From an uncultured Spirochaetaceae bacterium (GTDB taxonomy: Bacteria > Myxococcota_A > UBA9160 > UBA4427): DNA of 64,000 bases. Under the pieces are notes generated by a model. The model was not told the origin of the DNA, searched no databases, and was given only the letters and a program-made list of their open reading frames with translations. The first letter of the stretch is position 1; each line of letters starts with the position of its first letter. Shown here piece after piece: positions 1 through 64,000 of the stretch. The stretch spans positions 1,901 through 65,900 of the forward strand of contig CAZETS010000023.1 in NCBI GenBank assembly GCA_964515335.1, written 5' to 3'. The position numbers and the translations under genes were made by a program.

Positions 1-180
1 GGCGGCCTGCAGCAGTCCGTCCATGCCCAGGCCCGTGTGGAAGCTCACGTGGTCGGCCATGAAGACGTGGTCGAGGCCGCCGGCCGCAGCGCGGTCGAGC
101 AGCCGGCGGCGCTCGGCGTGGGGTCCCGTGAGCATCTCGCTGCTGGCGAGCGTGCCGACTCGCGGTGCTGTCTTGGGCAT
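1..180 (-). CDS. LLM-class (luciferase-like) flavin/F420-dependent oxidoreductase, 5' fragment; the rest of the gene lies left of the window
   Basis: Not in the ORF track because it runs off the edge. My own reverse-complement translation from ATG (180-178) gives MPKTAPRVGTLASSEMLTGPHAERRRLLDRAAAGGLDHVFMADHVSFHTGLGMDGLLQAA. The GLDHVFxADH..FH opening is typical of LLM TIM-barrel N-termini. GGAG lies 6 nt upstream. Confidence 0.5.
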   Translation of the reverse strand, partial: MPKTAPRVGTLASSEMLTGPHAERRRLLDRAAAGGLDHVFMADHVSFHTGLGMDGLLQAA

Positions 181-255
181 CTCCGGCTCCGCTTCGTTCG
201 AATCGTTCGAGAGGGGTGGGGGCGCGAACGATCAGGATAGCGGCGGTGGCGTGGC

Positions 256-2685
256 TCAGAAGCGGATGCGCACCGTGCCGCCGTACTGCCGGGGGGGCGC
301 CGCCACGGTCGCGTAGCCGCTGATGATCGGGACGTCGAAGCCGGTGACGAGATAGTTGGCGTTGGTCGTGTTGGTGACCCAGAAGACCAGCTCCCAGAGC
401 TCGTCCTCGGCGCGCAGGCCGGCGTGGAGGTTCAGCAGGTGGTAGCCCGGCTGCAGGAGGTTCGGATCGAGGTCCTGTGAGAGGTACTGCTTGGCGGTGT
501 ACGTGTAGTCGCCGCGCACGAACCACAGGGCGGGACGCCCGGGGATCGGCCGCTCGTAGGTGCTGGTCGCCGTGACGGTCCAGCGCGGGGCGTTGTCCAG
601 GACCCTGCCGGAGAGGTCCTGGCTGCAGTCCAGAGCGTTCCCGCAGATGAGCAAGGCGGGCACGACCGGATTCAGGGCCTTCGCCAGGGCCACCTGGTTC
701 GGCACCGTGTTGTCGGCCCCCTTGAATTCGTCGTACTCGGCGATGTTCAGGCCGACCTGCAGGCCGATGCTCCAGTGCTCGTGCCAGTCGGGCCGGTAGA
801 ACAGATCCGACTCGAAGCCGTAGCTGAACAGGCGGCCGGCGTTGCGCACGTTGATCGCGGCGCCGTCGAACAACTGCGCCTGGAAATCGTCGTAGTCGGT
901 GAAGTACGCCGTCAGGTTGGCGGTGAGCTGGCGGTCGAGCCACTGGGTGCGCGCGCCGGCCTCGTAGCTGAGTGACTGCTCGTCCTGGAATTCCGTCTGG
1001 TTGTTCGCGACGCACAGCTGGTTGAAGCCGCCGGACTTGAAGCCGTTGGCGAAGCTCGCATAGACCATCACGTCGTCGACGGGCCGGTAGCGCAGGATCG
1101 CGCGGCCCTGGACGTTGGTGACGCTTCGCGTTTCGTCGAGCGGGAGCTGCGGGCAGAGGATCGGCGGCGCCACCTGGATCGGCGGCGGCACGGTGGTGCT
1201 CTGACCGACCCGCGTCTTGCGTTCGTAGGTCACGCGCAGTCCGCCGGTGAACTCGAGATCGTCGATCAGGGTGACCGTTCCCTCGCCGTAGGCCGCCGCA
1301 CTGAGCGTGTCGTGCTGGTTGTCGTTGATGTTGTTGGTCGGGGTCGTGAAGATGAGCGCCGGCAGACCGCCGACCTGGGCCGCGGCGTCCACCATCCCCT
1401 GCTCCCAGCCGTTGCGGTCGAGGGTGGACATGTCCATGTAGAAGAGGAAGAGCCCCGCCTGGTACTCGAACCGGTTCCACTGGGGCGAAACCACCGTCAG
1501 CTCGCTCGAGTACTGGTCGAGGTCGACATCCTGGAAGGCGATCACGCCGTCGAACTGCGAGAAGTCGCCGTCGAAGCGGCTGTCGGTCGAGTAGGTCCGC
1601 CACGCGTTCAGCCAGCGGAGGTCGTACTCGCCCAACGTGAAGTCGGTGTCGAGCGACACGCCCCCGTTCTTGACGATGTTCCTGGGCGACACGCTGGCGC
1701 CGACGATCCGGTCGAAGGGATCCGCGTTGGGAAGCGGCACGCCCGTCGTGGCCGAGAAGGCGCCGAACGGGATGTCGGTGAGCGAAGGGCCGTTCGGCTT
1801 GTAGTCGAGGATGTCGGCGACGAAGCTGCGGGTGTTCTGCTCGCTGTAATCGCCGATCAGCTCGAAGGACAGCACGTCGCTCACGTCCCACGCGATCTTG
1901 CCGCGAACGCCGTACTGATCGGCGTTGTTGACCCGCTGGTTGTCGACGCGATTCAGGTCGAACCCGTCGCGCTTGACCTTGTAGCCCGACAGGCGCACCG
2001 CCAGCCTGTCGTCGATGATGGGGGCGTTGACCGAGCCGCGGAACTGCATGTCGTCGTAGTTGCCGATCTTCGACTCGAGAAAAGTCTCGTACTCGTAGCT
2101 CGGCCTCTTGGTGAGCACGTTGATCGCGCCGGCGGCGGTGTTCTTCCCGAAGAGCGTACCCTGCGGCCCGCGCAGCACTTCGACCCGTTCGATGTCGAGC
2201 AGGTCGCCGACGCTCATGCCGGCCCGGCCCTGGTAGACCCCGTCGATGAAGACGCCCACACTCGGGTCGATGCCCGCGTTGTTGCCCACCGAGCCGATCC
2301 CGCGGATGCGGATGCTGGTCGAGCGCGTGTCGGTGACGGGACGGATCTGCAGGTTGGGCACGAACTGCTGCAGCTGGGTGAACTGCGTGATGCCGGCTTC
2401 GACGATCGTCTCCGAGCCGAGGGCGGTGATCGAGATCGGGACGTCCTGGATGTTCTGGGCCCGCTTGGTGGCGGTGACGGTGAACTCCTCGACGTCCTCG
2501 AGCGCCTGCTCTTCGTACATCGCGTCGCCGAGTGCCGGGTCGAACTCGCTCGGGCCGGCCACCTCGGTCGAGTCTTCGAGGGGCGCTCCCTCCGCGCCCT
2601 GGCCGGCGTCCTGGGCGAAGGCGGCAACGGGACATGCGGCCACAGCCAACAGGACCAGCCCCCCGATCAGACGCGACCTCTTCAT
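256..2685 (-). CDS. TonB-dependent outer-membrane receptor
   Basis: 809 aa. Signal peptide MKRSRLIGGLVLLAVAACPVAAFA. Plug-domain blocks TVTATKRAQNIQDVPISITALG and RVEVLRGPQGTLFGKNTAAGAINV. Long barrel region, and the C-terminus GGTVRIRF ends in an aromatic residue. Confidence 0.93.
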   Translation of the reverse strand: MKRSRLIGGLVLLAVAACPVAAFAQDAGQGAEGAPLEDSTEVAGPSEFDPALGDAMYEEQALEDVEEFTVTATKRAQNIQDVPISITALGSETIVEAGITQFTQLQQFVPNLQIRPVTDTRSTSIRIRGIGSVGNNAGIDPSVGVFIDGVYQGRAGMSVGDLLDIERVEVLRGPQGTLFGKNTAAGAINVLTKRPSYEYETFLESKIGNYDDMQFRGSVNAPIIDDRLAVRLSGYKVKRDGFDLNRVDNQRVNNADQYGVRGKIAWDVSDVLSFELIGDYSEQNTRSFVADILDYKPNGPSLTDIPFGAFSATTGVPLPNADPFDRIVGASVSPRNIVKNGGVSLDTDFTLGEYDLRWLNAWRTYSTDSRFDGDFSQFDGVIAFQDVDLDQYSSELTVVSPQWNRFEYQAGLFLFYMDMSTLDRNGWEQGMVDAAAQVGGLPALIFTTPTNNINDNQHDTLSAAAYGEGTVTLIDDLEFTGGLRVTYERKTRVGQSTTVPPPIQVAPPILCPQLPLDETRSVTNVQGRAILRYRPVDDVMVYASFANGFKSGGFNQLCVANNQTEFQDEQSLSYEAGARTQWLDRQLTANLTAYFTDYDDFQAQLFDGAAINVRNAGRLFSYGFESDLFYRPDWHEHWSIGLQVGLNIAEYDEFKGADNTVPNQVALAKALNPVVPALLICGNALDCSQDLSGRVLDNAPRWTVTATSTYERPIPGRPALWFVRGDYTYTAKQYLSQDLDPNLLQPGYHLLNLHAGLRAEDELWELVFWVTNTTNANYLVTGFDVPIISGYATVAAPPRQYGGTVRIRF

Positions 2686-2834
2686 AACGCCCCCTCGTTT
2701 CGGCTGCGTTCCACCTCCCCCCGAGGAGGTCCACTTGGGAGGATAGTGATCAGAGCCGCCCGAAATTCATATCCCCAACCGCGACGGATCCGTATAGAAT
2801 CCCATTGATGATCCAAGCGAGGTGATGTGGCCCC
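2686..2834. promoter_or_regulatory. Divergent promoter region between the TonB-dependent receptor and AraC-family regulator genes
   Basis: 149-bp spacer between two divergent start codons. It has locally AT-richer stretches (gaaattcatatcccc, ccgtatagaatcccattgatgatcc) in a very GC-rich background. No specific operator recognised. Confidence 0.4.
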
Positions 2835-3704
2835 ATGTCAATCATCTTTCCGAGTGTCGCCGAGTCCCTGAATGTTCGTTTGTTTTCGGCAGGTTGCATC
2901 CGTGTGGCCGATTGGTGGACTGAGACCGATCGCCTCCGCGACTTCTGGCGTTTGTATCGGAACGAGCACGACGGTGCCGGTCTGCGGATCGGGTCGCGGC
3001 TCTTCCCGATGCCGGCCGGGCGCATCGTCGTCGTGCCGGCCGGACTCGACTTCCAGGCCACCCTCGAGGCGCCGGTCGAGCAGTTCTTCCTGCAGTTCGA
3101 GTTCGTCGGTTGGCCCGCGCCTGCCGCGCTCGAGGTCGTGCCGGGGCCGGTGGCGTTGGCGCCCGACGAGGAGCGGGATGCGCTCGCCCGCGCGCTTCGC
3201 GACGAGGTTCGCGACGTAGCGGAGATCGAGCCGATCCTCGCCAGCCGCATCAAGGCGCTGATCCACCTGTCCACCGCCGAGCTGCTGCGGAGCGTCCCCG
3301 AGGAGAACGCGATGCGCTTCCTGAGCATCGCCGAGGGACGCCAGGAGCTGCTGGCGGTGCTGCAGTACATCGACGAGCACATCGAGCAGCCGATGTCCAA
3401 CGCCCGCCTCGCCGAGATCGCCCTGGCGAGCGAGTCGCGTTTCATCCGCCGCTTCCGCGAGGCCACGGGTCGCACGCCGGCCCGTTACGTCCAGGACCGG
3501 CGGGTCCGGCGCGCGGCCGAGCTGCTGGTTTCGAGCGACCAGACGATCGACCAGATCGCCGACTCCTGCGGGTTCGCGAACCGGTACTACTTCACGCGTG
3601 TCTTCGCACAGCGCATGGGCTGTCCGCCTGCCAGGTATCGCACCGACCGGCCGTACATCCCGAGTCAGGACGCCGCGCAGGCCCCTAGTCCGCCAGCGGC
3701 TTGA
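2835..3704 (+). CDS. AraC-family transcriptional regulator
   Basis: 289 aa. The C-terminal double HTH is typical of AraC/XylS: MSNARLAEIALASESRFIRRFREATGRTPARYVQDRRVRRAAELL...IDQIADSCGFANRYYFTRVFAQRMGCPPARYR. Divergent from the TonB receptor gene. Confidence 0.9.
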   Translation: MSIIFPSVAESLNVRLFSAGCIRVADWWTETDRLRDFWRLYRNEHDGAGLRIGSRLFPMPAGRIVVVPAGLDFQATLEAPVEQFFLQFEFVGWPAPAALEVVPGPVALAPDEERDALARALRDEVRDVAEIEPILASRIKALIHLSTAELLRSVPEENAMRFLSIAEGRQELLAVLQYIDEHIEQPMSNARLAEIALASESRFIRRFREATGRTPARYVQDRRVRRAAELLVSSDQTIDQIADSCGFANRYYFTRVFAQRMGCPPARYRTDRPYIPSQDAAQAPSPPAA

Positions 3705-4554
3705 CGACGCGTTCGCCGAACTCGGCCAGCCTGTCCAGGCCGCCGGGGCCGGCGAAGAAGAACGCCGGCACCATTGCCCGCTCGACGCCCTGCTCGCGCA
3801 TGCGCGCCGCGCAGGCCTCCGGGTCGCCGAGTTCGGCGAAGATCGCGTGGATGCGGATCTCGTCGCGCGAACGCCCCTGCCGGTCGGCCTCGCGGCCGAG
3901 GGCCTCGATCAGGCTCGACAGCTCTTTCGGATCGGTCGTGCCCGGGAAGTATCCGTCGGCGATGCGGACCGCCCGGCGTATGGCGGCGGGTGTGTCGCCG
4001 CCGACGAGGATCGGGATGGCGCCGTCGACGGGCCGCGGGCTGCAGGTCGCCGGTGCGAAGTCGACGAACTCGCCGTGGAACTCGGCTCCGGGGCCGGCCC
4101 ACAGCGCCTTCATGGCAGCGACGTACTCGTCGTTGCGGGCGCCGCGTCGCTCCCAGGGAACGCCCAGCGCCTCGAACTCCTCCGCGAGCCAGCCGACGCC
4201 CAGGCCGAGCTCGACGCGCCCGCCGGTCAGCGAATCCAGCGTCGCAAGCTCCTTGGCGAGCACGACCGGGTTTCGCTGGGGAACGATCAGGATGCAGGTC
4301 CCCACTCGAACGGTCGGCGCGGCGGCGGCCACGTAGGCGAGCCAGATCAGCGGATCGGGGATCGGCGTGTCGGGCTCGCCCGGCATCTCGCCGTCCGCCG
4401 TGTACGGGTAGGGGGAGGAGATGCTGTTCGGCACGATGACGTGCTCGCCGCCCCACACCGAGTCGAAGCCGGCCGCTTCGGCCTGACGGGTGATCTCGAG
4501 TGCGGACGAAGGATCCGTCCCCACACTGCTCGCGAACGCTAGACCGAACTTCAC
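3685..4554 (-). CDS. LLM-class F420/flavin-dependent oxidoreductase (luciferase-like monooxygenase family)
   Basis: 289 aa: MKFGLAFAS...AEAAGFDSVWGGEHV...RVGTCILIVPQRNPVVLAKELATLDSLTGGRVELGLGVGWLAEEFEALGVPWERRGARNDEYVAAMKALW. The 3' end overlaps the convergent AraC gene by 20 nt (3685-3704). Confidence 0.85.
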   Translation of the reverse strand: MKFGLAFASSVGTDPSSALEITRQAEAAGFDSVWGGEHVIVPNSISSPYPYTADGEMPGEPDTPIPDPLIWLAYVAAAAPTVRVGTCILIVPQRNPVVLAKELATLDSLTGGRVELGLGVGWLAEEFEALGVPWERRGARNDEYVAAMKALWAGPGAEFHGEFVDFAPATCSPRPVDGAIPILVGGDTPAAIRRAVRIADGYFPGTTDPKELSSLIEALGREADRQGRSRDEIRIHAIFAELGDPEACAARMREQGVERAMVPAFFFAGPGGLDRLAEFGERVVKPLAD

Positions 4555-4758
4555 GCTGCTCCTCCGAGGTGTCGATGTGCCGCAAGATCATATCCGGCGT
4601 GTGCGGTGATCTTTCCGATCCGACAAAGCTTCGCCGCGATCGGACACGGCGCCCGCGGGCACTCGAAGGAGTTGCGGTACGGGCGGCTCGTTTCACTGGA
4701 CAAGCGGAGCACACTCGTTGGATGATGGGGCAGATTGCCAAAGAGGAGGGCTCATCCG

Positions 4759-5439
4759 ATGAAGCCGATCTGCTTCGCATCGACGCTCGTGGTGGTGTTC
4801 CTGTTGGGGGCCGGGACAGCCGGCGCGGGGCACCTCACGGCCACCTACGATCTGGCGGGCAGCACGGTCCAGACGACGACACCGCTCGGCACGTTCACCG
4901 ATCCCCTGTCGGGCACCGTCACGATCGTCTATGTGACGGCCACCGAGTTCGAGACGCCGAGCGTGGGATTCATCAAGTCGGGTGCGCAGCACCTGACGAT
5001 CAACCAGCCCAGCCCGGGCGTGCTCACGCTGACGGGCACCGCCGACACGACGTGGGGAAGCGCGCCTGCAACACTGAGCGGCACCACCTTCTCCCAGGCC
5101 AGCGGCACGACCGGCGACACGACGGGGTTCCTGCACTGCTTCGGCGGCCTGTGCGGCCTGGCGGGCTTCACGGCCTCGGTTCCCCTGCCGCAGACGCGGA
5201 CGGCACCGGTCACGCTGCCGCCGCTGGTCTTCACGAGCGGGAACGCGGGCGTAGGCAACTTCACGGGGATGGGCACCGGTATCGTGACGACGCCGGCGAC
5301 GGTCACGGTGGTCAGCAGCTATGTCGGCACCGAGATCAGCCGCACCTTCGTTCCCGAGCCCGGCGCGCTTCCCATGCTGGCGGCGGGAATCGTCTGCCTC
5401 GGCCGGCTCGGATCGCGAAGGGCGAGAAGGCGGCGATAG
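4759..5439 (+). CDS. PEP-CTERM sorting-domain secreted protein
   Basis: The track ORF starts at TTG 4735. ATG 4759 has AGGAGG 9 nt upstream. Signal peptide MKPICFASTLVVVFLLGAGTAGAG. Thr/Gly-rich body. The C-terminus FVPEPGALPMLAAGIVCLGRLGSRRARRRR shows the PEP motif, a TM helix and an Arg cluster. Confidence 0.8.
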   Translation: MKPICFASTLVVVFLLGAGTAGAGHLTATYDLAGSTVQTTTPLGTFTDPLSGTVTIVYVTATEFETPSVGFIKSGAQHLTINQPSPGVLTLTGTADTTWGSAPATLSGTTFSQASGTTGDTTGFLHCFGGLCGLAGFTASVPLPQTRTAPVTLPPLVFTSGNAGVGNFTGMGTGIVTTPATVTVVSSYVGTEISRTFVPEPGALPMLAAGIVCLGRLGSRRARRRR

Positions 5440-5488
5440 CGGTTCGTTCGAGAGTTCCTCGGCGGGCGACCAGCGGAGACTCGTCCCC

Positions 5489-8400
5489 CTGACGAAGCGC
5501 CTGCTCTGCCCGGGGCTGTTGCTGGCCGTGACGCTGTCCTGCGGCCCCGGGTCGCAGGACAGCGAGGCGGCTCGCGCACGCTTCGACTCGGCGCTGGCCG
5601 CCCACGACGTGGCCGGCGCGCTCTCGGCGATCGACGCGCTGTCGGCGGCGCTTCCCGACGCGCCGGTCTCCGACCTCGAGCTCGCGCAGCGGCTCGGCCG
5701 CGCTGGCGAGATGACGCGCGCGCTCTGGCTGCTCGAGGAGGCGTCCCGGCGGCATCCGGAGAGCACCGAGATCCGGCTCGCCCTGGCGGAGACGGCGATC
5801 ATCGTCGGCGCACCGGAGCAGAGCCTGGCCGTGCTCGACGGCCTCCCCCCCGCGGCTGCCGCCGGTCTGGTGCCCGTGCTGCTGCGCTACCGCGCCCTGC
5901 TCGCCCTCGGCCGGCTGGACGACGCACTCGACACGCTCGAGCGGGCCGAGAGCCGCCACGCCGGGATCGAGCTGGCCACCGCGCGGCTCGCGCTCCTCGC
6001 GTCGGAGAAGCAGTACGCACGGGCGCTCGAGTACGTGCGCCGGGTGGCGGCCCGCGACGGCCAGAGCGGCCCCGAGCGGGCGTGGCTGGCGCGCACCGAA
6101 GCCGGTCTGCTCGCCGAGCTCGGCGAGGGCGACGCCGCGCTGGCGGTCCTCGAGCCGCTGACCACCAGCGCGCCGGGGGCCGTGGACGTCGAGGCGTGGC
6201 GCAGCCGGGCCGCTCTCCTCACCGGCCAGGGACGCGTACAGGACGCGATCGCGGAGCTCGAGCAAGCGTCGACCGAGCACCCCGACTCCTCCGGCCTGCA
6301 GTCCGTCCTGGCGAACGCCTACATCTCGGTCGGAGACAGCCCGGCCGCGGAATCGGTGCTGCGGGCGCGCTTCGAGCGGCATCCGACCGCGGCGAACGCC
6401 ATCAACCTGGCCGACTTCCTGTACCGGACCGGTCGCTCGCGCGAGGGCGTCGCGGTGATCGACGGCCAGCTCGCCCGCGACGCCCAGGAGCGGGCAAACG
6501 AGCTCGAGTACCTGCGCGTCGCGCTGCTGCTCGACGCCGGCGATGCAGCCGCGGCGCGCGAGCGCTTCCGGGCGTTCGCGCGCGCGTTCCCCGACGATCC
6601 GCTCACCGGCTACCTCCGGGCGCGCTTCGATCTGCTCGACGGACGGCCCGAAGCGGCGGTCGTGCGGCTCAAGCAGCTGCTGCCGCGACTCGATCGCGCC
6701 GACGTGCACCACTGGTTGGCGGTCGCCCTCGAGCGCAGCGGCGACCACGCGGGCGCCGAGCAGCGCTACGGCATTGCGGTCTACGCGGATCCCTCGCAGG
6801 TGCCCTCCTACCACGGCCTGCTGCGCACGCTGGCCCGGCGCGGCGCCTGGGCGCAGGTCGAGCAGTGGGCGCTCCGGCTGCTGCGCATCGTGCCCGACGG
6901 CGCGACCGCCTACGAGGCGCTGCTGCGGGCGCGGATCGCCGCGGGCGACCCCGCTTCGGCGGAGGCCCTGACGAGGGACTGGGTGCTGCGCCACCCCGAG
7001 CTGCTCGCGCCGCGCGTCGCCACGTCGATCGCGCTGCGCCGGCAGGGACGGCCGGAGGCGGCGCTCGCGGCCCTCGACGAGGTGGGGGAGCGCTTCGCCG
7101 ATTCACCCGACTGGATCGCCGAGCGCGGCATCGTGCTCGGACGCCTCGGCCGCGGCCCGGAAGGTCTCGCCTCCGTGGACGCGGCCGTCGTCCATCACCC
7201 GACGAGCCAGGCGCTGCAGCGGTCGCGGGCCTTCCTGCTGTTCTCGGCGGGTCGCGGCGACGAGGGGCTGCGCGCCGTCGAGGCGCTGCTGCGCCTGGCC
7301 CCGGACGATCCGCAGCCGCTGCAGATGGCCGGGGACTATCTCTCGCTGCAGCGAGACTTCGAGAGGGCGCGCTCGCTCTACGAGCGCCATCTGGCGATCG
7401 ATCCACGCGACGTCGAGGTGCTCTTCCATCTCGGCATCGCGCTCGAGGCGCTCGGCGAGCCCGGCGCGGCGATCGAAGCCTACGCGCGTGCGGCCGAGGT
7501 GGCGCCGTACTTCGCCCCCGCGCACAACAACCGGGCGCTGCTGCTCGCGCGGGAGGGGCGCCGCGCCGAGGCCCTGACGGCCGCCCAGGCCGCCTACGCG
7601 AGCGCGCCGTCGGATCCGTCGGTGCTGGACACGCTGGGGTGGCTCTATCACGAGGCGGGCCGCGGGGGACGGGCCGTCGCGATGCTCGAGCGGGCGGCCG
7701 AGCTCGCGCCGGGCTCGGTCGAGATCCGCGACCACCTGAGGCGGGCGCAGGGCGAACGGCGGCGCGACGGGCCGGCGCGTTCGCGTCGGGCGCAGCCCGC
7801 CACCAATGCCGGGGTGATCGAGCAGCTGCGCGCGCTCGCGCCGCCGAACATCGTGCTGGTCGTCGTCGACACGCTGCGCGCGGACTGGCTCGCTCCCTAC
7901 GACCGCGGCTCGCGCCTCTCGCCCGAGCTGGCCCGCTGGGCCGAGAACGGCATCGTGTTCGAGCGCGCACGCGCGCAGTCCTCGTGGACGAAGGTGTCGA
8001 TGGCTTCGCTGATGACGTCGCTCTGGCCGCGCACCCACGGCATCCGGCTGCCGAGCGACGGGCTCTCGTCCGACGCCGTCACGCTGGCGGGCGTGCTCAG
8101 CGGGCACGGCTACCGGACCTACGGGGTGCAGAGCAACGGCTGGCTCGAGCAGTCCTTCGGCTTCCAGAACGGCTTCGACCGGTACGTCTTTCCGCGCGCC
8201 TTCGCGGGCGGGCAGACCCTCGGCCACGCCTCGCTCTGGCCCCACGGCGAGCGGGTCCTCGAGGAGGGACTCCGGCTCCTGGCCGCGCACGACCCGGCGT
8301 CGCCCTTCCTGCTGTATCTGCACTTCATGGACGTCCACGAGTACGCGGCTCCGCCCGAGTACCGGGTGCACGGCGACGACAAGCAGGGCCTCTACCGAGC

Positions 8401-9049
8401 CGCCATCCGCTGGGTGGACGACCTGCTGGTGCGGTTGCGGGAAGCCCTCGAGCGGCACGGCCATGCCGAGCGGACGATCGTCGTCTTCGCCAGCGATCAT
8501 GGCGAGACGTTCGGCGAGAACCACAGCGAGGGACACGCGCGCCACGTGCTCACCTCGGTGCTCGACGTTCCGCTGATCGTGCGACTGCCGTTCGAGGTCG
8601 ACGGAGCGAGGGTCTCGGCGCAGGTCCGGAACATCGACATCGCGCCGACGCTGCTCGAGCTGGCCGGGGCCCCGGTGCCCGACGGCTTCGAGGGCGAGTC
8701 GCTGCTTCCGCTGCTCGATGCCTCCGGTCCGCATGCCGATCGCCCCGTCTACGCGGGCCTCGGCGCCCCCATCCTGCACGGTGTCGTCGAGCAGAATTCG
8801 TTGAACGACGGAAGTTGGCTGTACGCGCGGAACGTCGGAGGCGGCGACGCCGAGCTGCTCTTCGACCGCGCGCTCGATCCGAGCGAGGACGTCAATCTGA
8901 TCGAGTTCGAGCCGGCCGTCGCGAAGCGGCAACGCGCGCGCCTGGACGACCACCTGGGTGGCGGGGCGGCCGCCGGCGTGCGCGAGACGGATGTCCGCAT
9001 CGATCCGGTGATCGCCGAGCGACTGCGGGCGCTCGGCTACCTGCAGTAG
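5489..9049 (+). CDS. TPR-repeat lipoprotein fused to a sulfatase-like (alkaline-phosphatase superfamily) domain; 5' end uncertain
   Basis: Frame of track ORF 5321..9049. ATG 5321 would overlap the upstream gene by 119 nt. The lipoprotein-type signal TKRLLCPGLLLAVTLSCG begins at in-frame CTG 5489, which has GGAG 10 nt upstream; the alternatives TTG 5519 and GTG 5528 would cut off the n-region. About 800 aa of Ala/Leu/Arg-rich TPR-like repeats follow. The C-terminal ~430 aa show a sulfatase fold: NIVLVVVDTLRADWL, SSWTKVSMASLMTSLWP, VVFASDHGETFGE. Confidence 0.85.
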   Translation: MTKRLLCPGLLLAVTLSCGPGSQDSEAARARFDSALAAHDVAGALSAIDALSAALPDAPVSDLELAQRLGRAGEMTRALWLLEEASRRHPESTEIRLALAETAIIVGAPEQSLAVLDGLPPAAAAGLVPVLLRYRALLALGRLDDALDTLERAESRHAGIELATARLALLASEKQYARALEYVRRVAARDGQSGPERAWLARTEAGLLAELGEGDAALAVLEPLTTSAPGAVDVEAWRSRAALLTGQGRVQDAIAELEQASTEHPDSSGLQSVLANAYISVGDSPAAESVLRARFERHPTAANAINLADFLYRTGRSREGVAVIDGQLARDAQERANELEYLRVALLLDAGDAAAARERFRAFARAFPDDPLTGYLRARFDLLDGRPEAAVVRLKQLLPRLDRADVHHWLAVALERSGDHAGAEQRYGIAVYADPSQVPSYHGLLRTLARRGAWAQVEQWALRLLRIVPDGATAYEALLRARIAAGDPASAEALTRDWVLRHPELLAPRVATSIALRRQGRPEAALAALDEVGERFADSPDWIAERGIVLGRLGRGPEGLASVDAAVVHHPTSQALQRSRAFLLFSAGRGDEGLRAVEALLRLAPDDPQPLQMAGDYLSLQRDFERARSLYERHLAIDPRDVEVLFHLGIALEALGEPGAAIEAYARAAEVAPYFAPAHNNRALLLAREGRRAEALTAAQAAYASAPSDPSVLDTLGWLYHEAGRGGRAVAMLERAAELAPGSVEIRDHLRRAQGERRRDGPARSRRAQPATNAGVIEQLRALAPPNIVLVVVDTLRADWLAPYDRGSRLSPELARWAENGIVFERARAQSSWTKVSMASLMTSLWPRTHGIRLPSDGLSSDAVTLAGVLSGHGYRTYGVQSNGWLEQSFGFQNGFDRYVFPRAFAGGQTLGHASLWPHGERVLEEGLRLLAAHDPASPFLLYLHFMDVHEYAAPPEYRVHGDDKQGLYRAAIRWVDDLLVRLREALERHGHAERTIVVFASDHGETFGENHSEGHARHVLTSVLDVPLIVRLPFEVDGARVSAQVRNIDIAPTLLELAGAPVPDGFEGESLLPLLDASGPHADRPVYAGLGAPILHGVVEQNSLNDGSWLYARNVGGGDAELLFDRALDPSEDVNLIEFEPAVAKRQRARLDDHLGGGAAAGVRETDVRIDPVIAERLRALGYLQ

Positions 9050-9173
9050 CGGCCCGTCGGGATCCGCGAGCCGGAATGCCCGGGTGGCGTCCCGCGCGCC
9101 CTCACGACCGCCTGCGCGGCCGTGCGTGCGTTTCCGATTGCTTCCGCCGCCCCCCGCCGAGTAAGCTCGGTGA

Positions 9174-10118
9174 ATGGCCCCCGGTCCCCCCCGAGCCGAG
9201 CCGATCGGCGCCGATACGAGCCGCTCACCCTTCGATGCCGTGGTGTTCGCCGGCGGCGGGTGCCGCTGCTTCTGGCAGGCCGGCTTCTACGCCGTGGCCG
9301 CACCGGCGCTCGGCATCACGCCGGAGCGGATCGGCGCCGTCAGCGCCGGCGCCGCCTTCGCGTGTGCAGCGCTGCTCGATGCCACCGACGAAGTGCTCTC
9401 CGACTTCAAGCGGCGCACGGCCCGCAACCCGCGCAACGCCTATCCGCGCAACCTGCTGCGCGGGGACCGCGTCTTTCCCCACGAATCGATGTACCGCGGC
9501 GCCGTCCTCACCGGCCTCTCCGCAGGGGATCTGCGCCGGCTGCGCGGAGGTCCCGACCTGCGCATCCTGCTGGCCCGCACGCCGCGCTGGGCGGGCGACC
9601 GGCTCGGCTACGCGATCGGTGGCTTCGCGTACGCGCTCGATCGCTACGAGCTGCGCGTGCACGCGCGCTGGGGGCTGCGCTTCGGCTTCGAGGCCGAGGT
9701 GGTGTCGGCCCGCGAGTGCGGCGACGCGGCCGCACTGACCGAGTTGATCCTGCAGTCGTCCTGCACGCCGCCGCTCTTGCCGCGCTACCGGCGCGACGGT
9801 CGACTCGTGCTCGACGGCGGACTGATCGACAACGCTCCGGCCGACTTCGTGGGCGACGCGCGCTCGACACTGGTGCTGTTGACCCGCGACTACCCGGGTG
9901 GCCGCATTCCCAGTCGTCCCGGGCGCACCTACGCGGCGCCGTCCGAGCCGATCCCGATCGTCAAGTGGGACTACACGAGCCCCGACCTGATCCAGCAGAC
10001 CTTCGATCTCGGGCGGCGGGACGGCGAGGCGTTCGCGCGGCGGCACTCGACCAGCGCCCCGTGCGTGGTCCGGTCCACGGGGCACGCCCGCGGCGAGGAC
10101 AGGCGGTTGGCGGGCTGA
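9174..10118 (+). CDS. Patatin-like phospholipase
   Basis: 314 aa. Oxyanion block FDAVVFAGGGCRCFWQAG. Nucleophile elbow IGAVSAGAAFA, which is A-x-S-x-G rather than strict G-x-S-x-G. Catalytic Asp block VLDGGLIDNAP. Confidence 0.83.
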   Translation: MAPGPPRAEPIGADTSRSPFDAVVFAGGGCRCFWQAGFYAVAAPALGITPERIGAVSAGAAFACAALLDATDEVLSDFKRRTARNPRNAYPRNLLRGDRVFPHESMYRGAVLTGLSAGDLRRLRGGPDLRILLARTPRWAGDRLGYAIGGFAYALDRYELRVHARWGLRFGFEAEVVSARECGDAAALTELILQSSCTPPLLPRYRRDGRLVLDGGLIDNAPADFVGDARSTLVLLTRDYPGGRIPSRPGRTYAAPSEPIPIVKWDYTSPDLIQQTFDLGRRDGEAFARRHSTSAPCVVRSTGHARGEDRRLAG

Positions 10119-10149
10119 GCCCGGCGCACGGCGCGATAGACTTCGCGGC

Positions 10150-12471
10150 GTGAGCAGCACAACCGTGCGTGTCGCGGCCGCTTCGGCCCGCCCAGTCAGG
10201 TCTGCGATCGATCGGCGGGCACTGGCGCTCGCGCTGGTCGGGCTCTGGATCGCGGGGCCGGCGCCGGCGCAGATCGGTCTGCCCGATCTCGGCAGCGAGA
10301 GCGCTGCCGCCTCGCCCGAGCCCACGCTCGAGGAGCGCATCGAGTCGGTGCGGGCCGACATCGCGACCCGCGTGGCGGCGCTCGGCGAGGGCGCCGCCCT
10401 CGATCAGCAGATCGTCGGGCTGCGCCGGTTGCTCGACGTGTTGCAGCGCACCGGGGAGGCCGGGCGGATCTCGGCTCAGCTGCGCGCGGGGCACGACGAG
10501 GCCAGCCAGCGCGCCGCCCGGCCACCGAGCGCCTACTTCAAGGTCGACCCGCCTTTCGCCGTGCCGCTGCTCGACGCGGTGTTCCTCTCCTGGGAGGCGC
10601 AGCAGACGCAGCTCGAGCGGCTCGCCGCCGTGGCGGCGGACACGCGCGCCGCCCTGGAGGCCGCCCGCGAGGACTTCGAGCAGGCCGAGCGGCGTCGCCG
10701 TCGCGCGCGCGACGAGCGCGACGAGGCAGCGGCCGCGGCCGAGCGGGCGCGGCTCGCCGAGCTGCTCGGCCGGCGCGAGCTCGAGAGCCGGATCGCCCGC
10801 GCCGATCGCGAGCTGGCGCGCGTCGCGCTCGAGAACGCCGAGCTCGAGGTCGCAATGCAGCGCGCCGCCGAGCGCCAGGCGGCCGCGGCCCTCGAGTGGG
10901 TGCGCGGGCACCTGCTGCCGGACGACGGCGATCTCGAGGAGGTGATCGCCGATCTCGACAAGCGGGGCTTCGATCTCGAACGCGCCCTCGAGTCGACCCG
11001 GCTCGACCTGGCCGACGCCGCCGGCCGGCTCGACGCCGCGCGCGCGCGCACCAGCGCCGCGGCGCCCGACGAGGCCGCGGTGCGCGCCGCCGAGGTGGCG
11101 GCCCGGCGCCTCGCCTACACGGCCGCGCAGCGGCGTGCGGCGCTGCTCGGCGAGCGCGCCGAGCGGCTCGGCCTCGCCAAGCAGGCCTGGCAGCGGCGCT
11201 ACCGGGTGCTGGCGGGACCGCTCGACGCCGCGGACAGCGGCCTCTGGCGGATCGAGTCCGAGGGGCACGTCGACGATCTGCGCCGCCAGCGCCGCATCAA
11301 GCAGGCGCGGCGCGACGAGCTGTCGGTCGACCTCGACGAGCTGCGCGGTCGCATCCTTGCGTTCGTGACCAGCGACGCCGCGGCGGGTCGGCAGAGCGGG
11401 CTCTCGCGTTGGCTGCGTGCCCAGGAGAACGACTACCTCGCCCTGACACGGCTCTACGACTCCGACCTCGCCAGCCTCGACGAGACGCTCCGCCTGCAGG
11501 AGCGACTGCTCGCCGAGCTGCGGGCCCACGACGAGGGCCTCGCGCTGCGGGAGCGGCTCGCCCGCCTGCGCGAGACCGCCACCGAGGTCTGGGCCTACGA
11601 GGTGATGGCCTCGGAGGACCGGCCGATCACGATCGGCAAGATCACCACGGCGCTCTTCGTCTTCGTCGCCGGGCTGATGCTCGCGCGGCGGATTGCGCGG
11701 GGCCTCTCCGGGCGGGTGCTGTCCCGCTTCGGCTGGGACCCCGGCGTGCGCTCGGCCTTCGAGTCGCTCTTCTTCTACTCGGCGGTGGCGCTGGTCTTCC
11801 TGATCGCGCTGCGCACGGTGAACATCCCGCTCACCGCCTTCGCGGTGGTGGGCGGCGCGCTCGCCCTCGGCATCGGTTTCGGCAGCCAGGCGGTCGTCAG
11901 CAACTTCATCAGCGGGCTGATCCTGCTCGCCGAGCGGCCCATCAAGGCGGGGGATCACGTCGAGGTGGAGGGCATCTACGGAATGGTCGAACGGATCGGG
12001 CTGCGCAGCACCCGCATCCGCACCGGCGACAACTTCCACATCATCGTGCCGAACGCATCGTTCCTCGAGCGGAGCGTCATCAACTGGACCCACGACACGA
12101 ACAAGGTCCGGCTCAAGGTGGCGGTGGGCGTCGCCTACGGCTCGCCGACCCGTCTGGTCGAGCGCTCTCTGGTGGAAGTGGCGGCCGCCCACGACGCGAC
12201 GCTGCCGACGCCCGCGCCGATCGCGATCTTCATGGACTTCGCCGACAGCTGCCTGCTCTTCGAGGTGCGGTTCTGGATCCGGGTGCACGACATCGGCGAC
12301 AAGCTGCTGATCGAGAGCCAGGTGCGCTTCGCGATCGACGATCGGTTCCGCGAGGAGGGCATCGAGATCGCCTTCCCGCAGCGGGATCTGCACATCGACG
12401 CGGCGCGGCCCGTGCCGGTGCGCATCGAACGCGACCCGGCAGGCGAGAGCTCCCGGACACCGCCGGCCTGA
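10150..12471 (+). CDS. MscS-family mechanosensitive channel with a long N-terminal coiled-coil domain (MscK/MscM-like)
   Basis: 773 aa with a signal-like N-terminus. About 450 aa are Ala/Arg/Glu-rich coiled coil, followed by TM helices. MscS core: GALALGIGFGSQAVVSNFISGLILLAERPIKAGDHVEVEGIYGMVERIGLRSTRIRTGDNFHIIVPNASF. Confidence 0.9.
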   Translation: MSSTTVRVAAASARPVRSAIDRRALALALVGLWIAGPAPAQIGLPDLGSESAAASPEPTLEERIESVRADIATRVAALGEGAALDQQIVGLRRLLDVLQRTGEAGRISAQLRAGHDEASQRAARPPSAYFKVDPPFAVPLLDAVFLSWEAQQTQLERLAAVAADTRAALEAAREDFEQAERRRRRARDERDEAAAAAERARLAELLGRRELESRIARADRELARVALENAELEVAMQRAAERQAAAALEWVRGHLLPDDGDLEEVIADLDKRGFDLERALESTRLDLADAAGRLDAARARTSAAAPDEAAVRAAEVAARRLAYTAAQRRAALLGERAERLGLAKQAWQRRYRVLAGPLDAADSGLWRIESEGHVDDLRRQRRIKQARRDELSVDLDELRGRILAFVTSDAAAGRQSGLSRWLRAQENDYLALTRLYDSDLASLDETLRLQERLLAELRAHDEGLALRERLARLRETATEVWAYEVMASEDRPITIGKITTALFVFVAGLMLARRIARGLSGRVLSRFGWDPGVRSAFESLFFYSAVALVFLIALRTVNIPLTAFAVVGGALALGIGFGSQAVVSNFISGLILLAERPIKAGDHVEVEGIYGMVERIGLRSTRIRTGDNFHIIVPNASFLERSVINWTHDTNKVRLKVAVGVAYGSPTRLVERSLVEVAAAHDATLPTPAPIAIFMDFADSCLLFEVRFWIRVHDIGDKLLIESQVRFAIDDRFREEGIEIAFPQRDLHIDAARPVPVRIERDPAGESSRTPPA

Positions 12472-12489
12472 GCGACGTCGGCTGCCGCC

Positions 12490-12515
12490 ATCCCGCGCTC
12501 CTCGCCGGGCGGGAT
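12490..12515 (+). terminator. Possible stem-loop downstream of the MscS-family gene (no U-tract)
   Basis: Inverted repeat atcccgc (12490-12496) / gcgggat (12509-12515) with a 12-nt loop, 19 nt after the stop codon. It is followed by cagtgacg rather than a T-run, so this is weak. Confidence 0.2.
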
Positions 12516-12627
12516 CAGTGACGCGGTGGGGCGATCCCGCGGCCGCCGAGTGATTCGCCGAGGCCGTGGTCGAGCCGCTGTCCGGCCGCTGACCGGATCC
12601 GCTCGACCGCGCTGCTACGCTCGTCCC

Positions 12628-13041
12628 GTGAGCGAAGCCGCCGATCCGCCGATCACCACCTCCGAGGCCGTCACCGAAGGCGTCCGCGTGAACGTGCGCG
12701 CCCGCTACTCGGCCGAGCACTCGGATCCGGGCCGCAGTCGCTGGTTCTTCCTGTACACCATCCGCATCAGCAACGAGGGCGTGCAGGCAGTTCAGCTCAC
12801 CGACCGTCACTGGTACATCGTGGACGGCTCGGGTCGCACCGAAGAGGTGCAGGGCCCGGGTGTCGTGGGCGAGCAGCCGGTGCTCGATCCCGGCGGTGCG
12901 TTCGAGTACACCTCGGGCTGCCCGCTGACGACGCCCTTCGGCAGCATGTCGGGCGCCTACCGCATGCAGCGCAACGACGGGACGGCCTTCGAGGCCGAGG
13001 TGGGGCTGTTCGAGTTGGTGCAGCCCGTGGCGATCCACTGA
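12628..13041 (+). CDS. apaG: ApaG (DUF525) protein
   Basis: The track ORF starts at 12526, but an ApaG-sized product starts at in-frame GTG 12628 (residue 35). VSEAADPPITTSEAVTEGVRVNVRARYSAEHSDPGRSRWFFLYTIRISNEG...GEQPVLDPGGAFEYTSGCPLTTPFGSMSGAYRM matches the ApaG fold family. Its stop codon abuts the stop of the convergent gene (TGA|TCA). Confidence 0.85.
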   Translation: MSEAADPPITTSEAVTEGVRVNVRARYSAEHSDPGRSRWFFLYTIRISNEGVQAVQLTDRHWYIVDGSGRTEEVQGPGVVGEQPVLDPGGAFEYTSGCPLTTPFGSMSGAYRMQRNDGTAFEAEVGLFELVQPVAIH

Positions 13042-14139
13042 TCAGAGGAAGCCAGGCACCTCCGTCTCGAGCCATTCGACGATCGCGGCCGCGGCGATGC
13101 CGTGTGCGGCGCGATTGGGGTGGTGGTCGCCGGGGTGAACGCGCAGATCCCGGGGATCGCTGTCCGCGAACCGCGGCGCCAGGTCGAGGACCGGAAGGCC
13201 CGCATCTCGCGCGAGCCGGCTGACCGTCTCGTGGGCAGCGTGGAAGGGATAGGCCCCCCCGGCGCGCTCGAGCAGCGGATAGATCACGAGGGCGACGCGG
13301 CAACGGTCCTGGCCGGCGAGCCTGTGGAACTGCTCCGCGAGAACCCGCAGCCCGTAGGGATTGTGCTGCTCGTCGTACAGGTCGTGGTACCACTCGATGG
13401 TCTCCCGCTCGATCCTGCGTAGCTCGAGGCGGGAAGCCAGCAGCTGGACGAAGCGCGGCATGCGGCTCGTCCAGGATCCCCGCCGATGCTCGTCGAGCTC
13501 TTCGTCGCGCACCAGGATGAGGTCGTTGATGTATCGCTGCCGCGATGCCAGGTCTTCTTCTGCGGCGATGTCGTTCAGTACGTAGGTGACGATCGCGCGT
13601 GAGGCGTCGAGGATGCGGCAGGCCGCCTCCAGATCCTCGATCTCCCGCTCGGTGTCCGCGCCCGGGACGGCGGCGTTGACCACCTCGTAGCGCGGCCCGA
13701 GCAGCCCCTCGACCTGCTTGTAGAGCGAAGCGTCGAGGGGCACGCCCTCGCCGTACGCGAAGGAATCGCCGATTCCGACGATCCTGGTCAGCCCGGGCGT
13801 CCCCGGCCCGTAGTAGCGATCCCGGATGTTCTGGAGCGACTTCCTGTATTCGACACAGTAGGGAGTCTCCACCAGGCGGCTCAGCGCGAGCTGCTCGGGC
13901 GGGATGCCGATCGACTTGAGGAACCACGTTCCGCCGCCGAGGTCGCCGAACTCACGGAACTCGCCGTCCGGATTCGACGGGTAGCACTCGTAGTAGACGC
14001 TCGGATCGGCGTAGTCGTAGAGCTGCCGCTTGGTGCGAAGGGCGGTCGGCTTCCAGTCGAAAGTGTGCAGCAGGCCTTCGACGATCAGGAGACCGACGAC
14101 GCATCCGAGCAGCAGGGCGAGGAGTCGGGAGCGCGTCAT
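13042..14139 (-). CDS. Membrane-anchored SGNH/GDSL-family hydrolase
   Basis: 365 aa. N-terminal TM anchor MTRSRLLALLLGCVVGLLIVEGLL. Block I is RIVGIGDSFAYGEG (GDS). Block V is VHPGDHHPN (DxxH). It starts 9 nt downstream of the DUF481 gene on the same strand. Confidence 0.75.
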   Translation of the reverse strand: MTRSRLLALLLGCVVGLLIVEGLLHTFDWKPTALRTKRQLYDYADPSVYYECYPSNPDGEFREFGDLGGGTWFLKSIGIPPEQLALSRLVETPYCVEYRKSLQNIRDRYYGPGTPGLTRIVGIGDSFAYGEGVPLDASLYKQVEGLLGPRYEVVNAAVPGADTEREIEDLEAACRILDASRAIVTYVLNDIAAEEDLASRQRYINDLILVRDEELDEHRRGSWTSRMPRFVQLLASRLELRRIERETIEWYHDLYDEQHNPYGLRVLAEQFHRLAGQDRCRVALVIYPLLERAGGAYPFHAAHETVSRLARDAGLPVLDLAPRFADSDPRDLRVHPGDHHPNRAAHGIAAAAIVEWLETEVPGFL

Positions 14140-14148
14140 GCCTCCTGC

Positions 14149-15351
14149 TCAGAAGTCCCAGCCGAAGCCGATCGTGAGCCGGTAGTCGTCCGGGAACGGG
14201 GAGCTCGGCAAGGGGCGGTATGTGGCGGCCTGGTTCCGATCCCAGATGAACGTGGTGTCGAGGTCGAGGCTGGACCACACGTCGACCGAGAGCGTCGTCA
14301 AGGCGTGGTGGAAGGTCTCGGCGGTCTCTGGGACGCCCATCTGCACCTGATACTGGCCGCTCCACTCGATGTCGTTGGTGATGTCGGTGTCGAAGTCGAG
14401 CCGGAAGATGATCGCAGCCGAGGTGTGGTCGGTGACGGTGAGCGGCGGCCGCGGCACGAGGTCACGCGTGACCGTGGCCCCGACGTTGATCGCGACGTCG
14501 ATCTCGGTGCGGCCGCTGTCGACGATCGCATAGCCGACGCCGGTGGCCGGAGTGAACCGGAAGTCGACGTTCTGGAAGAGATCGGTGTAGTACTCGAACG
14601 ACAGGACGGTCACGTAGAACCGCCGCGTGATGAAGATGTCGCCCTTGGTGTTGACCCGGTGGTTGTTGTCCGTCTGCACGCCGTTCACGTTGCTGATCGT
14701 GCCGTTGTACCTGTTGTCGAAGCGGCTGCGCGCCGTCTCGCGGGTCAGGGAGGCCACGGTCGTCAGGTCGCTCTGGCTCGTATTGCCGGCGCGCAGCGTG
14801 AGGCCGAGGCTCGCCTTGCCGCTCCAGTAGTTCCGTTCGGTCGGCATGCCGGGCACCATGCCGACCAGGTCGCTACGGCTGTAGGTCTCGATGCCGGAGG
14901 CGGTGCGCACGCGGACCACGGCGCCGCGAATGGCCACCGTGCCGGACACCTCGCGTTTCGGCTCGACGCGCAGTGTCTGGGGCCCCGCGGTCAGCACCGC
15001 GAAGACGTCTCCGAAATCGAGCTTGAGGTCGTCGAGCTCGTCGCTGTCGAACTCGAGCGAGTCGATCCGGATGCGATCGACCGTCCCCTGCAGCCACTCC
15101 CCCGAACTGAGCTGGATCCAGTCGGGCCCCTCGTGGCCTTCGGGGCGCGGCTCGAAGTCGCTGTCGGCGATCAGCTCGGCGGGAGGGTCGGCGCTCGGCG
15201 TCGTCCAGCCGGCGGCCACACCCGCCGGCAGGAGCGCCAGGGACAGGCTCCAGACGAGCAGGCCCGCGGCGGCGAGGCGGCCGCTCGCGTTTCGCGCGAG
15301 CGCCGGAGCCGCCGGCTTTCGAGACGACTCGCTCACTTCGAGTCTCGTCAT
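14149..15351 (-). CDS. DUF481-family outer-membrane beta-barrel protein (YdiY-like)
   Basis: The track ORF extends to 15666. I place the start at Met106 (15351) before the signal-like LAAAGLLVWSLSLALLPAGVAAG. DUF481-type pattern: YWSGKASLGLTLRAGNTSQSDLTT...RFDNRYNGTISN...TKGDIFITRRFYVTVLSFEYYTDLFQNV. The C-terminus is GFGWDF. Confidence 0.78.
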   Translation of the reverse strand: MTRLEVSESSRKPAAPALARNASGRLAAAGLLVWSLSLALLPAGVAAGWTTPSADPPAELIADSDFEPRPEGHEGPDWIQLSSGEWLQGTVDRIRIDSLEFDSDELDDLKLDFGDVFAVLTAGPQTLRVEPKREVSGTVAIRGAVVRVRTASGIETYSRSDLVGMVPGMPTERNYWSGKASLGLTLRAGNTSQSDLTTVASLTRETARSRFDNRYNGTISNVNGVQTDNNHRVNTKGDIFITRRFYVTVLSFEYYTDLFQNVDFRFTPATGVGYAIVDSGRTEIDVAINVGATVTRDLVPRPPLTVTDHTSAAIIFRLDFDTDITNDIEWSGQYQVQMGVPETAETFHHALTTLSVDVWSSLDLDTTFIWDRNQAATYRPLPSSPFPDDYRLTIGFGWDF

Positions 15352-15734
15352 GGTGCTGCGTGCCTTCCTTTCCGTTCCCTGTATTCGGGGCGCCCGTTTC
15401 GGACCGGCGGAACCATACGGAAGACCGTGCGCGGACGGCAGGGGGCCGGATGGGTTTCCGCAGTGATTCCGGATTCGCTCGTCATTCCACCCCATTCGCT
15501 CGGGTATGCTCGGCTGCTTGGGGGGCGGGGACCACCGCATGCTCGCCTTGGCGAGCCGGCAGTCCGGGAGGATTCGCGTGGGCATCGAAGAGTTCTCGCG
15601 CGTGAGCGGGCGCGTGCGGCGTGGGGGGAGGGGCACTTCGATCGCGACGCCGGCCGAGCAGGGCACGCGGCGGTTCGCCGCCGAAGTGCTGCCGGAGATC
15701 CAACGTTGGTAGACGCTGCCCGGCGAGGCCAGGC
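15352..15734. promoter_or_regulatory. Long divergent intergenic region (DUF481 operon / thiolase-like gene) containing 21-bp-phased direct repeats
   Basis: 383 bp without a convincing ORF. ATTCGCTCG occurs at 15473-15481 and 15494-15502, and each copy is preceded by ATTCC. Confidence 0.4.
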
Positions 15735-17210
15735 ATGACGATCGATCCGCGCACGCCGGTCTTGATCGGATGCGGCCAGGTCAAGCAGCGGGTCGACGAC
15801 CCGCTCGATGCCGCGGAGCCGCTCGAGCTGATGCGCGAAGCGGCGCGCCTGGCCGAACGCGACACGGGAGCCGGTGGCGTGCTCGCTTCGGCCGACGCGA
15901 TCTTCGTGCCGAAGGGCCTCTGGCCCTACGCGAACCCGGCCGCGTGGCTGCGCGACGAGCTGGCTGCGCCCGGCGCCGCGACCGGGCTCGCGCCGATCAG
16001 TGGCAGCATGGTGCAGCACATGGCGAGCCTCGCCGCGCTCGACGTGGCGGCCGGCCGGCGCGATCTGGTGCTGCTGGTCGGAGCGGAGGCCGAGCACAGT
16101 CGCCGGCGCGCGAAGGCGCGAGGAATCGAGCTGCCCTGGCGCGAGCTGCCCGAGTCGTCGCCCGACGTCGAATTCGGCAGCGGCGACCGGATGGCGAGCT
16201 CGCACGAGTTCGATCGCGGCATCGGTCGACCGCCGGTCTTCTTCTCGCTGTACGAGAACGCCATGCGACACGCGCGCGGCGAGTCGCTCGACGCCCATCG
16301 CGAGCGCGTCGCCAGGCTCTGGGCCGGCTTCAGCCGCGTCGCTGCCGACAACCCCCACGCGTGGACGAGCGATCCGTTGGACCCCGAGGCCATTCGCACG
16401 CCGAGCGACGACAACCGGCTGATCGCCTGGCCGTACACGAAGCGCATGTGCTCGAACATGGTGGTCGATCTCGGGGCGGCGGTGATCCTGTGCGCCGAGG
16501 AGGTCGCCGATCGGCTCGGCGTGCCCCGGGCGAAGCGCGTCTATCTGCACGCCGCGACGGACGCTGCCGGCTCGGCGCTGCTGTCGCACCGGATGGACTT
16601 CGTGAGCGAGCCGGCGATGCGCATCGCGGGGCGCCGGGTGCTCGACCTCGCCGGCACGAACATCGAGGAGGTCGATCATCTCGATCTGTACAGCTGCTTT
16701 CCGGCGGCCGTGCAGCTGGCCGTACGCGAGCTCGGCGTGCCGCCGGGCAGGGCGCTCAGCGTCACCGGTGGACTCGGCTTCGCCGGCGGCCCGTTCAACA
16801 GCTACGTGCTCCACTCGATCGCCACCATGATGGACCGACTGCGCGGCCGGCCGGGCCGGCGCGGCCTCGTCACGTCGATCGGTGGGTGGGTGGCCAAGCA
16901 CGCCTTCGGGGTCTACGGCAGCGATCCGCCCGCCCGGGGGCTTCGCTACGAGGACGTCAGCGCCGAGGTCGCGGCGCTGCCCGTGCGCGAGCTGCGCGAG
17001 CAGATGACCGGTGCGGCGACGATCGAGACCTACGCGCTGCGCTACCGGGACGGCGCGCCGGAGGGGGCGACGGCGGCCTGCCTCGACGACGCCGGCGTGC
17101 GGGCCTGGGCGTGGACCGACGACCCGGTGCTGCTCGAGCGCATGACCCGCGAAGAGCCGATCGGCTGGTTGGTCCGTCTGGACGAGGCAGGCAGGCTGAC
17201 CCCGGCTTGA
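15735..17210 (+). CDS. Thiolase-like protein (acetyl-CoA acetyltransferase / SCP-x-type thiolase family)
   Basis: The start is taken at Met39 of track ORF 15621 (MTIDPRTPVLIGCGQV). The C-terminal thiolase-fold block is IEEVDHLDLYSCFPAAVQLAVRELGVPPGRALSVTGGLGFAGGPFNSYVLHSIATMMDRLR. Confidence 0.72.
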   Translation: MTIDPRTPVLIGCGQVKQRVDDPLDAAEPLELMREAARLAERDTGAGGVLASADAIFVPKGLWPYANPAAWLRDELAAPGAATGLAPISGSMVQHMASLAALDVAAGRRDLVLLVGAEAEHSRRRAKARGIELPWRELPESSPDVEFGSGDRMASSHEFDRGIGRPPVFFSLYENAMRHARGESLDAHRERVARLWAGFSRVAADNPHAWTSDPLDPEAIRTPSDDNRLIAWPYTKRMCSNMVVDLGAAVILCAEEVADRLGVPRAKRVYLHAATDAAGSALLSHRMDFVSEPAMRIAGRRVLDLAGTNIEEVDHLDLYSCFPAAVQLAVRELGVPPGRALSVTGGLGFAGGPFNSYVLHSIATMMDRLRGRPGRRGLVTSIGGWVAKHAFGVYGSDPPARGLRYEDVSAEVAALPVRELREQMTGAATIETYALRYRDGAPEGATAACLDDAGVRAWAWTDDPVLLERMTREEPIGWLVRLDEAGRLTPA

Positions 17211-17316
17211 GGCTCCCGGGGCAGGGTGGGGCCTCCTGCGGGGCGACGCCGCTCTGCGCTCGCGGTCGTGCGCAGGCCGGGGCAGAATGGGGCGGGTCGG
17301 ATTGGGGAGGATCTCG

Positions 17317-17820
17317 ATGAGCCGGGGCTTCGGGCGGGGTGTGTGGGCGTGGGGTGCCGCCGGGCTGGTCGCCGCCCTCGTGGCGGGCGGATGCGCGAGC
17401 AGCCGTTACAAGACCCAAGCGAACGTCGACACCGAGTACGACTTCGCGAAGGTCGACTCCTTCGTCCTGCAGCCGATCCGGCAGAAGGCCGCCGTGTCTG
17501 CGGGCGGCCAGCGGCTCCAGGAGGCCCTGCGCGACGGTCTCACCGCCCGCGGCTACGCCGAGGCGCCGGCCGACCAGGCCGACGTGATCATCAGCTACGA
17601 CCTCGGCCGCTACGCGCCCGCCAAGCTCTCCGGAGCGAACAGCTTCGCGATCACCGAGGGCACGCTCACCGTGCGCGTCATCGACCCGCAAAGCGGACGA
17701 ACGGTGTGGTACGGCTGGGTCGAGACGCGCCTGCGCACCGACGACGACCAGGAGATCATCCGCGAGGCGGTCGACGCGCTGTTCCGCGACCAGATCCCTC
17801 GCGTGCCGGCGGCGGACTGA
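17317..17820 (+). CDS. DUF4136-like lipoprotein
   Basis: ATG 17317 has GGGGAGGA upstream. Signal plus lipobox: MSRGFGRGVWAWGAAGLVAALVAGGC. Pattern DFAKVDSFVLQP...ADVIISYDLG...GTLTVRVIDPQSGRTVWYGWVE is typical of DUF4136. Confidence 0.68.
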   Translation: MSRGFGRGVWAWGAAGLVAALVAGGCASSRYKTQANVDTEYDFAKVDSFVLQPIRQKAAVSAGGQRLQEALRDGLTARGYAEAPADQADVIISYDLGRYAPAKLSGANSFAITEGTLTVRVIDPQSGRTVWYGWVETRLRTDDDQEIIREAVDALFRDQIPRVPAAD

Positions 17821-17835
17821 ACCGGGGAGGCCGGG

Positions 17836-19332
17836 TCAGCCGTCGGTGCCGACGGCCCGCGTGCGCACGGTGTAGACCGTGTCGCCCGAGAGCACGCCGC
17901 CGCGGCCGAACAGGCGGCCCCACTGCCAGTTCGACAGGCCCAGCTCGGGCCGGTCGAGGGCGAGCTGCCCGTCGACCCAGCGCGTGTAGCCGTCACCGAC
18001 GAAGGGTGCGTTGACGGTGTCGTAGAAGCGCTGGTGCTCCGCGGTGTCGGCGCTGGCCAGACAGGCCACGAACTGCGGGCTGTAGCGATTGAAGAGCGCG
18101 ACCGCCTGCGCGACGTCGTCGACGATCTTCAAGGTGATCTCGGGAGTCTGCTCCCACTCCCACTCGTGGCCGAGCCGCTCGACGTCGATCCGCTCCGCCT
18201 GTCGTTCGGGGACGTCGCCTTCGGCGCGCCGCACCGCCACCTCGCGCTCGAAGAGCTCGGCGGGCAGGCAGCCGGCGTCCTCGTCGACGACGTGCAGCTT
18301 CCACGCCTGGCCGAGCCGCTCGCCCGCGCGCTCGAGCGAGGAGAGCAGCACGGGCACGAGTTCGTCGGCGCGAGAGCGCACGATGCAGCAGACGTTCAGC
18401 GTGTTGCAGACCTTGCGGTCGAGCGAGCGGCAGACGGCCTCGCCGAAGGCGCCCGCGTCGGCGCTCCCGGCCGCCACCAGCCAGGCGCCGCCGGTGCCGT
18501 GAAGGCTGACGGGCACGCCGGCCTGCTGGGCCAGGGCGCCCAGGGTCGCGACGGCGGGCCCCGAGCCCCGGGCGACGGCGAGCGAGAGCCGCGCGTCGGA
18601 GAACAGCGCCCAACCGGCGGCGTGCGCGCTGCTCTCGACCAGCGAGACGGCGCCGGCGGGCAGGCCCGCCTCCTCGAGGGCGGGCGCCAGCGCCTCGTCG
18701 ATGATCGCCCGGGCCGTACGCAGAGCGTCGCTGCCGATCCGGAAGACCACGCTGTTGCCGCCCCGCAAGACGCCCGTGGCATCCGCCAGCACGTTGGGCC
18801 GGCCCTCGAACACGAAGCCCACCACACCGAGCGCGTCGCCCACCAGCTCGGCCCGCCAGCCGTCGTGCTCGACCGTTTCGAGCACCTGCCCGCGTCGGCT
18901 GGGCGCATCGATCCAGCCGCGCAGCCCGTCGATCATGCCGGCGCGGAGCTTTTCGTTGGCGACGAGTCGCGTGGTCGAGCGGCCGCGCTGCTGCGCGTCC
19001 TCGACATCGCGGTCGTTGACTTCGCGGATGCGCGACCAGACGTCCTCGTCGGCCAGCCGGTCCGCGAAGCCCGCGTAGAAGCGCGAGATGGCCTCGTCGG
19101 GCGCCGCCGCCAGCACGCCGAAAGCCTCCGCGGCCCGCGATACGGCCGCCTCGGCGATCTCGCGCTCGGCCGCGGGCACCAGCAGCACCTGCTCGGTGGC
19201 CTCGACGACCACCACCGAGTCGCCGGGCCGGAAGCGCTCGGCGACGTCGGCCGGCACCGGCAGGACGCGGTTGCCGCCAAAGACGAGGGGCATGCCGGCC
19301 TCGAGCCGGTCGAGTGTGCGGACTTCGCTCAT
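17836..19332 (-). CDS. Glutamate-5-semialdehyde dehydrogenase (ProA)-like aldehyde dehydrogenase with N- and C-terminal extensions
   Basis: 498 aa with ProA-type blocks: ANEKLRAGMIDGLRGW, GVVGFVFEGRPNVLADATGVLRGGNSVVFRIGSDALRTA, AVSLVES, and the Cys region CNTLNVCCIV. No proB is adjacent. Confidence 0.72.
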   Translation of the reverse strand: MSEVRTLDRLEAGMPLVFGGNRVLPVPADVAERFRPGDSVVVVEATEQVLLVPAAEREIAEAAVSRAAEAFGVLAAAPDEAISRFYAGFADRLADEDVWSRIREVNDRDVEDAQQRGRSTTRLVANEKLRAGMIDGLRGWIDAPSRRGQVLETVEHDGWRAELVGDALGVVGFVFEGRPNVLADATGVLRGGNSVVFRIGSDALRTARAIIDEALAPALEEAGLPAGAVSLVESSAHAAGWALFSDARLSLAVARGSGPAVATLGALAQQAGVPVSLHGTGGAWLVAAGSADAGAFGEAVCRSLDRKVCNTLNVCCIVRSRADELVPVLLSSLERAGERLGQAWKLHVVDEDAGCLPAELFEREVAVRRAEGDVPERQAERIDVERLGHEWEWEQTPEITLKIVDDVAQAVALFNRYSPQFVACLASADTAEHQRFYDTVNAPFVGDGYTRWVDGQLALDRPELGLSNWQWGRLFGRGGVLSGDTVYTVRTRAVGTDG

Positions 19333-19372
19333 GCCCAGAGCCTATCTCATGGGCCCCGGGCCGAGCCGCTCT

Positions 19373-20566
19373 TCAGCGCGCGGCCTCGTCGGGCGCCGCG
19401 ACCGCTTGCTGGTCGATCAGCGCCCGCAGCTCGCGGAGCTTCGCCCACGCGTCGGCCGGCAGGTCGCTGCTCGAGGCGCCCCCCCAGCCGATGATCACGT
19501 ACTCCTCGAGCACCGCGTAGGCGTCCTCGGCGAATGGGGCCTCGGGGGCCAGCCGGATCGCCGACTCGAGGTGCACCTCGGCCTGGGGCACCCAGTGGGA
19601 GTCGACCGTGCGCGACTCGACGAGCCCGAGCAGGTAGTAGGCTTCGGCCCGGCGCAGTCCGGTCGTCGACTCCTCGTCGAGCAGCCGCAACAGCAGGCTC
19701 GAGGCGACCAGGTCGTAGACGACCTGGTCGCGCCCGAAGGGCGTCGGGCTCGGCACCTGATGGCCGACCACGAGCTTGCGGGCGCGGCCCAGCTTGTCCG
19801 CACTGGCGAGGTCTCCGCCCGCGGCGTCGAGTGCGCTCACCCAGCCCGAGAGGTGCCGCTCCAGGTACAGCGGGACGTCGGGCCGGGCCGCCACCTTCTC
19901 GAGTGTCGCCCGCACGCGAGCGTGGTTGCCGACGACGCGCAGGCCGATCGTCATGTAGTCGAGCAGGTAGCCGCCCAGGTCGAGCTCGCCGGGCGGAATC
20001 TCGCGGTCCTCGAACATCTCCTCCCAGGTCTCGAGCGCCTCGTCGAACTGGCGGGTGGCCACCAGGATCTGCGTCTTCTCGTGGACCGACAGATCCTCGA
20101 CGTCGATGCGCGCGAGCAGGCGATGGGCCATCGGGAAGCTTCGCGAGCTCGGCAGCCGCGAGTGGCAGGCCACGCAGTTGCCCGTGGCCTCGATCATGAA
20201 GAAGCGCGCCTCCTCGTAGCGGCCATTGCGGTAGCGCTCGCGGACCTCCTCGATGTCGGCCGAGAGCGAGCGGCTCAGGTGCCGGAAGCCGGCGTCTCGG
20301 CTCATGCCGTGCTCTTCGACGACGACGCTGCGGGTCGCCAGCGCGTCGAGCCACCTGCGGATTTCGGTCTGGCTCTGCGGATCGGCCCACTGCTGCTCGG
20401 ACAGCGCCAGGGGGAGGAGCTGGCTCACGGCCTCGAACACGGCCTGCATCTCGCCGCGGGGCCGCGCTTCGGGCTCTTCGTCGGCGGCGCTGGCCGGGCT
20501 GAAGGTGCCGGCGAGCAGCAGCACCGTGATCGTCCAGGTCGAGGCGTGGCCGGAGAATCGCTTCAT
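19373..20566 (-). CDS. Secreted helical protein with a single CxxCH haem-c motif (hypothetical)
   Basis: Met387 of track ORF 19373..21724 (MKRFSGHASTWTITVLLLAGTFSPASA is a signal peptide). The ATG overlaps the upstream gene's TGA (ATGA, 20563-20566). CVACH lies at residues 131-135 (about 20162-20176). The remainder is helix-rich, with no family I can name. Confidence 0.68.
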   Translation of the reverse strand: MKRFSGHASTWTITVLLLAGTFSPASAADEEPEARPRGEMQAVFEAVSQLLPLALSEQQWADPQSQTEIRRWLDALATRSVVVEEHGMSRDAGFRHLSRSLSADIEEVRERYRNGRYEEARFFMIEATGNCVACHSRLPSSRSFPMAHRLLARIDVEDLSVHEKTQILVATRQFDEALETWEEMFEDREIPPGELDLGGYLLDYMTIGLRVVGNHARVRATLEKVAARPDVPLYLERHLSGWVSALDAAGGDLASADKLGRARKLVVGHQVPSPTPFGRDQVVYDLVASSLLLRLLDEESTTGLRRAEAYYLLGLVESRTVDSHWVPQAEVHLESAIRLAPEAPFAEDAYAVLEEYVIIGWGGASSSDLPADAWAKLRELRALIDQQAVAAPDEAAR

Positions 20567-22239
20567 GGCTTGGGCTCCTGATGTTGCTGCGTTGACTGCC
20601 TTGGCTGCGGTTGCAGGCGCGACGTCAGCGCGCCCATCCAGTCGACCTCGTCGGTGCGGACCACGATCGACTCGTCCGCGCCCCACTCGGTGGGGGCCTG
20701 GTAGCGATCGCGCAGCGCACGATAGACCTCCGGACCCGCATCGGATATACGGCTCTCGTCCTGGAGTCGAGCACGCAGGCGCTCGAGCGTCTTGGCCTCG
20801 TCGCAGCGTACATCGAGCAGCCGCGCGGGCACCCGGTGCCGCCGCGCGAAGGCGCGCGCCGCGTCGCGGTGGTCCCGGCGTGCGTATGTGGCGTCGAGCA
20901 CCACCGGCCGGCCCGACGCCAGCGGCGCCTCGGCCCGCTCGAGCAGCGCGGTGTAGACGGACTCGGTCATCTCCGCCTGGTACAGGCCGCCGCCCGGGAC
21001 GTCCGCCGGGTGCGTCCGCGGTGCGACGCCGGCCAGGTGCTTGCGCACGCGGTCCGAGGCGATCACGACGCCGCCGATCGCCTCCGCGGCGGCGGCGGCT
21101 GCCGTGCTCTTGCCCGTGCCCGGAAGCCCCGTCACGACCAGCAGCACCGGCGATCGCGGCCGGTCGAGCCAGCCGCCCATCAGGGCGAGGTGCCGACGCG
21201 CGCTCTGCGCCGCGGCCGTTCGTTGCTCGGATTCGATCTCGGGCTCCTGGGCGGCCAGCGCGGCGACGCTGGCCCGCACGAGGGCCCGGTGGAGGATGTG
21301 GTAGTCGACCACCCCGTAGAGTCCGTAATCGTCCGCCTCGGCGGCGTACCGGTCCAGCAGGCGCTCGCCCAGTTCCGCCCGGCCCCGATAGGCGGCGTCC
21401 ATGGCGAAAAAGGCGAGCTCGGCGGCGGCGTCGACGCAGCGCAAGTCGCGATCGAACTCGAGGCAGTCGATCACCACCGGGTCGGCGTCGTCGTGCTCGT
21501 ACCAGACCGCATCGAGGTGCAGGTCGCCGTGTCCCTCGACGACCCGCCCTTCTTCGCGACGGGCCAGGAAGCGCGCCCGGTCGCGCTCGAGCAGCCCGTG
21601 CATCGCCCGCTCGAGTCGCTCGAGCTCGCCGGGGTCGAGGACGTCGCCGTCGGCGTTGCGGGCCAGTGCGAAGCTCGCCGCGACCGGCCGCTCGACGCGC
21701 TCGATCCAGGCCTCGGGGCTCCAAGGCGCCGGGCGACCGAGGCCTACGCTCGCGTGAAAGCGGGCGATCAGGGCGGCGAGCCGATCGATCTGCGAAGGCA
21801 GGAGCGCGCCGCGCTCGAGCAGGGTCTGGGCGTCGCGGCCCTCCGGCAGCCGGCGCATCACCACGCAGTGCTCGGCGGGACGCGCCTCGCCGGCTGGCGT
21901 CAGGCAGGTCTCGCCGGGCGGGCCGAGCACGAATCCCCCCTCCGGCCCGGGCAGCACCGGGGCGAGGCCGAGGTACACGTCGGGGGCGAGCCTGCGATTC
22001 AGCGCGACCTCGGCGAGGCAGTCGGCGTTGCGCGCCTCGCGCGAGGCGAACGACAGGAACGACAGGTCGACGGCTTTGCGCAGCTTGTAGACGCGGTCGC
22101 GCGTGAGATAGAGGTGCGAGATGTGGGTCTGCCGGTGCTCGATGCCCTGGCCGGCGGCGACATCCTCGGGATGCGCGGCCGGCGAAGCGAGCGCTTCCGC
22201 GAGCCCGTCGGGCAGCGCCTCGATCGCGGTCGGAGCCAC
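20563..22239 (-). CDS. Bifunctional aminoglycoside-phosphotransferase-like kinase / P-loop ATP-binding protein
   Basis: 558 aa, GTG start. The N-terminal APH/kinase-like part is THISHLYLTRDRVYKLRKAV...GHGDLHLDAVWYE...VIDCLEFD. The C-terminal AAA/zeta-like P-loop is VLLVVTGLPGTGKST...VLDATYARRDHR. Confidence 0.8.
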   Translation of the reverse strand: MAPTAIEALPDGLAEALASPAAHPEDVAAGQGIEHRQTHISHLYLTRDRVYKLRKAVDLSFLSFASREARNADCLAEVALNRRLAPDVYLGLAPVLPGPEGGFVLGPPGETCLTPAGEARPAEHCVVMRRLPEGRDAQTLLERGALLPSQIDRLAALIARFHASVGLGRPAPWSPEAWIERVERPVAASFALARNADGDVLDPGELERLERAMHGLLERDRARFLARREEGRVVEGHGDLHLDAVWYEHDDADPVVIDCLEFDRDLRCVDAAAELAFFAMDAAYRGRAELGERLLDRYAAEADDYGLYGVVDYHILHRALVRASVAALAAQEPEIESEQRTAAAQSARRHLALMGGWLDRPRSPVLLVVTGLPGTGKSTAAAAAAEAIGGVVIASDRVRKHLAGVAPRTHPADVPGGGLYQAEMTESVYTALLERAEAPLASGRPVVLDATYARRDHRDAARAFARRHRVPARLLDVRCDEAKTLERLRARLQDESRISDAGPEVYRALRDRYQAPTEWGADESIVVRTDEVDWMGALTSRLQPQPRQSTQQHQEPKP

Positions 22240-22249
22240 GGGACCGATG

Positions 22250-22513
22250 TTAGATCAGCTTGCGCAGCTTCTCGTAGCCGCCCTTGATTTCGCTCACCAG
22301 CAGCTCCGCGGCCTCTCCGATCTGCTCGAGCGGCTCGCGCGCCTGCTCGCGCAGGTGCGCGGCCTCCGCCTCCAGCTTCTGCCAGCGGCGCTCGGCCTCC
22401 TCCCAGAGGTCGCGCACCTCGGCGCGTCCGAGATGGGCCTGCACGTTCAGCTCGTCGCGCACGCGGCGCAGCACGTCCAGCTCGCGATCGATGGCGTTGC
22501 GGTCTTCTGTCAT
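22250..22513 (-). CDS. Small coiled-coil protein (hypothetical, 87 aa)
   Basis: Met37 of track ORF 22250..22621. GGAGAGGAA lies just upstream of the ATG. MTEDRNAIDRELDVLRRVRDELNVQAHLGRAEVRDLWEEAERRWQKLEAEAAHLREQAREPLEQIGEAAELLVSEIKGGYEKLRKLI has a heptad-like charged pattern. Confidence 0.6.
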   Translation of the reverse strand: MTEDRNAIDRELDVLRRVRDELNVQAHLGRAEVRDLWEEAERRWQKLEAEAAHLREQAREPLEQIGEAAELLVSEIKGGYEKLRKLI

Positions 22514-22772
22514 CTGTTCCTCTCCAGTGTTCCCTTGCGGGGGTGTCCCAAGCACCACGCAACGCGACCGGCGGCGGCCTGCAGACACCCGTCCTCGCCG
22601 TGATGCTTTCCGTCCCCGCATTTCATCGATGCGATCGCGCCCGGGTCAAACCCTCCCGGGCTCGTGCCACGATTCGTTGCAGGTGGGAACTGCCGCGGCG
22701 GGGCGGGGTGACGCAGGGGCGCGGGGGCCTATCGTTCTGATGCGCGCCGCGGGGGGCGCTTGGAGGTGGCTC

Positions 22773-23225
22773 ATGAAGATCCAGAGCATCCTGGTCCCGG
22801 TCGACTTCTCGGGTGGGTCGGACGCAGCCGTCGAGTACGCGCTCGTGCTCGCCCGCGAGTCCGAGGCGAAGATCCAGCTGCTCCACAGCTACCCGGTCAG
22901 TCCCGGGGTCGCGACCCCCTACGGGCCGGCCTTGCCGGACGCGGTCTTCGAGTCGATTCGCGGCGGCGCCGAGCGCAAGCTCGCGGACGCGAAGGAGCGT
23001 CTCGAGCGCGAGGGCGTCACGGTCGCCGCCCACCTCACCGCCGAGCCGCCGTCCTTCGCGATCGCGGAGGCCGCCGAGGAGCTCGGTGTCGACTGCATCG
23101 TGATGGGAACGCGGGGATTGTCGGGCCTGAAGCACGTGCTGCTCGGCAGCGTGGCCGAGCGGACGGTCCGGACTGCGCCCTGTCCGGTGTTCACGGTGCC
23201 GCTGCGCGAGCGCCGGGCGGCCTGA
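22773..23225 (+). CDS. Universal stress protein (UspA family)
   Basis: Met164 of track ORF 22284. MKIQSILVPVDFSGGSDAAVEYAL...DCIVMGTRGLSGLKHVLLGSVAERTVRTAPCPVFTV is the canonical Usp ATP-binding motif G-x2-G-x9-G-S. Confidence 0.9.
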   Translation: MKIQSILVPVDFSGGSDAAVEYALVLARESEAKIQLLHSYPVSPGVATPYGPALPDAVFESIRGGAERKLADAKERLEREGVTVAAHLTAEPPSFAIAEAAEELGVDCIVMGTRGLSGLKHVLLGSVAERTVRTAPCPVFTVPLRERRAA

Positions 23226-23366
23226 GCGCACGCCTGTCGATTCTGCTCGAATCCCGGTAGGTTCGGGGGCACCCTTCGAGTGCTGCGTGTCGTCTCGCGC
23301 GGCCACTCGTCGTGGTCGGCGAGGCGGGCGGATCCCGCGCGGCGGGCGGGCGGAAGCGGAGGCGGC

Positions 23367-25064
23367 ATGATGCGGCGTCGAGCCGGTCGACGGTCGATGA
23401 GGACGGCGTGGGCGGGGCTCCTCGCAGCGGGAGCGTTCGTCGCGCCCGCCGCCGCCAGCGAGCGCGCCCGGGGCGTCGTGTTCGAGGACCGCAACGGCGA
23501 CGCGGTGCGTGATGCGGGCGAGCCCGGCCTTGCGGGTGTGCGCGTATCGAACGGCCGCGACGTGGTCGTCACCGGCGCCGGGGGCGCGTGGCAGCTCGAC
23601 GTCGAGGAGGCAGACGTCCTGTTCGTCACCAAGCCGGCGGGCTTCATGACGCCGGTCGGCGCCGACATGCTGCCGCGCTTCTACTACATCCATCAGCCGT
23701 CGGGTTCGCCGTCCGGCATGCGCTACCCGGGCGTCGCGCCGACCGGGCCGCTGCCGGACTCGATCGACTTCGCGCTCCACCGCATCGACGAGCCCGAGCG
23801 TTTCGAGGCCATCCTGATGGCCGACCCCCAGCCGCAGACCGAGGTCGAGCTCGACTGGCTGCGCGACGACGTGATCGCCCCGATGATCGGCACACGCGCG
23901 CGCTTCGGCATGACGATGGGCGACATCCTCTTCGACGACCTCTCGCTCTTTGCGCGCTACAACGCGATCGTCGGGCGGGTCGGCATCCCCTGGTACAACG
24001 TGCCGGGCAATCACGAGCTCAACTTCGACGCCGAGAGCGACGCGACTTCGCTCGAGACCTTCAAGCGCAACTACGGCCCGACCTACTACTCGTTCGAGAT
24101 CGGTCGCGCGGTCTTCTACGTGCTCGACGACATCGAGTACCGGGGCGGAGGCCAGGCGGACCCGGGCGACTACCGGGGCAACGGCGGCTACGAGGTGGCG
24201 TTCGGCAAGCGGCAGCTGCGCTGGCTCGAGCGCGACCTGGCCCACGTGCCGAACGACAAGCTCGTCTTCCTGGCCATGCACGCTCCCCTCGAGTCGTATC
24301 TGTACGGCCCCGAGAGCGCGCCGCGCGATCGCCGCAAGCTCTTTCGGCTGCTCGAAGGGCGTGAGCACCTCTTCTCGGTGGCCGGCCATACCCACACCAC
24401 CGAGCACCACTACTTCGGCCAGGCGGACGGCTTCCCCGGCCCGGGCGAGCTCCACCATCACGTGCTCGCCACGGCCTCGGGCAGCTGGTGGAGCGGGCCG
24501 CTCGACGAACGCGGCATTGCGGTCGCCGAGCAGCGCGACGGCACGCCGAACGGCCACCACGTGCTCGAGGTGGACGGCGTCGACGTAGGCGTCCGCTACC
24601 AGGCGGCCTCGGCCCCCGCCTACTTCCAGATGCGCGTTTCGCTCGACGCCCACGAGCATCACCACCGGCCCGAGACGCTCTGGCAGTTCCGGCCCGGCGA
24701 GCAGCTCGGGCTGCGGCTGTCGGTCGACCGGGTGCCCGCGGCGCGGGTCGTCGTGAACCTGTTCGACGGCGGTCCGCGCTCGGAGGTCACGATGGCCGTG
24801 GACGGCGGGCCGCCGGTCACGCTGGAGCGCGCGAGCCTGCCCGACCCGTTCGTGGGCGAGCTCTTCGCGCGAAACGAAGACACGAAGAAGCCGTGGGTGG
24901 AGGCCGTGCCCTCGTCTCACGTCTTCGTCGCGGAGCTGCCCGATGACCTCGGGCCGGGGACGTACCGGCTCACGCTGCGCGCCCGCGACGAGTTCGAGCG
25001 GGTCCATCACGCGCATCGCATCCTCGAGGTGACGGGAAGCAGCGCGCCGGCGGCGGGCCCCTAG
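23367..25064 (+). CDS. Secreted calcineurin-like metallophosphoesterase
   Basis: The start is taken at Met30 (MMRRRAGRRSMRTAWAGLLAAGAFVAPAAA, a Tat-like RR signal). Metallophosphoesterase motifs: ILMADPQ, GDILFDD, VPGNHELNF, AMHAPL, VAGHTHTTEHH. Confidence 0.85.
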   Translation: MMRRRAGRRSMRTAWAGLLAAGAFVAPAAASERARGVVFEDRNGDAVRDAGEPGLAGVRVSNGRDVVVTGAGGAWQLDVEEADVLFVTKPAGFMTPVGADMLPRFYYIHQPSGSPSGMRYPGVAPTGPLPDSIDFALHRIDEPERFEAILMADPQPQTEVELDWLRDDVIAPMIGTRARFGMTMGDILFDDLSLFARYNAIVGRVGIPWYNVPGNHELNFDAESDATSLETFKRNYGPTYYSFEIGRAVFYVLDDIEYRGGGQADPGDYRGNGGYEVAFGKRQLRWLERDLAHVPNDKLVFLAMHAPLESYLYGPESAPRDRRKLFRLLEGREHLFSVAGHTHTTEHHYFGQADGFPGPGELHHHVLATASGSWWSGPLDERGIAVAEQRDGTPNGHHVLEVDGVDVGVRYQAASAPAYFQMRVSLDAHEHHHRPETLWQFRPGEQLGLRLSVDRVPAARVVVNLFDGGPRSEVTMAVDGGPPVTLERASLPDPFVGELFARNEDTKKPWVEAVPSSHVFVAELPDDLGPGTYRLTLRARDEFERVHHAHRILEVTGSSAPAAGP

Positions 25065-25106
25065 CCGGCCCTGGCCCGGCCTCGAGCGAGGCCCGATACT
25101 CGACGC

Positions 25107-26069
25107 ATGGGTGGACAGCTCTACGTGAGCGAGGCCGTCGAGGCGGCCTGCGGCCCGCAGCTCGACCGGGTAGGGCCGGGCATGCCGCGGTTCGTGGCCC
25201 GGGCGGGCGGTCCCGATCCCGACTTCGCTTCGATCGAGGCGCTCTACTTCTCGGGAGACGTCTTCCCGCACCGCTCGCGCGAGTTCGCGGTCGTCGCCCT
25301 CAAGGCCGAGAACCTGCGCTGGCTGCACACCTTCAGCGCGGGCGTCGACGATCGCTTCTTCCGGATGCTGCTCGAGCGCGGCGTGAAGCTCTCGACATCG
25401 TCGGGCGTCCACGCCGTGCCCATCGCGCAGACGGTCGCGCTCTACCTGCTGGCGTTGACGCGCGACCTGCCGGGCTGGCTCTCCGATCAGGCCGCTCACC
25501 GCTGGAATCCCCGCGACGTGCGCGATCTTCAGGGGCTGCGCCTCGGCGTGCTCGGGATGGGGCCGATCGGCGTCGAGACGGCGAAGCTCGGGCAGGCGCT
25601 CGGTATGCGGGTGACCGGCGTGCGCCGCGCACCGCAGGGCGACGAGCCCTGCGAGACGCTGCCCCTCGCCGACCTCGACGAGCTGTTGCCGCGGCTCGAC
25701 GCCGTGGTGGTCGCGCTGCCGCTCGCCGAAGCGACCCGGGGCCTGATCGACGCCCGGCGGCTCTCGCTCATGAAGCCCGGGGCGTTGTTCGTGAACGTCG
25801 GTCGGGGGCCGATCGTCGACGAGCCGGCCCTCGTCGAGGCGCTACGCTCGGGGCATCTCGGGGGCGCCGGGCTCGACGTCTTCGCCGAGGAGCCGCTGCC
25901 CGGATCGAGCCCGCTCTGGGAGCTGCCGAACGTGATCATCACCCCCCACAGCTCGGGCGACACCCCCGCCAATCACGACCGCGCCAACGAGATCTTCGTC
26001 GAGAACCTCGGGCGCTTCTCGAAGGGTGAACGGCTTCGCAACGAGGTCGAGGCAGCGGGGGCGACATGA
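25107..26069 (+). CDS. D-isomer-specific 2-hydroxyacid dehydrogenase (NAD-binding)
   Basis: 320 aa. Rossmann motif GVLGMGPIGVETAKLGQALGMRV. Catalytic region FVNVGRGPIVDEPALVEALRSGHLGGAGLDVFAEEPLP...ITPHSSG. Confidence 0.9.
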   Translation: MGGQLYVSEAVEAACGPQLDRVGPGMPRFVARAGGPDPDFASIEALYFSGDVFPHRSREFAVVALKAENLRWLHTFSAGVDDRFFRMLLERGVKLSTSSGVHAVPIAQTVALYLLALTRDLPGWLSDQAAHRWNPRDVRDLQGLRLGVLGMGPIGVETAKLGQALGMRVTGVRRAPQGDEPCETLPLADLDELLPRLDAVVVALPLAEATRGLIDARRLSLMKPGALFVNVGRGPIVDEPALVEALRSGHLGGAGLDVFAEEPLPGSSPLWELPNVIITPHSSGDTPANHDRANEIFVENLGRFSKGERLRNEVEAAGAT

Positions 26070-26896
26070 GCGCCGCTCCGGTGATCGATCCCCGCAACCG
26101 GGACTTCGTCTGGGTCGACCGTTCGGGTCCCTCGAGGCTGCTCACTCCGCAGCAGGTGCGCGCCTTCGACGAGCAGGGCTTCGTGGTGATCGAGGACGCG
26201 TTCGACGCCGACACGGTGGCCGGACTGGTGGCGGATCTCGACGAGGCGGAGCGGGCCACGGACGCGTTCCTGCGCACTCGCCCGGACGGCCGCCTCTTCA
26301 TCGCCCGGGCCGACGAGATCACCTTCTCTCCCCACCTCGTCAATCGCTCGGAGCGCGCGCGGGCCTTCACGCGCGGGAAGTTCTTCCAGGACCTCGTCCA
26401 CGACCTGATCGGCCCGAACGTGCGGCTCTACTGGGATCAGGCCGTCTACAAGAAGCCGGGCACCGAGGTGCCGTTTCCGTGGCATCAGGACAACGGCTAC
26501 ACGTTCGTCGAGCCGCAGCAGTACGTCACCTGCTGGGTGGCCCTGACGGATGCGGCGGTCGAGACGGGTTGTCCGTGGATCGTGCCGGGCTTGCATCGGG
26601 GCGGCACGCTCCGCCACGAGATGACCGATCTCGGCTGGGAGTGCTTCGCCGAGCCGCCGGCCCCGCCCGTGGCGGCGCCGGTCCGGGCGGGCGGTGTGGT
26701 GGTGTTCTCGTCGCTCTCGCCCCACAAGACCGGGCCGAACCGCAGCGCCGACCACGTTCGCAAGGCCTACATCGTGCAGTTCGCACCCGACGGCGCCCAG
26801 GTGTTGGAGTCGGTCGAAGGTCGCACCGTGCGCACGAGTTGCGACGCCGCCGATCGCCAGTACCCGGTGCTGATCGATGGGAAGGCGCCTGCTTGA
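26066..26896 (+). CDS. Phytanoyl-CoA dioxygenase (PhyH) family Fe(II)/2-oxoglutarate oxygenase
   Basis: 276 aa. ATGA overlap with the upstream gene (26066-26069). FPWHQDNGYTFVEPQQYVTCWVALTDA (HxD facial triad), then later SLSPHKTGPNRS. Confidence 0.87.
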   Translation: MSAAPVIDPRNRDFVWVDRSGPSRLLTPQQVRAFDEQGFVVIEDAFDADTVAGLVADLDEAERATDAFLRTRPDGRLFIARADEITFSPHLVNRSERARAFTRGKFFQDLVHDLIGPNVRLYWDQAVYKKPGTEVPFPWHQDNGYTFVEPQQYVTCWVALTDAAVETGCPWIVPGLHRGGTLRHEMTDLGWECFAEPPAPPVAAPVRAGGVVVFSSLSPHKTGPNRSADHVRKAYIVQFAPDGAQVLESVEGRTVRTSCDAADRQYPVLIDGKAPA

Positions 26897-26965
26897 CGCG
26901 ACGGCGGGGTGGCCGCTCAGCGGACCCGGTCGACGTCGATGGGTGACGACAGGGCGCGCTCCTGG

Positions 26966-29170
26966 TCAGCGGCCCAGCAGTCGCCGCGCCGCCGACAGCA
27001 CCGCGTCTTCGTCGATCAGCACGTGTGTGGCCGCCGGGCCGAGGGGCACGTAGCCGTCCCGAGCCCGGACCGAAGCCAGCGCACCGCGGTGTCCGCGCTC
27101 GGCGAGGGAGGCCACGACCGCGTCGGCCACACCGCCGCTGGCGCGGCACTCGTCGACCACCAGGCACGGCGCCGCATCGGGCAGGCGGGCGACGAGGTCG
27201 TCGAGCGGCAACGGCGCCAGCCAGCGCAGGTCGACGACGCGTACGGCCAGGCCGTCCTCTTCGGCCAGCCGCCGGGCGGCGCGCAGGCTCATGCGCAGGC
27301 CGTTCGCGTAGCTGACCAGCACGACCTCGGGCCGCTCGGCGCCGTAGGCTCCGCAGCGCCCCGGCGGCAGGTCGCTCGCGCCGGCCTCGAGGAGCGGGCG
27401 CAGCCAGCCGCCGTCGCCGTGGTCGTGCAGGTCGCGCTCGAAGTACAGCGCGATCGGCTCGAGGAACGCGACGACCCGTCCTTCCGTCTCGGCCAGGCGG
27501 GCCGCGGCGTGCAGCATGCGCGCCGCATCGTCGCCGAAGGCCGGGGCGGCCACCAGCAGGCCGGGGATCTCGCGCAGCGCCGCCACCGCGTTGTCGTTGT
27601 GGAAGTGTCCGCCGAACCCCTTCTGGTACGCGAACGACGCGATGCGCACGATCAGCGGATTGTGGAAGGCGCCGTTCGAGAAGAAGCCGAGCGAGCAGGC
27701 CTCGCCGCGCAGCTGGTCGATGGCGTTGTGGACGTACGCGAGATACTGGATCTCCGCGATCGGCAGCAGCCCGGCGAGCCCCATGCCCTGGGCGGCGCCG
27801 AGGATCGCGGTCTCGTCGAGCTGTGTGTCGAACACCCGGGTCTCGCCGAAGTGGCGCTGCAGCCCGGCCGTGATGCCGTAGGCCCCGCCCTTGCGTCCGA
27901 CGTCCTCGCCGAAGATCGAGGCGCCGGGATGCGTGGCGAGGATCGTTGCGAGGGCGTTTCCGAGATGGGCGGCCAGCGTGCCGGGCTCGGCGTGGCCGGC
28001 CGGGGCTGGGCTGCTTGCGGACGAGGGGGCCGGCGACGGGATCGCGTGGCCGGGTCCGCAGGCTGATTCGGGCGGTGGCAGCGGGGCGAGCACCTGCTCG
28101 GCCGTGGTGAGCGCGCGTGCGTCCGCGACGGCCTCGTGATGCGCAGCGATCTCGGCCTCGGCGGCGTCGCGCAGCGCGAGCAGCTCGTCGGGCTGCGCGA
28201 GCCCTGCGGCGACGAGCGCCCGGGCCGTCTCGCGCAGCGGATCGCGCGACTCCATGTCGGCGATCTCCGAGGCGCGCAGGTAGGCGGTCTCGGCGTCGCT
28301 GCCGGCGTGACCTCCGAGGCGAACCGTCTCGAGGTGCAGCAGCACCGGGGCCCGCGCGTCGCGGCAGCGGCGGATCGCGTGATCGATCGATCGCCACACC
28401 TCGTCGAGGGCGCCCGCTGCCCGCACGTACTCGAGATCCGGCAGCCCGCGCCACGTCTGCTCGAGCCAGCCGGGCGGCGTGCGCTCGGAGATGCCGAGCC
28501 CGTTGTCCTCGCAGACGAAGAGGATCGGCACCGCGTGCCCGCGGCGATGGGCGTAGCGCGCGGCCTGGATTCCCGACAGCGCGGTGGCGTGGTTCGACGA
28601 GGCGTCGCCGAACGAGCAGACGACGATCGCGCGCTCGTCCACCGGCATGCGCAGGCCGAGCCGCCGGCGGCGGGACAGACCGAACGCCAGTCCCGTCGCC
28701 TTGGGGAGGTGGGAAGCGATCGTGCTCGTTTGCGGCACGATCCAGAGCGGGCGGCTGCCCCACACCTTGTGGCGGCCACCGGCGATGGGATCCGCCGCGG
28801 CGGCGCGAAGCGACAGCAGCACGTCGCGGATCGCGTTGTGTTGGCCGGCCCGGGCGGCGCGGGCGAGGAAGAGCGCGCCCGAGCGGTAGTGGAGCAGGCA
28901 CGGGTCCTCGATCTCGAGCAGTCGGCCGAGGATCGCGTTCCGCTCGTGCCCGGCGCTGCCGATCGTGTAGTAGCCCGTGCCCTCGGCCCGCATCCTTCGA
29001 GCCGCCCGGTCGAGTGCGCGGCTGCCGATCTGCGCGGCGAAGAGCGCGATCGACTCGTCGCGTGACAGCAGGCGTGTCAGCGGGTGTTTCCGGCTGTTTT
29101 CGGGCGGAACCTCACGCATTTCCTCGAGCTCGGAGACGAGCTGCGCGTCGAGGATGTCGAGTCGGTCCAT
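26966..29170 (-). CDS. Thiamine-diphosphate-dependent 2-oxoacid dehydrogenase E1 component, fused alpha/beta subunits
   Basis: 734 aa. The alpha part carries the TPP motif FGDASSNHATALSGIQAARYAHRRGHAVPILFVCEDNGLGIS. The beta/transketolase-like part has IFGEDVGRKGGAYGIT...RVFDTQLDETAILGAAQGMGLAGLLPIAEIQYLAY. Confidence 0.85.
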   Translation of the reverse strand: MDRLDILDAQLVSELEEMREVPPENSRKHPLTRLLSRDESIALFAAQIGSRALDRAARRMRAEGTGYYTIGSAGHERNAILGRLLEIEDPCLLHYRSGALFLARAARAGQHNAIRDVLLSLRAAAADPIAGGRHKVWGSRPLWIVPQTSTIASHLPKATGLAFGLSRRRRLGLRMPVDERAIVVCSFGDASSNHATALSGIQAARYAHRRGHAVPILFVCEDNGLGISERTPPGWLEQTWRGLPDLEYVRAAGALDEVWRSIDHAIRRCRDARAPVLLHLETVRLGGHAGSDAETAYLRASEIADMESRDPLRETARALVAAGLAQPDELLALRDAAEAEIAAHHEAVADARALTTAEQVLAPLPPPESACGPGHAIPSPAPSSASSPAPAGHAEPGTLAAHLGNALATILATHPGASIFGEDVGRKGGAYGITAGLQRHFGETRVFDTQLDETAILGAAQGMGLAGLLPIAEIQYLAYVHNAIDQLRGEACSLGFFSNGAFHNPLIVRIASFAYQKGFGGHFHNDNAVAALREIPGLLVAAPAFGDDAARMLHAAARLAETEGRVVAFLEPIALYFERDLHDHGDGGWLRPLLEAGASDLPPGRCGAYGAERPEVVLVSYANGLRMSLRAARRLAEEDGLAVRVVDLRWLAPLPLDDLVARLPDAAPCLVVDECRASGGVADAVVASLAERGHRGALASVRARDGYVPLGPAATHVLIDEDAVLSAARRLLGR

Positions 29171-29410
29171 GTCCGGCGTGTCGGCCGTGCGGGGCGTCGG
29201 CCAAACGGCCGATCGCGGATTGCAGTCGGGCGAAAGCTCTCCGCGCCGGGCGGAACCTCGTCGGTCGACCCGATCGCAACGCGCCCGGCATTCGTCCGCC
29301 GGGGGTGATTGCCATCACATCGTTCGAGGCGTGCCTGGGCGATTCAAGGGCCGGCTCCGGGATTCGGACGGGATCCAGGCCGGAGTCCGTGCCTGGGAAG
29401 GACCCGACCG

Positions 29411-31531
29411 ATGGGCAAGATTTCACTGCATCGATGTATCGCGCACGCTCGCTTCCGCCTCGCGGCGGCGCTCGTCGTCGCGCTGCCGCTGCTGCTCGCG
29501 ACCGGCAGCGCGCAGGCGCGGCTCGCGACGATCCAGTGGACCGACCCGAATCCCGCGCCGTCCCCGGTGACGAACTTCCGCCTCCACGTCGGCACGACTT
29601 CGGGCTCGTACGGCGCGATCGTCGACCTCGGCCTGCCCACTCCGAACGCGAGCGGCGTCTTCACGGCCTCGGCGAACGTGCCCGACGACGTCGACGTGTA
29701 CATCGTGATGACGGCCTTCGAGGTGAGCGGTCTCGAGAGCGCCTGGTCGAACGAGCAGGTCCTCGCCGCGCCGCCGCCGGCCGGCGACCAGCTGCCCGAC
29801 GGCCAGATCGACTCGCCGACTGGCAGCCCGGTGATCGCTGCTGGGCAGAGCATCGCGTTCGCCGGCTCGGGCTTCGATCCCGACGGCGGACCGGTGACGT
29901 ACTCGTGGGACTTCGACCCGATCGGATCCGACGTGCCCGGCTCGACGCAGCAGAACCCGGGCGCCGTCACCTTCCCGAACGCGGGCACCTTCGTCGTCAC
30001 GCTCACCGTGACCGACGACGAGGGCAACTCAGATCCTTCGCCGGCGACGATCGTAGTCGACGTGCAGCCGATCGCGTCTCAGCCGCCGGGCGGCGGCAAC
30101 GCCGGTGTCACCGGGCTGCGGCTGGCCGGCCGCGTGACGACCGACTCGTCGGTGGCCGCCGCGCCGGACGGCGACACGCGCCTGTTCGTCGCGGCGCGCA
30201 GCGGACTGATCCGCGTCGTCGAGGGCGGCTACCCCCGCGCGACGGCGTTCCTCGACCTCTCCGACGACGTCTCGGCCGCGGATGGCTACGGCGGCGTGCT
30301 CGGACTGGTCTTCGACCCGGACTACGCGACCAACGGCCACCTCTTCGTGACGCGCGTCGATGCCGGCGGCGACCTGGTGCTCTCGCGCTTCAGCCTCGGC
30401 GCGCACCCCTACGTGGCCGATCGCGCGAGCGAGGTCCAGCTGCTGCGTCTTCCGCTGCCGCACGCCGGCAACCCGGGCGGCGGGCTCGCCTTCGGGCCCG
30501 GCGGCTTCCTGTTCGTGGGCGTGGGCGACGGCGGCGGGGCGGGTGATCCCGACGATCGCGCCCAGGACCCGACCGCTCTGCACGGCAAGCTGCTGCGCCT
30601 CGACGTGGGCGTACCCGCGGCCGCGGACAGCATTGCGGCCGGGGCGTACTCGATTCCCGCCGACAACCCGTTCCTCGGCGGCTCGACCCGCGACGAGATC
30701 TGGGCCCTCGGTCTGCGCGACCCGGCGCGCATCAGCGTCGACCGGCAGACCGGCGCGCTCTGGATCAGCGACCCGGGCGCCGGCGTGCGCGAGGAGATCA
30801 ACTTCGAGTCCGGCACCGACGCGGGTGGCCACAACTACGGCTGGGACGTCACCTCGGGCACGCTCTGCAACCCGACCGACCCGTCGCCGGCGCCTTCGTG
30901 CAGCGACCCCGGAATCACGGACCCGATCTTCGAGTACGCCGCCAGCGCCTCGAGCTGCGGAATCATCGGCGGCCACGTCTACCGCGGCGCCCACCTCGAA
31001 TTCCAGGGCCAGTACTTCTTCGCCGCGGGCTGCTCGGGCAATGTCTGGAGCTACGACCGCGTGAACGACCAGCTCTACAACCGCACGCTGGAGTTCCTCG
31101 AGGGCGGAACCGCGAACCCGGCCGCGATCGCTCTGGCCGAGGGGGGCACGGGCGAGCTCTATGTGCTGGCTGTCGACGGACGGGTGCACGAGATCCGCAG
31201 CGACGTGCCGAGCTGTCGCGACGGCGTCGACAACGACGCCGACGGACTGATCGACTATCCGCAGGATCCCGGCTGCGCGGATCCCGACGCCGAGACAGAG
31301 GTGCCGCTGTGCGACGACGGCTTCGACAACGACCTCGACGGCCAGATCGACACGAACGACCCGGAGTGCGGCGCCTCGCACCAGAACGTCGAGGCCGAAG
31401 CGGCCGCCCTCCACGAGATCGCCGGCGAGGAGATCTTCTGCGGCCTCGGCGCCGAGCTGGTCTTCATCATCCCGGCCTTCATGTGGCTGCGGCGGGCGGG
31501 GCGGCGGGCGGTTCGGCTGGTCGGCGCCTGA
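29411..31531 (+). CDS. Secreted multidomain protein: PKD-like domain, PQQ-dependent sugar dehydrogenase-like beta-propeller, Cys-rich DND-x-DG repeats and a C-terminal anchor/sorting-like tail
   Basis: Met35 of track ORF 29309 (MGKISLHRCIAHARFRLAAALVVALPLLLATGSAQA). PKD-like: VTYSWDFDP...GTFVVTLTVTDDEGNSD. SGDH-type propeller: GVLGLVFDPDYATNGHLFV, HAGNPGGGLAFGPGGFLFVGVGDGG, LHGKLLRLDV, IWALGLRDPARIS, GHNYGWD. Tail: CRDGVDNDADGLIDYPQDPGC...CDDGFDNDLDGQIDTNDPEC...FCGLGAELVFIIPAFMWLRRAGRR. Confidence 0.8.
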   Translation: MGKISLHRCIAHARFRLAAALVVALPLLLATGSAQARLATIQWTDPNPAPSPVTNFRLHVGTTSGSYGAIVDLGLPTPNASGVFTASANVPDDVDVYIVMTAFEVSGLESAWSNEQVLAAPPPAGDQLPDGQIDSPTGSPVIAAGQSIAFAGSGFDPDGGPVTYSWDFDPIGSDVPGSTQQNPGAVTFPNAGTFVVTLTVTDDEGNSDPSPATIVVDVQPIASQPPGGGNAGVTGLRLAGRVTTDSSVAAAPDGDTRLFVAARSGLIRVVEGGYPRATAFLDLSDDVSAADGYGGVLGLVFDPDYATNGHLFVTRVDAGGDLVLSRFSLGAHPYVADRASEVQLLRLPLPHAGNPGGGLAFGPGGFLFVGVGDGGGAGDPDDRAQDPTALHGKLLRLDVGVPAAADSIAAGAYSIPADNPFLGGSTRDEIWALGLRDPARISVDRQTGALWISDPGAGVREEINFESGTDAGGHNYGWDVTSGTLCNPTDPSPAPSCSDPGITDPIFEYAASASSCGIIGGHVYRGAHLEFQGQYFFAAGCSGNVWSYDRVNDQLYNRTLEFLEGGTANPAAIALAEGGTGELYVLAVDGRVHEIRSDVPSCRDGVDNDADGLIDYPQDPGCADPDAETEVPLCDDGFDNDLDGQIDTNDPECGASHQNVEAEAAALHEIAGEEIFCGLGAELVFIIPAFMWLRRAGRRAVRLVGA

Positions 31532-31544
31532 GGGGCGAGCTCCG

Positions 31545-32783
31545 CTACTCGACCTCGAACGCGAGGCCCGCGTGCTCGACGAGTCGCTCGAGCAGCGACT
31601 CGCCCATCGCCGCGGCCGGCGTGGAGAAGCCTCCGGGCGCCGAGAGGTCGTCCCTGGCCAGGCACACGGCGGCCTCGCCGAGCATGCGGGCCGTCGACCC
31701 GTAGCCCGGGTCGCGGTCGCCGGTGACCCTCGCGCGCAGCGACGAAGCGGGCTCTTTCGGGTGCTCGGCGTGCAGTCGCAGATCGAAGTAGCCGGCCTCG
31801 CGGGCGGCCTGCGACGGTCCCTCGCCGGGTGACGGCAGGCCGCGCGCCAGCAGCCTTCGCAGCGGCCCGATCGCCGCCAGCGCCATCCCGCCGCCGATCG
31901 CAGCCGTGGTTGCGGTCGCTCGGGTGGCGCCGAGGGGGCCCCGGCCCATCAGCACGCCCTCGTCGTAGCGGAAGTCGCGTCCGTACGCGTAGTCGAGCAG
32001 GGCATTGGTGCGCCGCACGATCTTCGTGTCGACGCCCGCCATCACGAAGGGCGCCACCCACTCGTCGAAGTCGCCGTCGTGCCAGGGCGAGCGGCGCTCC
32101 GGTTCGTCGGGCCCCGAGCGCTCGTCCGCCGGATTGATCGAGTACGGCTCGTTCATGGCGCGCATCACGGCGGGATCGTGCCGCGCCTCCTCCATCATGT
32201 TCAGCATGCTCGCGATGGTGCCGCCCGAGGCGCCGCCGCTGAACCCTTGCACCCGGAGCTTGACGTGCGGCGAGGTGACGCCGTGGCGCGTCTGCATCTC
32301 GCGCTGGACGAACCACGTGCCGAGGTCCGAGGGGATGCAGTCGAACCCGCAGGCGTGGACGATACGGGCGCCGCTCTTGCGGGCCGCGTCGTGGTGCGTG
32401 TCGATCATGCGCTGCATCCAGTGGACCTCCCCGGTGAGGTCGCAGTAGTGGGTGCCGCCGGTCGCGCAGGCTTCGACGAGGGGCGACCCGAAGCGCGCGT
32501 ACGGGCCGACCGTCGTGCACACCACCCGTGTGCGGGCCGCCAGGAGTCGCATTGCCTCCCCGTCGCCCGCATCCGCGACGATCAGCGGCAGGTCCGTCGC
32601 GCCCGGACCGAGGCGGTCGCGCACCGCGCGCAGCTTGGGCTCGCTGCGGCCGGCGAGGGCCCAGCGCAGGCCGCCGCCGGCGCCGTGTCGTTCGCAGAGG
32701 TACTCGGCGACGAGGCCTCCCGTGAAGCCGGTCGCGCCCTGCAGCACCACGTCGAACTCGCGGTCACTGTCGGCGGTCTGCAT
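31545..32783 (-). CDS. Saccharopine dehydrogenase-family NAD(P)-binding oxidoreductase (trans-acting enoyl reductase-like)
   Basis: 412 aa: EFDVVLQGATGFTGGLVAEYLCERH...LRWALAGRSEPKLRAVRDRL, VCTTVGPYARFGSPLVEACA, GFDCIPSDLG. Confidence 0.85.
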   Translation of the reverse strand: MQTADSDREFDVVLQGATGFTGGLVAEYLCERHGAGGGLRWALAGRSEPKLRAVRDRLGPGATDLPLIVADAGDGEAMRLLAARTRVVCTTVGPYARFGSPLVEACATGGTHYCDLTGEVHWMQRMIDTHHDAARKSGARIVHACGFDCIPSDLGTWFVQREMQTRHGVTSPHVKLRVQGFSGGASGGTIASMLNMMEEARHDPAVMRAMNEPYSINPADERSGPDEPERRSPWHDGDFDEWVAPFVMAGVDTKIVRRTNALLDYAYGRDFRYDEGVLMGRGPLGATRATATTAAIGGGMALAAIGPLRRLLARGLPSPGEGPSQAAREAGYFDLRLHAEHPKEPASSLRARVTGDRDPGYGSTARMLGEAAVCLARDDLSAPGGFSTPAAAMGESLLERLVEHAGLAFEVE

Positions 32784-32846
32784 GCGCTGTCCTCCTGGCC
32801 GCGGTTTCGCGGTGGGCTCTCGTGCCGGATCGCCGGGAGCGTCGCG

Positions 32847-34160
32847 CTACGACGCGGCCGCGCGGGTGGCGGCCGCGTCCGAACCGGCGCTGACGGGGGT
32901 CCCCGCTTCGGGCCGCTCGGCCCGGTACTGCGAGTAGCGCCACGCCAGGAAGCGGTCCACCGCCTGGGCGGTCGCGCTGGTGCGCTCCGAGTGGAAGACT
33001 TCGAAGGCGTGCTGGGTGCCCGGCAGCTCGGCGAAGACGACCGGCTCGTTCGAGACCCGCGCCAGCGACCAGGCGAAGTGCCGCGCCTCCTCGATGGAGG
33101 CGAGGCTGTCGTTGGTCCCGTGGATCACGAAGAAGGGCGGGGCATCGGCGCGCAGCCGGTGCAGCGGAGAGGCGCGGCGCATGGCCTCGGCGTCGGTCTT
33201 CGGGTCGACCTTCAGCACCGTCTTCGCGATGAAGTCGCCCATCCGGTCCTGGGCGTGCAGCCCCCAGTGGTTCGAGAAGTCGTAGACGCCGTAGAACGGC
33301 ACGGCGGCGGCGACGCGGGTGTCGACCGACTCGAAGCCCGGCTGGTACTCGGGGTCGTTCGCCGTCAGGCCCACCATCGCGGTGAGGTGCCCGCCGGCGC
33401 TGCCGCCGGTGGCGACGATGAAGTCGGGGTCGCCGCCGAAGCGGTGGATCTCGGAGCGGATCCATGCGATCGCGCGCTTCACGTCGACCAGGTGGTCGGG
33501 CCAGGTCGCTTGCGGACTGAGCCGGTAGTTGGCCGCCACGCACACCCAGCCCTGCTGGGCGAGGTGCACCATCAGGGGCTGCGCCTGCTCGTGCTTGTTC
33601 CCGATCGTCCAGCCGCCGCCGTGGATCTGGAGCAGCACGGGGGCCTTCTCGGCGCCGTTCGTCGAGACGTACACGTCGAGGTGGTTGCGCTTGCCGCCGC
33701 CCTCCACGTACGGGATGTCGCGGTGGATCTTCACCTCGGGGTGCTTGAAGCGGAAGGGATTGAGGGGGCGGGGCGGCGGCGGGGGCGTAGTGGCGATCTT
33801 GTCCTGCAGGTCGGCGTCGATGTGGTGCGTGTAGTCGTCGCCGAGCCCCGCCTGCAGGGCCGCCTCGTAGACGGCCCCCGACTCGCTCGAAAGCCGCAGG
33901 TGCGCGACCAGCGCGGCCCAGGAGACCAGCGTGATTCCCATGCCGGCCCAGCCGGGCCACGCCTCGAGGGCGCCGGCCCAGACGAAGAGCAGAGTGGCGA
34001 CGACCTGCCAGCCGATGTGGTGCGCCGGCAGCTCGGAGGTCAGCCAGCCTCCCATGAAGCTCGGGATGCTGAGCATGCCGGTGCGCCGCTGGGGCATGTA
34101 GGCGTTGATGGTGAAGAGCGCGCCCCAGACGGACACGGCGAGGAAGAGCCAAGGGGCCAT
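32847..34160 (-). CDS. Membrane-anchored alpha/beta-hydrolase (esterase/lipase, HGGG type)
   Basis: Met276 of track ORF 32847..34985 (MAPWLFLAVSVWGALFTINAY). Three or four N-terminal TM helices. Oxyanion LLQIHGGGWTIG, nucleophile elbow VATGGSAGGHL, and later FFVIHGTNDSL...HAFEVF. Confidence 0.85.
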   Translation of the reverse strand: MAPWLFLAVSVWGALFTINAYMPQRRTGMLSIPSFMGGWLTSELPAHHIGWQVVATLLFVWAGALEAWPGWAGMGITLVSWAALVAHLRLSSESGAVYEAALQAGLGDDYTHHIDADLQDKIATTPPPPPRPLNPFRFKHPEVKIHRDIPYVEGGGKRNHLDVYVSTNGAEKAPVLLQIHGGGWTIGNKHEQAQPLMVHLAQQGWVCVAANYRLSPQATWPDHLVDVKRAIAWIRSEIHRFGGDPDFIVATGGSAGGHLTAMVGLTANDPEYQPGFESVDTRVAAAVPFYGVYDFSNHWGLHAQDRMGDFIAKTVLKVDPKTDAEAMRRASPLHRLRADAPPFFVIHGTNDSLASIEEARHFAWSLARVSNEPVVFAELPGTQHAFEVFHSERTSATAQAVDRFLAWRYSQYRAERPEAGTPVSAGSDAAATRAAAS

Positions 34161-34437
34161 CGGATTTCGTCTCCAGGGTGGCGACGCGGGCTCCCGACGG
34201 CGGATTGCGTCCGGCCTTCCGGACGTCCGCGTCGGGCGCGTCGAAGCGTCGAGCCCGGGAGGGTACCGTGGCCGCCGCCTCCGAGCCGTCGCCCCCGCGA
34301 CCGGTGGAGCCAGGCCACGCCGGTCCAGGGTCGCAGGCGACGGCGGCGAACGGCCCCTCCGGCGCGCCTGTGGGCTGTATCGTATGGCCTGCGGGGCAGC
34401 CTCCGTGCCGGCAGGTGCCCGCTTGGATTCGAGGTCG

Positions 34438-35526
34438 ATGGCGAAGGACCCCCTGGCGACACGGCTCTGCGAGGCGCTCGAGGTCGAGCTGCCCATCGTC
34501 TGCTTCACCCACTGCCGCGAGGTGGCGGTGGCGGCCCGTCGCGCCGGTGCGTTCCCGGTGCTCGGCGAGGCGCTGCGCAGCCTCGAGGAGATCGAGCGCG
34601 ACATCCGTTGGATCCGCGAGCGCATCGGGCCGGGCTTCGGGATCGACCTGGTGCTGCCCGCCCGGGCGCCGCGACAGGCGGGGGCGGAGGAGCTGTACGC
34701 CGAGATCCCGGCCGAGCACCGCGCCTTCGCGGAGCACGTCGAGAACAAATACGACGTTCCGGCGCCCGCGGGCGAGGTGGCGCTCCACAAGTGGGGCGGC
34801 AACAACCAGAAGATCGCCCGGGCGCAGATCGAGGTCCTGCTCGACGAGAAGGTGCCGGTCATCGCCACCGGGCTCGGCGCGCCCGACTTCCTCTTCGACG
34901 AGGCCAGGCGCCGCGGCGTCAAGTTGATCGCTCTCGTCGGCGCCACCCGGCAGGCCCTGCGGCAGATCGAGCGCGGCGCCGACATGGTGGTCGCCCAGGG
35001 CTACGACGCGGCCGGACACACCGGCGGCGTCGGAACGTTCTCCATCGTGCCCGAGATCGTCGCGCGCGCCGGCGATGTGCCGGTGATCGCCGCCGGCGGC
35101 ATCACGTCCGGCCGGCACCTCGCGGCGGCGCTGTGTCTGGGGGCGGTCGGCGTGTGGACCGGCACGGTGTGGCTCGCCTCGGAGGAGTCGGACGTCGACC
35201 CGATCATGAAAGAGCGCATCCTCGGCGCGACGGGCGCCGACACCACGCGCACCGCCACGATCTCGGGCAAGACGATGCGGGTGCTGAACTTTCCCTGGGC
35301 GACCGAGTGGGAGAGCGAGGTCGCGCCGCCGCTGCTGCAGAGCCCGTACCAGATGATCCTCACCTCGAAGTATCTGCAGGGAGCCAACGACGCACGGCGG
35401 GCCGACCTGATGACCGAGGCGGTCGGGCAGGGTGTCTCCTTCGTGAGCCGAGCTGCGCCCGTGGCGGAGATCGTCGACGACCTCGCGAGCGAGGCGCGAC
35501 GCGTGCTGCGATCCGCGGTGGCCTGA
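34438..35526 (+). CDS. Nitronate monooxygenase (NMO / 2-nitropropane dioxygenase family, FMN TIM barrel)
   Basis: Met112 of track ORF 34105 (MAKDPLATRLCEALEVELPIVCF). Motifs: VVAQGYDAAGHTGGVGTFSIVPEIV...VPVIAAGGITSGRHLAAALCLGAVGVWTGTVWLAS. Confidence 0.85.
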   Translation: MAKDPLATRLCEALEVELPIVCFTHCREVAVAARRAGAFPVLGEALRSLEEIERDIRWIRERIGPGFGIDLVLPARAPRQAGAEELYAEIPAEHRAFAEHVENKYDVPAPAGEVALHKWGGNNQKIARAQIEVLLDEKVPVIATGLGAPDFLFDEARRRGVKLIALVGATRQALRQIERGADMVVAQGYDAAGHTGGVGTFSIVPEIVARAGDVPVIAAGGITSGRHLAAALCLGAVGVWTGTVWLASEESDVDPIMKERILGATGADTTRTATISGKTMRVLNFPWATEWESEVAPPLLQSPYQMILTSKYLQGANDARRADLMTEAVGQGVSFVSRAAPVAEIVDDLASEARRVLRSAVA

Positions 35527-35693
35527 CGGCCGGCGTGATGCGCGCGCTATCGCGGCGCCCGGCGGCGCCGGCCCGGCAGGAACCGGATCGGCTCGGCGGA
35601 CTCGAAGGGTGTGGTAGCCTCGGGTCGCATCGCGGCTCGGGGGACGTGGCGGAACCGGGGGGGAGCCACCGCGCACGAGCCAGGTGGGGGACG

Positions 35694-37256
35694 ATGCACC
35701 GACGACGCGTCAACGCGGCGGGCACGGCGGGTCGGTTCGCCTACTTCGTTGCGGCGGTGGGCTTGCTGCTCGGTGTCGGGGCCGGCGCGGCGCGCGCTCA
35801 GGGGGCGGCGGGGCTCGAGGTGGGTCGCATCAGCGACCTCGACCTCGAGGCCGTGCGCGAAATCGTCGACGCCGCCGAGGCGGGCGCGTCGCTCGAGCCC
35901 GCGGAGCGGCGCGCGCTCTCGCTCGAAGCGGCGGTGAAGGTCGCGCTCGAGGAGAACCTCGGGCTGCAGATCTTCGCCCTCGACGTGGCCTCGAGCGAGC
36001 GGGAGATCGACGCGGCGCGCTCGAAGTTCCATCCCGTGGCCGGGCTGACCGGCGATGCATCGGGCACGAAGCGCGCCGAGAACGACCCGCTGGTCGAAGA
36101 CCAGACGAGCGATGCCCAGCAGGCCCGAGCTCTGGTGCGGCAGGAGGTCCCGACCGGCGGTGACGTCAGCGTGGGTGTCGGCTATGGCCGCGAGTTCAAG
36201 AACGAGCTGGTCACGCAGGTCGGTGGCGGCCGGTCGAACCTCGAGAACATCAGCGAGATCGCCGGCCTCGGCATCGAGATCAGGCAGCCGCTGCTGCGCG
36301 GGGGCCGCACCTACGTGGCGCGCCAGAAGATCCTGGATGCGCGCTACGACACGGAGATGCGCCGGGCCGAGCTGCGTGCGCGGGTCCTCGCCGTGACGGC
36401 AGAAACGAAAGGCGCCTACTACGCGGTGATCGGCGCACAGCGGCAGATCGAGGTGGTCGATCAGGCGCTGGTGCGCGACGAGGAGCTGATCCGCGCGTCG
36501 GCGGCGCTCTTCGAAGCGGGACGGGTGAGCAAGGTAGACCTGTTCAGCGCCGAGATCAGCCGCTCGAACGACCGCGCCCGGCTCGCCAGCGCGGTCGCCG
36601 ATCTGGAGGTCGCTCAGAACGGGCTGCGCAAGGTGATCGGGTTGCCTGCCCACGTGCAGGTCGACGCGACGGACACGACGATTCCGTTCCGCCCGATCCG
36701 CATCGATCTCCCGGGCTGGGTGGCGCGCGCGATGGACAGCCGGCCCGAGCTGATGGCGCTCGAGAGCCGGCTCGCCAAGGCCGAGCTCGCCGTGAAGGTC
36801 GGGCGCAACGCCAAGCTTCCGGGCCTCGAGGTGAGGGGCGGCTTCTTTCCCGGCTTCGACTGGAAGAGCTGGAACTACAACGCCGGCGTCAGCTTCGACT
36901 ACCCGATCGGCAACGTCGCCGCCGAGGCGCGGCACGATCAGGCGCGCCTCGATCGCGACAAGGTCCGGCACGAGATCGCCCGCACCCGCCGCGACATCGA
37001 GCTCGAGGTGCGCGAGATCGAGATCCGGCTGCGCGAGAACACGGAGCGCGTGAAGAACCTCACGGCTGCCGTCGCGAGCGCGAGGCAGAAGCGCGAGATT
37101 GCCCGCGGCCGCTTCGAGATGGGCCTGGCCAACAACCTCGACATCACCAACGCCGACGAGGAGTTGATCCGCGCGGAGAGCATGCTCCTGCAGGCGCTCG
37201 TCGACTACGCGACGAACGTCGCCGAGCTCGAGGCGCGCGTCGGCGGCGAGGTCTGA
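35694..37256 (+). CDS. TolC-family outer-membrane efflux protein
   Basis: Only the last 520 codons of the 1725-aa track ORF are credible, from in-frame ATG 35694 (MHRRRVNAAGTAGRFAYFVAAVGLLLGVGAGAARAQ). There are two OEP repeats: LSLEAAVKVALEENLGLQI...REIDAARSKFHP, and LRKVIGLP...RPELMALESRLAKAELAVKVGRNAKLPGLEV...FEMGLANNLDITNADEELIRAESMLLQALVDY. Confidence 0.87.
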   Translation: MHRRRVNAAGTAGRFAYFVAAVGLLLGVGAGAARAQGAAGLEVGRISDLDLEAVREIVDAAEAGASLEPAERRALSLEAAVKVALEENLGLQIFALDVASSEREIDAARSKFHPVAGLTGDASGTKRAENDPLVEDQTSDAQQARALVRQEVPTGGDVSVGVGYGREFKNELVTQVGGGRSNLENISEIAGLGIEIRQPLLRGGRTYVARQKILDARYDTEMRRAELRARVLAVTAETKGAYYAVIGAQRQIEVVDQALVRDEELIRASAALFEAGRVSKVDLFSAEISRSNDRARLASAVADLEVAQNGLRKVIGLPAHVQVDATDTTIPFRPIRIDLPGWVARAMDSRPELMALESRLAKAELAVKVGRNAKLPGLEVRGGFFPGFDWKSWNYNAGVSFDYPIGNVAAEARHDQARLDRDKVRHEIARTRRDIELEVREIEIRLRENTERVKNLTAAVASARQKREIARGRFEMGLANNLDITNADEELIRAESMLLQALVDYATNVAELEARVGGEV

Positions 37257-37271
37257 GCGCGCCGCCGGCGC

Positions 37272-37898
37272 TCAGCCCGCGTCGTCGTCGAGGTCGCGCA
37301 GCTGGGCGAGGCGGCGGGCGAAGCGCTGCAGCGCCGTGACCTGGGTCATCACCGCGACGAACCAGAGCACCCAGAACATCAGGTCGTAGCCGAAGATCGG
37401 CGGACAGAAGGGCGTCGCCACGAGGCCGATGCAGAGCGTGCCGATGCGCTCGAGCCGCTCGAAGAGGTCGGGCAGGCCGCCGCGGCCGTCGCCGTCGGCG
37501 CCGAGCATCGAGGCGCGCGCCGCCGCGTAGCTGGTGATGAGCGAGCCGGAGATGGCCACCGCGACCGGCAGCCAGTGGTCGGTCACGTAGCCGATCGCGA
37601 GCAGGATGAACACGTCCTTGTAGCGATCGGTGGTGGCGTCCAGGTAGGCGCCGCTCCGGCTGCTCTGGCCGGTCACGCGGGCCACCGCACCGTCGACGTT
37701 GTCGAGCAGCTCGACCACCGCCACCAGCAGTCCGTAAGCGATCAGGTTCCGGTGCAGCGTGAAGGCGAGGGCGTTGGTTGCCGACAGGGCGAACCCGATC
37801 CAGGTGACCGCGTTGGGCGTGAGGCCGGTGCGGGCGACCACGCGGCCGAGCGCGTCCCACCAGCGGTCCATCCGATCCTTGTAGAGCTCGTCGATCAT
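37272..37898 (-). CDS. CDP-alcohol phosphatidyltransferase-family membrane enzyme (short, PIP-synthase-like)
   Basis: 208 aa, polytopic. The motif D-x2-DG-x2-AR-x8-G-x3-D-x3-D is complete: LDNVDGAVARVTGQSSRSGAYLDATTDRYKD. The N-terminus reads RTGLTPNAVTWIGF. It starts 24 nt downstream of the GNAT gene on the same strand. Confidence 0.87.
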   Translation of the reverse strand: MIDELYKDRMDRWWDALGRVVARTGLTPNAVTWIGFALSATNALAFTLHRNLIAYGLLVAVVELLDNVDGAVARVTGQSSRSGAYLDATTDRYKDVFILLAIGYVTDHWLPVAVAISGSLITSYAAARASMLGADGDGRGGLPDLFERLERIGTLCIGLVATPFCPPIFGYDLMFWVLWFVAVMTQVTALQRFARRLAQLRDLDDDAG

Positions 37899-37922
37899 CG
37901 GTGGCGCGATCCCCGGGGTCGA

Positions 37923-39110
37923 TCAGTAGCGGTCGGTGTGCCACATGAACGGATGGCAGCGCGGGAAGACGACGTCGAGCAGGGCGATGTCCTCGGCGCC
38001 CGGCGGCGTCGTCTGCCAGCCGGCTTCGCCGGCGAGCACCTCCGAGGCCGCGCGGTAGCCCATCGCGAGCTGCAGCAGCGCACCGGGCGAGAGCACGAGG
38101 TCGACCTTGCGTGTGTTCCCGGCGGCGCCGTTCAGCAGCACGCGCGTTCGCTCGCCGCCGCTCTCGACGCCGAGGTCGAGGGCGACCTGGCCGCTCGTCG
38201 AACCGCGCAGTCGCTCGCCGAGGGAGTCGGTCAGCCGGCCGAGCAGGCGCAGCGGGGCGAGCGGCATGCCGAGGCAGCCCGAGCGCTTCGAGTAGGTGGT
38301 CGTCAGCGTGGCGCCGTGTGGGGTGGCGGCGGCTACGAACGGGTGGTCGGCGGGTACGGCGCCGCAGATGCGCCGCAGGTTCGCCTCACGGGCGAGCTCG
38401 CCGAGCTTGCGCACGGCCGCGGCGTGGAAGGCGGGGCCGGCGCCCGCGACCTCGCGGATCTCGAGCCGGTCGTCGAAGAAGGTGACGCCCACGTAGCCGT
38501 CGTCGCAGAGGTACATCCGTTCGGGTCTGCGCACGAGCCACGGCCAGAGCGCCTCGCTCCGCACCAACGGGCCGCTGCCGTGACGATTGCTCTCGTTGTA
38601 GCAACGGATCAGCGTGGGCAGGTCGGCGTCGATGGACGGCCGGAAGGGGTCGTCCTGGAGCCGCGGGATGGCGCGCGCGTCGAGCTCGAGCATGTAGTCG
38701 GCGCAGAGCGGCACGCCGCCGAGCCGCGTGTAGAAGCCTCCGCGCTGCGCAAAGCCGAAGACCATGTCGAAGCCCTCGTTGCGCACCTCGCCGATGGCGT
38801 GCTCGGCGATCAGGCGCGCGTAGCCCTTGTGGTTGGCGTCCGGCTCGGCGACCACACCCTGGATGCCGGCCGTCCGCACCGGCGTGCCCGCCACCCACAT
38901 CTCGAAGTCGAGCATCTGCCACTTGGCGACGATGCGTCCTTCCTCCTCGGCGACCCAGCACAGCTCGGGCGGCATGAAGGGGCAGGTCTCGTAGGCGGCG
39001 CGCATCAGGGCCCGCAACGGGGCCACCTCGTCGGCCTTGCCGAAGACGCGGGCGGTGAGATCCGCGACCGCGTCGATCTCTTCCCTCTCGAGGCGGCGCA
39101 CGACCGTCAT
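37923..39110 (-). CDS. GNAT-family N-acyl/acetyltransferase with a C-terminal SCP2-like domain (Eis-like architecture)
   Basis: The start is taken at Met13 of the track ORF (MTVVRRLEREEIDAVADLTARVFG). GNAT core: VAEEEGRIVAKWQMLDFEMWVAGTPVRTAGIQGVVAEPDANHKGYARLIAEHAIGEVRNEGFDMVFGFAQRGGFYTRLG. A long C-terminal part is consistent with Eis/COG4552-type proteins. Confidence 0.72.
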   Translation of the reverse strand: MTVVRRLEREEIDAVADLTARVFGKADEVAPLRALMRAAYETCPFMPPELCWVAEEEGRIVAKWQMLDFEMWVAGTPVRTAGIQGVVAEPDANHKGYARLIAEHAIGEVRNEGFDMVFGFAQRGGFYTRLGGVPLCADYMLELDARAIPRLQDDPFRPSIDADLPTLIRCYNESNRHGSGPLVRSEALWPWLVRRPERMYLCDDGYVGVTFFDDRLEIREVAGAGPAFHAAAVRKLGELAREANLRRICGAVPADHPFVAAATPHGATLTTTYSKRSGCLGMPLAPLRLLGRLTDSLGERLRGSTSGQVALDLGVESGGERTRVLLNGAAGNTRKVDLVLSPGALLQLAMGYRAASEVLAGEAGWQTTPPGAEDIALLDVVFPRCHPFMWHTDRY

Positions 39111-39325
39111 GGCGGCAGAGGTTACCGGCGGGTGCGGGCCGCGCACCCGAGCGCGACCTCAGGCCGTTCCCCCTGGGCGATCTGGCTGGGCGCCGATCAG
39201 CCATGCTAGGGTCGGCGCCGGCGTCCCCCTGCCGCGCCGAATCACCGATCAGCCCCGTCCTCCGCGGGTCCGACCCGCCCCGTCGCCGGCCCACCAGCGG
39301 CCGAGAGCGACGTGCGAGGAGCTTC
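39111..39325. promoter_or_regulatory. Divergent promoter region of the putative phosphonolipid locus
   Basis: 215-bp spacer between the GNAT (-) and GT4 (+) starts. It contains the 10-nt direct repeat CCGATCAGCC at 39193-39202 and 39245-39254. GAGGAG lies 4 nt before ATG 39326. Confidence 0.4.
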
Positions 39326-40465
39326 ATGCACGTTGGCATCGTGGCGGAGTACTACCGGCCGTGGCCCGGCGGTATCTCCGAGCACGTCCATCATCAGGCC
39401 GAAGAGCTCGAACGGCGCGGTCACGCGGTCACGATCCTCACGGGGCCGGCGCCGCCCGACTGGAGCGACGCCGGACGAACGGTCGAACGGCTCGGCTTCG
39501 GGTACGAGTTCACGAGCAACGGCGCCCTGTCGCGGCTGGTGCTCGGCAGCTATCTGCTCCACTTCCGGGGGCTCCTGCGCCGGCACGACTTCGACGTGAT
39601 CCACGTGCATGCGCCGATGGATCCGTTCCTGCCGCTCGGTGCGGTGTACGCCGCCGAGTGCCCGGTGGTCGGCACGTTCCACGCGAACTTCGACCAGGGC
39701 CCGCTCTGGAATTTCCTGTATCGCTGGCTGCGGCCGCTCACCGCACCAGCCTGGGAGCGCCTCGCGGCGCGCATCGCGGTGGCCGACGAGGCGCGGCGCA
39801 GCATCGGTCGCTACTTCGAGGGCGACGTCGTGATCGTGCCCAACGGCGTCGACACGGAGCGCTTCAGGCCGGATGCCGAGCCCCTTCCGGCGCTGTCGGA
39901 GGACCGCCGTCGCATTCTCTTCGTCGGCCGTCCCGATCCGCGAAAGGGCCTGCCGCTGCTGCTCGAGGCGTTTCCCGAGGTGCGCCGGCGGGTGCCCGGT
40001 GCCGAGCTGGTGGTGGTGGGCGTGCGCGAGGAAGAGGTGCCGGAGCCGCTCGCGGCGCTCGATCGTATCGACCCCGATGCCCGGGCCGACGTCCGCTTCG
40101 AGGGCTACGCGGCGCCCGAGGACATGCCGCGCTACTACGCGAGCTGCGACGTCTTCTGCTCGCCGGCCACCGGGCAGGAGAGTCAGGGCATCGTGCTGCT
40201 CGAGGCGATGGCGGCCGGTCGCACGCCGGTCGCCTTCGCGATTCCGGGCTATCGAGACGTCGTGTCGCACGGCGTCGACGGCTGGCTGGTCGACGACGTG
40301 TCCGCCGCGGCGCTCGGAGACGGTCTGGCCGGCCTGCTCGCCGATCGGGACGCGCTCGCGCGCATCGGCGAGGCGGGGCGCAAGACGGCGCTCGGCTACT
40401 CGTGGCCGAGCGTGGTCGAGCGAGTCGACGCGATCTACAGCCAGGTCTGCGAGCGCGCGGGCTGA
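39326..40465 (+). CDS. GT4-family (GT-B) glycosyltransferase, PimA-like
   Basis: Met42 of track ORF 39203. MHVGIVAEYYRPWPGGISEHVHHQAEELERRGHAVTILTG, DFDVIHVHAP, VVGTFHANF, VIVPNGVDTERF, ILFVGRPDPRKGLPLLLEAF. E-x7-E region: GQESQGIVLLEAMAAGRTPVA. Confidence 0.87.
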   Translation: MHVGIVAEYYRPWPGGISEHVHHQAEELERRGHAVTILTGPAPPDWSDAGRTVERLGFGYEFTSNGALSRLVLGSYLLHFRGLLRRHDFDVIHVHAPMDPFLPLGAVYAAECPVVGTFHANFDQGPLWNFLYRWLRPLTAPAWERLAARIAVADEARRSIGRYFEGDVVIVPNGVDTERFRPDAEPLPALSEDRRRILFVGRPDPRKGLPLLLEAFPEVRRRVPGAELVVVGVREEEVPEPLAALDRIDPDARADVRFEGYAAPEDMPRYYASCDVFCSPATGQESQGIVLLEAMAAGRTPVAFAIPGYRDVVSHGVDGWLVDDVSAAALGDGLAGLLADRDALARIGEAGRKTALGYSWPSVVERVDAIYSQVCERAG

Positions 40466-40590
40466 ACGGCCCGCAGCTATCCTCTGGAGCGGCCGGCGCC
40501 CGGCTTCGCCGCATCGACCGCCGCCCGCTCCGGAGGGGGAGCGCCCGCACCCGGCTCGCCCGGGGCGGGCGGGAGAAGGACGGAACGAGC

Positions 40591-42201
40591 ATGACCCAGA
40601 CGAACTCGAAGAAGCTTCGCGATCTGCTCCAGAGCCCGCGGGTCGAGCAGATCCTCGAGGCCCACAACGCGCTGTCGGCCACGATCGTCGAGGAGGCCGG
40701 CGTTCCGGGGCTGTGGGCCAGCTCGCTCACGCTCTCGTGCGCGGCGGGCATGCGCGACAACAGCGAGCTGACGATGACCGAGGTGCTCGACGTGCTCGAG
40801 TCGATCACCGCGAAGGTCGGGATCCCGATCCTCTTCGACGGCGACACCGGCTACGGACAGTTCAGCCACTTCCAGCAGCTGGTCCGCAAGCTCTGCCTGC
40901 GGCAGGTCGGAGGCGTCTGCATCGAGGACAAGGTCTTCCCCAAGACGAACTCCTTCCTGCGCAGCGAGTCCCAGGACCTCGCGCCCGTCGAGGAGTTCGC
41001 GGGCAAGATCCGCGCGGGCAAGGACGCCCAGACCGACGAAGATTTCGTGATCGCCGCCCGCACCGAGTCGCTGATCGTGGGACTCGACATGTCCGAGGCC
41101 CTCGACCGCGCCGAGCGCTACGTCGAGGCGGGCGCCGACGCGATCCTGATCCACTCGAAAGTGCGGACCTTCTCGCAGGTGCGCGAGTTCATGTCGCGCT
41201 GGGAGCGTCCGACGCCCGTCATCTGTGTGCCGACCACCTACTACAGCACGCCGATCGACGCCTTCCAGCAAGCCGGCGTTTCGCTGGTGATCTGGGCCAA
41301 CCACATGCTGCGCGCGGCGATCGGAGCCATGCAGGGCGTCGCCCGGGAGATCGGCGAGAAGGGCACCGCGCGCGATCTCGAGGACACCATCGCTTCCGTC
41401 AAGGAGGTGTTCCGCCTGCAGGACGCGGACGGTCTGCTCGAGGGCGAGCGGCTCTATCTCGCCCAGGGCAGCGCCTGCTCGGCGGTGATCCTGGCGGCGA
41501 GCCGCGGTGCGGGGATGGACCAGCTCACCAGAGACAAGCCGAAGTGCATGATCGAGGTGAACGGCATGCCGGCGATCGAGCGCATGCTGCAGAGCATGCG
41601 GGCCGAAGGCATCAAGGACATCTCGGTCGTGCGCGGCTACAAGCCCGAGGCGCTCGCGCCGGCCGGCGCATCGTTCTTCGACAGCCCGCGCTGGGAGGAG
41701 ACCGGCGAGCTCGGGTCGCTCGAGGCCGCGCGGAGCGCCCTCAAGGGCGAGGTCCTGATCGCCTACGGGGACGTCGTCTTCAAGCGCTACATCCTGCACG
41801 AGCTGCTCTCGTCGGACGCGCCGATCACGATCGTCGTCGACGGCACGCGCTCGATCGTCGAGTCGGGCCGGGTCGGCGACCGCGTCAAGGTGAGCGCACC
41901 GGCCCCCGAGCGCTGGGACGAGCAGGAGTACACGCTCGAGCGGATGGCGGCCGACCTGCCCGACGAAGCAACCGACGGCGAGTGGATCGGCATGTTGCGC
42001 GCCAGACCCGAGGGCACCGAGTGGCTGCTCTCGGCCCTCGACGCCGTGCTGGCCGAGCCCGATCACGAGCGCCTCGACATGAGCGCCGTCTTCGAGCGGG
42101 TGCTGGCCGAGCATCCCGGTTCGGTGGGCGTCGTCTACGTCTCCGGCGATTGGATCGACATCAACGACCTCGCGGACGTGGCCCGCAGCGGCGGCGTCTG
42201 A
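40591..42201 (+). CDS. pepM: Phosphoenolpyruvate mutase fused to a C-terminal nucleotidyltransferase-like domain
   Basis: In-frame ATG 40591 (GGGAGAAGGA upstream) inside track ORF 39037..42201. The PepM-diagnostic EDK-X5-NS box IEDKVFPKTNSF lies at 40924-40953. Isocitrate-lyase-fold blocks: LEAHNALSA, ILFDGDTGYG, ADAILIHSK. From about residue 296 (about 41476) there is an NTP-transferase-like fold: SAVILAASRGAGMDQLTRDKPKCMIEVNGMPAIERML. Confidence 0.9.
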   Translation: MTQTNSKKLRDLLQSPRVEQILEAHNALSATIVEEAGVPGLWASSLTLSCAAGMRDNSELTMTEVLDVLESITAKVGIPILFDGDTGYGQFSHFQQLVRKLCLRQVGGVCIEDKVFPKTNSFLRSESQDLAPVEEFAGKIRAGKDAQTDEDFVIAARTESLIVGLDMSEALDRAERYVEAGADAILIHSKVRTFSQVREFMSRWERPTPVICVPTTYYSTPIDAFQQAGVSLVIWANHMLRAAIGAMQGVAREIGEKGTARDLEDTIASVKEVFRLQDADGLLEGERLYLAQGSACSAVILAASRGAGMDQLTRDKPKCMIEVNGMPAIERMLQSMRAEGIKDISVVRGYKPEALAPAGASFFDSPRWEETGELGSLEAARSALKGEVLIAYGDVVFKRYILHELLSSDAPITIVVDGTRSIVESGRVGDRVKVSAPAPERWDEQEYTLERMAADLPDEATDGEWIGMLRARPEGTEWLLSALDAVLAEPDHERLDMSAVFERVLAEHPGSVGVVYVSGDWIDINDLADVARSGGV

Positions 42202-42241
42202 GTCCGCCGCTCGAGGCCGTGAAGAAGGGAGCGCATCGGTC

Positions 42242-43411
42242 GTGACGCTCGACCCCCGACTTCTGTTCAGCGCGCTGCGCGCCGCGGGCATCCGCTCGTT
42301 CGCCGGCGTGCCGTGCTCGATCCTCACCGATCTGGTCCTCGCCGCCGAGGCGTCGGACGACGTCGACTACGTGGCGGCGTCGGTCGAGGGCGAGGCGGTT
42401 TCGGTCGCGGCCGGCAGCTGGCTGGCGGGCGGCCTCGGCGCGGCATTGATGCAGAACTCGGGGCTCGGCAACGCCGTCAACCCACTGGCCTCGCTGTGCC
42501 TGCCCTACGAGATTCCGGCGCTGCTGATCGTGTCGTGGCGTGGCGAGCCCGGGCGCAAGGACGCCGTCCACCACGCGCCGATGGGCGCGGCGACGCCCGG
42601 CCTGCTCGAGCTGTTCGGCGTGCCGGTGACCGTGCTCCGCGAGGACTCGGACGTCGAACAGTGCGTGGCGGACGCCGCGCGCTACATGCAGAAGGAGCGC
42701 AAGCCCGCCGCGCTGATCACTCCGCGCGGGCTCTTCGCGAAGTCGCAGGGGAACGCCTCGCGCCCGCCGCCGGTGCTAGCCGGGCGAACGCCGACGAGCG
42801 GCGCCGCCGCGCAGCGCTTCGAGGGCGGCGCGCTGCCGAGCCGCAGCGAGCTGCTCGACGCCTGGTTGGCGCGATTCCCCGAGGCCCCGGCGGTCTCGAC
42901 CACCGGCTACATGTCGCGCGAGGTCTCCGCGCACGGGTCCTTCGATCGCCACTTCCCCATGCAGGGCTCGATGGGATTCGCTTCCGCGATCGCGCTGGGC
43001 GTGGCGCGCACGCGCCCCGAGTCGGCGGTTCACGTGCTCGACGGGGACGGCGCGCTGATCATGCGCATGGGCTCGCTCGCCACGATCGGCGCGTGCGCGC
43101 CCGCGCAGCTCGTTCACGTGGTGGTCGACAACGGCACCTACGCGTCGACGGGCGGGCAGCTCACGGTCTCGCCCGGGGTCGACTTCGCGCGCGCCGCGCT
43201 CGCCTGCGGCTACGCGGCCGCCGCCTCGTGCCGGGGCGGGGACGCGCTCGACGACGCGCTCGCGTTCGTGGCGGACGCGGCCGGCTCGGGGCCGGTCCTG
43301 CTGCACGTGGCGGTCGACGAGCGCGAGGCCGAGGGGCTCGAGCGGCCGAAGCTCTCGCCGCAGGAGATCGCCGCGGCCTTCCGGGCCGGTCGAGGGGGTG
43401 TCCCGGCATGA
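42242..43411 (+). CDS. ppd: Phosphonopyruvate decarboxylase (TPP-dependent)
   Basis: 389 aa. FAGVPCSILTDL...ASVEGEAVSVAAGSWLAGG..ALMQNSGLGNAVNPLASL...PALLIVSWRGEPG. C-terminal TPP motif: VLDGDGALIMRMGSLATIGACAPAQLVHVVVDNGTYASTGGQ. It sits directly after the PEP mutase gene, which is the canonical gene order. Confidence 0.88.
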   Translation: MTLDPRLLFSALRAAGIRSFAGVPCSILTDLVLAAEASDDVDYVAASVEGEAVSVAAGSWLAGGLGAALMQNSGLGNAVNPLASLCLPYEIPALLIVSWRGEPGRKDAVHHAPMGAATPGLLELFGVPVTVLREDSDVEQCVADAARYMQKERKPAALITPRGLFAKSQGNASRPPPVLAGRTPTSGAAAQRFEGGALPSRSELLDAWLARFPEAPAVSTTGYMSREVSAHGSFDRHFPMQGSMGFASAIALGVARTRPESAVHVLDGDGALIMRMGSLATIGACAPAQLVHVVVDNGTYASTGGQLTVSPGVDFARAALACGYAAAASCRGGDALDDALAFVADAAGSGPVLLHVAVDEREAEGLERPKLSPQEIAAAFRAGRGGVPA

Positions 43412-44193
43412 GCGCCACTCCGCGGGCCGCGATCATCCTGGCGGCCGGGATGGGGACCCGGCTTCGTGACATGTTCTCCGACCTGCCGAAGGGCTTCGTC
43501 GAAATCGGCGGCGAGTCGTTGATCGACCGCTCGCTTCGCCTGCTCGGCGATCACGGCGTCGAGCGGGTGGTGATCGTGGCCGGCCACCTCGGCGAGACCT
43601 ATCACGAGCTCGCGAAGTCGCGGCCGGGCGTCGAGGTCGTCGACAATCCCGCCTTCGCGACGACCGGCAGCATGGCGTCGCTCGCGCGTGCGCTCGAGAT
43701 CGTCGACGAGGACCACTTGCTGCTCGAGAGCGACCTCTTCTACGAGGAGCGTGCGCTGCAGCGCGTGCTCGCCTGCGAGGAGCGCGACGTGCTGCTCGTC
43801 TCGAGCCCCACCGGCGCGACCGACGAGGTGTGGGTCGAGGCGGCAAACGATGGTCGCCTCGTCGACATGTCGAAGGCGGAGAACGAGCTCGACCACATCT
43901 CGGGCGAGCTGGTCGGCATCGTCAAGGTGTCGGCCGATGTGGGGCGGGCGCTCTCGGGCGCCTACGAGGGCTTCGTCTCGCGCCACGGCCACGGCCGTAT
44001 GGCCTACGAGATGGACGCTCTCGTCGAGGTGGCGCGCGAGCACCCGGTGCGCGTCGAGCTGGTGCCGGATCTGCTCTGGGGCGAGGTCGACTACGAGCGG
44101 CACTACGTGCGGGTGCGCGACGAGGTGTACCCCGCCTGGCGGCGCCGGGGTGTGGACGGCGAAGACGTCGAAACGGAGGCCATCGAGGCATGA
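43408..44193 (+). CDS. LicC/PntC-type nucleotidyltransferase (predicted 2-aminoethylphosphonate cytidylyltransferase)
   Basis: In-frame ATG 43408 inside track ORF 42313. ATGA overlap with the ppd stop. Canonical loop AAIILAAGMGTRLRDMFSDLPKGFVEIGG. VIVAGHLGE, NPAFATTGSMASL, LLLESDLFY. 261 aa. Confidence 0.8.
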   Translation: MSATPRAAIILAAGMGTRLRDMFSDLPKGFVEIGGESLIDRSLRLLGDHGVERVVIVAGHLGETYHELAKSRPGVEVVDNPAFATTGSMASLARALEIVDEDHLLLESDLFYEERALQRVLACEERDVLLVSSPTGATDEVWVEAANDGRLVDMSKAENELDHISGELVGIVKVSADVGRALSGAYEGFVSRHGHGRMAYEMDALVEVAREHPVRVELVPDLLWGEVDYERHYVRVRDEVYPAWRRRGVDGEDVETEAIEA

Positions 44194-45308
44194 GCATGGG
44201 CGAGACGGTCGAGCGCAGGATCCTGCTGAACCCGGGGCCGGCCACCACGAGCGACGGCGTCAAGCAGGCGCTGGTGATCCCCGACATCTGTCCGCGCGAG
44301 CGTTCTTTCTGCGATCTCTACGCCGACGTGCGCCGGCGGCTGGCCGAGCTGGTGGGCGATCCCGCCGAGGTCGCTGCGGTTCCGCTCGTCGGCTGCGGCA
44401 CCACCGCCCTCGAGGCCGCGATGGTGAGCCTGCTGCCGCCCGGCGCCCGGCTGCTCGTCGTGGACAACGGCGACTACGGGACCCGGCTCGCAGCGATGGC
44501 CCGCGAGCTGGGCATCGACCACGACGTGCTCGAGGTGGGTTGGGCGGTGCCGATCGACCCGGCCGAAGTCGAGGCGAAGCTCGGCGACGCCTCGACCCCG
44601 TTCACCCATGCCTACTTCGTCCACCACGAGACCAGCTCGGGTCTGCTGAACCCGATCGACCCGCTGCTCGCGGTGTTCAAGCGTCACGACGTGCGGGTGC
44701 TGCTCGACGCGATGTCGAGCTTCGCGTGCCTGCCGACGCCGGTCGGCGCGGAGGGCGTCGACGCGGTGGTGTCGAGCTCGAACAAGTGCGTGCAAGGCAT
44801 GGCGGGGCTCGGCATCGTGGTGGCGACCCGCGCGTTGCTCGACGAGGCGCGCGGCACGCGGCGGCGCTGTTTCAGCCTCGATCTCGTCGCCGAGCTCGAC
44901 CACCTCGAGAAGACGGGGCAGAGCCGCTTCACGGTGCCGCCGCAGGTGGTGTCGGCGCTGCACCGGGCGCTGATCGAGTTGGAGCGCGAGGGGCTCGACG
45001 GCCGCCGCGCGCGCTACACGCGCAGCATGGAGGTGTTGGTTTCGGGGCTGCGCAGGCTCGGCTTCGAGTTGTTCGAGGGCGACGGCGAGCCGAGCCGCAT
45101 CCTGGTGGCGATTCGCGCCCCCGAAGCGCCCTGGTACGACTTCGAGGACATGCACGACGCGCTCTTCGAACAGGGCTTCACGATCTATCCCGGCAAGCCC
45201 GGAGCGGTGCCGACCTTCCGCTTGGCCGTTCTCGGCGCGATCGACGCCAGCGACATCGAGGCGTTCCTCGAGGCGCTCGAGCAGTATCTGTCGCGGGCGA
45301 GGCGCTGA
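44190..45308 (+). CDS. phnW: 2-aminoethylphosphonate:pyruvate aminotransferase (class V PLP enzyme, PhnW/AepZ type)
   Basis: Met121 of track ORF 43830. ATGA overlap with the upstream stop. From memory it is collinear with PhnW: ILLNPGPATTS, VHHETSSGLLNPID, LLDAMSSF, the PLP-lysine block VVSSSNKCVQGMAGLG, CFSLDL, RFTVPPQVV, GFTIYPGK. Confidence 0.88.
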   Translation: MSMGETVERRILLNPGPATTSDGVKQALVIPDICPRERSFCDLYADVRRRLAELVGDPAEVAAVPLVGCGTTALEAAMVSLLPPGARLLVVDNGDYGTRLAAMARELGIDHDVLEVGWAVPIDPAEVEAKLGDASTPFTHAYFVHHETSSGLLNPIDPLLAVFKRHDVRVLLDAMSSFACLPTPVGAEGVDAVVSSSNKCVQGMAGLGIVVATRALLDEARGTRRRCFSLDLVAELDHLEKTGQSRFTVPPQVVSALHRALIELEREGLDGRRARYTRSMEVLVSGLRRLGFELFEGDGEPSRILVAIRAPEAPWYDFEDMHDALFEQGFTIYPGKPGAVPTFRLAVLGAIDASDIEAFLEALEQYLSRARR

Positions 45309-45333
45309 GTCCGAGCGGCGCGCGGGAAGACGT

Positions 45334-46239
45334 GTGAAGGAAGAGATCGCCGTCCGGCTGCTCTACACGCTGAGCGCCATCTTCGCCGTGGCGGCGCTCG
45401 GCCTGCTGGTGAGCTTCGCGATGCGCGGTCGCACGACTGCCCAGAGTCAGATGGGCACGCGCTTCGGCCTCGAGGTGCTGTTCCTGGCCGCGATCTTCGT
45501 GCCCACGTATCTCGGGGGCGCGTGGGTGCTGGCGACGGCGGTGCTGCTGGGCTGTCTCTGCGCGAGTGAGTTGTACGGCACGTTCGAGTTCGGAGGCGAC
45601 ACGCCCTGGAAGCTTTCGGGCATCCTGATCGGGCTCGGCTTCGTGTTCTACGCCTACGTTCGGCCCGACGGCGTCGCCCCGATCTTCCCATGGGTGCTTG
45701 CGCTCTACTGGGGGCTGCGCTTCGCCGCGGGTGGCGGCAAGACGGGCCTGCTGGCGCGCAGCAGACGGACGACGTTCGGCATCCTGTACCCCTTCATGTG
45801 CCTCGCCTTCTTCGTCGACCTCGGCGTGCGTGAGGAGGGCTTCGGCTACGTGGTGCTCTACTACGGGCTCGCCGAAGTGAACGACTCGGCGGCATACCTG
45901 GTAGGGTCGAGCATCGGCCGCCACAAGATCTTCCCGAAGCTCAGTCCGAAGAAGACCGTCGAGGGGGTGGCCGGAGGCATCCTCGCGACCCTGGGAATCG
46001 CGTTCGCCCTGAGCTTCGCGGTGCCCGAGTGGGGCGGCTGGCGGCTGGCGGGGGCCGGGGTGCTGATCGCGGTGGCGGGGCTGGCGGGCGACCTCTTCGC
46101 TTCGCGCCTCAAGCGGCGGGTCGGCGTGAAGGACTACGGCGAGGCCGTGCCCACCCAGGGCGGCGTACTCGACGTCTACGACGCCTTCATCTTCGTGGCG
46201 CCGGTCTTCTACTATTACGTGCAGCTCACGGGCGGCTAG
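45334..46239 (+). CDS. CdsA-family (CTP_transf_1) integral-membrane cytidylyltransferase with a divergent signature
   Basis: 301 aa, GTG start with GGGAAGA upstream; about 8 TM helices. SPKKTVEGVAGG, then GDLFASRLKRRVGVKDYGEAVPTQGGVLDVYDA. This matches the CdsA signature S-x-[LIVMF]-K-R-x4-K-D...H-G-G-x-x-D-R except for Q in place of H and V in place of R. Confidence 0.8.
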   Translation: MKEEIAVRLLYTLSAIFAVAALGLLVSFAMRGRTTAQSQMGTRFGLEVLFLAAIFVPTYLGGAWVLATAVLLGCLCASELYGTFEFGGDTPWKLSGILIGLGFVFYAYVRPDGVAPIFPWVLALYWGLRFAAGGGKTGLLARSRRTTFGILYPFMCLAFFVDLGVREEGFGYVVLYYGLAEVNDSAAYLVGSSIGRHKIFPKLSPKKTVEGVAGGILATLGIAFALSFAVPEWGGWRLAGAGVLIAVAGLAGDLFASRLKRRVGVKDYGEAVPTQGGVLDVYDAFIFVAPVFYYYVQLTGG

Positions 46240-46300
46240 GCGAGGCCGGCCGGGGGCGGGGGGAACGGTCATCTCCGATACCACGCGGCGACGCTTCACC

Positions 46301-47038
46301 GTGGCTGACGTTCGCGCGTCGTTTCCGCCCGAGAAGGCGTGGAGCGAGATGCAGGGCGACCTGATCTGCTTTCTCGTCTACCGGCAGATCTCCTTCTACG
46401 TGACGCCGCCCCTGCTGCGCCTGGGCGTGCCCGTGCTCGGCGTGACCTGCTTTGCGCTGCTGGTCGCGCTTGCCATGGTGACGATCGCGTGGCTGGGCGG
46501 GCCGTCGGTCTGGTGGGCGGTGGCCGCCATCGGCTTCGCCTACCACGTGCTCGACTGCGTGGACGGCAACATGGCGCGCACCCTGGGGCAGACGAGCCGC
46601 CTCGGCGCGATCCTCGACGGCACCGTCGACATGGGCTTCTGGTGCGGGCTGCTGTTCTCGCTGGGGCTGCTGGTGGATCACGCGGGCGGCGGCCTGTTCG
46701 GCGAGCACGCCGTGGCGTTCTCGCTGGGCCTCTGCGTGCTGCTGCTGCTGAACCGCCAGACCCGCGACAACTTCGCGGTGCAGAACGCGACGGCCACCTA
46801 CTTCAAGCCCTCGCGGCCGGAGCGGATCCCGCTCGGCGACTGGCTGATGATGGCCGTCACCGGCCTGGAGTTCGCCTACGTGTTCGTCATCGCCCTGGCC
46901 GGAGCCCTCGACGCCCTCGACTGGGCGCTCGCCGGCATCGGGGCCTACGTGGCGGTGATCTTCGTCGGCGCCCTGTGGATGACCTTCGCCAAGGCGGCCG
47001 AGCTGGACCGGGCTACTTCTTCGTCCGACCCTCGTTGA
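46301..47038 (+). CDS. CDP-alcohol phosphotransferase-family membrane enzyme
   Basis: 245 aa, GTG start; an alternative ATG lies 16 codons downstream. Polytopic. The motif is complete at 46562-46630: LDCVDGNMARTLGQTSRLGAILDGTVD (D-x2-DG-x2-AR-x8-G-x3-D-x3-D). It is the last gene of the pepM operon, and its 3' end overlaps the convergent FGGY kinase gene by 26 nt. Confidence 0.82.
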   Translation: MADVRASFPPEKAWSEMQGDLICFLVYRQISFYVTPPLLRLGVPVLGVTCFALLVALAMVTIAWLGGPSVWWAVAAIGFAYHVLDCVDGNMARTLGQTSRLGAILDGTVDMGFWCGLLFSLGLLVDHAGGGLFGEHAVAFSLGLCVLLLLNRQTRDNFAVQNATATYFKPSRPERIPLGDWLMMAVTGLEFAYVFVIALAGALDALDWALAGIGAYVAVIFVGALWMTFAKAAELDRATSSSDPR

Positions 47039-48569
47039 GGCGGCGGAACCAGGAGTGCGTCCGGTCGTAGTAGTCGCGGTAGGCCGCGTAGCGCTCGTCG
47101 TAGAGTGACGCGTAGGCGGCGCGGGGCTCGAACCGGTCGGTGACCTCTACGAGGTGTCCGGTGTCCTCGAGGCGCGGGATCTCGCCGAGGGCGCGCAGCG
47201 CGATCACCGCAGCGCCGCGCACGCCACAGAACTGCGGATTGGCCACGCGGTGGACCGGGCGCTGCAGCACGTCGGCGGTGATCTGGCACCAGATGTCGCT
47301 CTGGGCGCCGCCGCCGGTGATGCGCACGTGGGGCACCGGCTCCTTCAGCAGCTTCTCGACCACGCCGAAGGCCCAGCGCGTGTTGAGCGCCACGCCCTCG
47401 TAGATGGCGCGGAGCACGTGGCTCTTGTCGTGGTCGAGCGAGAGGTTCACGAAGCCGCCTCGCACCGACGAGTCGTCGACCGGAACGCGCTCGCCCATCA
47501 TCCACGGGAAGAACGTCACCCCGCCGGCGCCGGGCGGGCAGTCCTCGACGAGCGCGTTGATCTCGTCGTAGCCGATGTGCTCGCCGAGCAGATTGCGCCG
47601 CAGCCACTCCATCGAGGCGCCGGCCGTCTCCTGCGTGGCGATCAGGATGTACTTGCCGAGCTCGGCGGCGCAGAGGGTCCCGGTCGCGGAGAAGGGGTCG
47701 ACGCAGCGGTCGTCCCGATGCGACGCCACCCAGGAGCTGGTGCCGAGGCAGACGTGCACCTCTCCGTCGCGTACGGCGCCCGAGCCGATCGCGCACGACG
47801 GCACGTCGCCCGCGCCCGCGACGACCGGCGTGCCCGGCGCGATGCCGAGGTCGGCGGCGGCGTCCTCCTGCAGGAAGCCGGCGACCTCGGTCGAGCGGAT
47901 CACCGTCGGCAGCCGCGAGGTGTCGAGGTCGAGCATGTCGAGGATCGGCTCGGACCAGCCGAGCTGGTCCTTGCGGGTGCGGAAGAGCCAGCCGCCGCTC
48001 GCCAGGTCGTAGGTGGTGACCGTGCGGCCCGTCGAGCGCAGCAGCAGGTAGTCCTTCACGTCCAGCAGCTTGTGGGTGCGCTCCCAGACGTCGGGGCGCT
48101 CCTCGCGCAGCCAGATGTACTTCGAGATCGTGTCGCGGCCGGCCAGGTTCGGCGCGCCGTTGGTCTCGCGCAGCCACTTGATGACTCGGCCCAGCCCGTA
48201 GCCCGCGACCTTCGGGAAGCCGTCGGTGATGGCCCGGGCCTGCTCGCGCGAGCGGGTGTCGAGCCAGATCATCGCGTTCATCAGCGGCTTGCCGTCGACG
48301 TCGACGGGCAGCACGCCGAACATCTGGCACGAGAAGACCATTCCGCTCACGGTGTCGCGCCGCTCGGGGGCGTTCTTCCAGAGGTCGCGCACCGCCGAGG
48401 CGATCGCGTGCCACCAGCCGTTCGGGTCCTGCTCGGCCCAGGTCGGCCGGGGATGGAGCACCTCGAGGTGGCTGCGCGCGCAGTCGCGGATGACACCCTC
48501 GTGCGAGACCAGGGCGGCCTTCACCTCCGAGGTGCCCACGTCCACCGCCAGGATGTTCCGCTCGGTCAT
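47013..48569 (-). CDS. FGGY-family carbohydrate kinase (xylulokinase-like)
   Basis: 518 aa: ILAVDVGTSEVKAALV...HPRPTWAEQDPNGWWHAI, NAMIWLDTRS, VVAGAGDVPSCAIGSG, ITGGGAQSDIWCQITADVL. Confidence 0.87.
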   Translation of the reverse strand: MTERNILAVDVGTSEVKAALVSHEGVIRDCARSHLEVLHPRPTWAEQDPNGWWHAIASAVRDLWKNAPERRDTVSGMVFSCQMFGVLPVDVDGKPLMNAMIWLDTRSREQARAITDGFPKVAGYGLGRVIKWLRETNGAPNLAGRDTISKYIWLREERPDVWERTHKLLDVKDYLLLRSTGRTVTTYDLASGGWLFRTRKDQLGWSEPILDMLDLDTSRLPTVIRSTEVAGFLQEDAAADLGIAPGTPVVAGAGDVPSCAIGSGAVRDGEVHVCLGTSSWVASHRDDRCVDPFSATGTLCAAELGKYILIATQETAGASMEWLRRNLLGEHIGYDEINALVEDCPPGAGGVTFFPWMMGERVPVDDSSVRGGFVNLSLDHDKSHVLRAIYEGVALNTRWAFGVVEKLLKEPVPHVRITGGGAQSDIWCQITADVLQRPVHRVANPQFCGVRGAAVIALRALGEIPRLEDTGHLVEVTDRFEPRAAYASLYDERYAAYRDYYDRTHSWFRRLNEGRTKK

Positions 48570-48743
48570 GCTGGTCTTCCCTCGACGGGATGCCGGCCGC
48601 GTCGTCGAGCACGGCCGGGGACGGACGGCGATGAGGCCACCGGGTCCGGCTGCATGGCAGGGGGAGGCGCGACCGACCGTAGCCGAGCGCCCGGGTGCTC
48701 GAAATACCGTCAGCCGCTGCTCGGCGCCAAATCGAAGGGATTG

Positions 48744-48766
48744 GCCCCCGCATTCCCAAGGGGGGC
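48744..48766 (-). terminator. Possible intrinsic terminator after the ABC ATPase gene
   Basis: On the minus strand, 12 nt after the stop: a 6-bp G/C stem (GCCCCC / GGGGGC) with an 11-nt loop, followed by CAATCCCTTCGATTTGG, which is only partly T-rich. Confidence 0.3.
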
Positions 48767-48777
48767 GCGGGAGGTCC

Positions 48778-49470
48778 TCAGACGGCGATACGCCTGTCCG
48801 AGTCGATCCGGCCGTCTACGAGGTTGATCAAGCGGTCCGCCGATTCGAACACCCGGGCGTCCTGCGTGACCATCAGCACGGTCGTGCCGCGCTCTCTCGC
48901 GAGTCTCCCGAACAGTCCGAGCACGATCTCTGTGTTGGCTGCGTCGAGCGCAGCGGTGGGCTCGTCGGCGAGCACGAGGGCCGGCCGGTGGATCAGCGCC
49001 CGTGCGATCGCCACGCGCTGGCGCTGGCCGCCGGAGAGCTTCTCGGGCCGGTAGTCCTGCCGTTCGCCGAGGCCGAGCTCGGTCAGCAGGGCGGCGATGC
49101 GCTCGGTCTTGTCGGCGTCCGGGTCCGGATGCAGGTCGGCCGCCATCTGCACGCTCTCGAAGGCGGTCAGTGCCGGAAAGAGGTTGTGCAGCTGGAAGAT
49201 GAAGCCGAGGTGCGTGCGGTACTCCTCGAGTCCGATGCCGCGCAGCTTGCGCAGATCGTGACCCACCGAGATCAGCCGGCCGCTCTGCGGACTGCGCAGC
49301 GCACCGATCAGCGAGAGCAGGGTGGTCTTCCCCGAGCCGGACGGCCCGGTCATGATCACGAATTCGCCGGGAGCCACCTCGAGCTCGATGTCGAACAGCA
49401 CCTGCTTGCGCGCCTCGGCATCGCCGAAAGCGTGGTCGAGGTCGCGGATCTCGATCGCGGGCTCGCTCAC
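48778..49470 (-). CDS. ABC transporter ATP-binding protein (DevA / LolD / MacB-ATPase type)
   Basis: 230 aa. Walker A GPSGSGKTT, Q-loop FIFQ, signature LSGGQRQRVAIARAL, Walker B LVLADEPTAALD, H-loop MVTQD. Confidence 0.9.
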   Translation of the reverse strand: MSEPAIEIRDLDHAFGDAEARKQVLFDIELEVAPGEFVIMTGPSGSGKTTLLSLIGALRSPQSGRLISVGHDLRKLRGIGLEEYRTHLGFIFQLHNLFPALTAFESVQMAADLHPDPDADKTERIAALLTELGLGERQDYRPEKLSGGQRQRVAIARALIHRPALVLADEPTAALDAANTEIVLGLFGRLARERGTTVLMVTQDARVFESADRLINLVDGRIDSDRRIAV

Positions 49471-49477
49471 CGGCCCC

Positions 49478-50506
49478 TCACTCCGCCGCGTGAGTCGATC
49501 CGAGGTGGATGCGCAGCTCGCCCTCGAGGTTCGTCAGTCGCCGGGCGAGCTCGTTGTCGTCGAGGCGCACCCGCACCTCGACGACGCGCAGGCCGCGGGG
49601 GCCGGTCGGGTCGACCCCGGTGATGAAGTTGCCCGAGATGATCTCGCCGACGGACTCGACGTTGCCCTGGATCGGGCCGTTCAGGGCCGGGCTGGCGAAC
49701 GTCGCGGGCTGCCCCTCCTCGACGAGGCGGATCTCGTTGGCGTGGACCTCGGCGACCGCGTACATGCTCTGCGTGGTGCCGATCTTGATGACCGGCCCGG
49801 CGGCGCCGACGCGCTCGCCCTCGCGCGCGAGCACTCGCAGCACCGAGCCGTCGAGGGGCGAGCGCACCAGCGTCTGCTCGAGCCGCGCCTCGGCCTGTAC
49901 GACGGCGTTGCGCGCTTCGCGGGCTTCGAGACCGGCGTTGGCCTCGAGGCGCTCGAGCACCGCGTTGGACTCGGCGAGCTCCTCCTCGGTGCGGCGGACG
50001 CGCAGCTTCGCATCGCGGAACTCGCGGCCGGCGCTGAAGCCCTTCTGGCTGAGGTCCTTCTGGCTCGTGACCTCGTTCTGTGCGTACTCGAGCTCGGCCT
50101 CGATGGCGCGCAGCCGGGCGCGCTGCGCCTCGACCTCGAGCGGCTGCAGGTTGGCGCGCTCGAGCCGGATGCGCGACTGCTCGAGCTCGGCGGAGCGCAG
50201 CTGATAGCTCTCGAGCAGCACGAGCACCTGTCCCTGCACCACCTCGTTGCCCTCGCGCACGAGGATCTGCTTGACGACGTCGGTGTTCGCCGAGGCGACG
50301 TTCACGACACCGCTCGCGGGCTCGAGTCGTGCGAGGGCCACGAGGCTGACCCGGCGGACCGGCTCCTGGGCCCAGGCCGTCCCGACGTCGACCGCGTCCC
50401 CACAGCCACCCGCCCCCAGCTCGATCGCGAGCAGCGCGATCGTGGCGAGGAGGGGATGGGCTCGCGCGGCGTGCCGCGCGCGAAATGTGCGGAGCATTTC
50501 CATCAT
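49478..50506 (-). CDS. HlyD/DevB-family membrane-fusion (periplasmic adaptor) lipoprotein
   Basis: 342 aa. Signal plus lipobox LLAIELGAGGC. Lipoyl-like VVKQILVREGNEVVQGQVLVLLE. Long coiled coil (AELEQSRIRLERANLQPLEVEAQRARLRAIEAELEYAQNEV...). Beta-barrel block SPLDGSVLRVLAREGERV. It ends 7 nt before the ATPase gene. Confidence 0.85.
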   Translation of the reverse strand: MMEMLRTFRARHAARAHPLLATIALLAIELGAGGCGDAVDVGTAWAQEPVRRVSLVALARLEPASGVVNVASANTDVVKQILVREGNEVVQGQVLVLLESYQLRSAELEQSRIRLERANLQPLEVEAQRARLRAIEAELEYAQNEVTSQKDLSQKGFSAGREFRDAKLRVRRTEEELAESNAVLERLEANAGLEAREARNAVVQAEARLEQTLVRSPLDGSVLRVLAREGERVGAAGPVIKIGTTQSMYAVAEVHANEIRLVEEGQPATFASPALNGPIQGNVESVGEIISGNFITGVDPTGPRGLRVVEVRVRLDDNELARRLTNLEGELRIHLGSTHAAE

Positions 50507-50617
50507 CGGATGCGGATCGGCTTCCCGATCGCCGGCCGCTCGGCACCCCGGCGACGGCGTGGCAGGGCGGCCGGGTCCTGTCCACGGGCCGCCGCGATGG
50601 AGGCCCGACAGTATAGG

Positions 50618-52048
50618 TCAGCGGTTCGCGTTCACCCGCTCGCCTGCGATCCAGACACCGGCGACGTCGAGCGCGTTCAATCGCCCTCGCGCGGCGGCCC
50701 AGCTGCGGTCGAGCAGACACAGATCGGCGCTCGCGCCGGCGCAGAGTCGACGCGGTGTCCCGCCCGGCATGGCGAGCGGCGCGGTGAAAAGACCGAGCGC
50801 CTCCTCGGGCGAGAGCGCCTCTTGCGGGCCGAGGGGCGCGCCCGCGTCGGTGCGCCGCTCGACGGCCGCGCGCATGGCACGCCACGGATCCGGGTCGCCG
50901 AAGGGCGCGTCGGTGCCGCCGCCGAGGGCGACGCCGGCATCGAGCAGTCCGCGGCCGCGGTACAGCCAGGGCCGATCGGCTTCGGCTACGTCGCTCAGGT
51001 AGGCGTCGCCGCGTTCGCCGACGAAGTTCGGCTGGGTGACCACCGTGAGCGGCAGTCGCGCCAGCCACCGGGCGCAGTCGGGCGGGGCGATGCTGGCGTG
51101 CTCGATGCGGTCGGCCTCGCTGCAGCCGGCCTCCTCGAGGGCCGACAGGGCGAAGACCAGCTCGGCCCGGGTCACGCAGTGGAAGGCCACGCCGCGCTCG
51201 TCGTGGTGCGCGGCCACGATGGACGCGAGCAGGTCGCTTCGATCGGGCAGGGCGTTCTCGTCGAGCATCACTTTGAGGGCGCCGCGCTCGACCCGCGGCG
51301 CACCGGGCAGGGGCAGCCCGGCCCGGCCCATCACGCGAAGCCGCTGCGGAAGATCGCCGCGACGGCTGGCCTGCTCGAGGATGGCGAGGCTCTGCGCGTC
51401 GTTCGCCACCGTCGCGTCGCAGACGGAAGTGACACCGAAAGATGTCAGCAGGGCGCCGACGCGCGCGAGGTCGGGCAGCGCCCGGTCGCCGAGGTGAGCG
51501 CGCAGCCAGGCGTCGGCGCGGTCGAGACGGCCGCTGGGTTGGCGGTCGCGGTCGAGCTCGAGTCCGGGCGGTCGGTCGTCGGCGGGCACCTCGCCGAGCA
51601 GCGCGATCGCGCGCGAGTTGAGGATCCAGCGCGCTCCGCTGCGATGCTGGATGCGGATGGGGCGGTCGGGGCCCAGTCGGTCGAGTGCGTGGCGCTCGAG
51701 GTCGCCCGCCACGCTCTCGTGGTAGCCGACGCCACGAAGCCAGCGCTCCGCAGGGGCGTCCGCGGCGGCGGCGTGCAGCGCGGCCGACAGGCCGGCCTGA
51801 TCGGTCACCTCCGGCGGGCCGCAGCGCACCGATTCCAGCGAGGCCGCGAGGGCGAGCAGGTGGATGTGGTGGTCGTGCAGCCCCGGCAGCAAGGCGCCGC
51901 CGCGAGCGTCGATCCTGGACTCGCCGGGCTCGTCGGGCAGCGCGGGCGCGACGGCCTCGATCCGCCCGTCGCGCAGGCGCAGGTCCGCCCGCTTGCCGTC
52001 GATCTCGGCGTTCCGGATGAGCCACGCGTGTCGGGTCGGATCCGGCAT
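50618..52048 (-). CDS. Amidohydrolase-family metal-dependent hydrolase (Amidohydro_3 type)
   Basis: Met45 of track ORF 50618..52180 (MPDPTRHAWLIRNAEIDGKRADLRLRDGRIEAV). Metal-binding GGALLPGLHDHHIHL. Later AFHCVT, GGGTDAPFGDPDPW. Confidence 0.8.
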   Translation of the reverse strand: MPDPTRHAWLIRNAEIDGKRADLRLRDGRIEAVAPALPDEPGESRIDARGGALLPGLHDHHIHLLALAASLESVRCGPPEVTDQAGLSAALHAAAADAPAERWLRGVGYHESVAGDLERHALDRLGPDRPIRIQHRSGARWILNSRAIALLGEVPADDRPPGLELDRDRQPSGRLDRADAWLRAHLGDRALPDLARVGALLTSFGVTSVCDATVANDAQSLAILEQASRRGDLPQRLRVMGRAGLPLPGAPRVERGALKVMLDENALPDRSDLLASIVAAHHDERGVAFHCVTRAELVFALSALEEAGCSEADRIEHASIAPPDCARWLARLPLTVVTQPNFVGERGDAYLSDVAEADRPWLYRGRGLLDAGVALGGGTDAPFGDPDPWRAMRAAVERRTDAGAPLGPQEALSPEEALGLFTAPLAMPGGTPRRLCAGASADLCLLDRSWAAARGRLNALDVAGVWIAGERVNANR

Positions 52049-52189
52049 CTCGCTCTCGTGCGCCCGCGTCGTCGCCCTCGTCGCCGCCCGGGTCGGTGGT
52101 CGTGGAGCCCGGTCGTCGCGATCCGGCCCTGCAGCGTGACTGCAGCCATCGCGCGAAGGGGCGGTGCGCCCGCCTAACATCCGGCCGGG

Positions 52190-52199
52190 ATAGCGCTAT
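52190..52199. promoter_or_regulatory. Perfect 10-bp palindrome ATAGCGCTAT in a divergent promoter region (candidate operator)
   Basis: Read directly: ggg-ATAGCGCTAT-tttcacgcc. It lies 64 bp upstream of ATG 52263 and 142 bp upstream of the divergent amidohydrolase start, in a locally AT-richer patch. Confidence 0.3.
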
Positions 52200-52262
52200 T
52201 TTCACGCCCCCGCTCGCCAGGACGGCACGGGATCAGAGAGCCAGGAGGCGAGGAACGACTGT

Positions 52263-52571
52263 ATGGCGGTCTTGAAGGCAGGAACCCGACTGAAGAGCGC
52301 GGTCTGCAACACCGAGGTGATGATCGTGGCGGCGCCGAAGGACGACGTCGCACTCACCTGCGGCGGTGCGCCGCTGGTGGACATGGCGGCCGAGAAGCCC
52401 GGCGGTGCGGTCGCGGACGACGCGAAGGAAGGCACGCAGATCGGCAAGCGGTACGTCAACGAGGCGGGCGATCTCGAGGTTTTGTGCACGAAGCCGGGCG
52501 AGGGCTCCCTGGCCGTCGGCGGCGCTGCGCTGACCATCAAGGGCGCCAAGCCGCTTCCGTCCTCCGACTGA
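52263..52571 (+). CDS. Small conserved hypothetical protein (102 aa), first gene of an acyl-CoA operon
   Basis: AGGAGG lies about 10 nt upstream. MAVLKAGTRLKSAVCNTEVMIVAAPKDDVALTCGGAPLV...GKRYVNEAGDLEVLCTKPGEGSLAVGGAALTIKG. The composition is protein-like, and I recall similar small ORFs preceding acyl-CoA ligase/CoA-transferase genes, but I cannot name a family. Confidence 0.6.
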   Translation: MAVLKAGTRLKSAVCNTEVMIVAAPKDDVALTCGGAPLVDMAAEKPGGAVADDAKEGTQIGKRYVNEAGDLEVLCTKPGEGSLAVGGAALTIKGAKPLPSSD

Positions 52572-52623
52572 TTTCCGTCCTTGGGCTGATCCCGTCCTGC
52601 GACTGATTCCGTCCCGAGACTGA
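52555..52623 (+). repeat. Four tandem imperfect 17/18-bp repeats spanning the stop codon of the small ORF
   Basis: Units read from the sequence: TTCCGTCCTCCGACTGA (52555-52571), TTTCCGTCCTTGGGCTGA (52572-52589), TCCCGTCCTGCGACTGA (52590-52606), TTCCGTCCCGAGACTGA (52607-52623). Consensus is TTCCGTCC-N4/5-(A/G)CTGA. Confidence 0.8.
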
Positions 52624-52730
52624 GCGACTACCCCCGTTCCCGGCCGCCGCGCCGGGGACCGTGAGCGCGGACCTCGCCCCAAGCGAACGCGGGTCTGCAA
52701 CAGCCGGCGAACGAGCGAGCGATACCCGAC

Positions 52731-54239
52731 ATGAACCTGATGATGATCCTCGAGATGGCCGCCCAGGGCTTCGGAGACCGCGTCGCCTTCAAGAACGAGG
52801 GCGACGAGCTCACCTACGCCGAGCTCTTCCGGGCTGCCGGCGCCACCGCCGCGCAGCTTCGCGAGAGCGGCGCAGGGCACCTCGCGGTGCTCGACGTGAG
52901 CAGCCTGGCGCTGCCGGTCGGCGTCTTCGGCGCCGCGTGGGCCGGGCGGCCCTTCGTTCCGCTCAACTACCGCCTGACCGGAGCCGAGCTCGAGAGCCTG
53001 GTGGGCCAGATCGCGCCGTCGCGCCTGGTCACCGAGGCCGAGCGCGTCGACGGGCTGAGCTCGCTCGAGGCCACCGAGGTGCTCGCCCGCGAGCACTTCC
53101 TGGACGCCGCCCGCGACGAGTCCAACGAGCCGCTCTCGGAAGAGTGGGGGATGGATCCGGACGAGATCGCGATCCTGCTCTTCACCAGCGGTACGACCGG
53201 CCCGCCGAAGGCCGCGGTGATCCGCCACAAGCACCTCGTGTCGTACATCCTCGGCTCGGTCGAGTACATGTCGGCCGACGAGTCCGACGCGGCGCTCGTC
53301 TCGGTGCCGCCGTATCACATCGCCGGCATGGCGGCGATCGCGAGCTCGGTCTACTCGGGCCGGCGCATCGTTCAGCTGCCGAACTTCAGCGCCGAGCGCT
53401 GGCTCGAGCTCGCCCGCGAGGAGCAGATCACCAACGCCTTCGTGGTGCCGACCATGCTGTCGCGCATCATCGAGGTGCTCGAGGCCGAGGGAAGGAGCGA
53501 CGCCGGCCTCCCGAGCCTGCGCGCGCTGTCCTACGGCGGCGGCAAGATGCCGCAGGCGGTGATCGAGAAGGCGATGGACCTGTTTCCCGACGTCGCCTTC
53601 GCGAACGCCTACGGGCTGACCGAGACGAGCTCGACGATCTCGATCCTCGGCCCCGACGACCATCGCTCCGCGGTGGCGAGCGACGACCCGGCCGTGCGGC
53701 GCCGCATCGTCTCGGTCGGGCAGCCGCTGCCGTCCGTCGAGGTCGAGATCCGCGACGACGACGGCAACGCGCTCGGGCCGAACGAGCGCGGCGAGATCTT
53801 CGTGCGCGGCGAGCAGGTCTCCGGTGAGTACCTCGGCAAGGGGTCCCGGCTCACCGACGACGGCTGGTTCCCGACGCGCGACGGCGGCTCGGTCGATGCC
53901 GAGGGCTACCTGTTCATCGAGGGCCGTATCGACGACATCATCGTGCGGGGCGGCGAGAACATATCTCCCGGTGAGATCGAGGACGTATTGCTCGAGCACG
54001 AGGCCGTCGCCGACGCGGCGGTGGTGGGCCTGCCGGACGAGCAGTGGGGCGAGAAGGTCTGCGCGGTGGTGGTCTGCAAGGCGGGCCAGACCGCGGGGGT
54101 GCCCGAGCTGCAGCAGTGGGTCAAGGACCGGCTGCGCTCTTCGCGCACGCCCGAGACGATCGACTTCTGGGACGAGCTTCCCTACAACGAGACGGGCAAG
54201 CTGCTGCGCCGCAAGGTCCGCGCATCGTTGATGGAGTGA
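52731..54239 (+). CDS. AMP-dependent acyl-CoA synthetase/ligase (ANL superfamily)
   Basis: 502 aa. AMP-binding motif LLFTSGTTGPPKAAVIRH. NAYGLTETS, FPTRDGGSVDAEGYLFIEGRIDDIIVRGGENISPGEIE, the terminal ETGKLLRRK lysine. Confidence 0.9.
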   Translation: MNLMMILEMAAQGFGDRVAFKNEGDELTYAELFRAAGATAAQLRESGAGHLAVLDVSSLALPVGVFGAAWAGRPFVPLNYRLTGAELESLVGQIAPSRLVTEAERVDGLSSLEATEVLAREHFLDAARDESNEPLSEEWGMDPDEIAILLFTSGTTGPPKAAVIRHKHLVSYILGSVEYMSADESDAALVSVPPYHIAGMAAIASSVYSGRRIVQLPNFSAERWLELAREEQITNAFVVPTMLSRIIEVLEAEGRSDAGLPSLRALSYGGGKMPQAVIEKAMDLFPDVAFANAYGLTETSSTISILGPDDHRSAVASDDPAVRRRIVSVGQPLPSVEVEIRDDDGNALGPNERGEIFVRGEQVSGEYLGKGSRLTDDGWFPTRDGGSVDAEGYLFIEGRIDDIIVRGGENISPGEIEDVLLEHEAVADAAVVGLPDEQWGEKVCAVVVCKAGQTAGVPELQQWVKDRLRSSRTPETIDFWDELPYNETGKLLRRKVRASLME

Positions 54240-54254
54240 CGAGGTGAGGCGGGC

Positions 54255-55283
54255 GTGAGCGGCACCGCCGAGCCGCGGATCCACTCGCTCCCCGAGGCGC
54301 TCGCGCGTCTCGAATCGCCCTATGGTCCGGAAGAGCTGGCCACGCTGACGGGCGAGGGCGTGCTGGTGGTCGACCTGCCGGCAACCGACGGCGCCGCACA
54401 GAGCGAGCGCGTCGTCGCGCGAGCCGCGCGGGTGCTCGCGCGGCTGGCCTGTCCCACGATCGCTCTGGCGCCGCGTGGACCCGGCCGGCTCGTCGAGTCG
54501 CTCGCCGCGGCGTTCGACCTGCGCCTCGCCACCGGCGACGGGCTCGCCGAGGTGCTCGGGTCGATCCGCCGCTGTCCGCAGGCGAGTCTCGCACTCGTGC
54601 AGCTGCTGCGACACAACGCGCTGCTCGGCGTCCACGAAGGGCTGATCGCCGAGTCGCTCGTGTACTCGACCCTGCAGTCGGGCGAGGAGTTCGCGCGCTG
54701 GGGTGCGAGCCGGCCGGTGCGTGCGGTGCGATCGCCCGAGCGGCCGGTGCTGCGCGTCGAGCGGGAGGCGCAGCGGCTCCTGCTCACCCTCGATCGGCCC
54801 GAGCGGCACAATGCCTTCGGCGTGCACCTTCGCGATGCCCTCGTCGAGGCGCTCGCGCTCGCGGCCTCGGACGAATCGATCACCGAGATCGTGCTGCGCG
54901 GCGAGGGGCCGTCCTTCTGCAGCGGCGGCGACCTCGACGAGTTCGGCAGCCTGCCGGATCCGGCCACCGCCCACACCGTGCGCTCGACCCGCCACCCGGC
55001 GCGCTGGCTCGCGTCGCTGGCCGGGCGCGCCCGCGCCGAGCTGCACGGCGCCTGTGTGGGCGCCGGCGTCGAGCTGCCGGCCTTCGCCTCGCAGGTCGTG
55101 GCGTGGCGGAACGCGTACTTCCAGCTGCCGGAGCTGGGTATGGGGCTGGTCCCGGGCGCCGGCGGCACGGTGAGCCTGCCGCGCCGGATCGGGCGACAGC
55201 GCACCGCCTGGCTGGCGATCACGGGTGAGCGGATCGACGCCGAGACCGCGCTCGCCTGGGGGCTCGTCGACGAGCTTCTCTGA
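54255..55283 (+). CDS. Enoyl-CoA hydratase/isomerase (crotonase) family protein with a ~150-aa N-terminal extension
   Basis: 342 aa, GTG start. Crotonase core from about residue 165: LLLTLDRPERHNAF...EIVLRGEGPSFCSGGDLDEF...ACVGAGVELPAFAS...FQLPELGMGLVPGAGGTVSLPRRIGRQRTAWLAITGERIDAETALAWGLVDEL. Confidence 0.85.
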   Translation: MSGTAEPRIHSLPEALARLESPYGPEELATLTGEGVLVVDLPATDGAAQSERVVARAARVLARLACPTIALAPRGPGRLVESLAAAFDLRLATGDGLAEVLGSIRRCPQASLALVQLLRHNALLGVHEGLIAESLVYSTLQSGEEFARWGASRPVRAVRSPERPVLRVEREAQRLLLTLDRPERHNAFGVHLRDALVEALALAASDESITEIVLRGEGPSFCSGGDLDEFGSLPDPATAHTVRSTRHPARWLASLAGRARAELHGACVGAGVELPAFASQVVAWRNAYFQLPELGMGLVPGAGGTVSLPRRIGRQRTAWLAITGERIDAETALAWGLVDELL

Positions 55284-55348
55284 GGGCCGCCCGCCGTGGT
55301 TACACTCCGTGGCTCGGCGGCGCGCGGTTGCGCGGGGAGGCGGCAGCG

Positions 55349-56554
55349 ATGGCGGGACCGATGGACGGCGTGAAGGTCGTCGAGATGGGCGTGTGGGTAG
55401 CGGGCCCGGCGGCGGGCGGGATCCTGGCCGACTGGGGGGCGGACGTCGTGAAGATCGAGCCGCACGGCGTCGGCGACCCGTCGCGGCTCTTCCAGTCGAT
55501 GTTCGGCGTGGAGCTGCCCTTCAACCCGATCTTCGAGAACGACAACCGCAACAAGCGCTCGATCGTGCTCGATCTGCGCAGCGAGGACGGCCTGGCGGTG
55601 GCCCGCGAGCTGATCGACGAGGCGGACGTCTTCCTCAGCAACGTTCGCCCGGCCGGCCTCGCGCGACTGGGTCTCGATCCCGATACGCTCCTCGCCCGCA
55701 ACGAGCGCCTGGTGTACTGCTCGATCACCGGCTACGGGCTCGAGGGCCCGGAGGCCGACCGCGCCGCCTACGACATTGCTGCCTTCTGGGCGCGCAGCGG
55801 TGTGGCGGCCTCGCTGATGGCGCCCGGCGGAACGCCGCCGTTCCAGCGCGGCGGCATGGGCGATCACAACACCGGGCTCGCCGGGGCGGGTGCGATCTCG
55901 GCGGCGCTCTTCGCCCGCGAGAAGACCGGCAAGGGACAGCTCGTCTCGACCTCGCTGATGCGCGAGGGCATGTACACGATGAGCTTCGACATGTCGTTGG
56001 CGGTGCGGCTCGGAGTTCCCGTGGCCGTGGCCGACCGCAAGACGATGGGCAACCCGGCGATCAACAACTACCAGGACCGCGACGGCAAGTGGTTCTGGCT
56101 GGTCGGCCTGGAGGGCGAGCGGCACTGGCCGCCGCTGGCCCGGGCGGTGGGGCATCCGGAGTGGCTCGAGGATCCGCGCTTCGCCGAGCCCGCGGCGCGG
56201 GCCGAGAACGCGGCGGCGCTGATCGGCATGCTCGACGAGATCTTCGCGACGCGCAGCCGCGAGCAGTGGGGCGAGGTCTTCGACGCCGAGCAGGACCTCT
56301 GGTGGGCGCCCGTGCAGTCGATCGAAGAGGTGGTCGCCGACCCGCAGGCCCACGCGGCGGGTGGCTTCGCCGAGGTGCCGGACGGTGTGGCCACGACGCT
56401 GCTGCCGGCCACGCCCGCCGACTTCCACGGCACCCCGATCGAGCACCGCTGCATGGCGCCGGCCCACGGCGAGCACGGCGAGGAGATCCTTCGCGAGCTC
56501 GGGCGCAGCGACGAGCAGATCGCCGTGCTGCGAGCCTCGGGGGCGCTCGGGTAG
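55349..56554 (+). CDS. Family III CoA-transferase (CaiB/BaiF)
   Basis: Met8 of track ORF 55328. MAGPMDGVKVVEMGVWVAGPAAGGILADWGADVVKIEP...NRNKRSIVLDLRSEDG...ADVFLSNVRPAGLARLGLD...LVYCSITGYG. Confidence 0.88.
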   Translation: MAGPMDGVKVVEMGVWVAGPAAGGILADWGADVVKIEPHGVGDPSRLFQSMFGVELPFNPIFENDNRNKRSIVLDLRSEDGLAVARELIDEADVFLSNVRPAGLARLGLDPDTLLARNERLVYCSITGYGLEGPEADRAAYDIAAFWARSGVAASLMAPGGTPPFQRGGMGDHNTGLAGAGAISAALFAREKTGKGQLVSTSLMREGMYTMSFDMSLAVRLGVPVAVADRKTMGNPAINNYQDRDGKWFWLVGLEGERHWPPLARAVGHPEWLEDPRFAEPAARAENAAALIGMLDEIFATRSREQWGEVFDAEQDLWWAPVQSIEEVVADPQAHAAGGFAEVPDGVATTLLPATPADFHGTPIEHRCMAPAHGEHGEEILRELGRSDEQIAVLRASGALG

Positions 56555-56626
56555 AGCCTGGGGCTCGCGCCGGTCACGCGCGGATGGGCGAGCCCGCCCG
56601 CGCGTGACCGGTGACCGAGCAGTGGC

Positions 56627-57286
56627 TCAGAAGTTGATCCCGGCGTAGACGCCGGTGCTCCAGTAGCTGTTGTTCGTCTGGCTCTGGGTGAAGGAGTGGT
56701 TGTAGCGGAGGTCGGCGCCGACGCTGATGCGGTCGACCACCAGTACGTCTACACCGGCTCCGAACTGCATGCCGAGGTCGAGGTAGCTGGTGGTGTTCGA
56801 CGGCGGCGAGTTCACCAGGAACGCGAGACCGACGGGCACGACGAACGGCCGGATGCGGCCGCTACCGAGGTCGTCGAAGCGCACCTTGGGGGCGATCGTC
56901 ACGTTCAAAGAGGTGACGTTGACCTGCCGCACGACTGTTGTGCCGAGCAAAGCTTGGGCCGCATTGACGACGTTCTGGTCCGAGAACTGGGAGAACTCGG
57001 CGAAGATCTCGCCCATCACCCGAGCGCCGCCCATGTCCTCCATCTCCATCATGCTGAGATCGAGGCCGGCGGCCATCGACCAGCCTCCTCGAGAGCTGTT
57101 GGCGTTGCCCGTAGCCAGCGTGTCCGTGAAGATCTCTCCGCCCCGGTTCGTCGTGAGCGCCGAGTACGCGCCGCGGAAGAACACCTGGTTGTTGTATTGC
57201 GCCTCTTCGTCGGCTGCTGCAAGCCCCGCCGTGATGCACGAGGCCAGCGCGGCGACGAGACTTGCCACGATGATTCGAATGGTCAT
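56627..57286 (-). CDS. Small outer-membrane beta-barrel protein (OmpW/OmpA-beta-barrel-like)
   Basis: 219 aa. AAGGAG RBS. Signal peptide MTIRIIVASLVAALASCITAGLAAA. Alternating beta-strand pattern, and the C-terminus WSTGVYAGINF ends in Phe. Confidence 0.78.
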   Translation of the reverse strand: MTIRIIVASLVAALASCITAGLAAADEEAQYNNQVFFRGAYSALTTNRGGEIFTDTLATGNANSSRGGWSMAAGLDLSMMEMEDMGGARVMGEIFAEFSQFSDQNVVNAAQALLGTTVVRQVNVTSLNVTIAPKVRFDDLGSGRIRPFVVPVGLAFLVNSPPSNTTSYLDLGMQFGAGVDVLVVDRISVGADLRYNHSFTQSQTNNSYWSTGVYAGINF

Positions 57287-57772
57287 TCCGTGTTCTCCTT
57301 GTCGGTCCGGTTGGTCCGGCCACCCCCTGGCGGCCTCGCCGATTCACGCGCCGTGATCGCTCCAGCGGAGCCCTCGGTGCCGAGTCGTTTCGGTAAGGGG
57401 CGAGCGGCGCTCCCATCTGCATTGCCGGGCGCCTTCGCGGCAACGACCCTGTGACGAACTCTTCGGCAGTGCGCGATCAAGCTAGCGCCCGGTCGTTCGT
57501 GCAATACGCAGCATGGCGTTGCACGTGTTGTTCGGAGCTATGTCAAATGAAATCAGGTGCCGGAATGCTCGCGCCGCAGTCCATGTTTCGATGATCGTGT
57601 CGGCACGGCACACTCGGTTCCGTGGTTTGCACGCCATATGTGGCGCGCGTGCACCGAGAACTACGGAGTCACGCAGCAGCCGGAGGCATCGCGTCGCATG
57701 TGACGAATCGCGACATGATGCGCAAGGTCAGGCGAGCGCCCGGCGATCCGAGGCGTCGACCGGCTCGCTCGG

Positions 57773-60700
57773 CTACCAGCGGAACAGGATCCCCGCCGAG
57801 AGGACGTGGGTGGTGTGGTACTCGCCGATCTCGACGTCGTAGTGGGTCGAGAGCAGCGGCACGTCGCCGAGCATCATCACGTAGCCCAGGCCGAGCGTGA
57901 AGGCGTTGCGGTCGGGCTCGGTTCCCGCGGTGACGAACGGCGTGGCGCCCGGCGTGGCGTAGAAGACCGCCGGAACGTGGCGCCCGCGATCTCCATGGTC
58001 GACCGACCAGGCCGCGCGCAGCTCGGGCTCGATGCCGAACTCGCCTTCGAGCGTAAAGACGCGGCTGACGCGGGCGCCGAGCGTGAGCAGCAGCGAGTCG
58101 AAGCTGAGGCTCGGAACCTGCAGCGAGAGGTCGCCCGCGCCGATCTCGGTGATTGCGTCCTGTCCGGCCTGCAGGTACTGGAAGCGCGCAAACGGGTGGA
58201 GCCGGGCGCGCCGGCGGTGTCCGAAGTGCCCGCCGATCTCGACGAGACCGCCCCACTCGGTGCCCGCGAAGTCGGCGACGGCGTGCCGGTCGAGGCTCGT
58301 GAACGCGATGTGGCGGTCGGTCTGCAGGCCGCTCCAGGCGAAGCGCACGGCGGCGCCGGCGTGGAAGCGCGGGGTGCGGAATCCCGTCCACAGCGCCGTC
58401 TGGACCGTGTCGGCGGTGCCCCGAAAGAAGCCGCTGTCGTTCTCCACCCACTGCCGCGTGTAGCCGACGGCGAGACCCGCGCGCCAGTACTCCGAGCCGG
58501 GTATCGGCAGGCGATCGGAGAACCGGTAGTCGACTCCGCCCGACAGGCCGAACGCGTTCGCGTCGAGGTTGCTCGCGTTGCCGCGTCCCTCCCAGGCGCC
58601 GAAGATGCCGAGCGGCTCGAGCCACGCGCCCGGACCTCCGCGCGAACGCGGGGGCGCCTCCACGCCGGGCAGGCGAACGTCTGCCGGCGCGAGGGCGGGA
58701 GGGCGCGTCAACTCCCAGCTGCTCGCGCGCAGCCGCCGCGAGATCGTGTCCGCGAAGGCCTGCGCGTTGGCGATGCGCGGGTTCGTGAAGGCCGAGAGCG
58801 TCTCGCCGGCGAGCTGGTCGAGGACCGCCGGCGCCTGGCTCGTTCGCAGCGGGGCCAGCGCGTTGCGGATGACCCGCGCATCCGGCGAGCCCGAGCCCGT
58901 GACCTGCTCGAGCGCGTTGGCGGTGGAGACCTGATTGGGCGTCGTGCCCAGGGAGCCGAGCCCGCTGAAGTCCTCCTGGACGGAGAGCTGGACCGAGCTG
59001 CCCACGATGGTCGGCGGGTTCACGACGTTCACGAAGGCCAGGTCGTCGAGCGCCTGGCCCGCCACCGAGCCGGGCGCGATCGCGCCGGCCGAGAGCACCG
59101 TGTAGGCGACGGGCAGCGAGTAGTCGCCGGCCACCAGGTCGAGCTCCCAGCTGGGCGAGTCGAGCGAGGCGGTGCCGGTGACCGCGAGCAAGGAGGCCGC
59201 GCCCGTGTCGTCCAGGGACACCTCCAGCACCGAGCCAGCGCCAAAGGTGGCGCTGCTGCCCACCGAAAGCGTCGTCGTCGGGCCGCCCACCACGACCCGG
59301 CCGAAGCTCTCGAGGCTGCCACCGATGCTGCCTGCCACGTTGACGAGGCGTCCGCCGCCCTCGACCCGGGCCAGCGATGTGTTGCTGAGGGCGGCGTCGA
59401 GCTGAAGCGTTCCGGCGCTCACCGTGGTCCGTCCCGAGTGGAGTGCCGCATTGGTCAGGATCAGCGATCCGGCGCCGGTCTTCGAGACGTCGCCGGGCCC
59501 CGAGAGGCTCCCGCCGAAGGACTGCACGTCGTCCACCGCGAACTCGGCGACGGCCCCGATCGCCGCCACGTCGATCGTGTTGCCGAGCGCGAACGTGTCG
59601 CCGGCGAGCGTCCCCCCGGCGACCCGGGTGAGGTCGGCGGAGGTGATGCCCTGGCGCAGCACGCGGCCGGCGCCCTCCTTGTGCAGCTCCCCCGTACCGC
59701 TGATCGATCCGACGTGCGTGCCGTCAGTGGCTTGATCGAAGATCACGCGCGCCGTGACGGCCTCGAGGGTGACCGAGCCGGGCAGGCTCGCTGTCGTGCC
59801 GCGCACGTCGCCCCCGGCCACCACGAGGCCGCCGGTGAACGTGTTCGCGCCGCTCAGCAGCAGCGGCGCGAGGCCCGACTTGCGAACCGATCCGCCGCCG
59901 GTGATCGATCCGGCGAAGGCCGTCGCGCCGTTCTGCACGAGCCACAGCTCGCTGCCGCTGGCTACGTTCACGTCTCCCTGGAGCGAGTCCGGGGTGGCCT
60001 GCAGTGTGCCGCTCTCCACTTCGGTTCCGCCGCTGTGGGTCGCCGTGCCGCCGCTCAGGAAGAGCGTCCCGAAGCCCGACTTCACCAGCCGTCCCGCGCC
60101 GCTTACGTTGCCCGCGAAGCTGCGCGTCTGCGAGGTGTCGTCGATCTGGAATCGGAGGCTGGTGTCTTCGTCGAGCTGGAAGTCGCCCGGCAGCGAGACG
60201 TCGTTGCCGACGAGCGTCCCCGTGACGACGTGCGTGTTGCCCGTATAGGTGTTCGTGCCGGAAAGGGTCAGTGTGGCGGGGCCGTCGACGACCACTCCGC
60301 CGGCGCCGGTGATGTTCTCGTCGAACGTGAAGTCGTCGTCGTAGCGGAAGCCGAGCGTGCCGTTAGCGTCGACCTGCACGGTGAGGGCGATCGGGTCGTC
60401 GTCGGCGTCGGTCAGGCCGCTCCGCATGTCGAGGTTGACCAGGTCGGCCCGGCCGTTTCGAACGTGCAGCAAGACGAAGCTCTGCGCGACGTCGTCAGCG
60501 GTGGTGACGATGAAGGCCGGCGCGTCGCTGCCGTCGATGTCCACGCGTTGGCCGGGGCCGGAGGCCGTCGACAGGTCGATGGCCGGCAGCGGGTCCTCGA
60601 GCGGGATCGAGAGGTTCAGGAGGCTCTCCGCAACGCGTAGGCTCACGTAGTCGACGTTGACGCTCGCCGTTCGTTGGTTGGCCTCTTCGATGCCGGCGAA

Positions 60701-60856
60701 GAGCGAGCCCGGGGTCTGCGGAGTGAGGCTCACGCTCGTCGTGTTCGTGATCGGCACTGTCAGATCGGGCGTCGGCGGGTCGCTCTGCTGGGCGCGCGCC
60801 GGGCCCGTCAGGAGCAGCGCGGTGAGCGCTCCGGCCGTCGCCAGTCGCGTGAGCAA
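57773..60856 (-). CDS. Autotransporter (type Va) with PATR-repeat passenger and C-terminal beta-barrel
   Basis: 1027 aa. Signal MLTRLATAGALTALLLTGPARAQ. At least five autotransporter-associated beta-strand repeats, for example GPATLTLSGTNTYTGNTHVVTGTL, GFGTLFLSGGTATHSGGTEVESGTLQ, GLAPLLLSGANTFTGGLVVAGGDV, GAGSLILTNAALHSGRTTVSAGTLQL. Barrel domain with terminal LSAGILFRW. Confidence 0.88.
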   Translation of the reverse strand: MLTRLATAGALTALLLTGPARAQQSDPPTPDLTVPITNTTSVSLTPQTPGSLFAGIEEANQRTASVNVDYVSLRVAESLLNLSIPLEDPLPAIDLSTASGPGQRVDIDGSDAPAFIVTTADDVAQSFVLLHVRNGRADLVNLDMRSGLTDADDDPIALTVQVDANGTLGFRYDDDFTFDENITGAGGVVVDGPATLTLSGTNTYTGNTHVVTGTLVGNDVSLPGDFQLDEDTSLRFQIDDTSQTRSFAGNVSGAGRLVKSGFGTLFLSGGTATHSGGTEVESGTLQATPDSLQGDVNVASGSELWLVQNGATAFAGSITGGGSVRKSGLAPLLLSGANTFTGGLVVAGGDVRGTTASLPGSVTLEAVTARVIFDQATDGTHVGSISGTGELHKEGAGRVLRQGITSADLTRVAGGTLAGDTFALGNTIDVAAIGAVAEFAVDDVQSFGGSLSGPGDVSKTGAGSLILTNAALHSGRTTVSAGTLQLDAALSNTSLARVEGGGRLVNVAGSIGGSLESFGRVVVGGPTTTLSVGSSATFGAGSVLEVSLDDTGAASLLAVTGTASLDSPSWELDLVAGDYSLPVAYTVLSAGAIAPGSVAGQALDDLAFVNVVNPPTIVGSSVQLSVQEDFSGLGSLGTTPNQVSTANALEQVTGSGSPDARVIRNALAPLRTSQAPAVLDQLAGETLSAFTNPRIANAQAFADTISRRLRASSWELTRPPALAPADVRLPGVEAPPRSRGGPGAWLEPLGIFGAWEGRGNASNLDANAFGLSGGVDYRFSDRLPIPGSEYWRAGLAVGYTRQWVENDSGFFRGTADTVQTALWTGFRTPRFHAGAAVRFAWSGLQTDRHIAFTSLDRHAVADFAGTEWGGLVEIGGHFGHRRRARLHPFARFQYLQAGQDAITEIGAGDLSLQVPSLSFDSLLLTLGARVSRVFTLEGEFGIEPELRAAWSVDHGDRGRHVPAVFYATPGATPFVTAGTEPDRNAFTLGLGYVMMLGDVPLLSTHYDVEIGEYHTTHVLSAGILFRW

Positions 60857-60867
60857 GGCCCGGCCCC

Positions 60868-61698
60868 TCAGCCGTCGAGCCCGCCGGCCTTCCTGATGCG
60901 GCGGCGGTACTTACGGGCCGTAGACTCCTTGCCCGTCTGCTCGAAGACGTCGGCCGCGAACCCGTAGATGCGCAGCATCTGCGGGTCGGTCCGCTCGTAG
61001 CGGCTCTCGTAGAGCTCGACGGCACGTTCGGTGTGCCTGCGCGCCTGGCGGGCATCGCCGAGGCGCATCTCGGCGCCGGCCACCGTGACGTGGATGTTCG
61101 CGAGGGCGATGGGATCGCCTTGGTCCGTCCCATCGAGGGCCGCGAGCGAGCGCAGGCCGTAGGAGCGCACGCGCTTCGGATCGTCGATCCCGGCGGCGAC
61201 CTGCATCAGCTGCCCGAGGATCAGCCCCACCTCGGGATCCTTGCGGCCGCGCTTCTCGATCAGGATGTTCGAGGCCCGCACGTACAGCCGCTCGGCTCGA
61301 TCCCAGTGATCGAGTTCCTGGTGGGCGCCGGCGAGCTTGACGAGCGGCTTCGTGAGCTGCTCGCTGCTCGGTCCGTACACGCTCTCGTAGACCGGGATCG
61401 CCTGCTCGAGGGCCTTCGCGGCGTCCGCGTAGCGGCCGAGCTGATAGTTCACCGCGCCCAGGTTGTAGGCCAGCACGCCGGTCTGCTCGTCGCGCGGGCC
61501 GAGCTCGCGCGTTGCCGCGAGCAGGGCGCGGCGCGCATGGACGACCGCCGACTCGAGATCCTTCGCGGCGACCGCTTCTCGATAGCGCTCGTACTGCTCC
61601 GTGTAGTCGGCGGCTCGCGCGCCGGGGCACGCGAGGGCGACCGCGGACGCGGTCAGGAGCAGCAGCGCGAAGCGATGAGCCAGGATTGACCTCGGCAC
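60868..61698 (-). CDS. Secreted tetratricopeptide-repeat protein
   Basis: 276 aa. Signal MPRSILAHRFALLLLTASAVALACPGARA. TPR_10/12-like repeats: LAYNLGAVNYQLGRYADAAKALEQAIPVYESVYG, LVKLAGAHQELDHWDRAERLYVRA, LANIHVTVAGAEMRLGDARQARRHTERAVELYE. It ends 11 nt before the autotransporter start. Confidence 0.8.
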   Translation of the reverse strand: MPRSILAHRFALLLLTASAVALACPGARAADYTEQYERYREAVAAKDLESAVVHARRALLAATRELGPRDEQTGVLAYNLGAVNYQLGRYADAAKALEQAIPVYESVYGPSSEQLTKPLVKLAGAHQELDHWDRAERLYVRASNILIEKRGRKDPEVGLILGQLMQVAAGIDDPKRVRSYGLRSLAALDGTDQGDPIALANIHVTVAGAEMRLGDARQARRHTERAVELYESRYERTDPQMLRIYGFAADVFEQTGKESTARKYRRRIRKAGGLDG

Positions 61699-61755
61699 GC
61701 GCGGCAGTATACGAAAGGTGCTCCGCGCGGGCTCCAGGCGGCTCGGGCCGGGCTC

Positions 61756-62547
61756 TCAGTCGATCCCGCCCAGATCGTCCAGGAACGCGCTCTCGACGAT
61801 GTCTGCCTCGGCCTGCTCGTGGGTCAGCAGGTCGAGGGCCAGCGTCCGGAAGGTGTCTCGCGCCGTCGACCAGGCGTGGGCCGTCCCCGCGGCCTGCTCG
61901 GTCTCCTTGACGAGAGCGTCCATGCGGCGGTTGAACACGGCGTGCTGCTGCATCAGCCCGGTCGCCTGGCGGCTGAATCTCGGCGCGGCGGTCAGCGCCT
62001 CGGCCAGGTAGCCGCCGCGCTCCTCCAGCTCGAAGCGCACCGGAAGGTGGCGGCCCAGGTCGCCCAGCAGGGCGAGGGCGCTGGCCACGTCGGTCGCCGT
62101 GGTGCCGGCCTCGGAGGTCTGCTGGGCCGCCATGTCGTTGAGCACGTGCAGCACGTTGAAGACAGTGCGGCGCAGGCTCGAGTGGTGGCTGCGGAGCTGG
62201 TGGATGTAGTCGACGGGGAAGTCCGCGGAGCAAGCCGTGCAGTTCACCGTATAGGGCAGCTGCTGGAGCCGCTCGGCCGCGATCGTCCCGCCGCACTGCA
62301 GGCAGCAGTCGTACTCGCGCGAGTCGATGCGTCGCAGCGCGCTCTCGATCAGGGCAATCTCGCGCGACAGCGACTCGAGGAAGTCCGACACGATCTCGAT
62401 GCCGGTGGAGGCGGACGGAGCGCGGCTGCGGGCGTCGTCGGGCGACGAGCCGTGCCGCTCCAGGTCGTTCTCGATCTGGGTGAGACGACGCAGCAGCTCT
62501 GCGTGACGCGAAGACAGCTCGGATCGGGCGCTCGCGTAGTCGTTCAC
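61756..62547 (-). CDS. DksA/TraR-type C4 zinc-finger protein fused to a C-terminal His/Glu-rich helical domain
   Basis: Only the last 263 codons of track ORF 61756..63723 are credible. In-frame GTG 62547 (VNDYASARSELSSRHAELLRRLTQIENDLE is the coiled-coil part). Zinc finger C-x2-C-x17-C-x2-C: CLQCGGTIAAERLQQLPYTVNCTAC. A ~150-aa extra domain follows: LRSHHSSLRRTVFNVLHVLND...QQHAVFNRRMDALVKE...LLTHEQAEADIV. Confidence 0.68.
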   Translation of the reverse strand: MNDYASARSELSSRHAELLRRLTQIENDLERHGSSPDDARSRAPSASTGIEIVSDFLESLSREIALIESALRRIDSREYDCCLQCGGTIAAERLQQLPYTVNCTACSADFPVDYIHQLRSHHSSLRRTVFNVLHVLNDMAAQQTSEAGTTATDVASALALLGDLGRHLPVRFELEERGGYLAEALTAAPRFSRQATGLMQQHAVFNRRMDALVKETEQAAGTAHAWSTARDTFRTLALDLLTHEQAEADIVESAFLDDLGGID

Positions 62548-62672
62548 CTTGGCCCCCGGTGTGTATCCCGAGAGTCTTACGAGGACCCGGTTCCGGCGCA
62601 ATCGGAAGTTCCCGCGCAGGCCCGTGGGGCAAGTGAGGCGGCGCCCCGCGAGGAGCGCGCCCGTCGGGCCGC

Positions 62673-64000
62673 CTACATGAACGAGGGACGCTCGCCGATC
62701 ACCTGCCGCTCGCGCAGCTTTCCCCGCGCCGTGGCGTCGAGTCCGAGATCGTCGGCGAGCACCTCGTCGTTGTGCTCGCCGAGCGTCGGAGGCGTGCGCC
62801 GGTGGAGCGCGCGGGGCCAGCCGGAGAAGCGCATCGGCCAGCCGGGATAGCGGGTCTCGCCGGTCCGGGGATGACGCATCGCCTGGAAGAAGCGCCGGTG
62901 CTCGAGCTGAGCGTGCGGATGAAGCGCGTGAGCGTTCACCAGGTGTTCGGCCGGAAGGCCGGCCTCCTGCATCCGCGTGACGATCGTGTCCGCGTCGTGC
63001 TGCGTCGTCCACGCCTCGATGCGCGCATCGAGCTCGTCGTGGTGCCGCCGCCGGCCGTCGGCTGTGACGAGATCGTCGCGGGCCGCGAGGTCGTCGGCTC
63101 CGATCAGCGTGCAGAGGGAGCGCCACGCGTCGTCGTCGGGGATCGCCACGGCGACGAGCGCCTCTTCGTCGGCGCTCGCATACACGCCCTGCGGCGCCGC
63201 GAAGGGACTGCGGTTCTCGTCGCGGGAGAGCAGCACCCCGTTCTGCGAGTGCTCGATGACCTGTTCGGCGGCGAGATTCATCGCGACCTCGACGAGCGGC
63301 ACCTCGACGAGCTGCCCCTCTCCGGTGCGGCGCCGGTGCTCGAGCGCGGCGTAGAGCGCGAACACTGCGTGCATGCCGCCCACGGGATCGCAGAAGCCGC
63401 GGGGGACCAGCGGCAGGTCGGGGTAGCCCGTGATCCAAGCGAGACCGCTCACCTGCTCGACCGTCATCGCGAAGCCGGCGCGGTCGCGCCAGGGGCCGTC
63501 GAGCCCGAAGGCGGGCATGCGCACGAGGATCGCGCGCGGGTTGAGGGCGTGGACGTCCTCCCAGCCGAGGCCGAAGTTCTCGAGCACCCGGGCCGAGAAG
63601 TTCTCGATCACGACATCGGCGCCGGCAATCAGCCGTCGGACCAGCGCGACGCCTTCGTCGTCGTCGAGGCGAAGCGTGATGCCACGCTTCCCCGTGTTGG
63701 CGCCGTGGAAGACCGGTGACCACTCCCAGAGGTCGGGCTTGCGCGCGGCGCCCGCGAAGCGCATGCCGTCCGGACGCTGGATCGACTCGACCTTCACGAC
63801 GTCGGCGCCCATGCTCGCGAGGTAGCTCGTCGCCATCGGGCCGGCCCAGAAGCAGGTGAGGTCGACGACGCGCAGACCTTCGAGCGGCAGCGCCGGCGCT
63901 GCGCCGGGCCCGTCGCGTTCCGCGGGCTCTGGTCGGCCCGCGGGCTCGGATGCGTGCCCGAAGCCGGGACGCGCGTCGCGAAGCTCGGCTTCGACCTCGG
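62673..64000 (-). CDS. Family III CoA-transferase (CaiB/BaiF); 5' end not resolved (reading frame stays open to the window edge)
   Basis: The track ORF begins at Met 63836 (MATSYLASMGADVVKVESIQRPDG...). My own translation upstream in the same frame gives ...ALPLEGLRVVDLTCFWAGP-MATSY..., the conserved N-terminal CaiB motif, so the true start is upstream of 63836. There is no ATG/GTG/TTG and no stop in frame up to 64000. Further blocks: ADVVIENFSARVLENFGLG, ILVRMPAFGLDGPW. Confidence 0.85.
   Translation of the reverse strand, partial: EVEAELRDARPGFGHASEPAGRPEPAERDGPGAAPALPLEGLRVVDLTCFWAGPMATSYLASMGADVVKVESIQRPDGMRFAGAARKPDLWEWSPVFHGANTGKRGITLRLDDDEGVALVRRLIAGADVVIENFSARVLENFGLGWEDVHALNPRAILVRMPAFGLDGPWRDRAGFAMTVEQVSGLAWITGYPDLPLVPRGFCDPVGGMHAVFALYAALEHRRRTGEGQLVEVPLVEVAMNLAAEQVIEHSQNGVLLSRDENRSPFAAPQGVYASADEEALVAVAIPDDDAWRSLCTLIGADDLAARDDLVTADGRRRHHDELDARIEAWTTQHDADTIVTRMQEAGLPAEHLVNAHALHPHAQLEHRRFFQAMRHPRTGETRYPGWPMRFSGWPRALHRRTPPTLGEHNDEVLADDLGLDATARGKLRERQVIGERPSFM

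Follow-up and report, generated by a model that had tools for sequence, protein, structure and literature searches.

A modular gene island of uncultured marine Myxococcota predicted to make and export an aminoethylphosphonate-bearing membrane lipid

Analysis of a 64,000-nucleotide window, the whole stretch of DNA analysed here, which comes from an uncultured marine Myxococcota, revealed all nine open reading frames of positions 37272-47038 at the coordinates claimed for them. The reality and the identities of these genes, as proposed in an earlier note, were confirmed with Pfam-type and NCBIfam profiles and with PDB matches, and the PEP_mutase, NTP_transf_3, CTP_transf_1 and PF01066 domains all matched. 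The ATGA stop/start overlaps were found at 43408-43411 and 44190-44193, and the divergent spacer (39111-39325) measured 215 bp provided that the GNAT gene starts at the ATG at 39110. A GTG at 39146 is an alternative start of the same frame. No LicD, NRPS/PKS, C-P lyase or phnX domains were present among the scanned ORFs of the window, in line with the absence claimed. More than 15 Myxococcota assemblies at species level kept the order of the genes, so the arrangement is not a product of chance. This synteny spanned a TolC-like outer-membrane efflux protein (OEP), a first CDP-alcohol phosphotransferase (CAPT1), the phosphonate genes, a CdsA-like gene, a second phosphotransferase (CAPT2), an FGGY kinase and DevA/DevB. 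The genes placed within 37272-47038 stood, but the limits of the unit did not, because the TolC-like (35694-37256), FGGY (47013-48569) and DevA/DevB (48778-50506) genes were also conserved.

The genes for 2-aminoethylphosphonate (AEP) were all on the forward strand. The PEP mutase PepM (40591-42201; TIGR02320, 353.8 bits, cut-off 319.55) carried the expected EDK-X5-NS box as EDKVFPKTNS at 40924-40953, and its PEP_mutase domain was followed by a MobA-like nucleotidyltransferase domain (NTP_transf_3, residues 298-416) that shared only 24% identity with PntC. Nucleotidyltransferase fusions are borne by about 33% of Ppm enzymes (PMC6697681). The phosphonopyruvate decarboxylase Ppd (42242-43411; TIGR03297, 346.4 bits, cut-off 312.5) and the biosynthetic-type AEP transaminase PhnW/AepZ (44190-45308; TIGR03301, 363.9 bits, cut-off 360.8) also exceeded their equivalog cut-offs, which upheld the AEP pathway proposed from these three genes; against the PhnW model TIGR02326 the transaminase scored 303.8, below the cut-off of 400.8. 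The stand-alone nucleotidyltransferase (43408-44193) matched over residues 7-242 the crystallised PntC domain of T. denticola Tde1415, an AEP cytidylyltransferase (PDB 6pd1, E 1.5e-43). The catalytic Arg and Lys were kept (R18 and K28, equivalent to Tde R15 and K25), as were in the alignment the Glu positions of “LLLESD” and “AYE”, which we take to be the two residues of Tde-PntC that contact the AEP amine. This match and the kept catalytic residues support the formation of CMP-AEP that had been assigned to this enzyme. The predicted synthesis of AEP and its subsequent activation with CMP by PntC have a sound basis. Judged by homology, PepM would convert PEP to phosphonopyruvate, Ppd would yield phosphonoacetaldehyde, PhnW/AepZ would form AEP, and PntC would join AEP and CTP into CMP-AEP.

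A comparison of about 25 related loci showed that the constant core of the island consists of the TolC-like OEP, CAPT1, the CdsA-like enzyme, the FGGY kinase and a DevA/DevB-type ABC exporter. L075/L162 and L161 had these genes without any phosphonate genes. The former is a complete 6.25-Mb chromosome (OZ252299.1) with only OEP, CAPT1, CdsA-like, FGGY, DevA, two FtsX and DevB genes between the same flanking genes, and neither a PepM scan nor a CAPT2 motif scan of it gave a match. L161 contained only OEP, CAPT1, CdsA-like, FGGY and DevA with the same flanking genes, on a short contig that stops at DevA. The OEP (35694-37256, forward strand) had a signal-peptide-like N-terminus, scored 117 bits with TIGR01844, below the cut-off, and lay next to CAPT1 in almost every related locus, the phosphonate-free L075 among them. 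The exporter genes were on the reverse strand: the DevA-family ATPase (48778-49470) scored 283.9 bits with TIGR02982, just below the cut-off of 295.8, with LolD as the second-best model (189 bits), and the DevB-family membrane-fusion protein (49478-50506) scored 178.6 bits with TIGR02971, above the cut-off of 129. Two DevC/FtsX permease genes, which lie between DevA and DevB in most relatives (L004, L009, L013-L017, and L075), were lacking in the window as well as in L001 and L011. In heterocysts, DevBCA together with a TolC-type protein has been linked to the building of the glycolipid layer (PMC6161253).

CAPT1 (37272-37898, reverse strand; 208 aa; PF01066, 44 bits) was PIP-synthase-like, scoring 137.8 bits with the archaetidylinositol-phosphate synthase model (cut-off 180) and 94.7 bits with the PIP synthase model (cut-off 170), and it matched Mtb PgsA1 (PDB 6h53, E 2.6e-14). 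The equivalents of PgsA1 residues R94, S132, R137, R152, R155, and R195 (PMC6506517) were invariant throughout the CAPT1 family. As read from the alignment, CAPT1 retains all of the residues with which PIP synthases bind the phosphate of inositol phosphate (PMC6506517, PMC4634129), and because these are kept, it probably couples CDP-diacylglycerol with a sugar phosphate or polyol phosphate. The CdsA-like cytidylyltransferase (45334-46239, forward strand; PF01148, 158 bits) was divergent, with only 73.6 bits against the CdsA equivalog (cut-off 385) and an alignment to T. maritima CdsA (4q2g) limited to residues 147-298. Its clade invariantly had QGG/DVYD in the CdsA signature, whereas TmCdsA has HGG/DRID, and it was discrete, with scores falling from 256 to about 184, about 150 and then about 100 bits. 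The FGGY-family sugar/polyol kinase (47013-48569, reverse strand), with FGGY_N and FGGY_C domains, was xylulokinase-like (XylB model, 338 bits, below the cut-off of 380; PDB 5vm1, E 1.7e-51). In Myxococcota and Vicinamibacteria, and also in two MAGs, one betaproteobacterial and the other labelled only “proteobacterium”, an FGGY kinase gene had a CdsA-like or CAPT1-like neighbour, and the combination of CdsA-like, FGGY and CAPT genes recurred in Vicinamibacteria. L239 had a pair of CAPT1-like and CdsA-like genes beside glycosyltransferase genes and a gene for a PgpA phosphatase.

The phosphonate genes, PntC, CAPT2, GT4 and GNAT, with PhnW as well, are variable accessories of this core. PhnW/AepZ was absent from L012, L018, and L021. 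The Eis-like GNAT (37923-39110, reverse strand; Acetyltransf_9, 68.8 bits; weak PDB matches 4my0 and 3n7z) was paired with CAPT1 in many loci and absent from L013-L016, L001, L010, and L075. The GT4 glycosyltransferase (39326-40465, forward strand; Glycos_transf_1, 115.9 bits; Glyco_transf_4, 94.2 bits) reached no NCBIfam equivalog cut-off, with weak matches including MshA and lipid glycosyltransferases, and among the loci compared it was restricted to those that also carry CAPT2. It is very unlikely that a lipid-export module (OEP, CAPT1, CdsA-like, FGGY, and DevAB) and a phosphonate module with its product elsewhere are merely two neighbouring systems. The modules do occur singly, as base only in L075 and L161 and as a compact PntC-CAPT-PepM-Ppd operon in L302, which has a CAPT2-like gene and neither the base nor any further lipid genes. 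However, the phosphonate genes of the clade always interrupted the base module, lying between CAPT1 and the CdsA-like gene, with CAPT2 between the CdsA-like gene and FGGY, and even the rearranged L020, L021, and L256 held the parts together.

CAPT2 (46301-47038, forward strand; PF01066, 37 bits) was a deeply divergent six-helix enzyme whose GTG start at 46301 was backed by a conserved N-terminal “VRxSYxxEKAW”. Both CAPTs had the complete D-x2-DG-x2-AR-x8-G-x3-D-x3-D motif and the common GQ[ST]SR-x-GA-x-LD-x-T-x-D described in the earlier note, but they are not the close paralogues supposed there, being similar only around the motif (46% identity over 46 residues). In several distant CAPT2 homologues, the catalytic motif has no fourth Asp. 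PntC was present in every clade locus with CAPT2, including L001, L010, and L237, which are without PepM/Ppd, and CAPT2-like genes abutted PepM/Ppd/PntC in unrelated arrangements (L266, L278, L297, L301/302, L307, and L311). Because of this constant company, the proposal that a CAPT uses CMP-AEP is likely to be right, with CAPT2 as the candidate user. CAPT2 is not strictly required, since L166, L167, and UWMA-0336 have PepM-Ppd-PntC-PhnW without it.

The acceptor proposed earlier was diacylglycerol, to which a CAPT would transfer aminoethylphosphonyl directly from CMP-AEP in a Kennedy-like route, giving diacylglyceryl-AEP, the phosphonate analogue of phosphatidylethanolamine. AEP has no hydroxyl and could enter a lipid only as an activated donor, and the constant presence of PntC with CAPT2, the L302 operon and the abbreviations CMP, DAG and hydroxy-AEP, listed with a published proposed pathway for Burkholderia/Nostoc clusters of the pepM and CAPT type (PMC5987646), all fit this route. 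We nevertheless consider it unlikely. Both CAPTs had six helices (208-245 aa), an architecture associated with soluble acceptors, whereas choline/ethanolamine phosphotransferases, whose acceptors are lipids, possess three or four further helices (PMC4634129), which argues against simple diacylglycerol as the acceptor. In addition, CAPT1 has a full inositol-phosphate-type acceptor pocket, and the AF2 model of CAPT2 (pLDDT 89.7) in Foldseek resembled AF2299 (TM 0.71) and PIPS (0.66-0.69) but was poor against CEPT1/CHPT1 (0.35-0.39). The route also leaves the CdsA-like enzyme, the kinase and CAPT1, which together form a module existing without phosphonate genes (L075/L162), with no role, though the phosphonate genes are inserted among them, and the distribution of GT4 following that of CAPT2 speaks against it as well.

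A non-lipid product, either a phosphonoglycan/teichoic-acid-like polymer or a soluble phosphodiester in the style of DIPP synthase exported by the ABC pump, seems quite improbable. The CAPT2 family profile was also nearest AF2299 (E 2e-8), DIPP synthase was matched too, and neither of these enzymes processes lipids; the soluble acceptors typical of six-helix CAPTs fit as well. Related loci in other phyla bear Stealth hexose-phosphate transferases and glycosyltransferases next to CAPT2-like/CAPT1-like genes, which hints at glycan-type products, and the bacterial AEP conjugates characterised so far are mostly glycans (PMC6697681, PMC8931226). Profile scans of the ORFs of the window, however, revealed neither LicD nor Stealth, Wzx/Wzy or polyprenyl-phosphate glycosyltransferase genes. 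Two further points speak against a non-lipid product: the partners that never vary include a lipid cytidylyltransferase of the CdsA family and a CAPT of the PIP-synthase type, and pumps of the DevBCA type export glycolipids.

We regard as evenly poised the prediction that the locus is a modular island making and exporting a specialised membrane (glyco)phospholipid bearing AEP. Weighing against it are the absence of DevC permease genes from the window, the altered CdsA signature of the CdsA-like enzyme, the incomplete catalytic motif of several distant CAPT2 homologues, the three relatives with phosphonate genes but no CAPT2, and the Stealth genes of related loci in other phyla. In such an island, a sugar or polyol would be phosphorylated by the FGGY kinase, the CdsA-like enzyme would supply a CDP-activated lipid, most simply CDP-diacylglycerol, and CAPT1 would combine the two into a phosphatidyl-X-phosphate lipid. 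CAPT2, with CMP-AEP as a CDP-alcohol-type donor, would transfer aminoethylphosphonyl to a hydroxyl, either on the head group of the lipid or on a sugar that GT4 has attached; diacylglycerol alone is less probable as the acceptor. N-acylation of an amine is a possible role of the GNAT, and the DevA/DevB-type pump with the TolC-like duct would carry the product towards the outer membrane.

To our knowledge, clusters of pepM, NTP transferase and CAPT genes have been the subject of genome predictions only, with no product characterised at the bench, and we know of no bacterial precedent for any step beyond CMP-AEP. Such clusters constitute the “Group 1 phosphonolipid” or “Burkholderiales_CDP-OH” class, the biggest one, with 36% of the analysed RefSeq ppm neighbourhoods (PMC8942020). 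The novelty claimed for the gene combination thus fell away, since phosphonolipid clusters of pepM, PntC and CAPT had already been predicted from genomes (PMC8942020, PMC5987646). What is new here is the architecture of the locus, within an already predicted cluster class.

All nine open reading frames of the divergent locus delimited in the earlier note were present in the window (about 71% G+C), as were the ATGA overlaps at 43408-43411 and 44190-44193 and the 215-bp divergent spacer at 39111-39325, and the Pfam and NCBIfam profile searches agreed with the family assigned to each product. PepM (40591-42201, plus strand), which was fused to an NTP_transf_3 domain, contained the EDK-x5-NS box as EDKVFPKTNS at 40924-40953 and scored 353.8 bits with TIGR02320 (cut-off 319.55), and thus carried both marks of a true PEP mutase; the next best model, phosphonopyruvate hydrolase, gave 200 bits against a cut-off of 374. 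The adjoining Ppd (42242-43411) scored 346.4 bits with TIGR03297, above the cut-off of 312.5, so that PepM had beside it the coupled downstream enzyme that pulls the unfavourable equilibrium of PEP mutase. The transaminase PhnW/AepZ (44190-45308) was of the biosynthetic type (TIGR03301, 363.9 bits, cut-off 360.8). Searches with the NCBIfam models found no phnX, phnA, phnY or phnZ, and catabolism of 2-aminoethylphosphonate (AEP) was rejected as a reading of the locus, since PepM and Ppd were present and the transaminase fitted the biosynthetic AepZ-type model. The other products were a GT4 glycosyltransferase (39326-40465), an Acetyltransf_9 GNAT (37923-39110, minus strand), a CTP_transf_1 protein (45334-46239) and two PF01066 proteins, the CDP-alcohol phosphotransferases CAPT1 (37272-37898, minus strand) and CAPT2 (46301-47038, plus strand). 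Both CAPTs had the membrane fold and the complete D1xxD2G1xxAR...G2xxxD3xxxD4 motif of class I CAPTs, and shared the sequence GQ[ST]SR-x-GA-x-LD-x-T-x-D. The two had been described as paralogues; their resemblance was confined to the surroundings of the motif, and the rest of the proteins was dissimilar.

The stand-alone PntC (43408-44193) was a clear homologue of the PntC enzymes of Treponema denticola (Tde1415, 6pd1/6pd2) and Atopobium rimae (Pnt pathway). Residues 7-242 matched the crystallised AEP cytidylyltransferase domain of Tde1415 (6pd1) with an E value of 1.5e-43, and residues R15 and K25, which were mutated in the study of that enzyme, were conserved as R18 and K28. In the same alignment, the stretches “LLLESD” and “AYE” each retained one Glu, and we take these two to be the residues of Tde-PntC that contact the amine of AEP. 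The homology and the retained catalytic residues predict an AEP cytidylyltransferase. The nucleotidyltransferase domain fused to PepM was 24% identical to PntC. In the window, PntC adjoined the AEP transaminase and was translationally coupled to it, whereas the two are fused in Tde1415. The characterised PntC neighbourhoods also differed in that they contain LicD-like phosphotransferases or glycosyltransferases, pointing to glycans, while the candidate transferase of the window was a CAPT membrane enzyme.

The nine genes were delimited correctly, but a comparison with about 25 related loci from other genomes, MAGs and metagenome contigs (L-numbers below) revealed that the conserved unit was larger and reached a TolC-like outer-membrane protein (OEP), an FGGY kinase and DevA/DevB. 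The conserved order was OEP (35694-37256), CAPT1, [GNAT], the divergent spacer, [GT4], PepM-NTP, Ppd, PntC, [PhnW], the CdsA-like gene (45334-46239) and [CAPT2], with variable genes in brackets, followed convergently by the FGGY kinase (47013-48569), DevA (48778-49470), [two FtsX/DevC] and DevB (49478-50506). The outer flanks, an esterase upstream and an Amidohydro_3 gene downstream, were also syntenic. Searches with CAPT1, CAPT2 and the CdsA-like protein found homologues almost exclusively in marine metagenomes and in MAGs that carry the label Myxococcota or Deltaproteobacteria. Four of the loci (L018, L021, L161 and L166) were labelled “uncultured Spirochaetaceae/Spirochaetales”, although the locus was clearly of the Myxococcota type in its synteny, and these labels are probably wrong.

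The related loci fell into four configurations. Configuration A consisted of the base module only (OEP and CAPT1 on one side, and CdsA-like, FGGY, DevA, FtsX, FtsX and DevB on the other) and was seen in the complete 6.25-Mb Myxococcota chromosome OZ252299.1 (L075/L162) and in L161, a short contig ending at DevA; within the searched collection, OZ252299.1 gave no match in the PepM scan or the CAPT2 motif scan. Configuration B (L166, L167 and UWMA-0336) added PepM-NTP, Ppd, PntC and PhnW to the base module, without CAPT2 or GT4 and with a gap of 90-136 bp between the CdsA-like gene and FGGY, and so encodes a predicted synthesis of CMP-AEP with no CAPT2 at the locus. At least 13 species-level loci had the full set of the window (configuration C), in some cases lacking GT4, GNAT or PhnW. 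Configuration D carried the base module with GT4, PntC and CAPT2 and no PepM or Ppd, and was represented by L001 (TMED88), L010 (cluster2_bin.176) and L237, the last of which also carried a PhyH oxygenase and a Stealth gene. L001 and L010 were close relatives of the window whose loci kept GT4, PntC, the CdsA-like gene and CAPT2, with PhnW still present in L010. Masked sequence was rejected as the cause of the absent PepM and Ppd in these two, because the genes were contiguous and there were no runs of N; the PepM scan gave no match in either MAG. Use of scavenged AEP, phosphoethanolamine as the PntC substrate, or genes elsewhere in the incomplete MAGs are possible explanations of this configuration. 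Among the loci compared, every locus with CAPT2 and every locus with PepM had PntC, and GT4 occurred solely alongside CAPT2.

CAPT1 gave its best profile matches to archaetidylinositol-phosphate synthase and PIP synthase, and its best PDB match to M. tuberculosis PgsA1. [quoted passage not shown] CAPT1 belonged to the same six-helix fold class, had the full CAPT motif and shared all of these acceptor-phosphate Arg and Ser residues as R92, S123, R148, R151 and R192. Across 14 diverse members of the family, which covered configurations A, B and C as well as distant phyla, none of these positions varied. Because of this invariant phosphate pocket, the best reading of CAPT1 at the level of sequence is that it couples a CDP-lipid with a phosphorylated alcohol. 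The pocket residues did not differ between base-only loci, phosphonate loci without CAPT2 and full-set loci in a way that would explain the use of CMP-AEP where CAPT2 was missing. A gene arrangement of PgsA1, PimA and an acyltransferase is found in mycobacteria, and the neighbours of CAPT1 likewise included a GT4 and an acyltransferase. CAPT1 differed from PIP synthase in scoring below both equivalog cut-offs (NF045883 and NF040950; 94.7 against 170 and 137.8 against 180, with 33 and 38.6 for CAPT2), and in having an FGGY kinase as its partner instead of an inositol-phosphate synthase. The acceptor of CAPT1 is therefore probably a phosphorylated sugar or polyol other than inositol phosphate, and the FGGY kinase, which was xylulokinase-like and below the XylB cut-off, would be its obvious source.

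The CdsA-like protein was a member of the PF01148 family (158 bits) but not an orthologue of CdsA, since it reached 73.6 bits with the CdsA equivalog model against a cut-off of 385 and its signature was non-canonical. It formed a discrete clade that aligned with T. maritima CdsA (TmCdsA) in the C-terminal half alone, with invariant QGG and DVYD where TmCdsA has HGG and DRID. The positions that we take to be the catalytic Asp dyad of TmCdsA were kept, which suggests from the alignment an active cytidylyltransferase, possibly with altered lipid specificity. The kinase lay next to CAPT1-like or CdsA-like genes elsewhere as well, namely in three Vicinamibacteria loci (L076, L174 and L175), a betaproteobacterial MAG (L026), a MAG with no closer label than “proteobacterium” (L038) and three metagenome contigs (L253, L271 and L275). 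In L239 (10001-13028), CAPT1-like, aminotransferase, CdsA-like and PgpA (phosphatidylglycerophosphatase A) genes stood among glycosyltransferases, a set that fits a phosphatidyl-X-phosphate intermediate being dephosphorylated and then glycosylated. In the Vicinamibacteria MAG L076 (4006-14293), the CdsA-like gene overlapped the FGGY kinase by 4 bp, and the neighbours were Stealth, an AMP-binding enzyme, a CAPT, a GT2, an MsbA-type ABC exporter and a PP-binding/aminotransferase fusion resembling serine palmitoyltransferase; the set may represent a sphingolipid-type form of the same module.

Phosphonolipid synthesis in ciliates is CMP-AEP-dependent, and the window shared the chemical logic of that route and of the Kennedy enzymes CEPT1 and CHPT1, in which a CMP-activated head group is moved by an enzyme with the CAPT motif. 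The observations of the earlier note stood throughout, and its overall interpretation was supported in part. The simple reaction that it proposed, CMP-AEP plus diacylglycerol, appears unlikely, because it assigns no function to CAPT1, the CdsA-like protein or the kinase and is at odds with the six helices of the CAPTs. CEPT1 and CHPT1 have about 10 helices, whereas the AlphaFold2 (AF2) model of CAPT2 (pLDDT 89.7) showed six and aligned with these two enzymes around the motif alone (TM 0.39 and 0.35, respectively). Neither CAPT1 (208 aa) nor CAPT2 (229-245 aa) had the three to four extra C-terminal helices by which choline/ethanolamine phosphotransferases make room for diacylglycerol. Six-helix CAPTs have been linked to soluble acceptors, and the users of diacylglycerol have extra helices (PMC4634129). 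The predicted structure was closest to AF2299 (TM 0.71), followed by PIPS (0.66-0.69), and the profile search agreed with this ranking in placing AF2299 first. An assignment of the donor or acceptor of CAPT2 by fold was rejected, as the values for AF2299 and PIPS were too close to separate and fold similarity thus did not discriminate. Of the PIPS pocket residues, CAPT2 kept the invariant RxxR, and the others were absent. The likeness of CAPT2 to AF2299/DIPPS, together with the relatives rich in Stealth genes, speaks for the main alternative, a non-lipid product, which we nevertheless regard as improbable.

An exhaustive search gave 121 representatives of the CAPT2 family at E<=1e-30. Outside the clade, CAPT2-like genes with the DCVDGN motif were next to PepM, Ppd or PntC in differing arrangements (L266, L278, L297, L301/302, L307 and L311), and others, with no phosphonate genes around them, had Stealth proteins and glycosyltransferases as neighbours. 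One of these arrangements, a compact operon in L302 (6732-12343, on a metagenome contig of 43% G+C), comprised PntC-like, CAPT2-like, PepM-NTP, a split Ppd of two subunits and an Fe-alcohol dehydrogenase, with no other lipid genes; the dehydrogenase implies a head group of 2-hydroxyethylphosphonate in place of AEP. In the more distant homologues P0046, P0051, P0053, P0054 and P0056 (loci of the L020/L002, L007 and L053 types; alignment A1), the fourth Asp, the proposed catalytic base, was replaced by Gly, and in these loci CAPT2 headed the DevBCA operon after a cytoplasmic gene of the sulfatase family. A role of this “Sulfatase” as a head-group transferase of the EptA/LtaS type (L002 and L007) was rejected, as it had no transmembrane segment and no signal peptide. 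A further-reaching reading, in which six-helix CAPTs of the CAPT2 type would move an aminoethyl- (or hydroxyethyl-)phosphonyl group from a CMP-phosphonate to a membrane lipid or glycolipid, in these marine Myxococcota a hitherto undescribed phosphatidyl-sugar or -polyol lipid made by the kinase/CdsA-like/PIPS-like trio and brought to the outer membrane by a DevBCA-TolC-type pump, is tentative as a whole, with a probability that we place at about one in three.

The DevBCA-TolC system of Anabaena exports the heterocyst glycolipids. The window resembled this MacB-type tripartite pump (with TolC as HgdD) in having DevA- and DevB-family genes and a TolC-like gene beside genes for lipid synthesis, and differed in that DevA was below the cut-off, DevC was absent, and the organism and the cargo were others. 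DevBCA-TolC has been linked to the formation of the heterocyst glycolipid layer (PMC6161253). DevB scored above its family cut-off, DevA just below (283.9 against 295.8), and no FtsX/DevC gene was present anywhere in the window, which therefore lacked the complete DevA, DevB and DevC set of a DevBCA-type exporter. DevA and DevB were separated by 7 bp and both looked intact, whereas two FtsX/DevC genes lay between them in most relatives; the closest relatives, L001 and L011, likewise had no DevC at this place.

About 60% of Ppm enzymes have been reported to carry a fused nucleotidyltransferase. Of the neighbourhoods that Li & Horsman 2022 (PMC8942020) analysed, 36% belong to the “Burkholderiales_CDP-OH” families, which correspond to the phosphonolipids of Group 1 in Yu et al. 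2013; the seven-gene core of these families consists of a Ppm-PntC fusion, Ppd, AEPT, a 2OG oxygenase, a second PntC and two phospholipid genes, and according to the authors no phosphonolipid from these families has been characterised. In a Nostoc genome paper, a CAPT/NTPT/pepM/ppd/AEPT cluster is shown together with its Burkholderia homologue and a proposal for the biosynthetic pathway, with CMP, DAG, alkyl-acylglycerol and hydroxy-AEP among the abbreviations (PMC5987646). The window shared with these clusters the Ppm-nucleotidyltransferase fusion, Ppd, the AEP transaminase, the second stand-alone PntC and a CDP-alcohol phosphatidyltransferase, and shared with the Burkholderiales_CDP-OH families a predicted phosphonolipid product of the cell envelope. 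Unlike those families, it lacked the 2OG/Fe(II) oxygenase that leads to 1-hydroxy-AEP, none being found within 35694-50506. Protein searches gave no Burkholderia matches to the CAPT2 or the CdsA-like protein of the window, and the one example examined, L098 (Hydrogenophaga), lay among hopanoid-type genes and had no CdsA-like, FGGY kinase, second CAPT or DevBCA/TolC genes; membership of this cluster family was therefore dropped. The L098 cluster (3795-17124, Hydrogenophaga intermedia MAG) comprised CAPT, 2OG-oxygenase, PntC, PepM-NTP, Ppd and PhnW amid squalene/phytoene synthase, PNP_UDP_1 and radical-SAM DUF3463 genes, and this setting hints at a link between phosphonates and hopanoids.

Elsewhere in the window, a metallophosphoesterase, a D-2-hydroxyacid dehydrogenase and a PhyH-family 2OG dioxygenase stood in a row at 23226-26896, 11 kb upstream of the locus. 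The dioxygenase (26030-26896), the product of the PhyH-family gene nearest to the locus, was not supported as an AEP hydroxylase of the locus owing to this distance and to its mere 29% identity with the PntC-adjacent PhyH of L237, and its link to AEP hydroxylation is unlikely. A protein of about 1250 aa with many TPR repeats and a C-terminal sulfatase domain (5288-9049) was followed by a patatin-like phospholipase (9174-10118); a GDSL lipase was located at 13042-14148, and an autotransporter with PATR passenger repeats and a C-terminal beta-barrel (57773-60910) adjoined a TPR protein. The promoter and terminator scans gave no more than shuffled sequence did, and the Rfam scan found nothing.

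In the mechanism that we propose, homology of the enzymes supports each step from PEP through phosphonopyruvate, phosphonoacetaldehyde and AEP to CMP-AEP; CAPT1 would join the kinase product to a CDP-lipid to give a phosphatidyl-X-phosphate lipid. AEP has no hydroxyl and so can enter solely as an activated donor; CAPT2 would then transfer the aminoethylphosphonyl group from CMP-AEP to a hydroxyl of this head group or of a sugar added by GT4, and a DevAB(C)/TolC-type pump, by analogy, would carry the product outward. We consider the chances of this whole sequence of base lipid, CMP-AEP, transfer and export to be evenly balanced. The claim that such a gene combination was novel was not upheld, as the concept had already been published, though solely as a prediction, and no experimental characterisation of such clusters was found. 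The general idea is thus not new, and the organism is uncultured; the locus adds a new architecture to a cluster type that had been predicted before but is experimentally uncharacterised.

Cell-surface products, either phosphonolipids or phosphonoglycans, are assumed for about half of the pepM clusters of bacteria, yet no characterised enzyme is known to move the activated phosphonate to its final acceptor (PMC6697681, PMC8942020); among the papers searched, we found none on such an enzyme and none characterising a bacterial phosphonolipid synthase. The clade provides a natural dissection, with genomes that have the base only, phosphonate genes without CAPT2, PntC with CAPT2 and GT4 but no PepM, and the full set. 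This modular variation makes CAPT2 a concrete and testable candidate for the missing bacterial phosphonyl transferase, and points to the kinase/CdsA-like/PIPS-like trio as an unrecognised lipid pathway that recurs in other phyla. If CAPT2 does decorate the lipid made by this trio and the pump delivers it, exported phosphono-glycerolipids of a new class would result. Because phosphonate head groups withstand phospholipases and phosphatases, the export of an AEP lipid could, we infer, affect the stability of the envelope in these marine and possibly predatory Myxococcota as well as the phosphonate pool of the sea.
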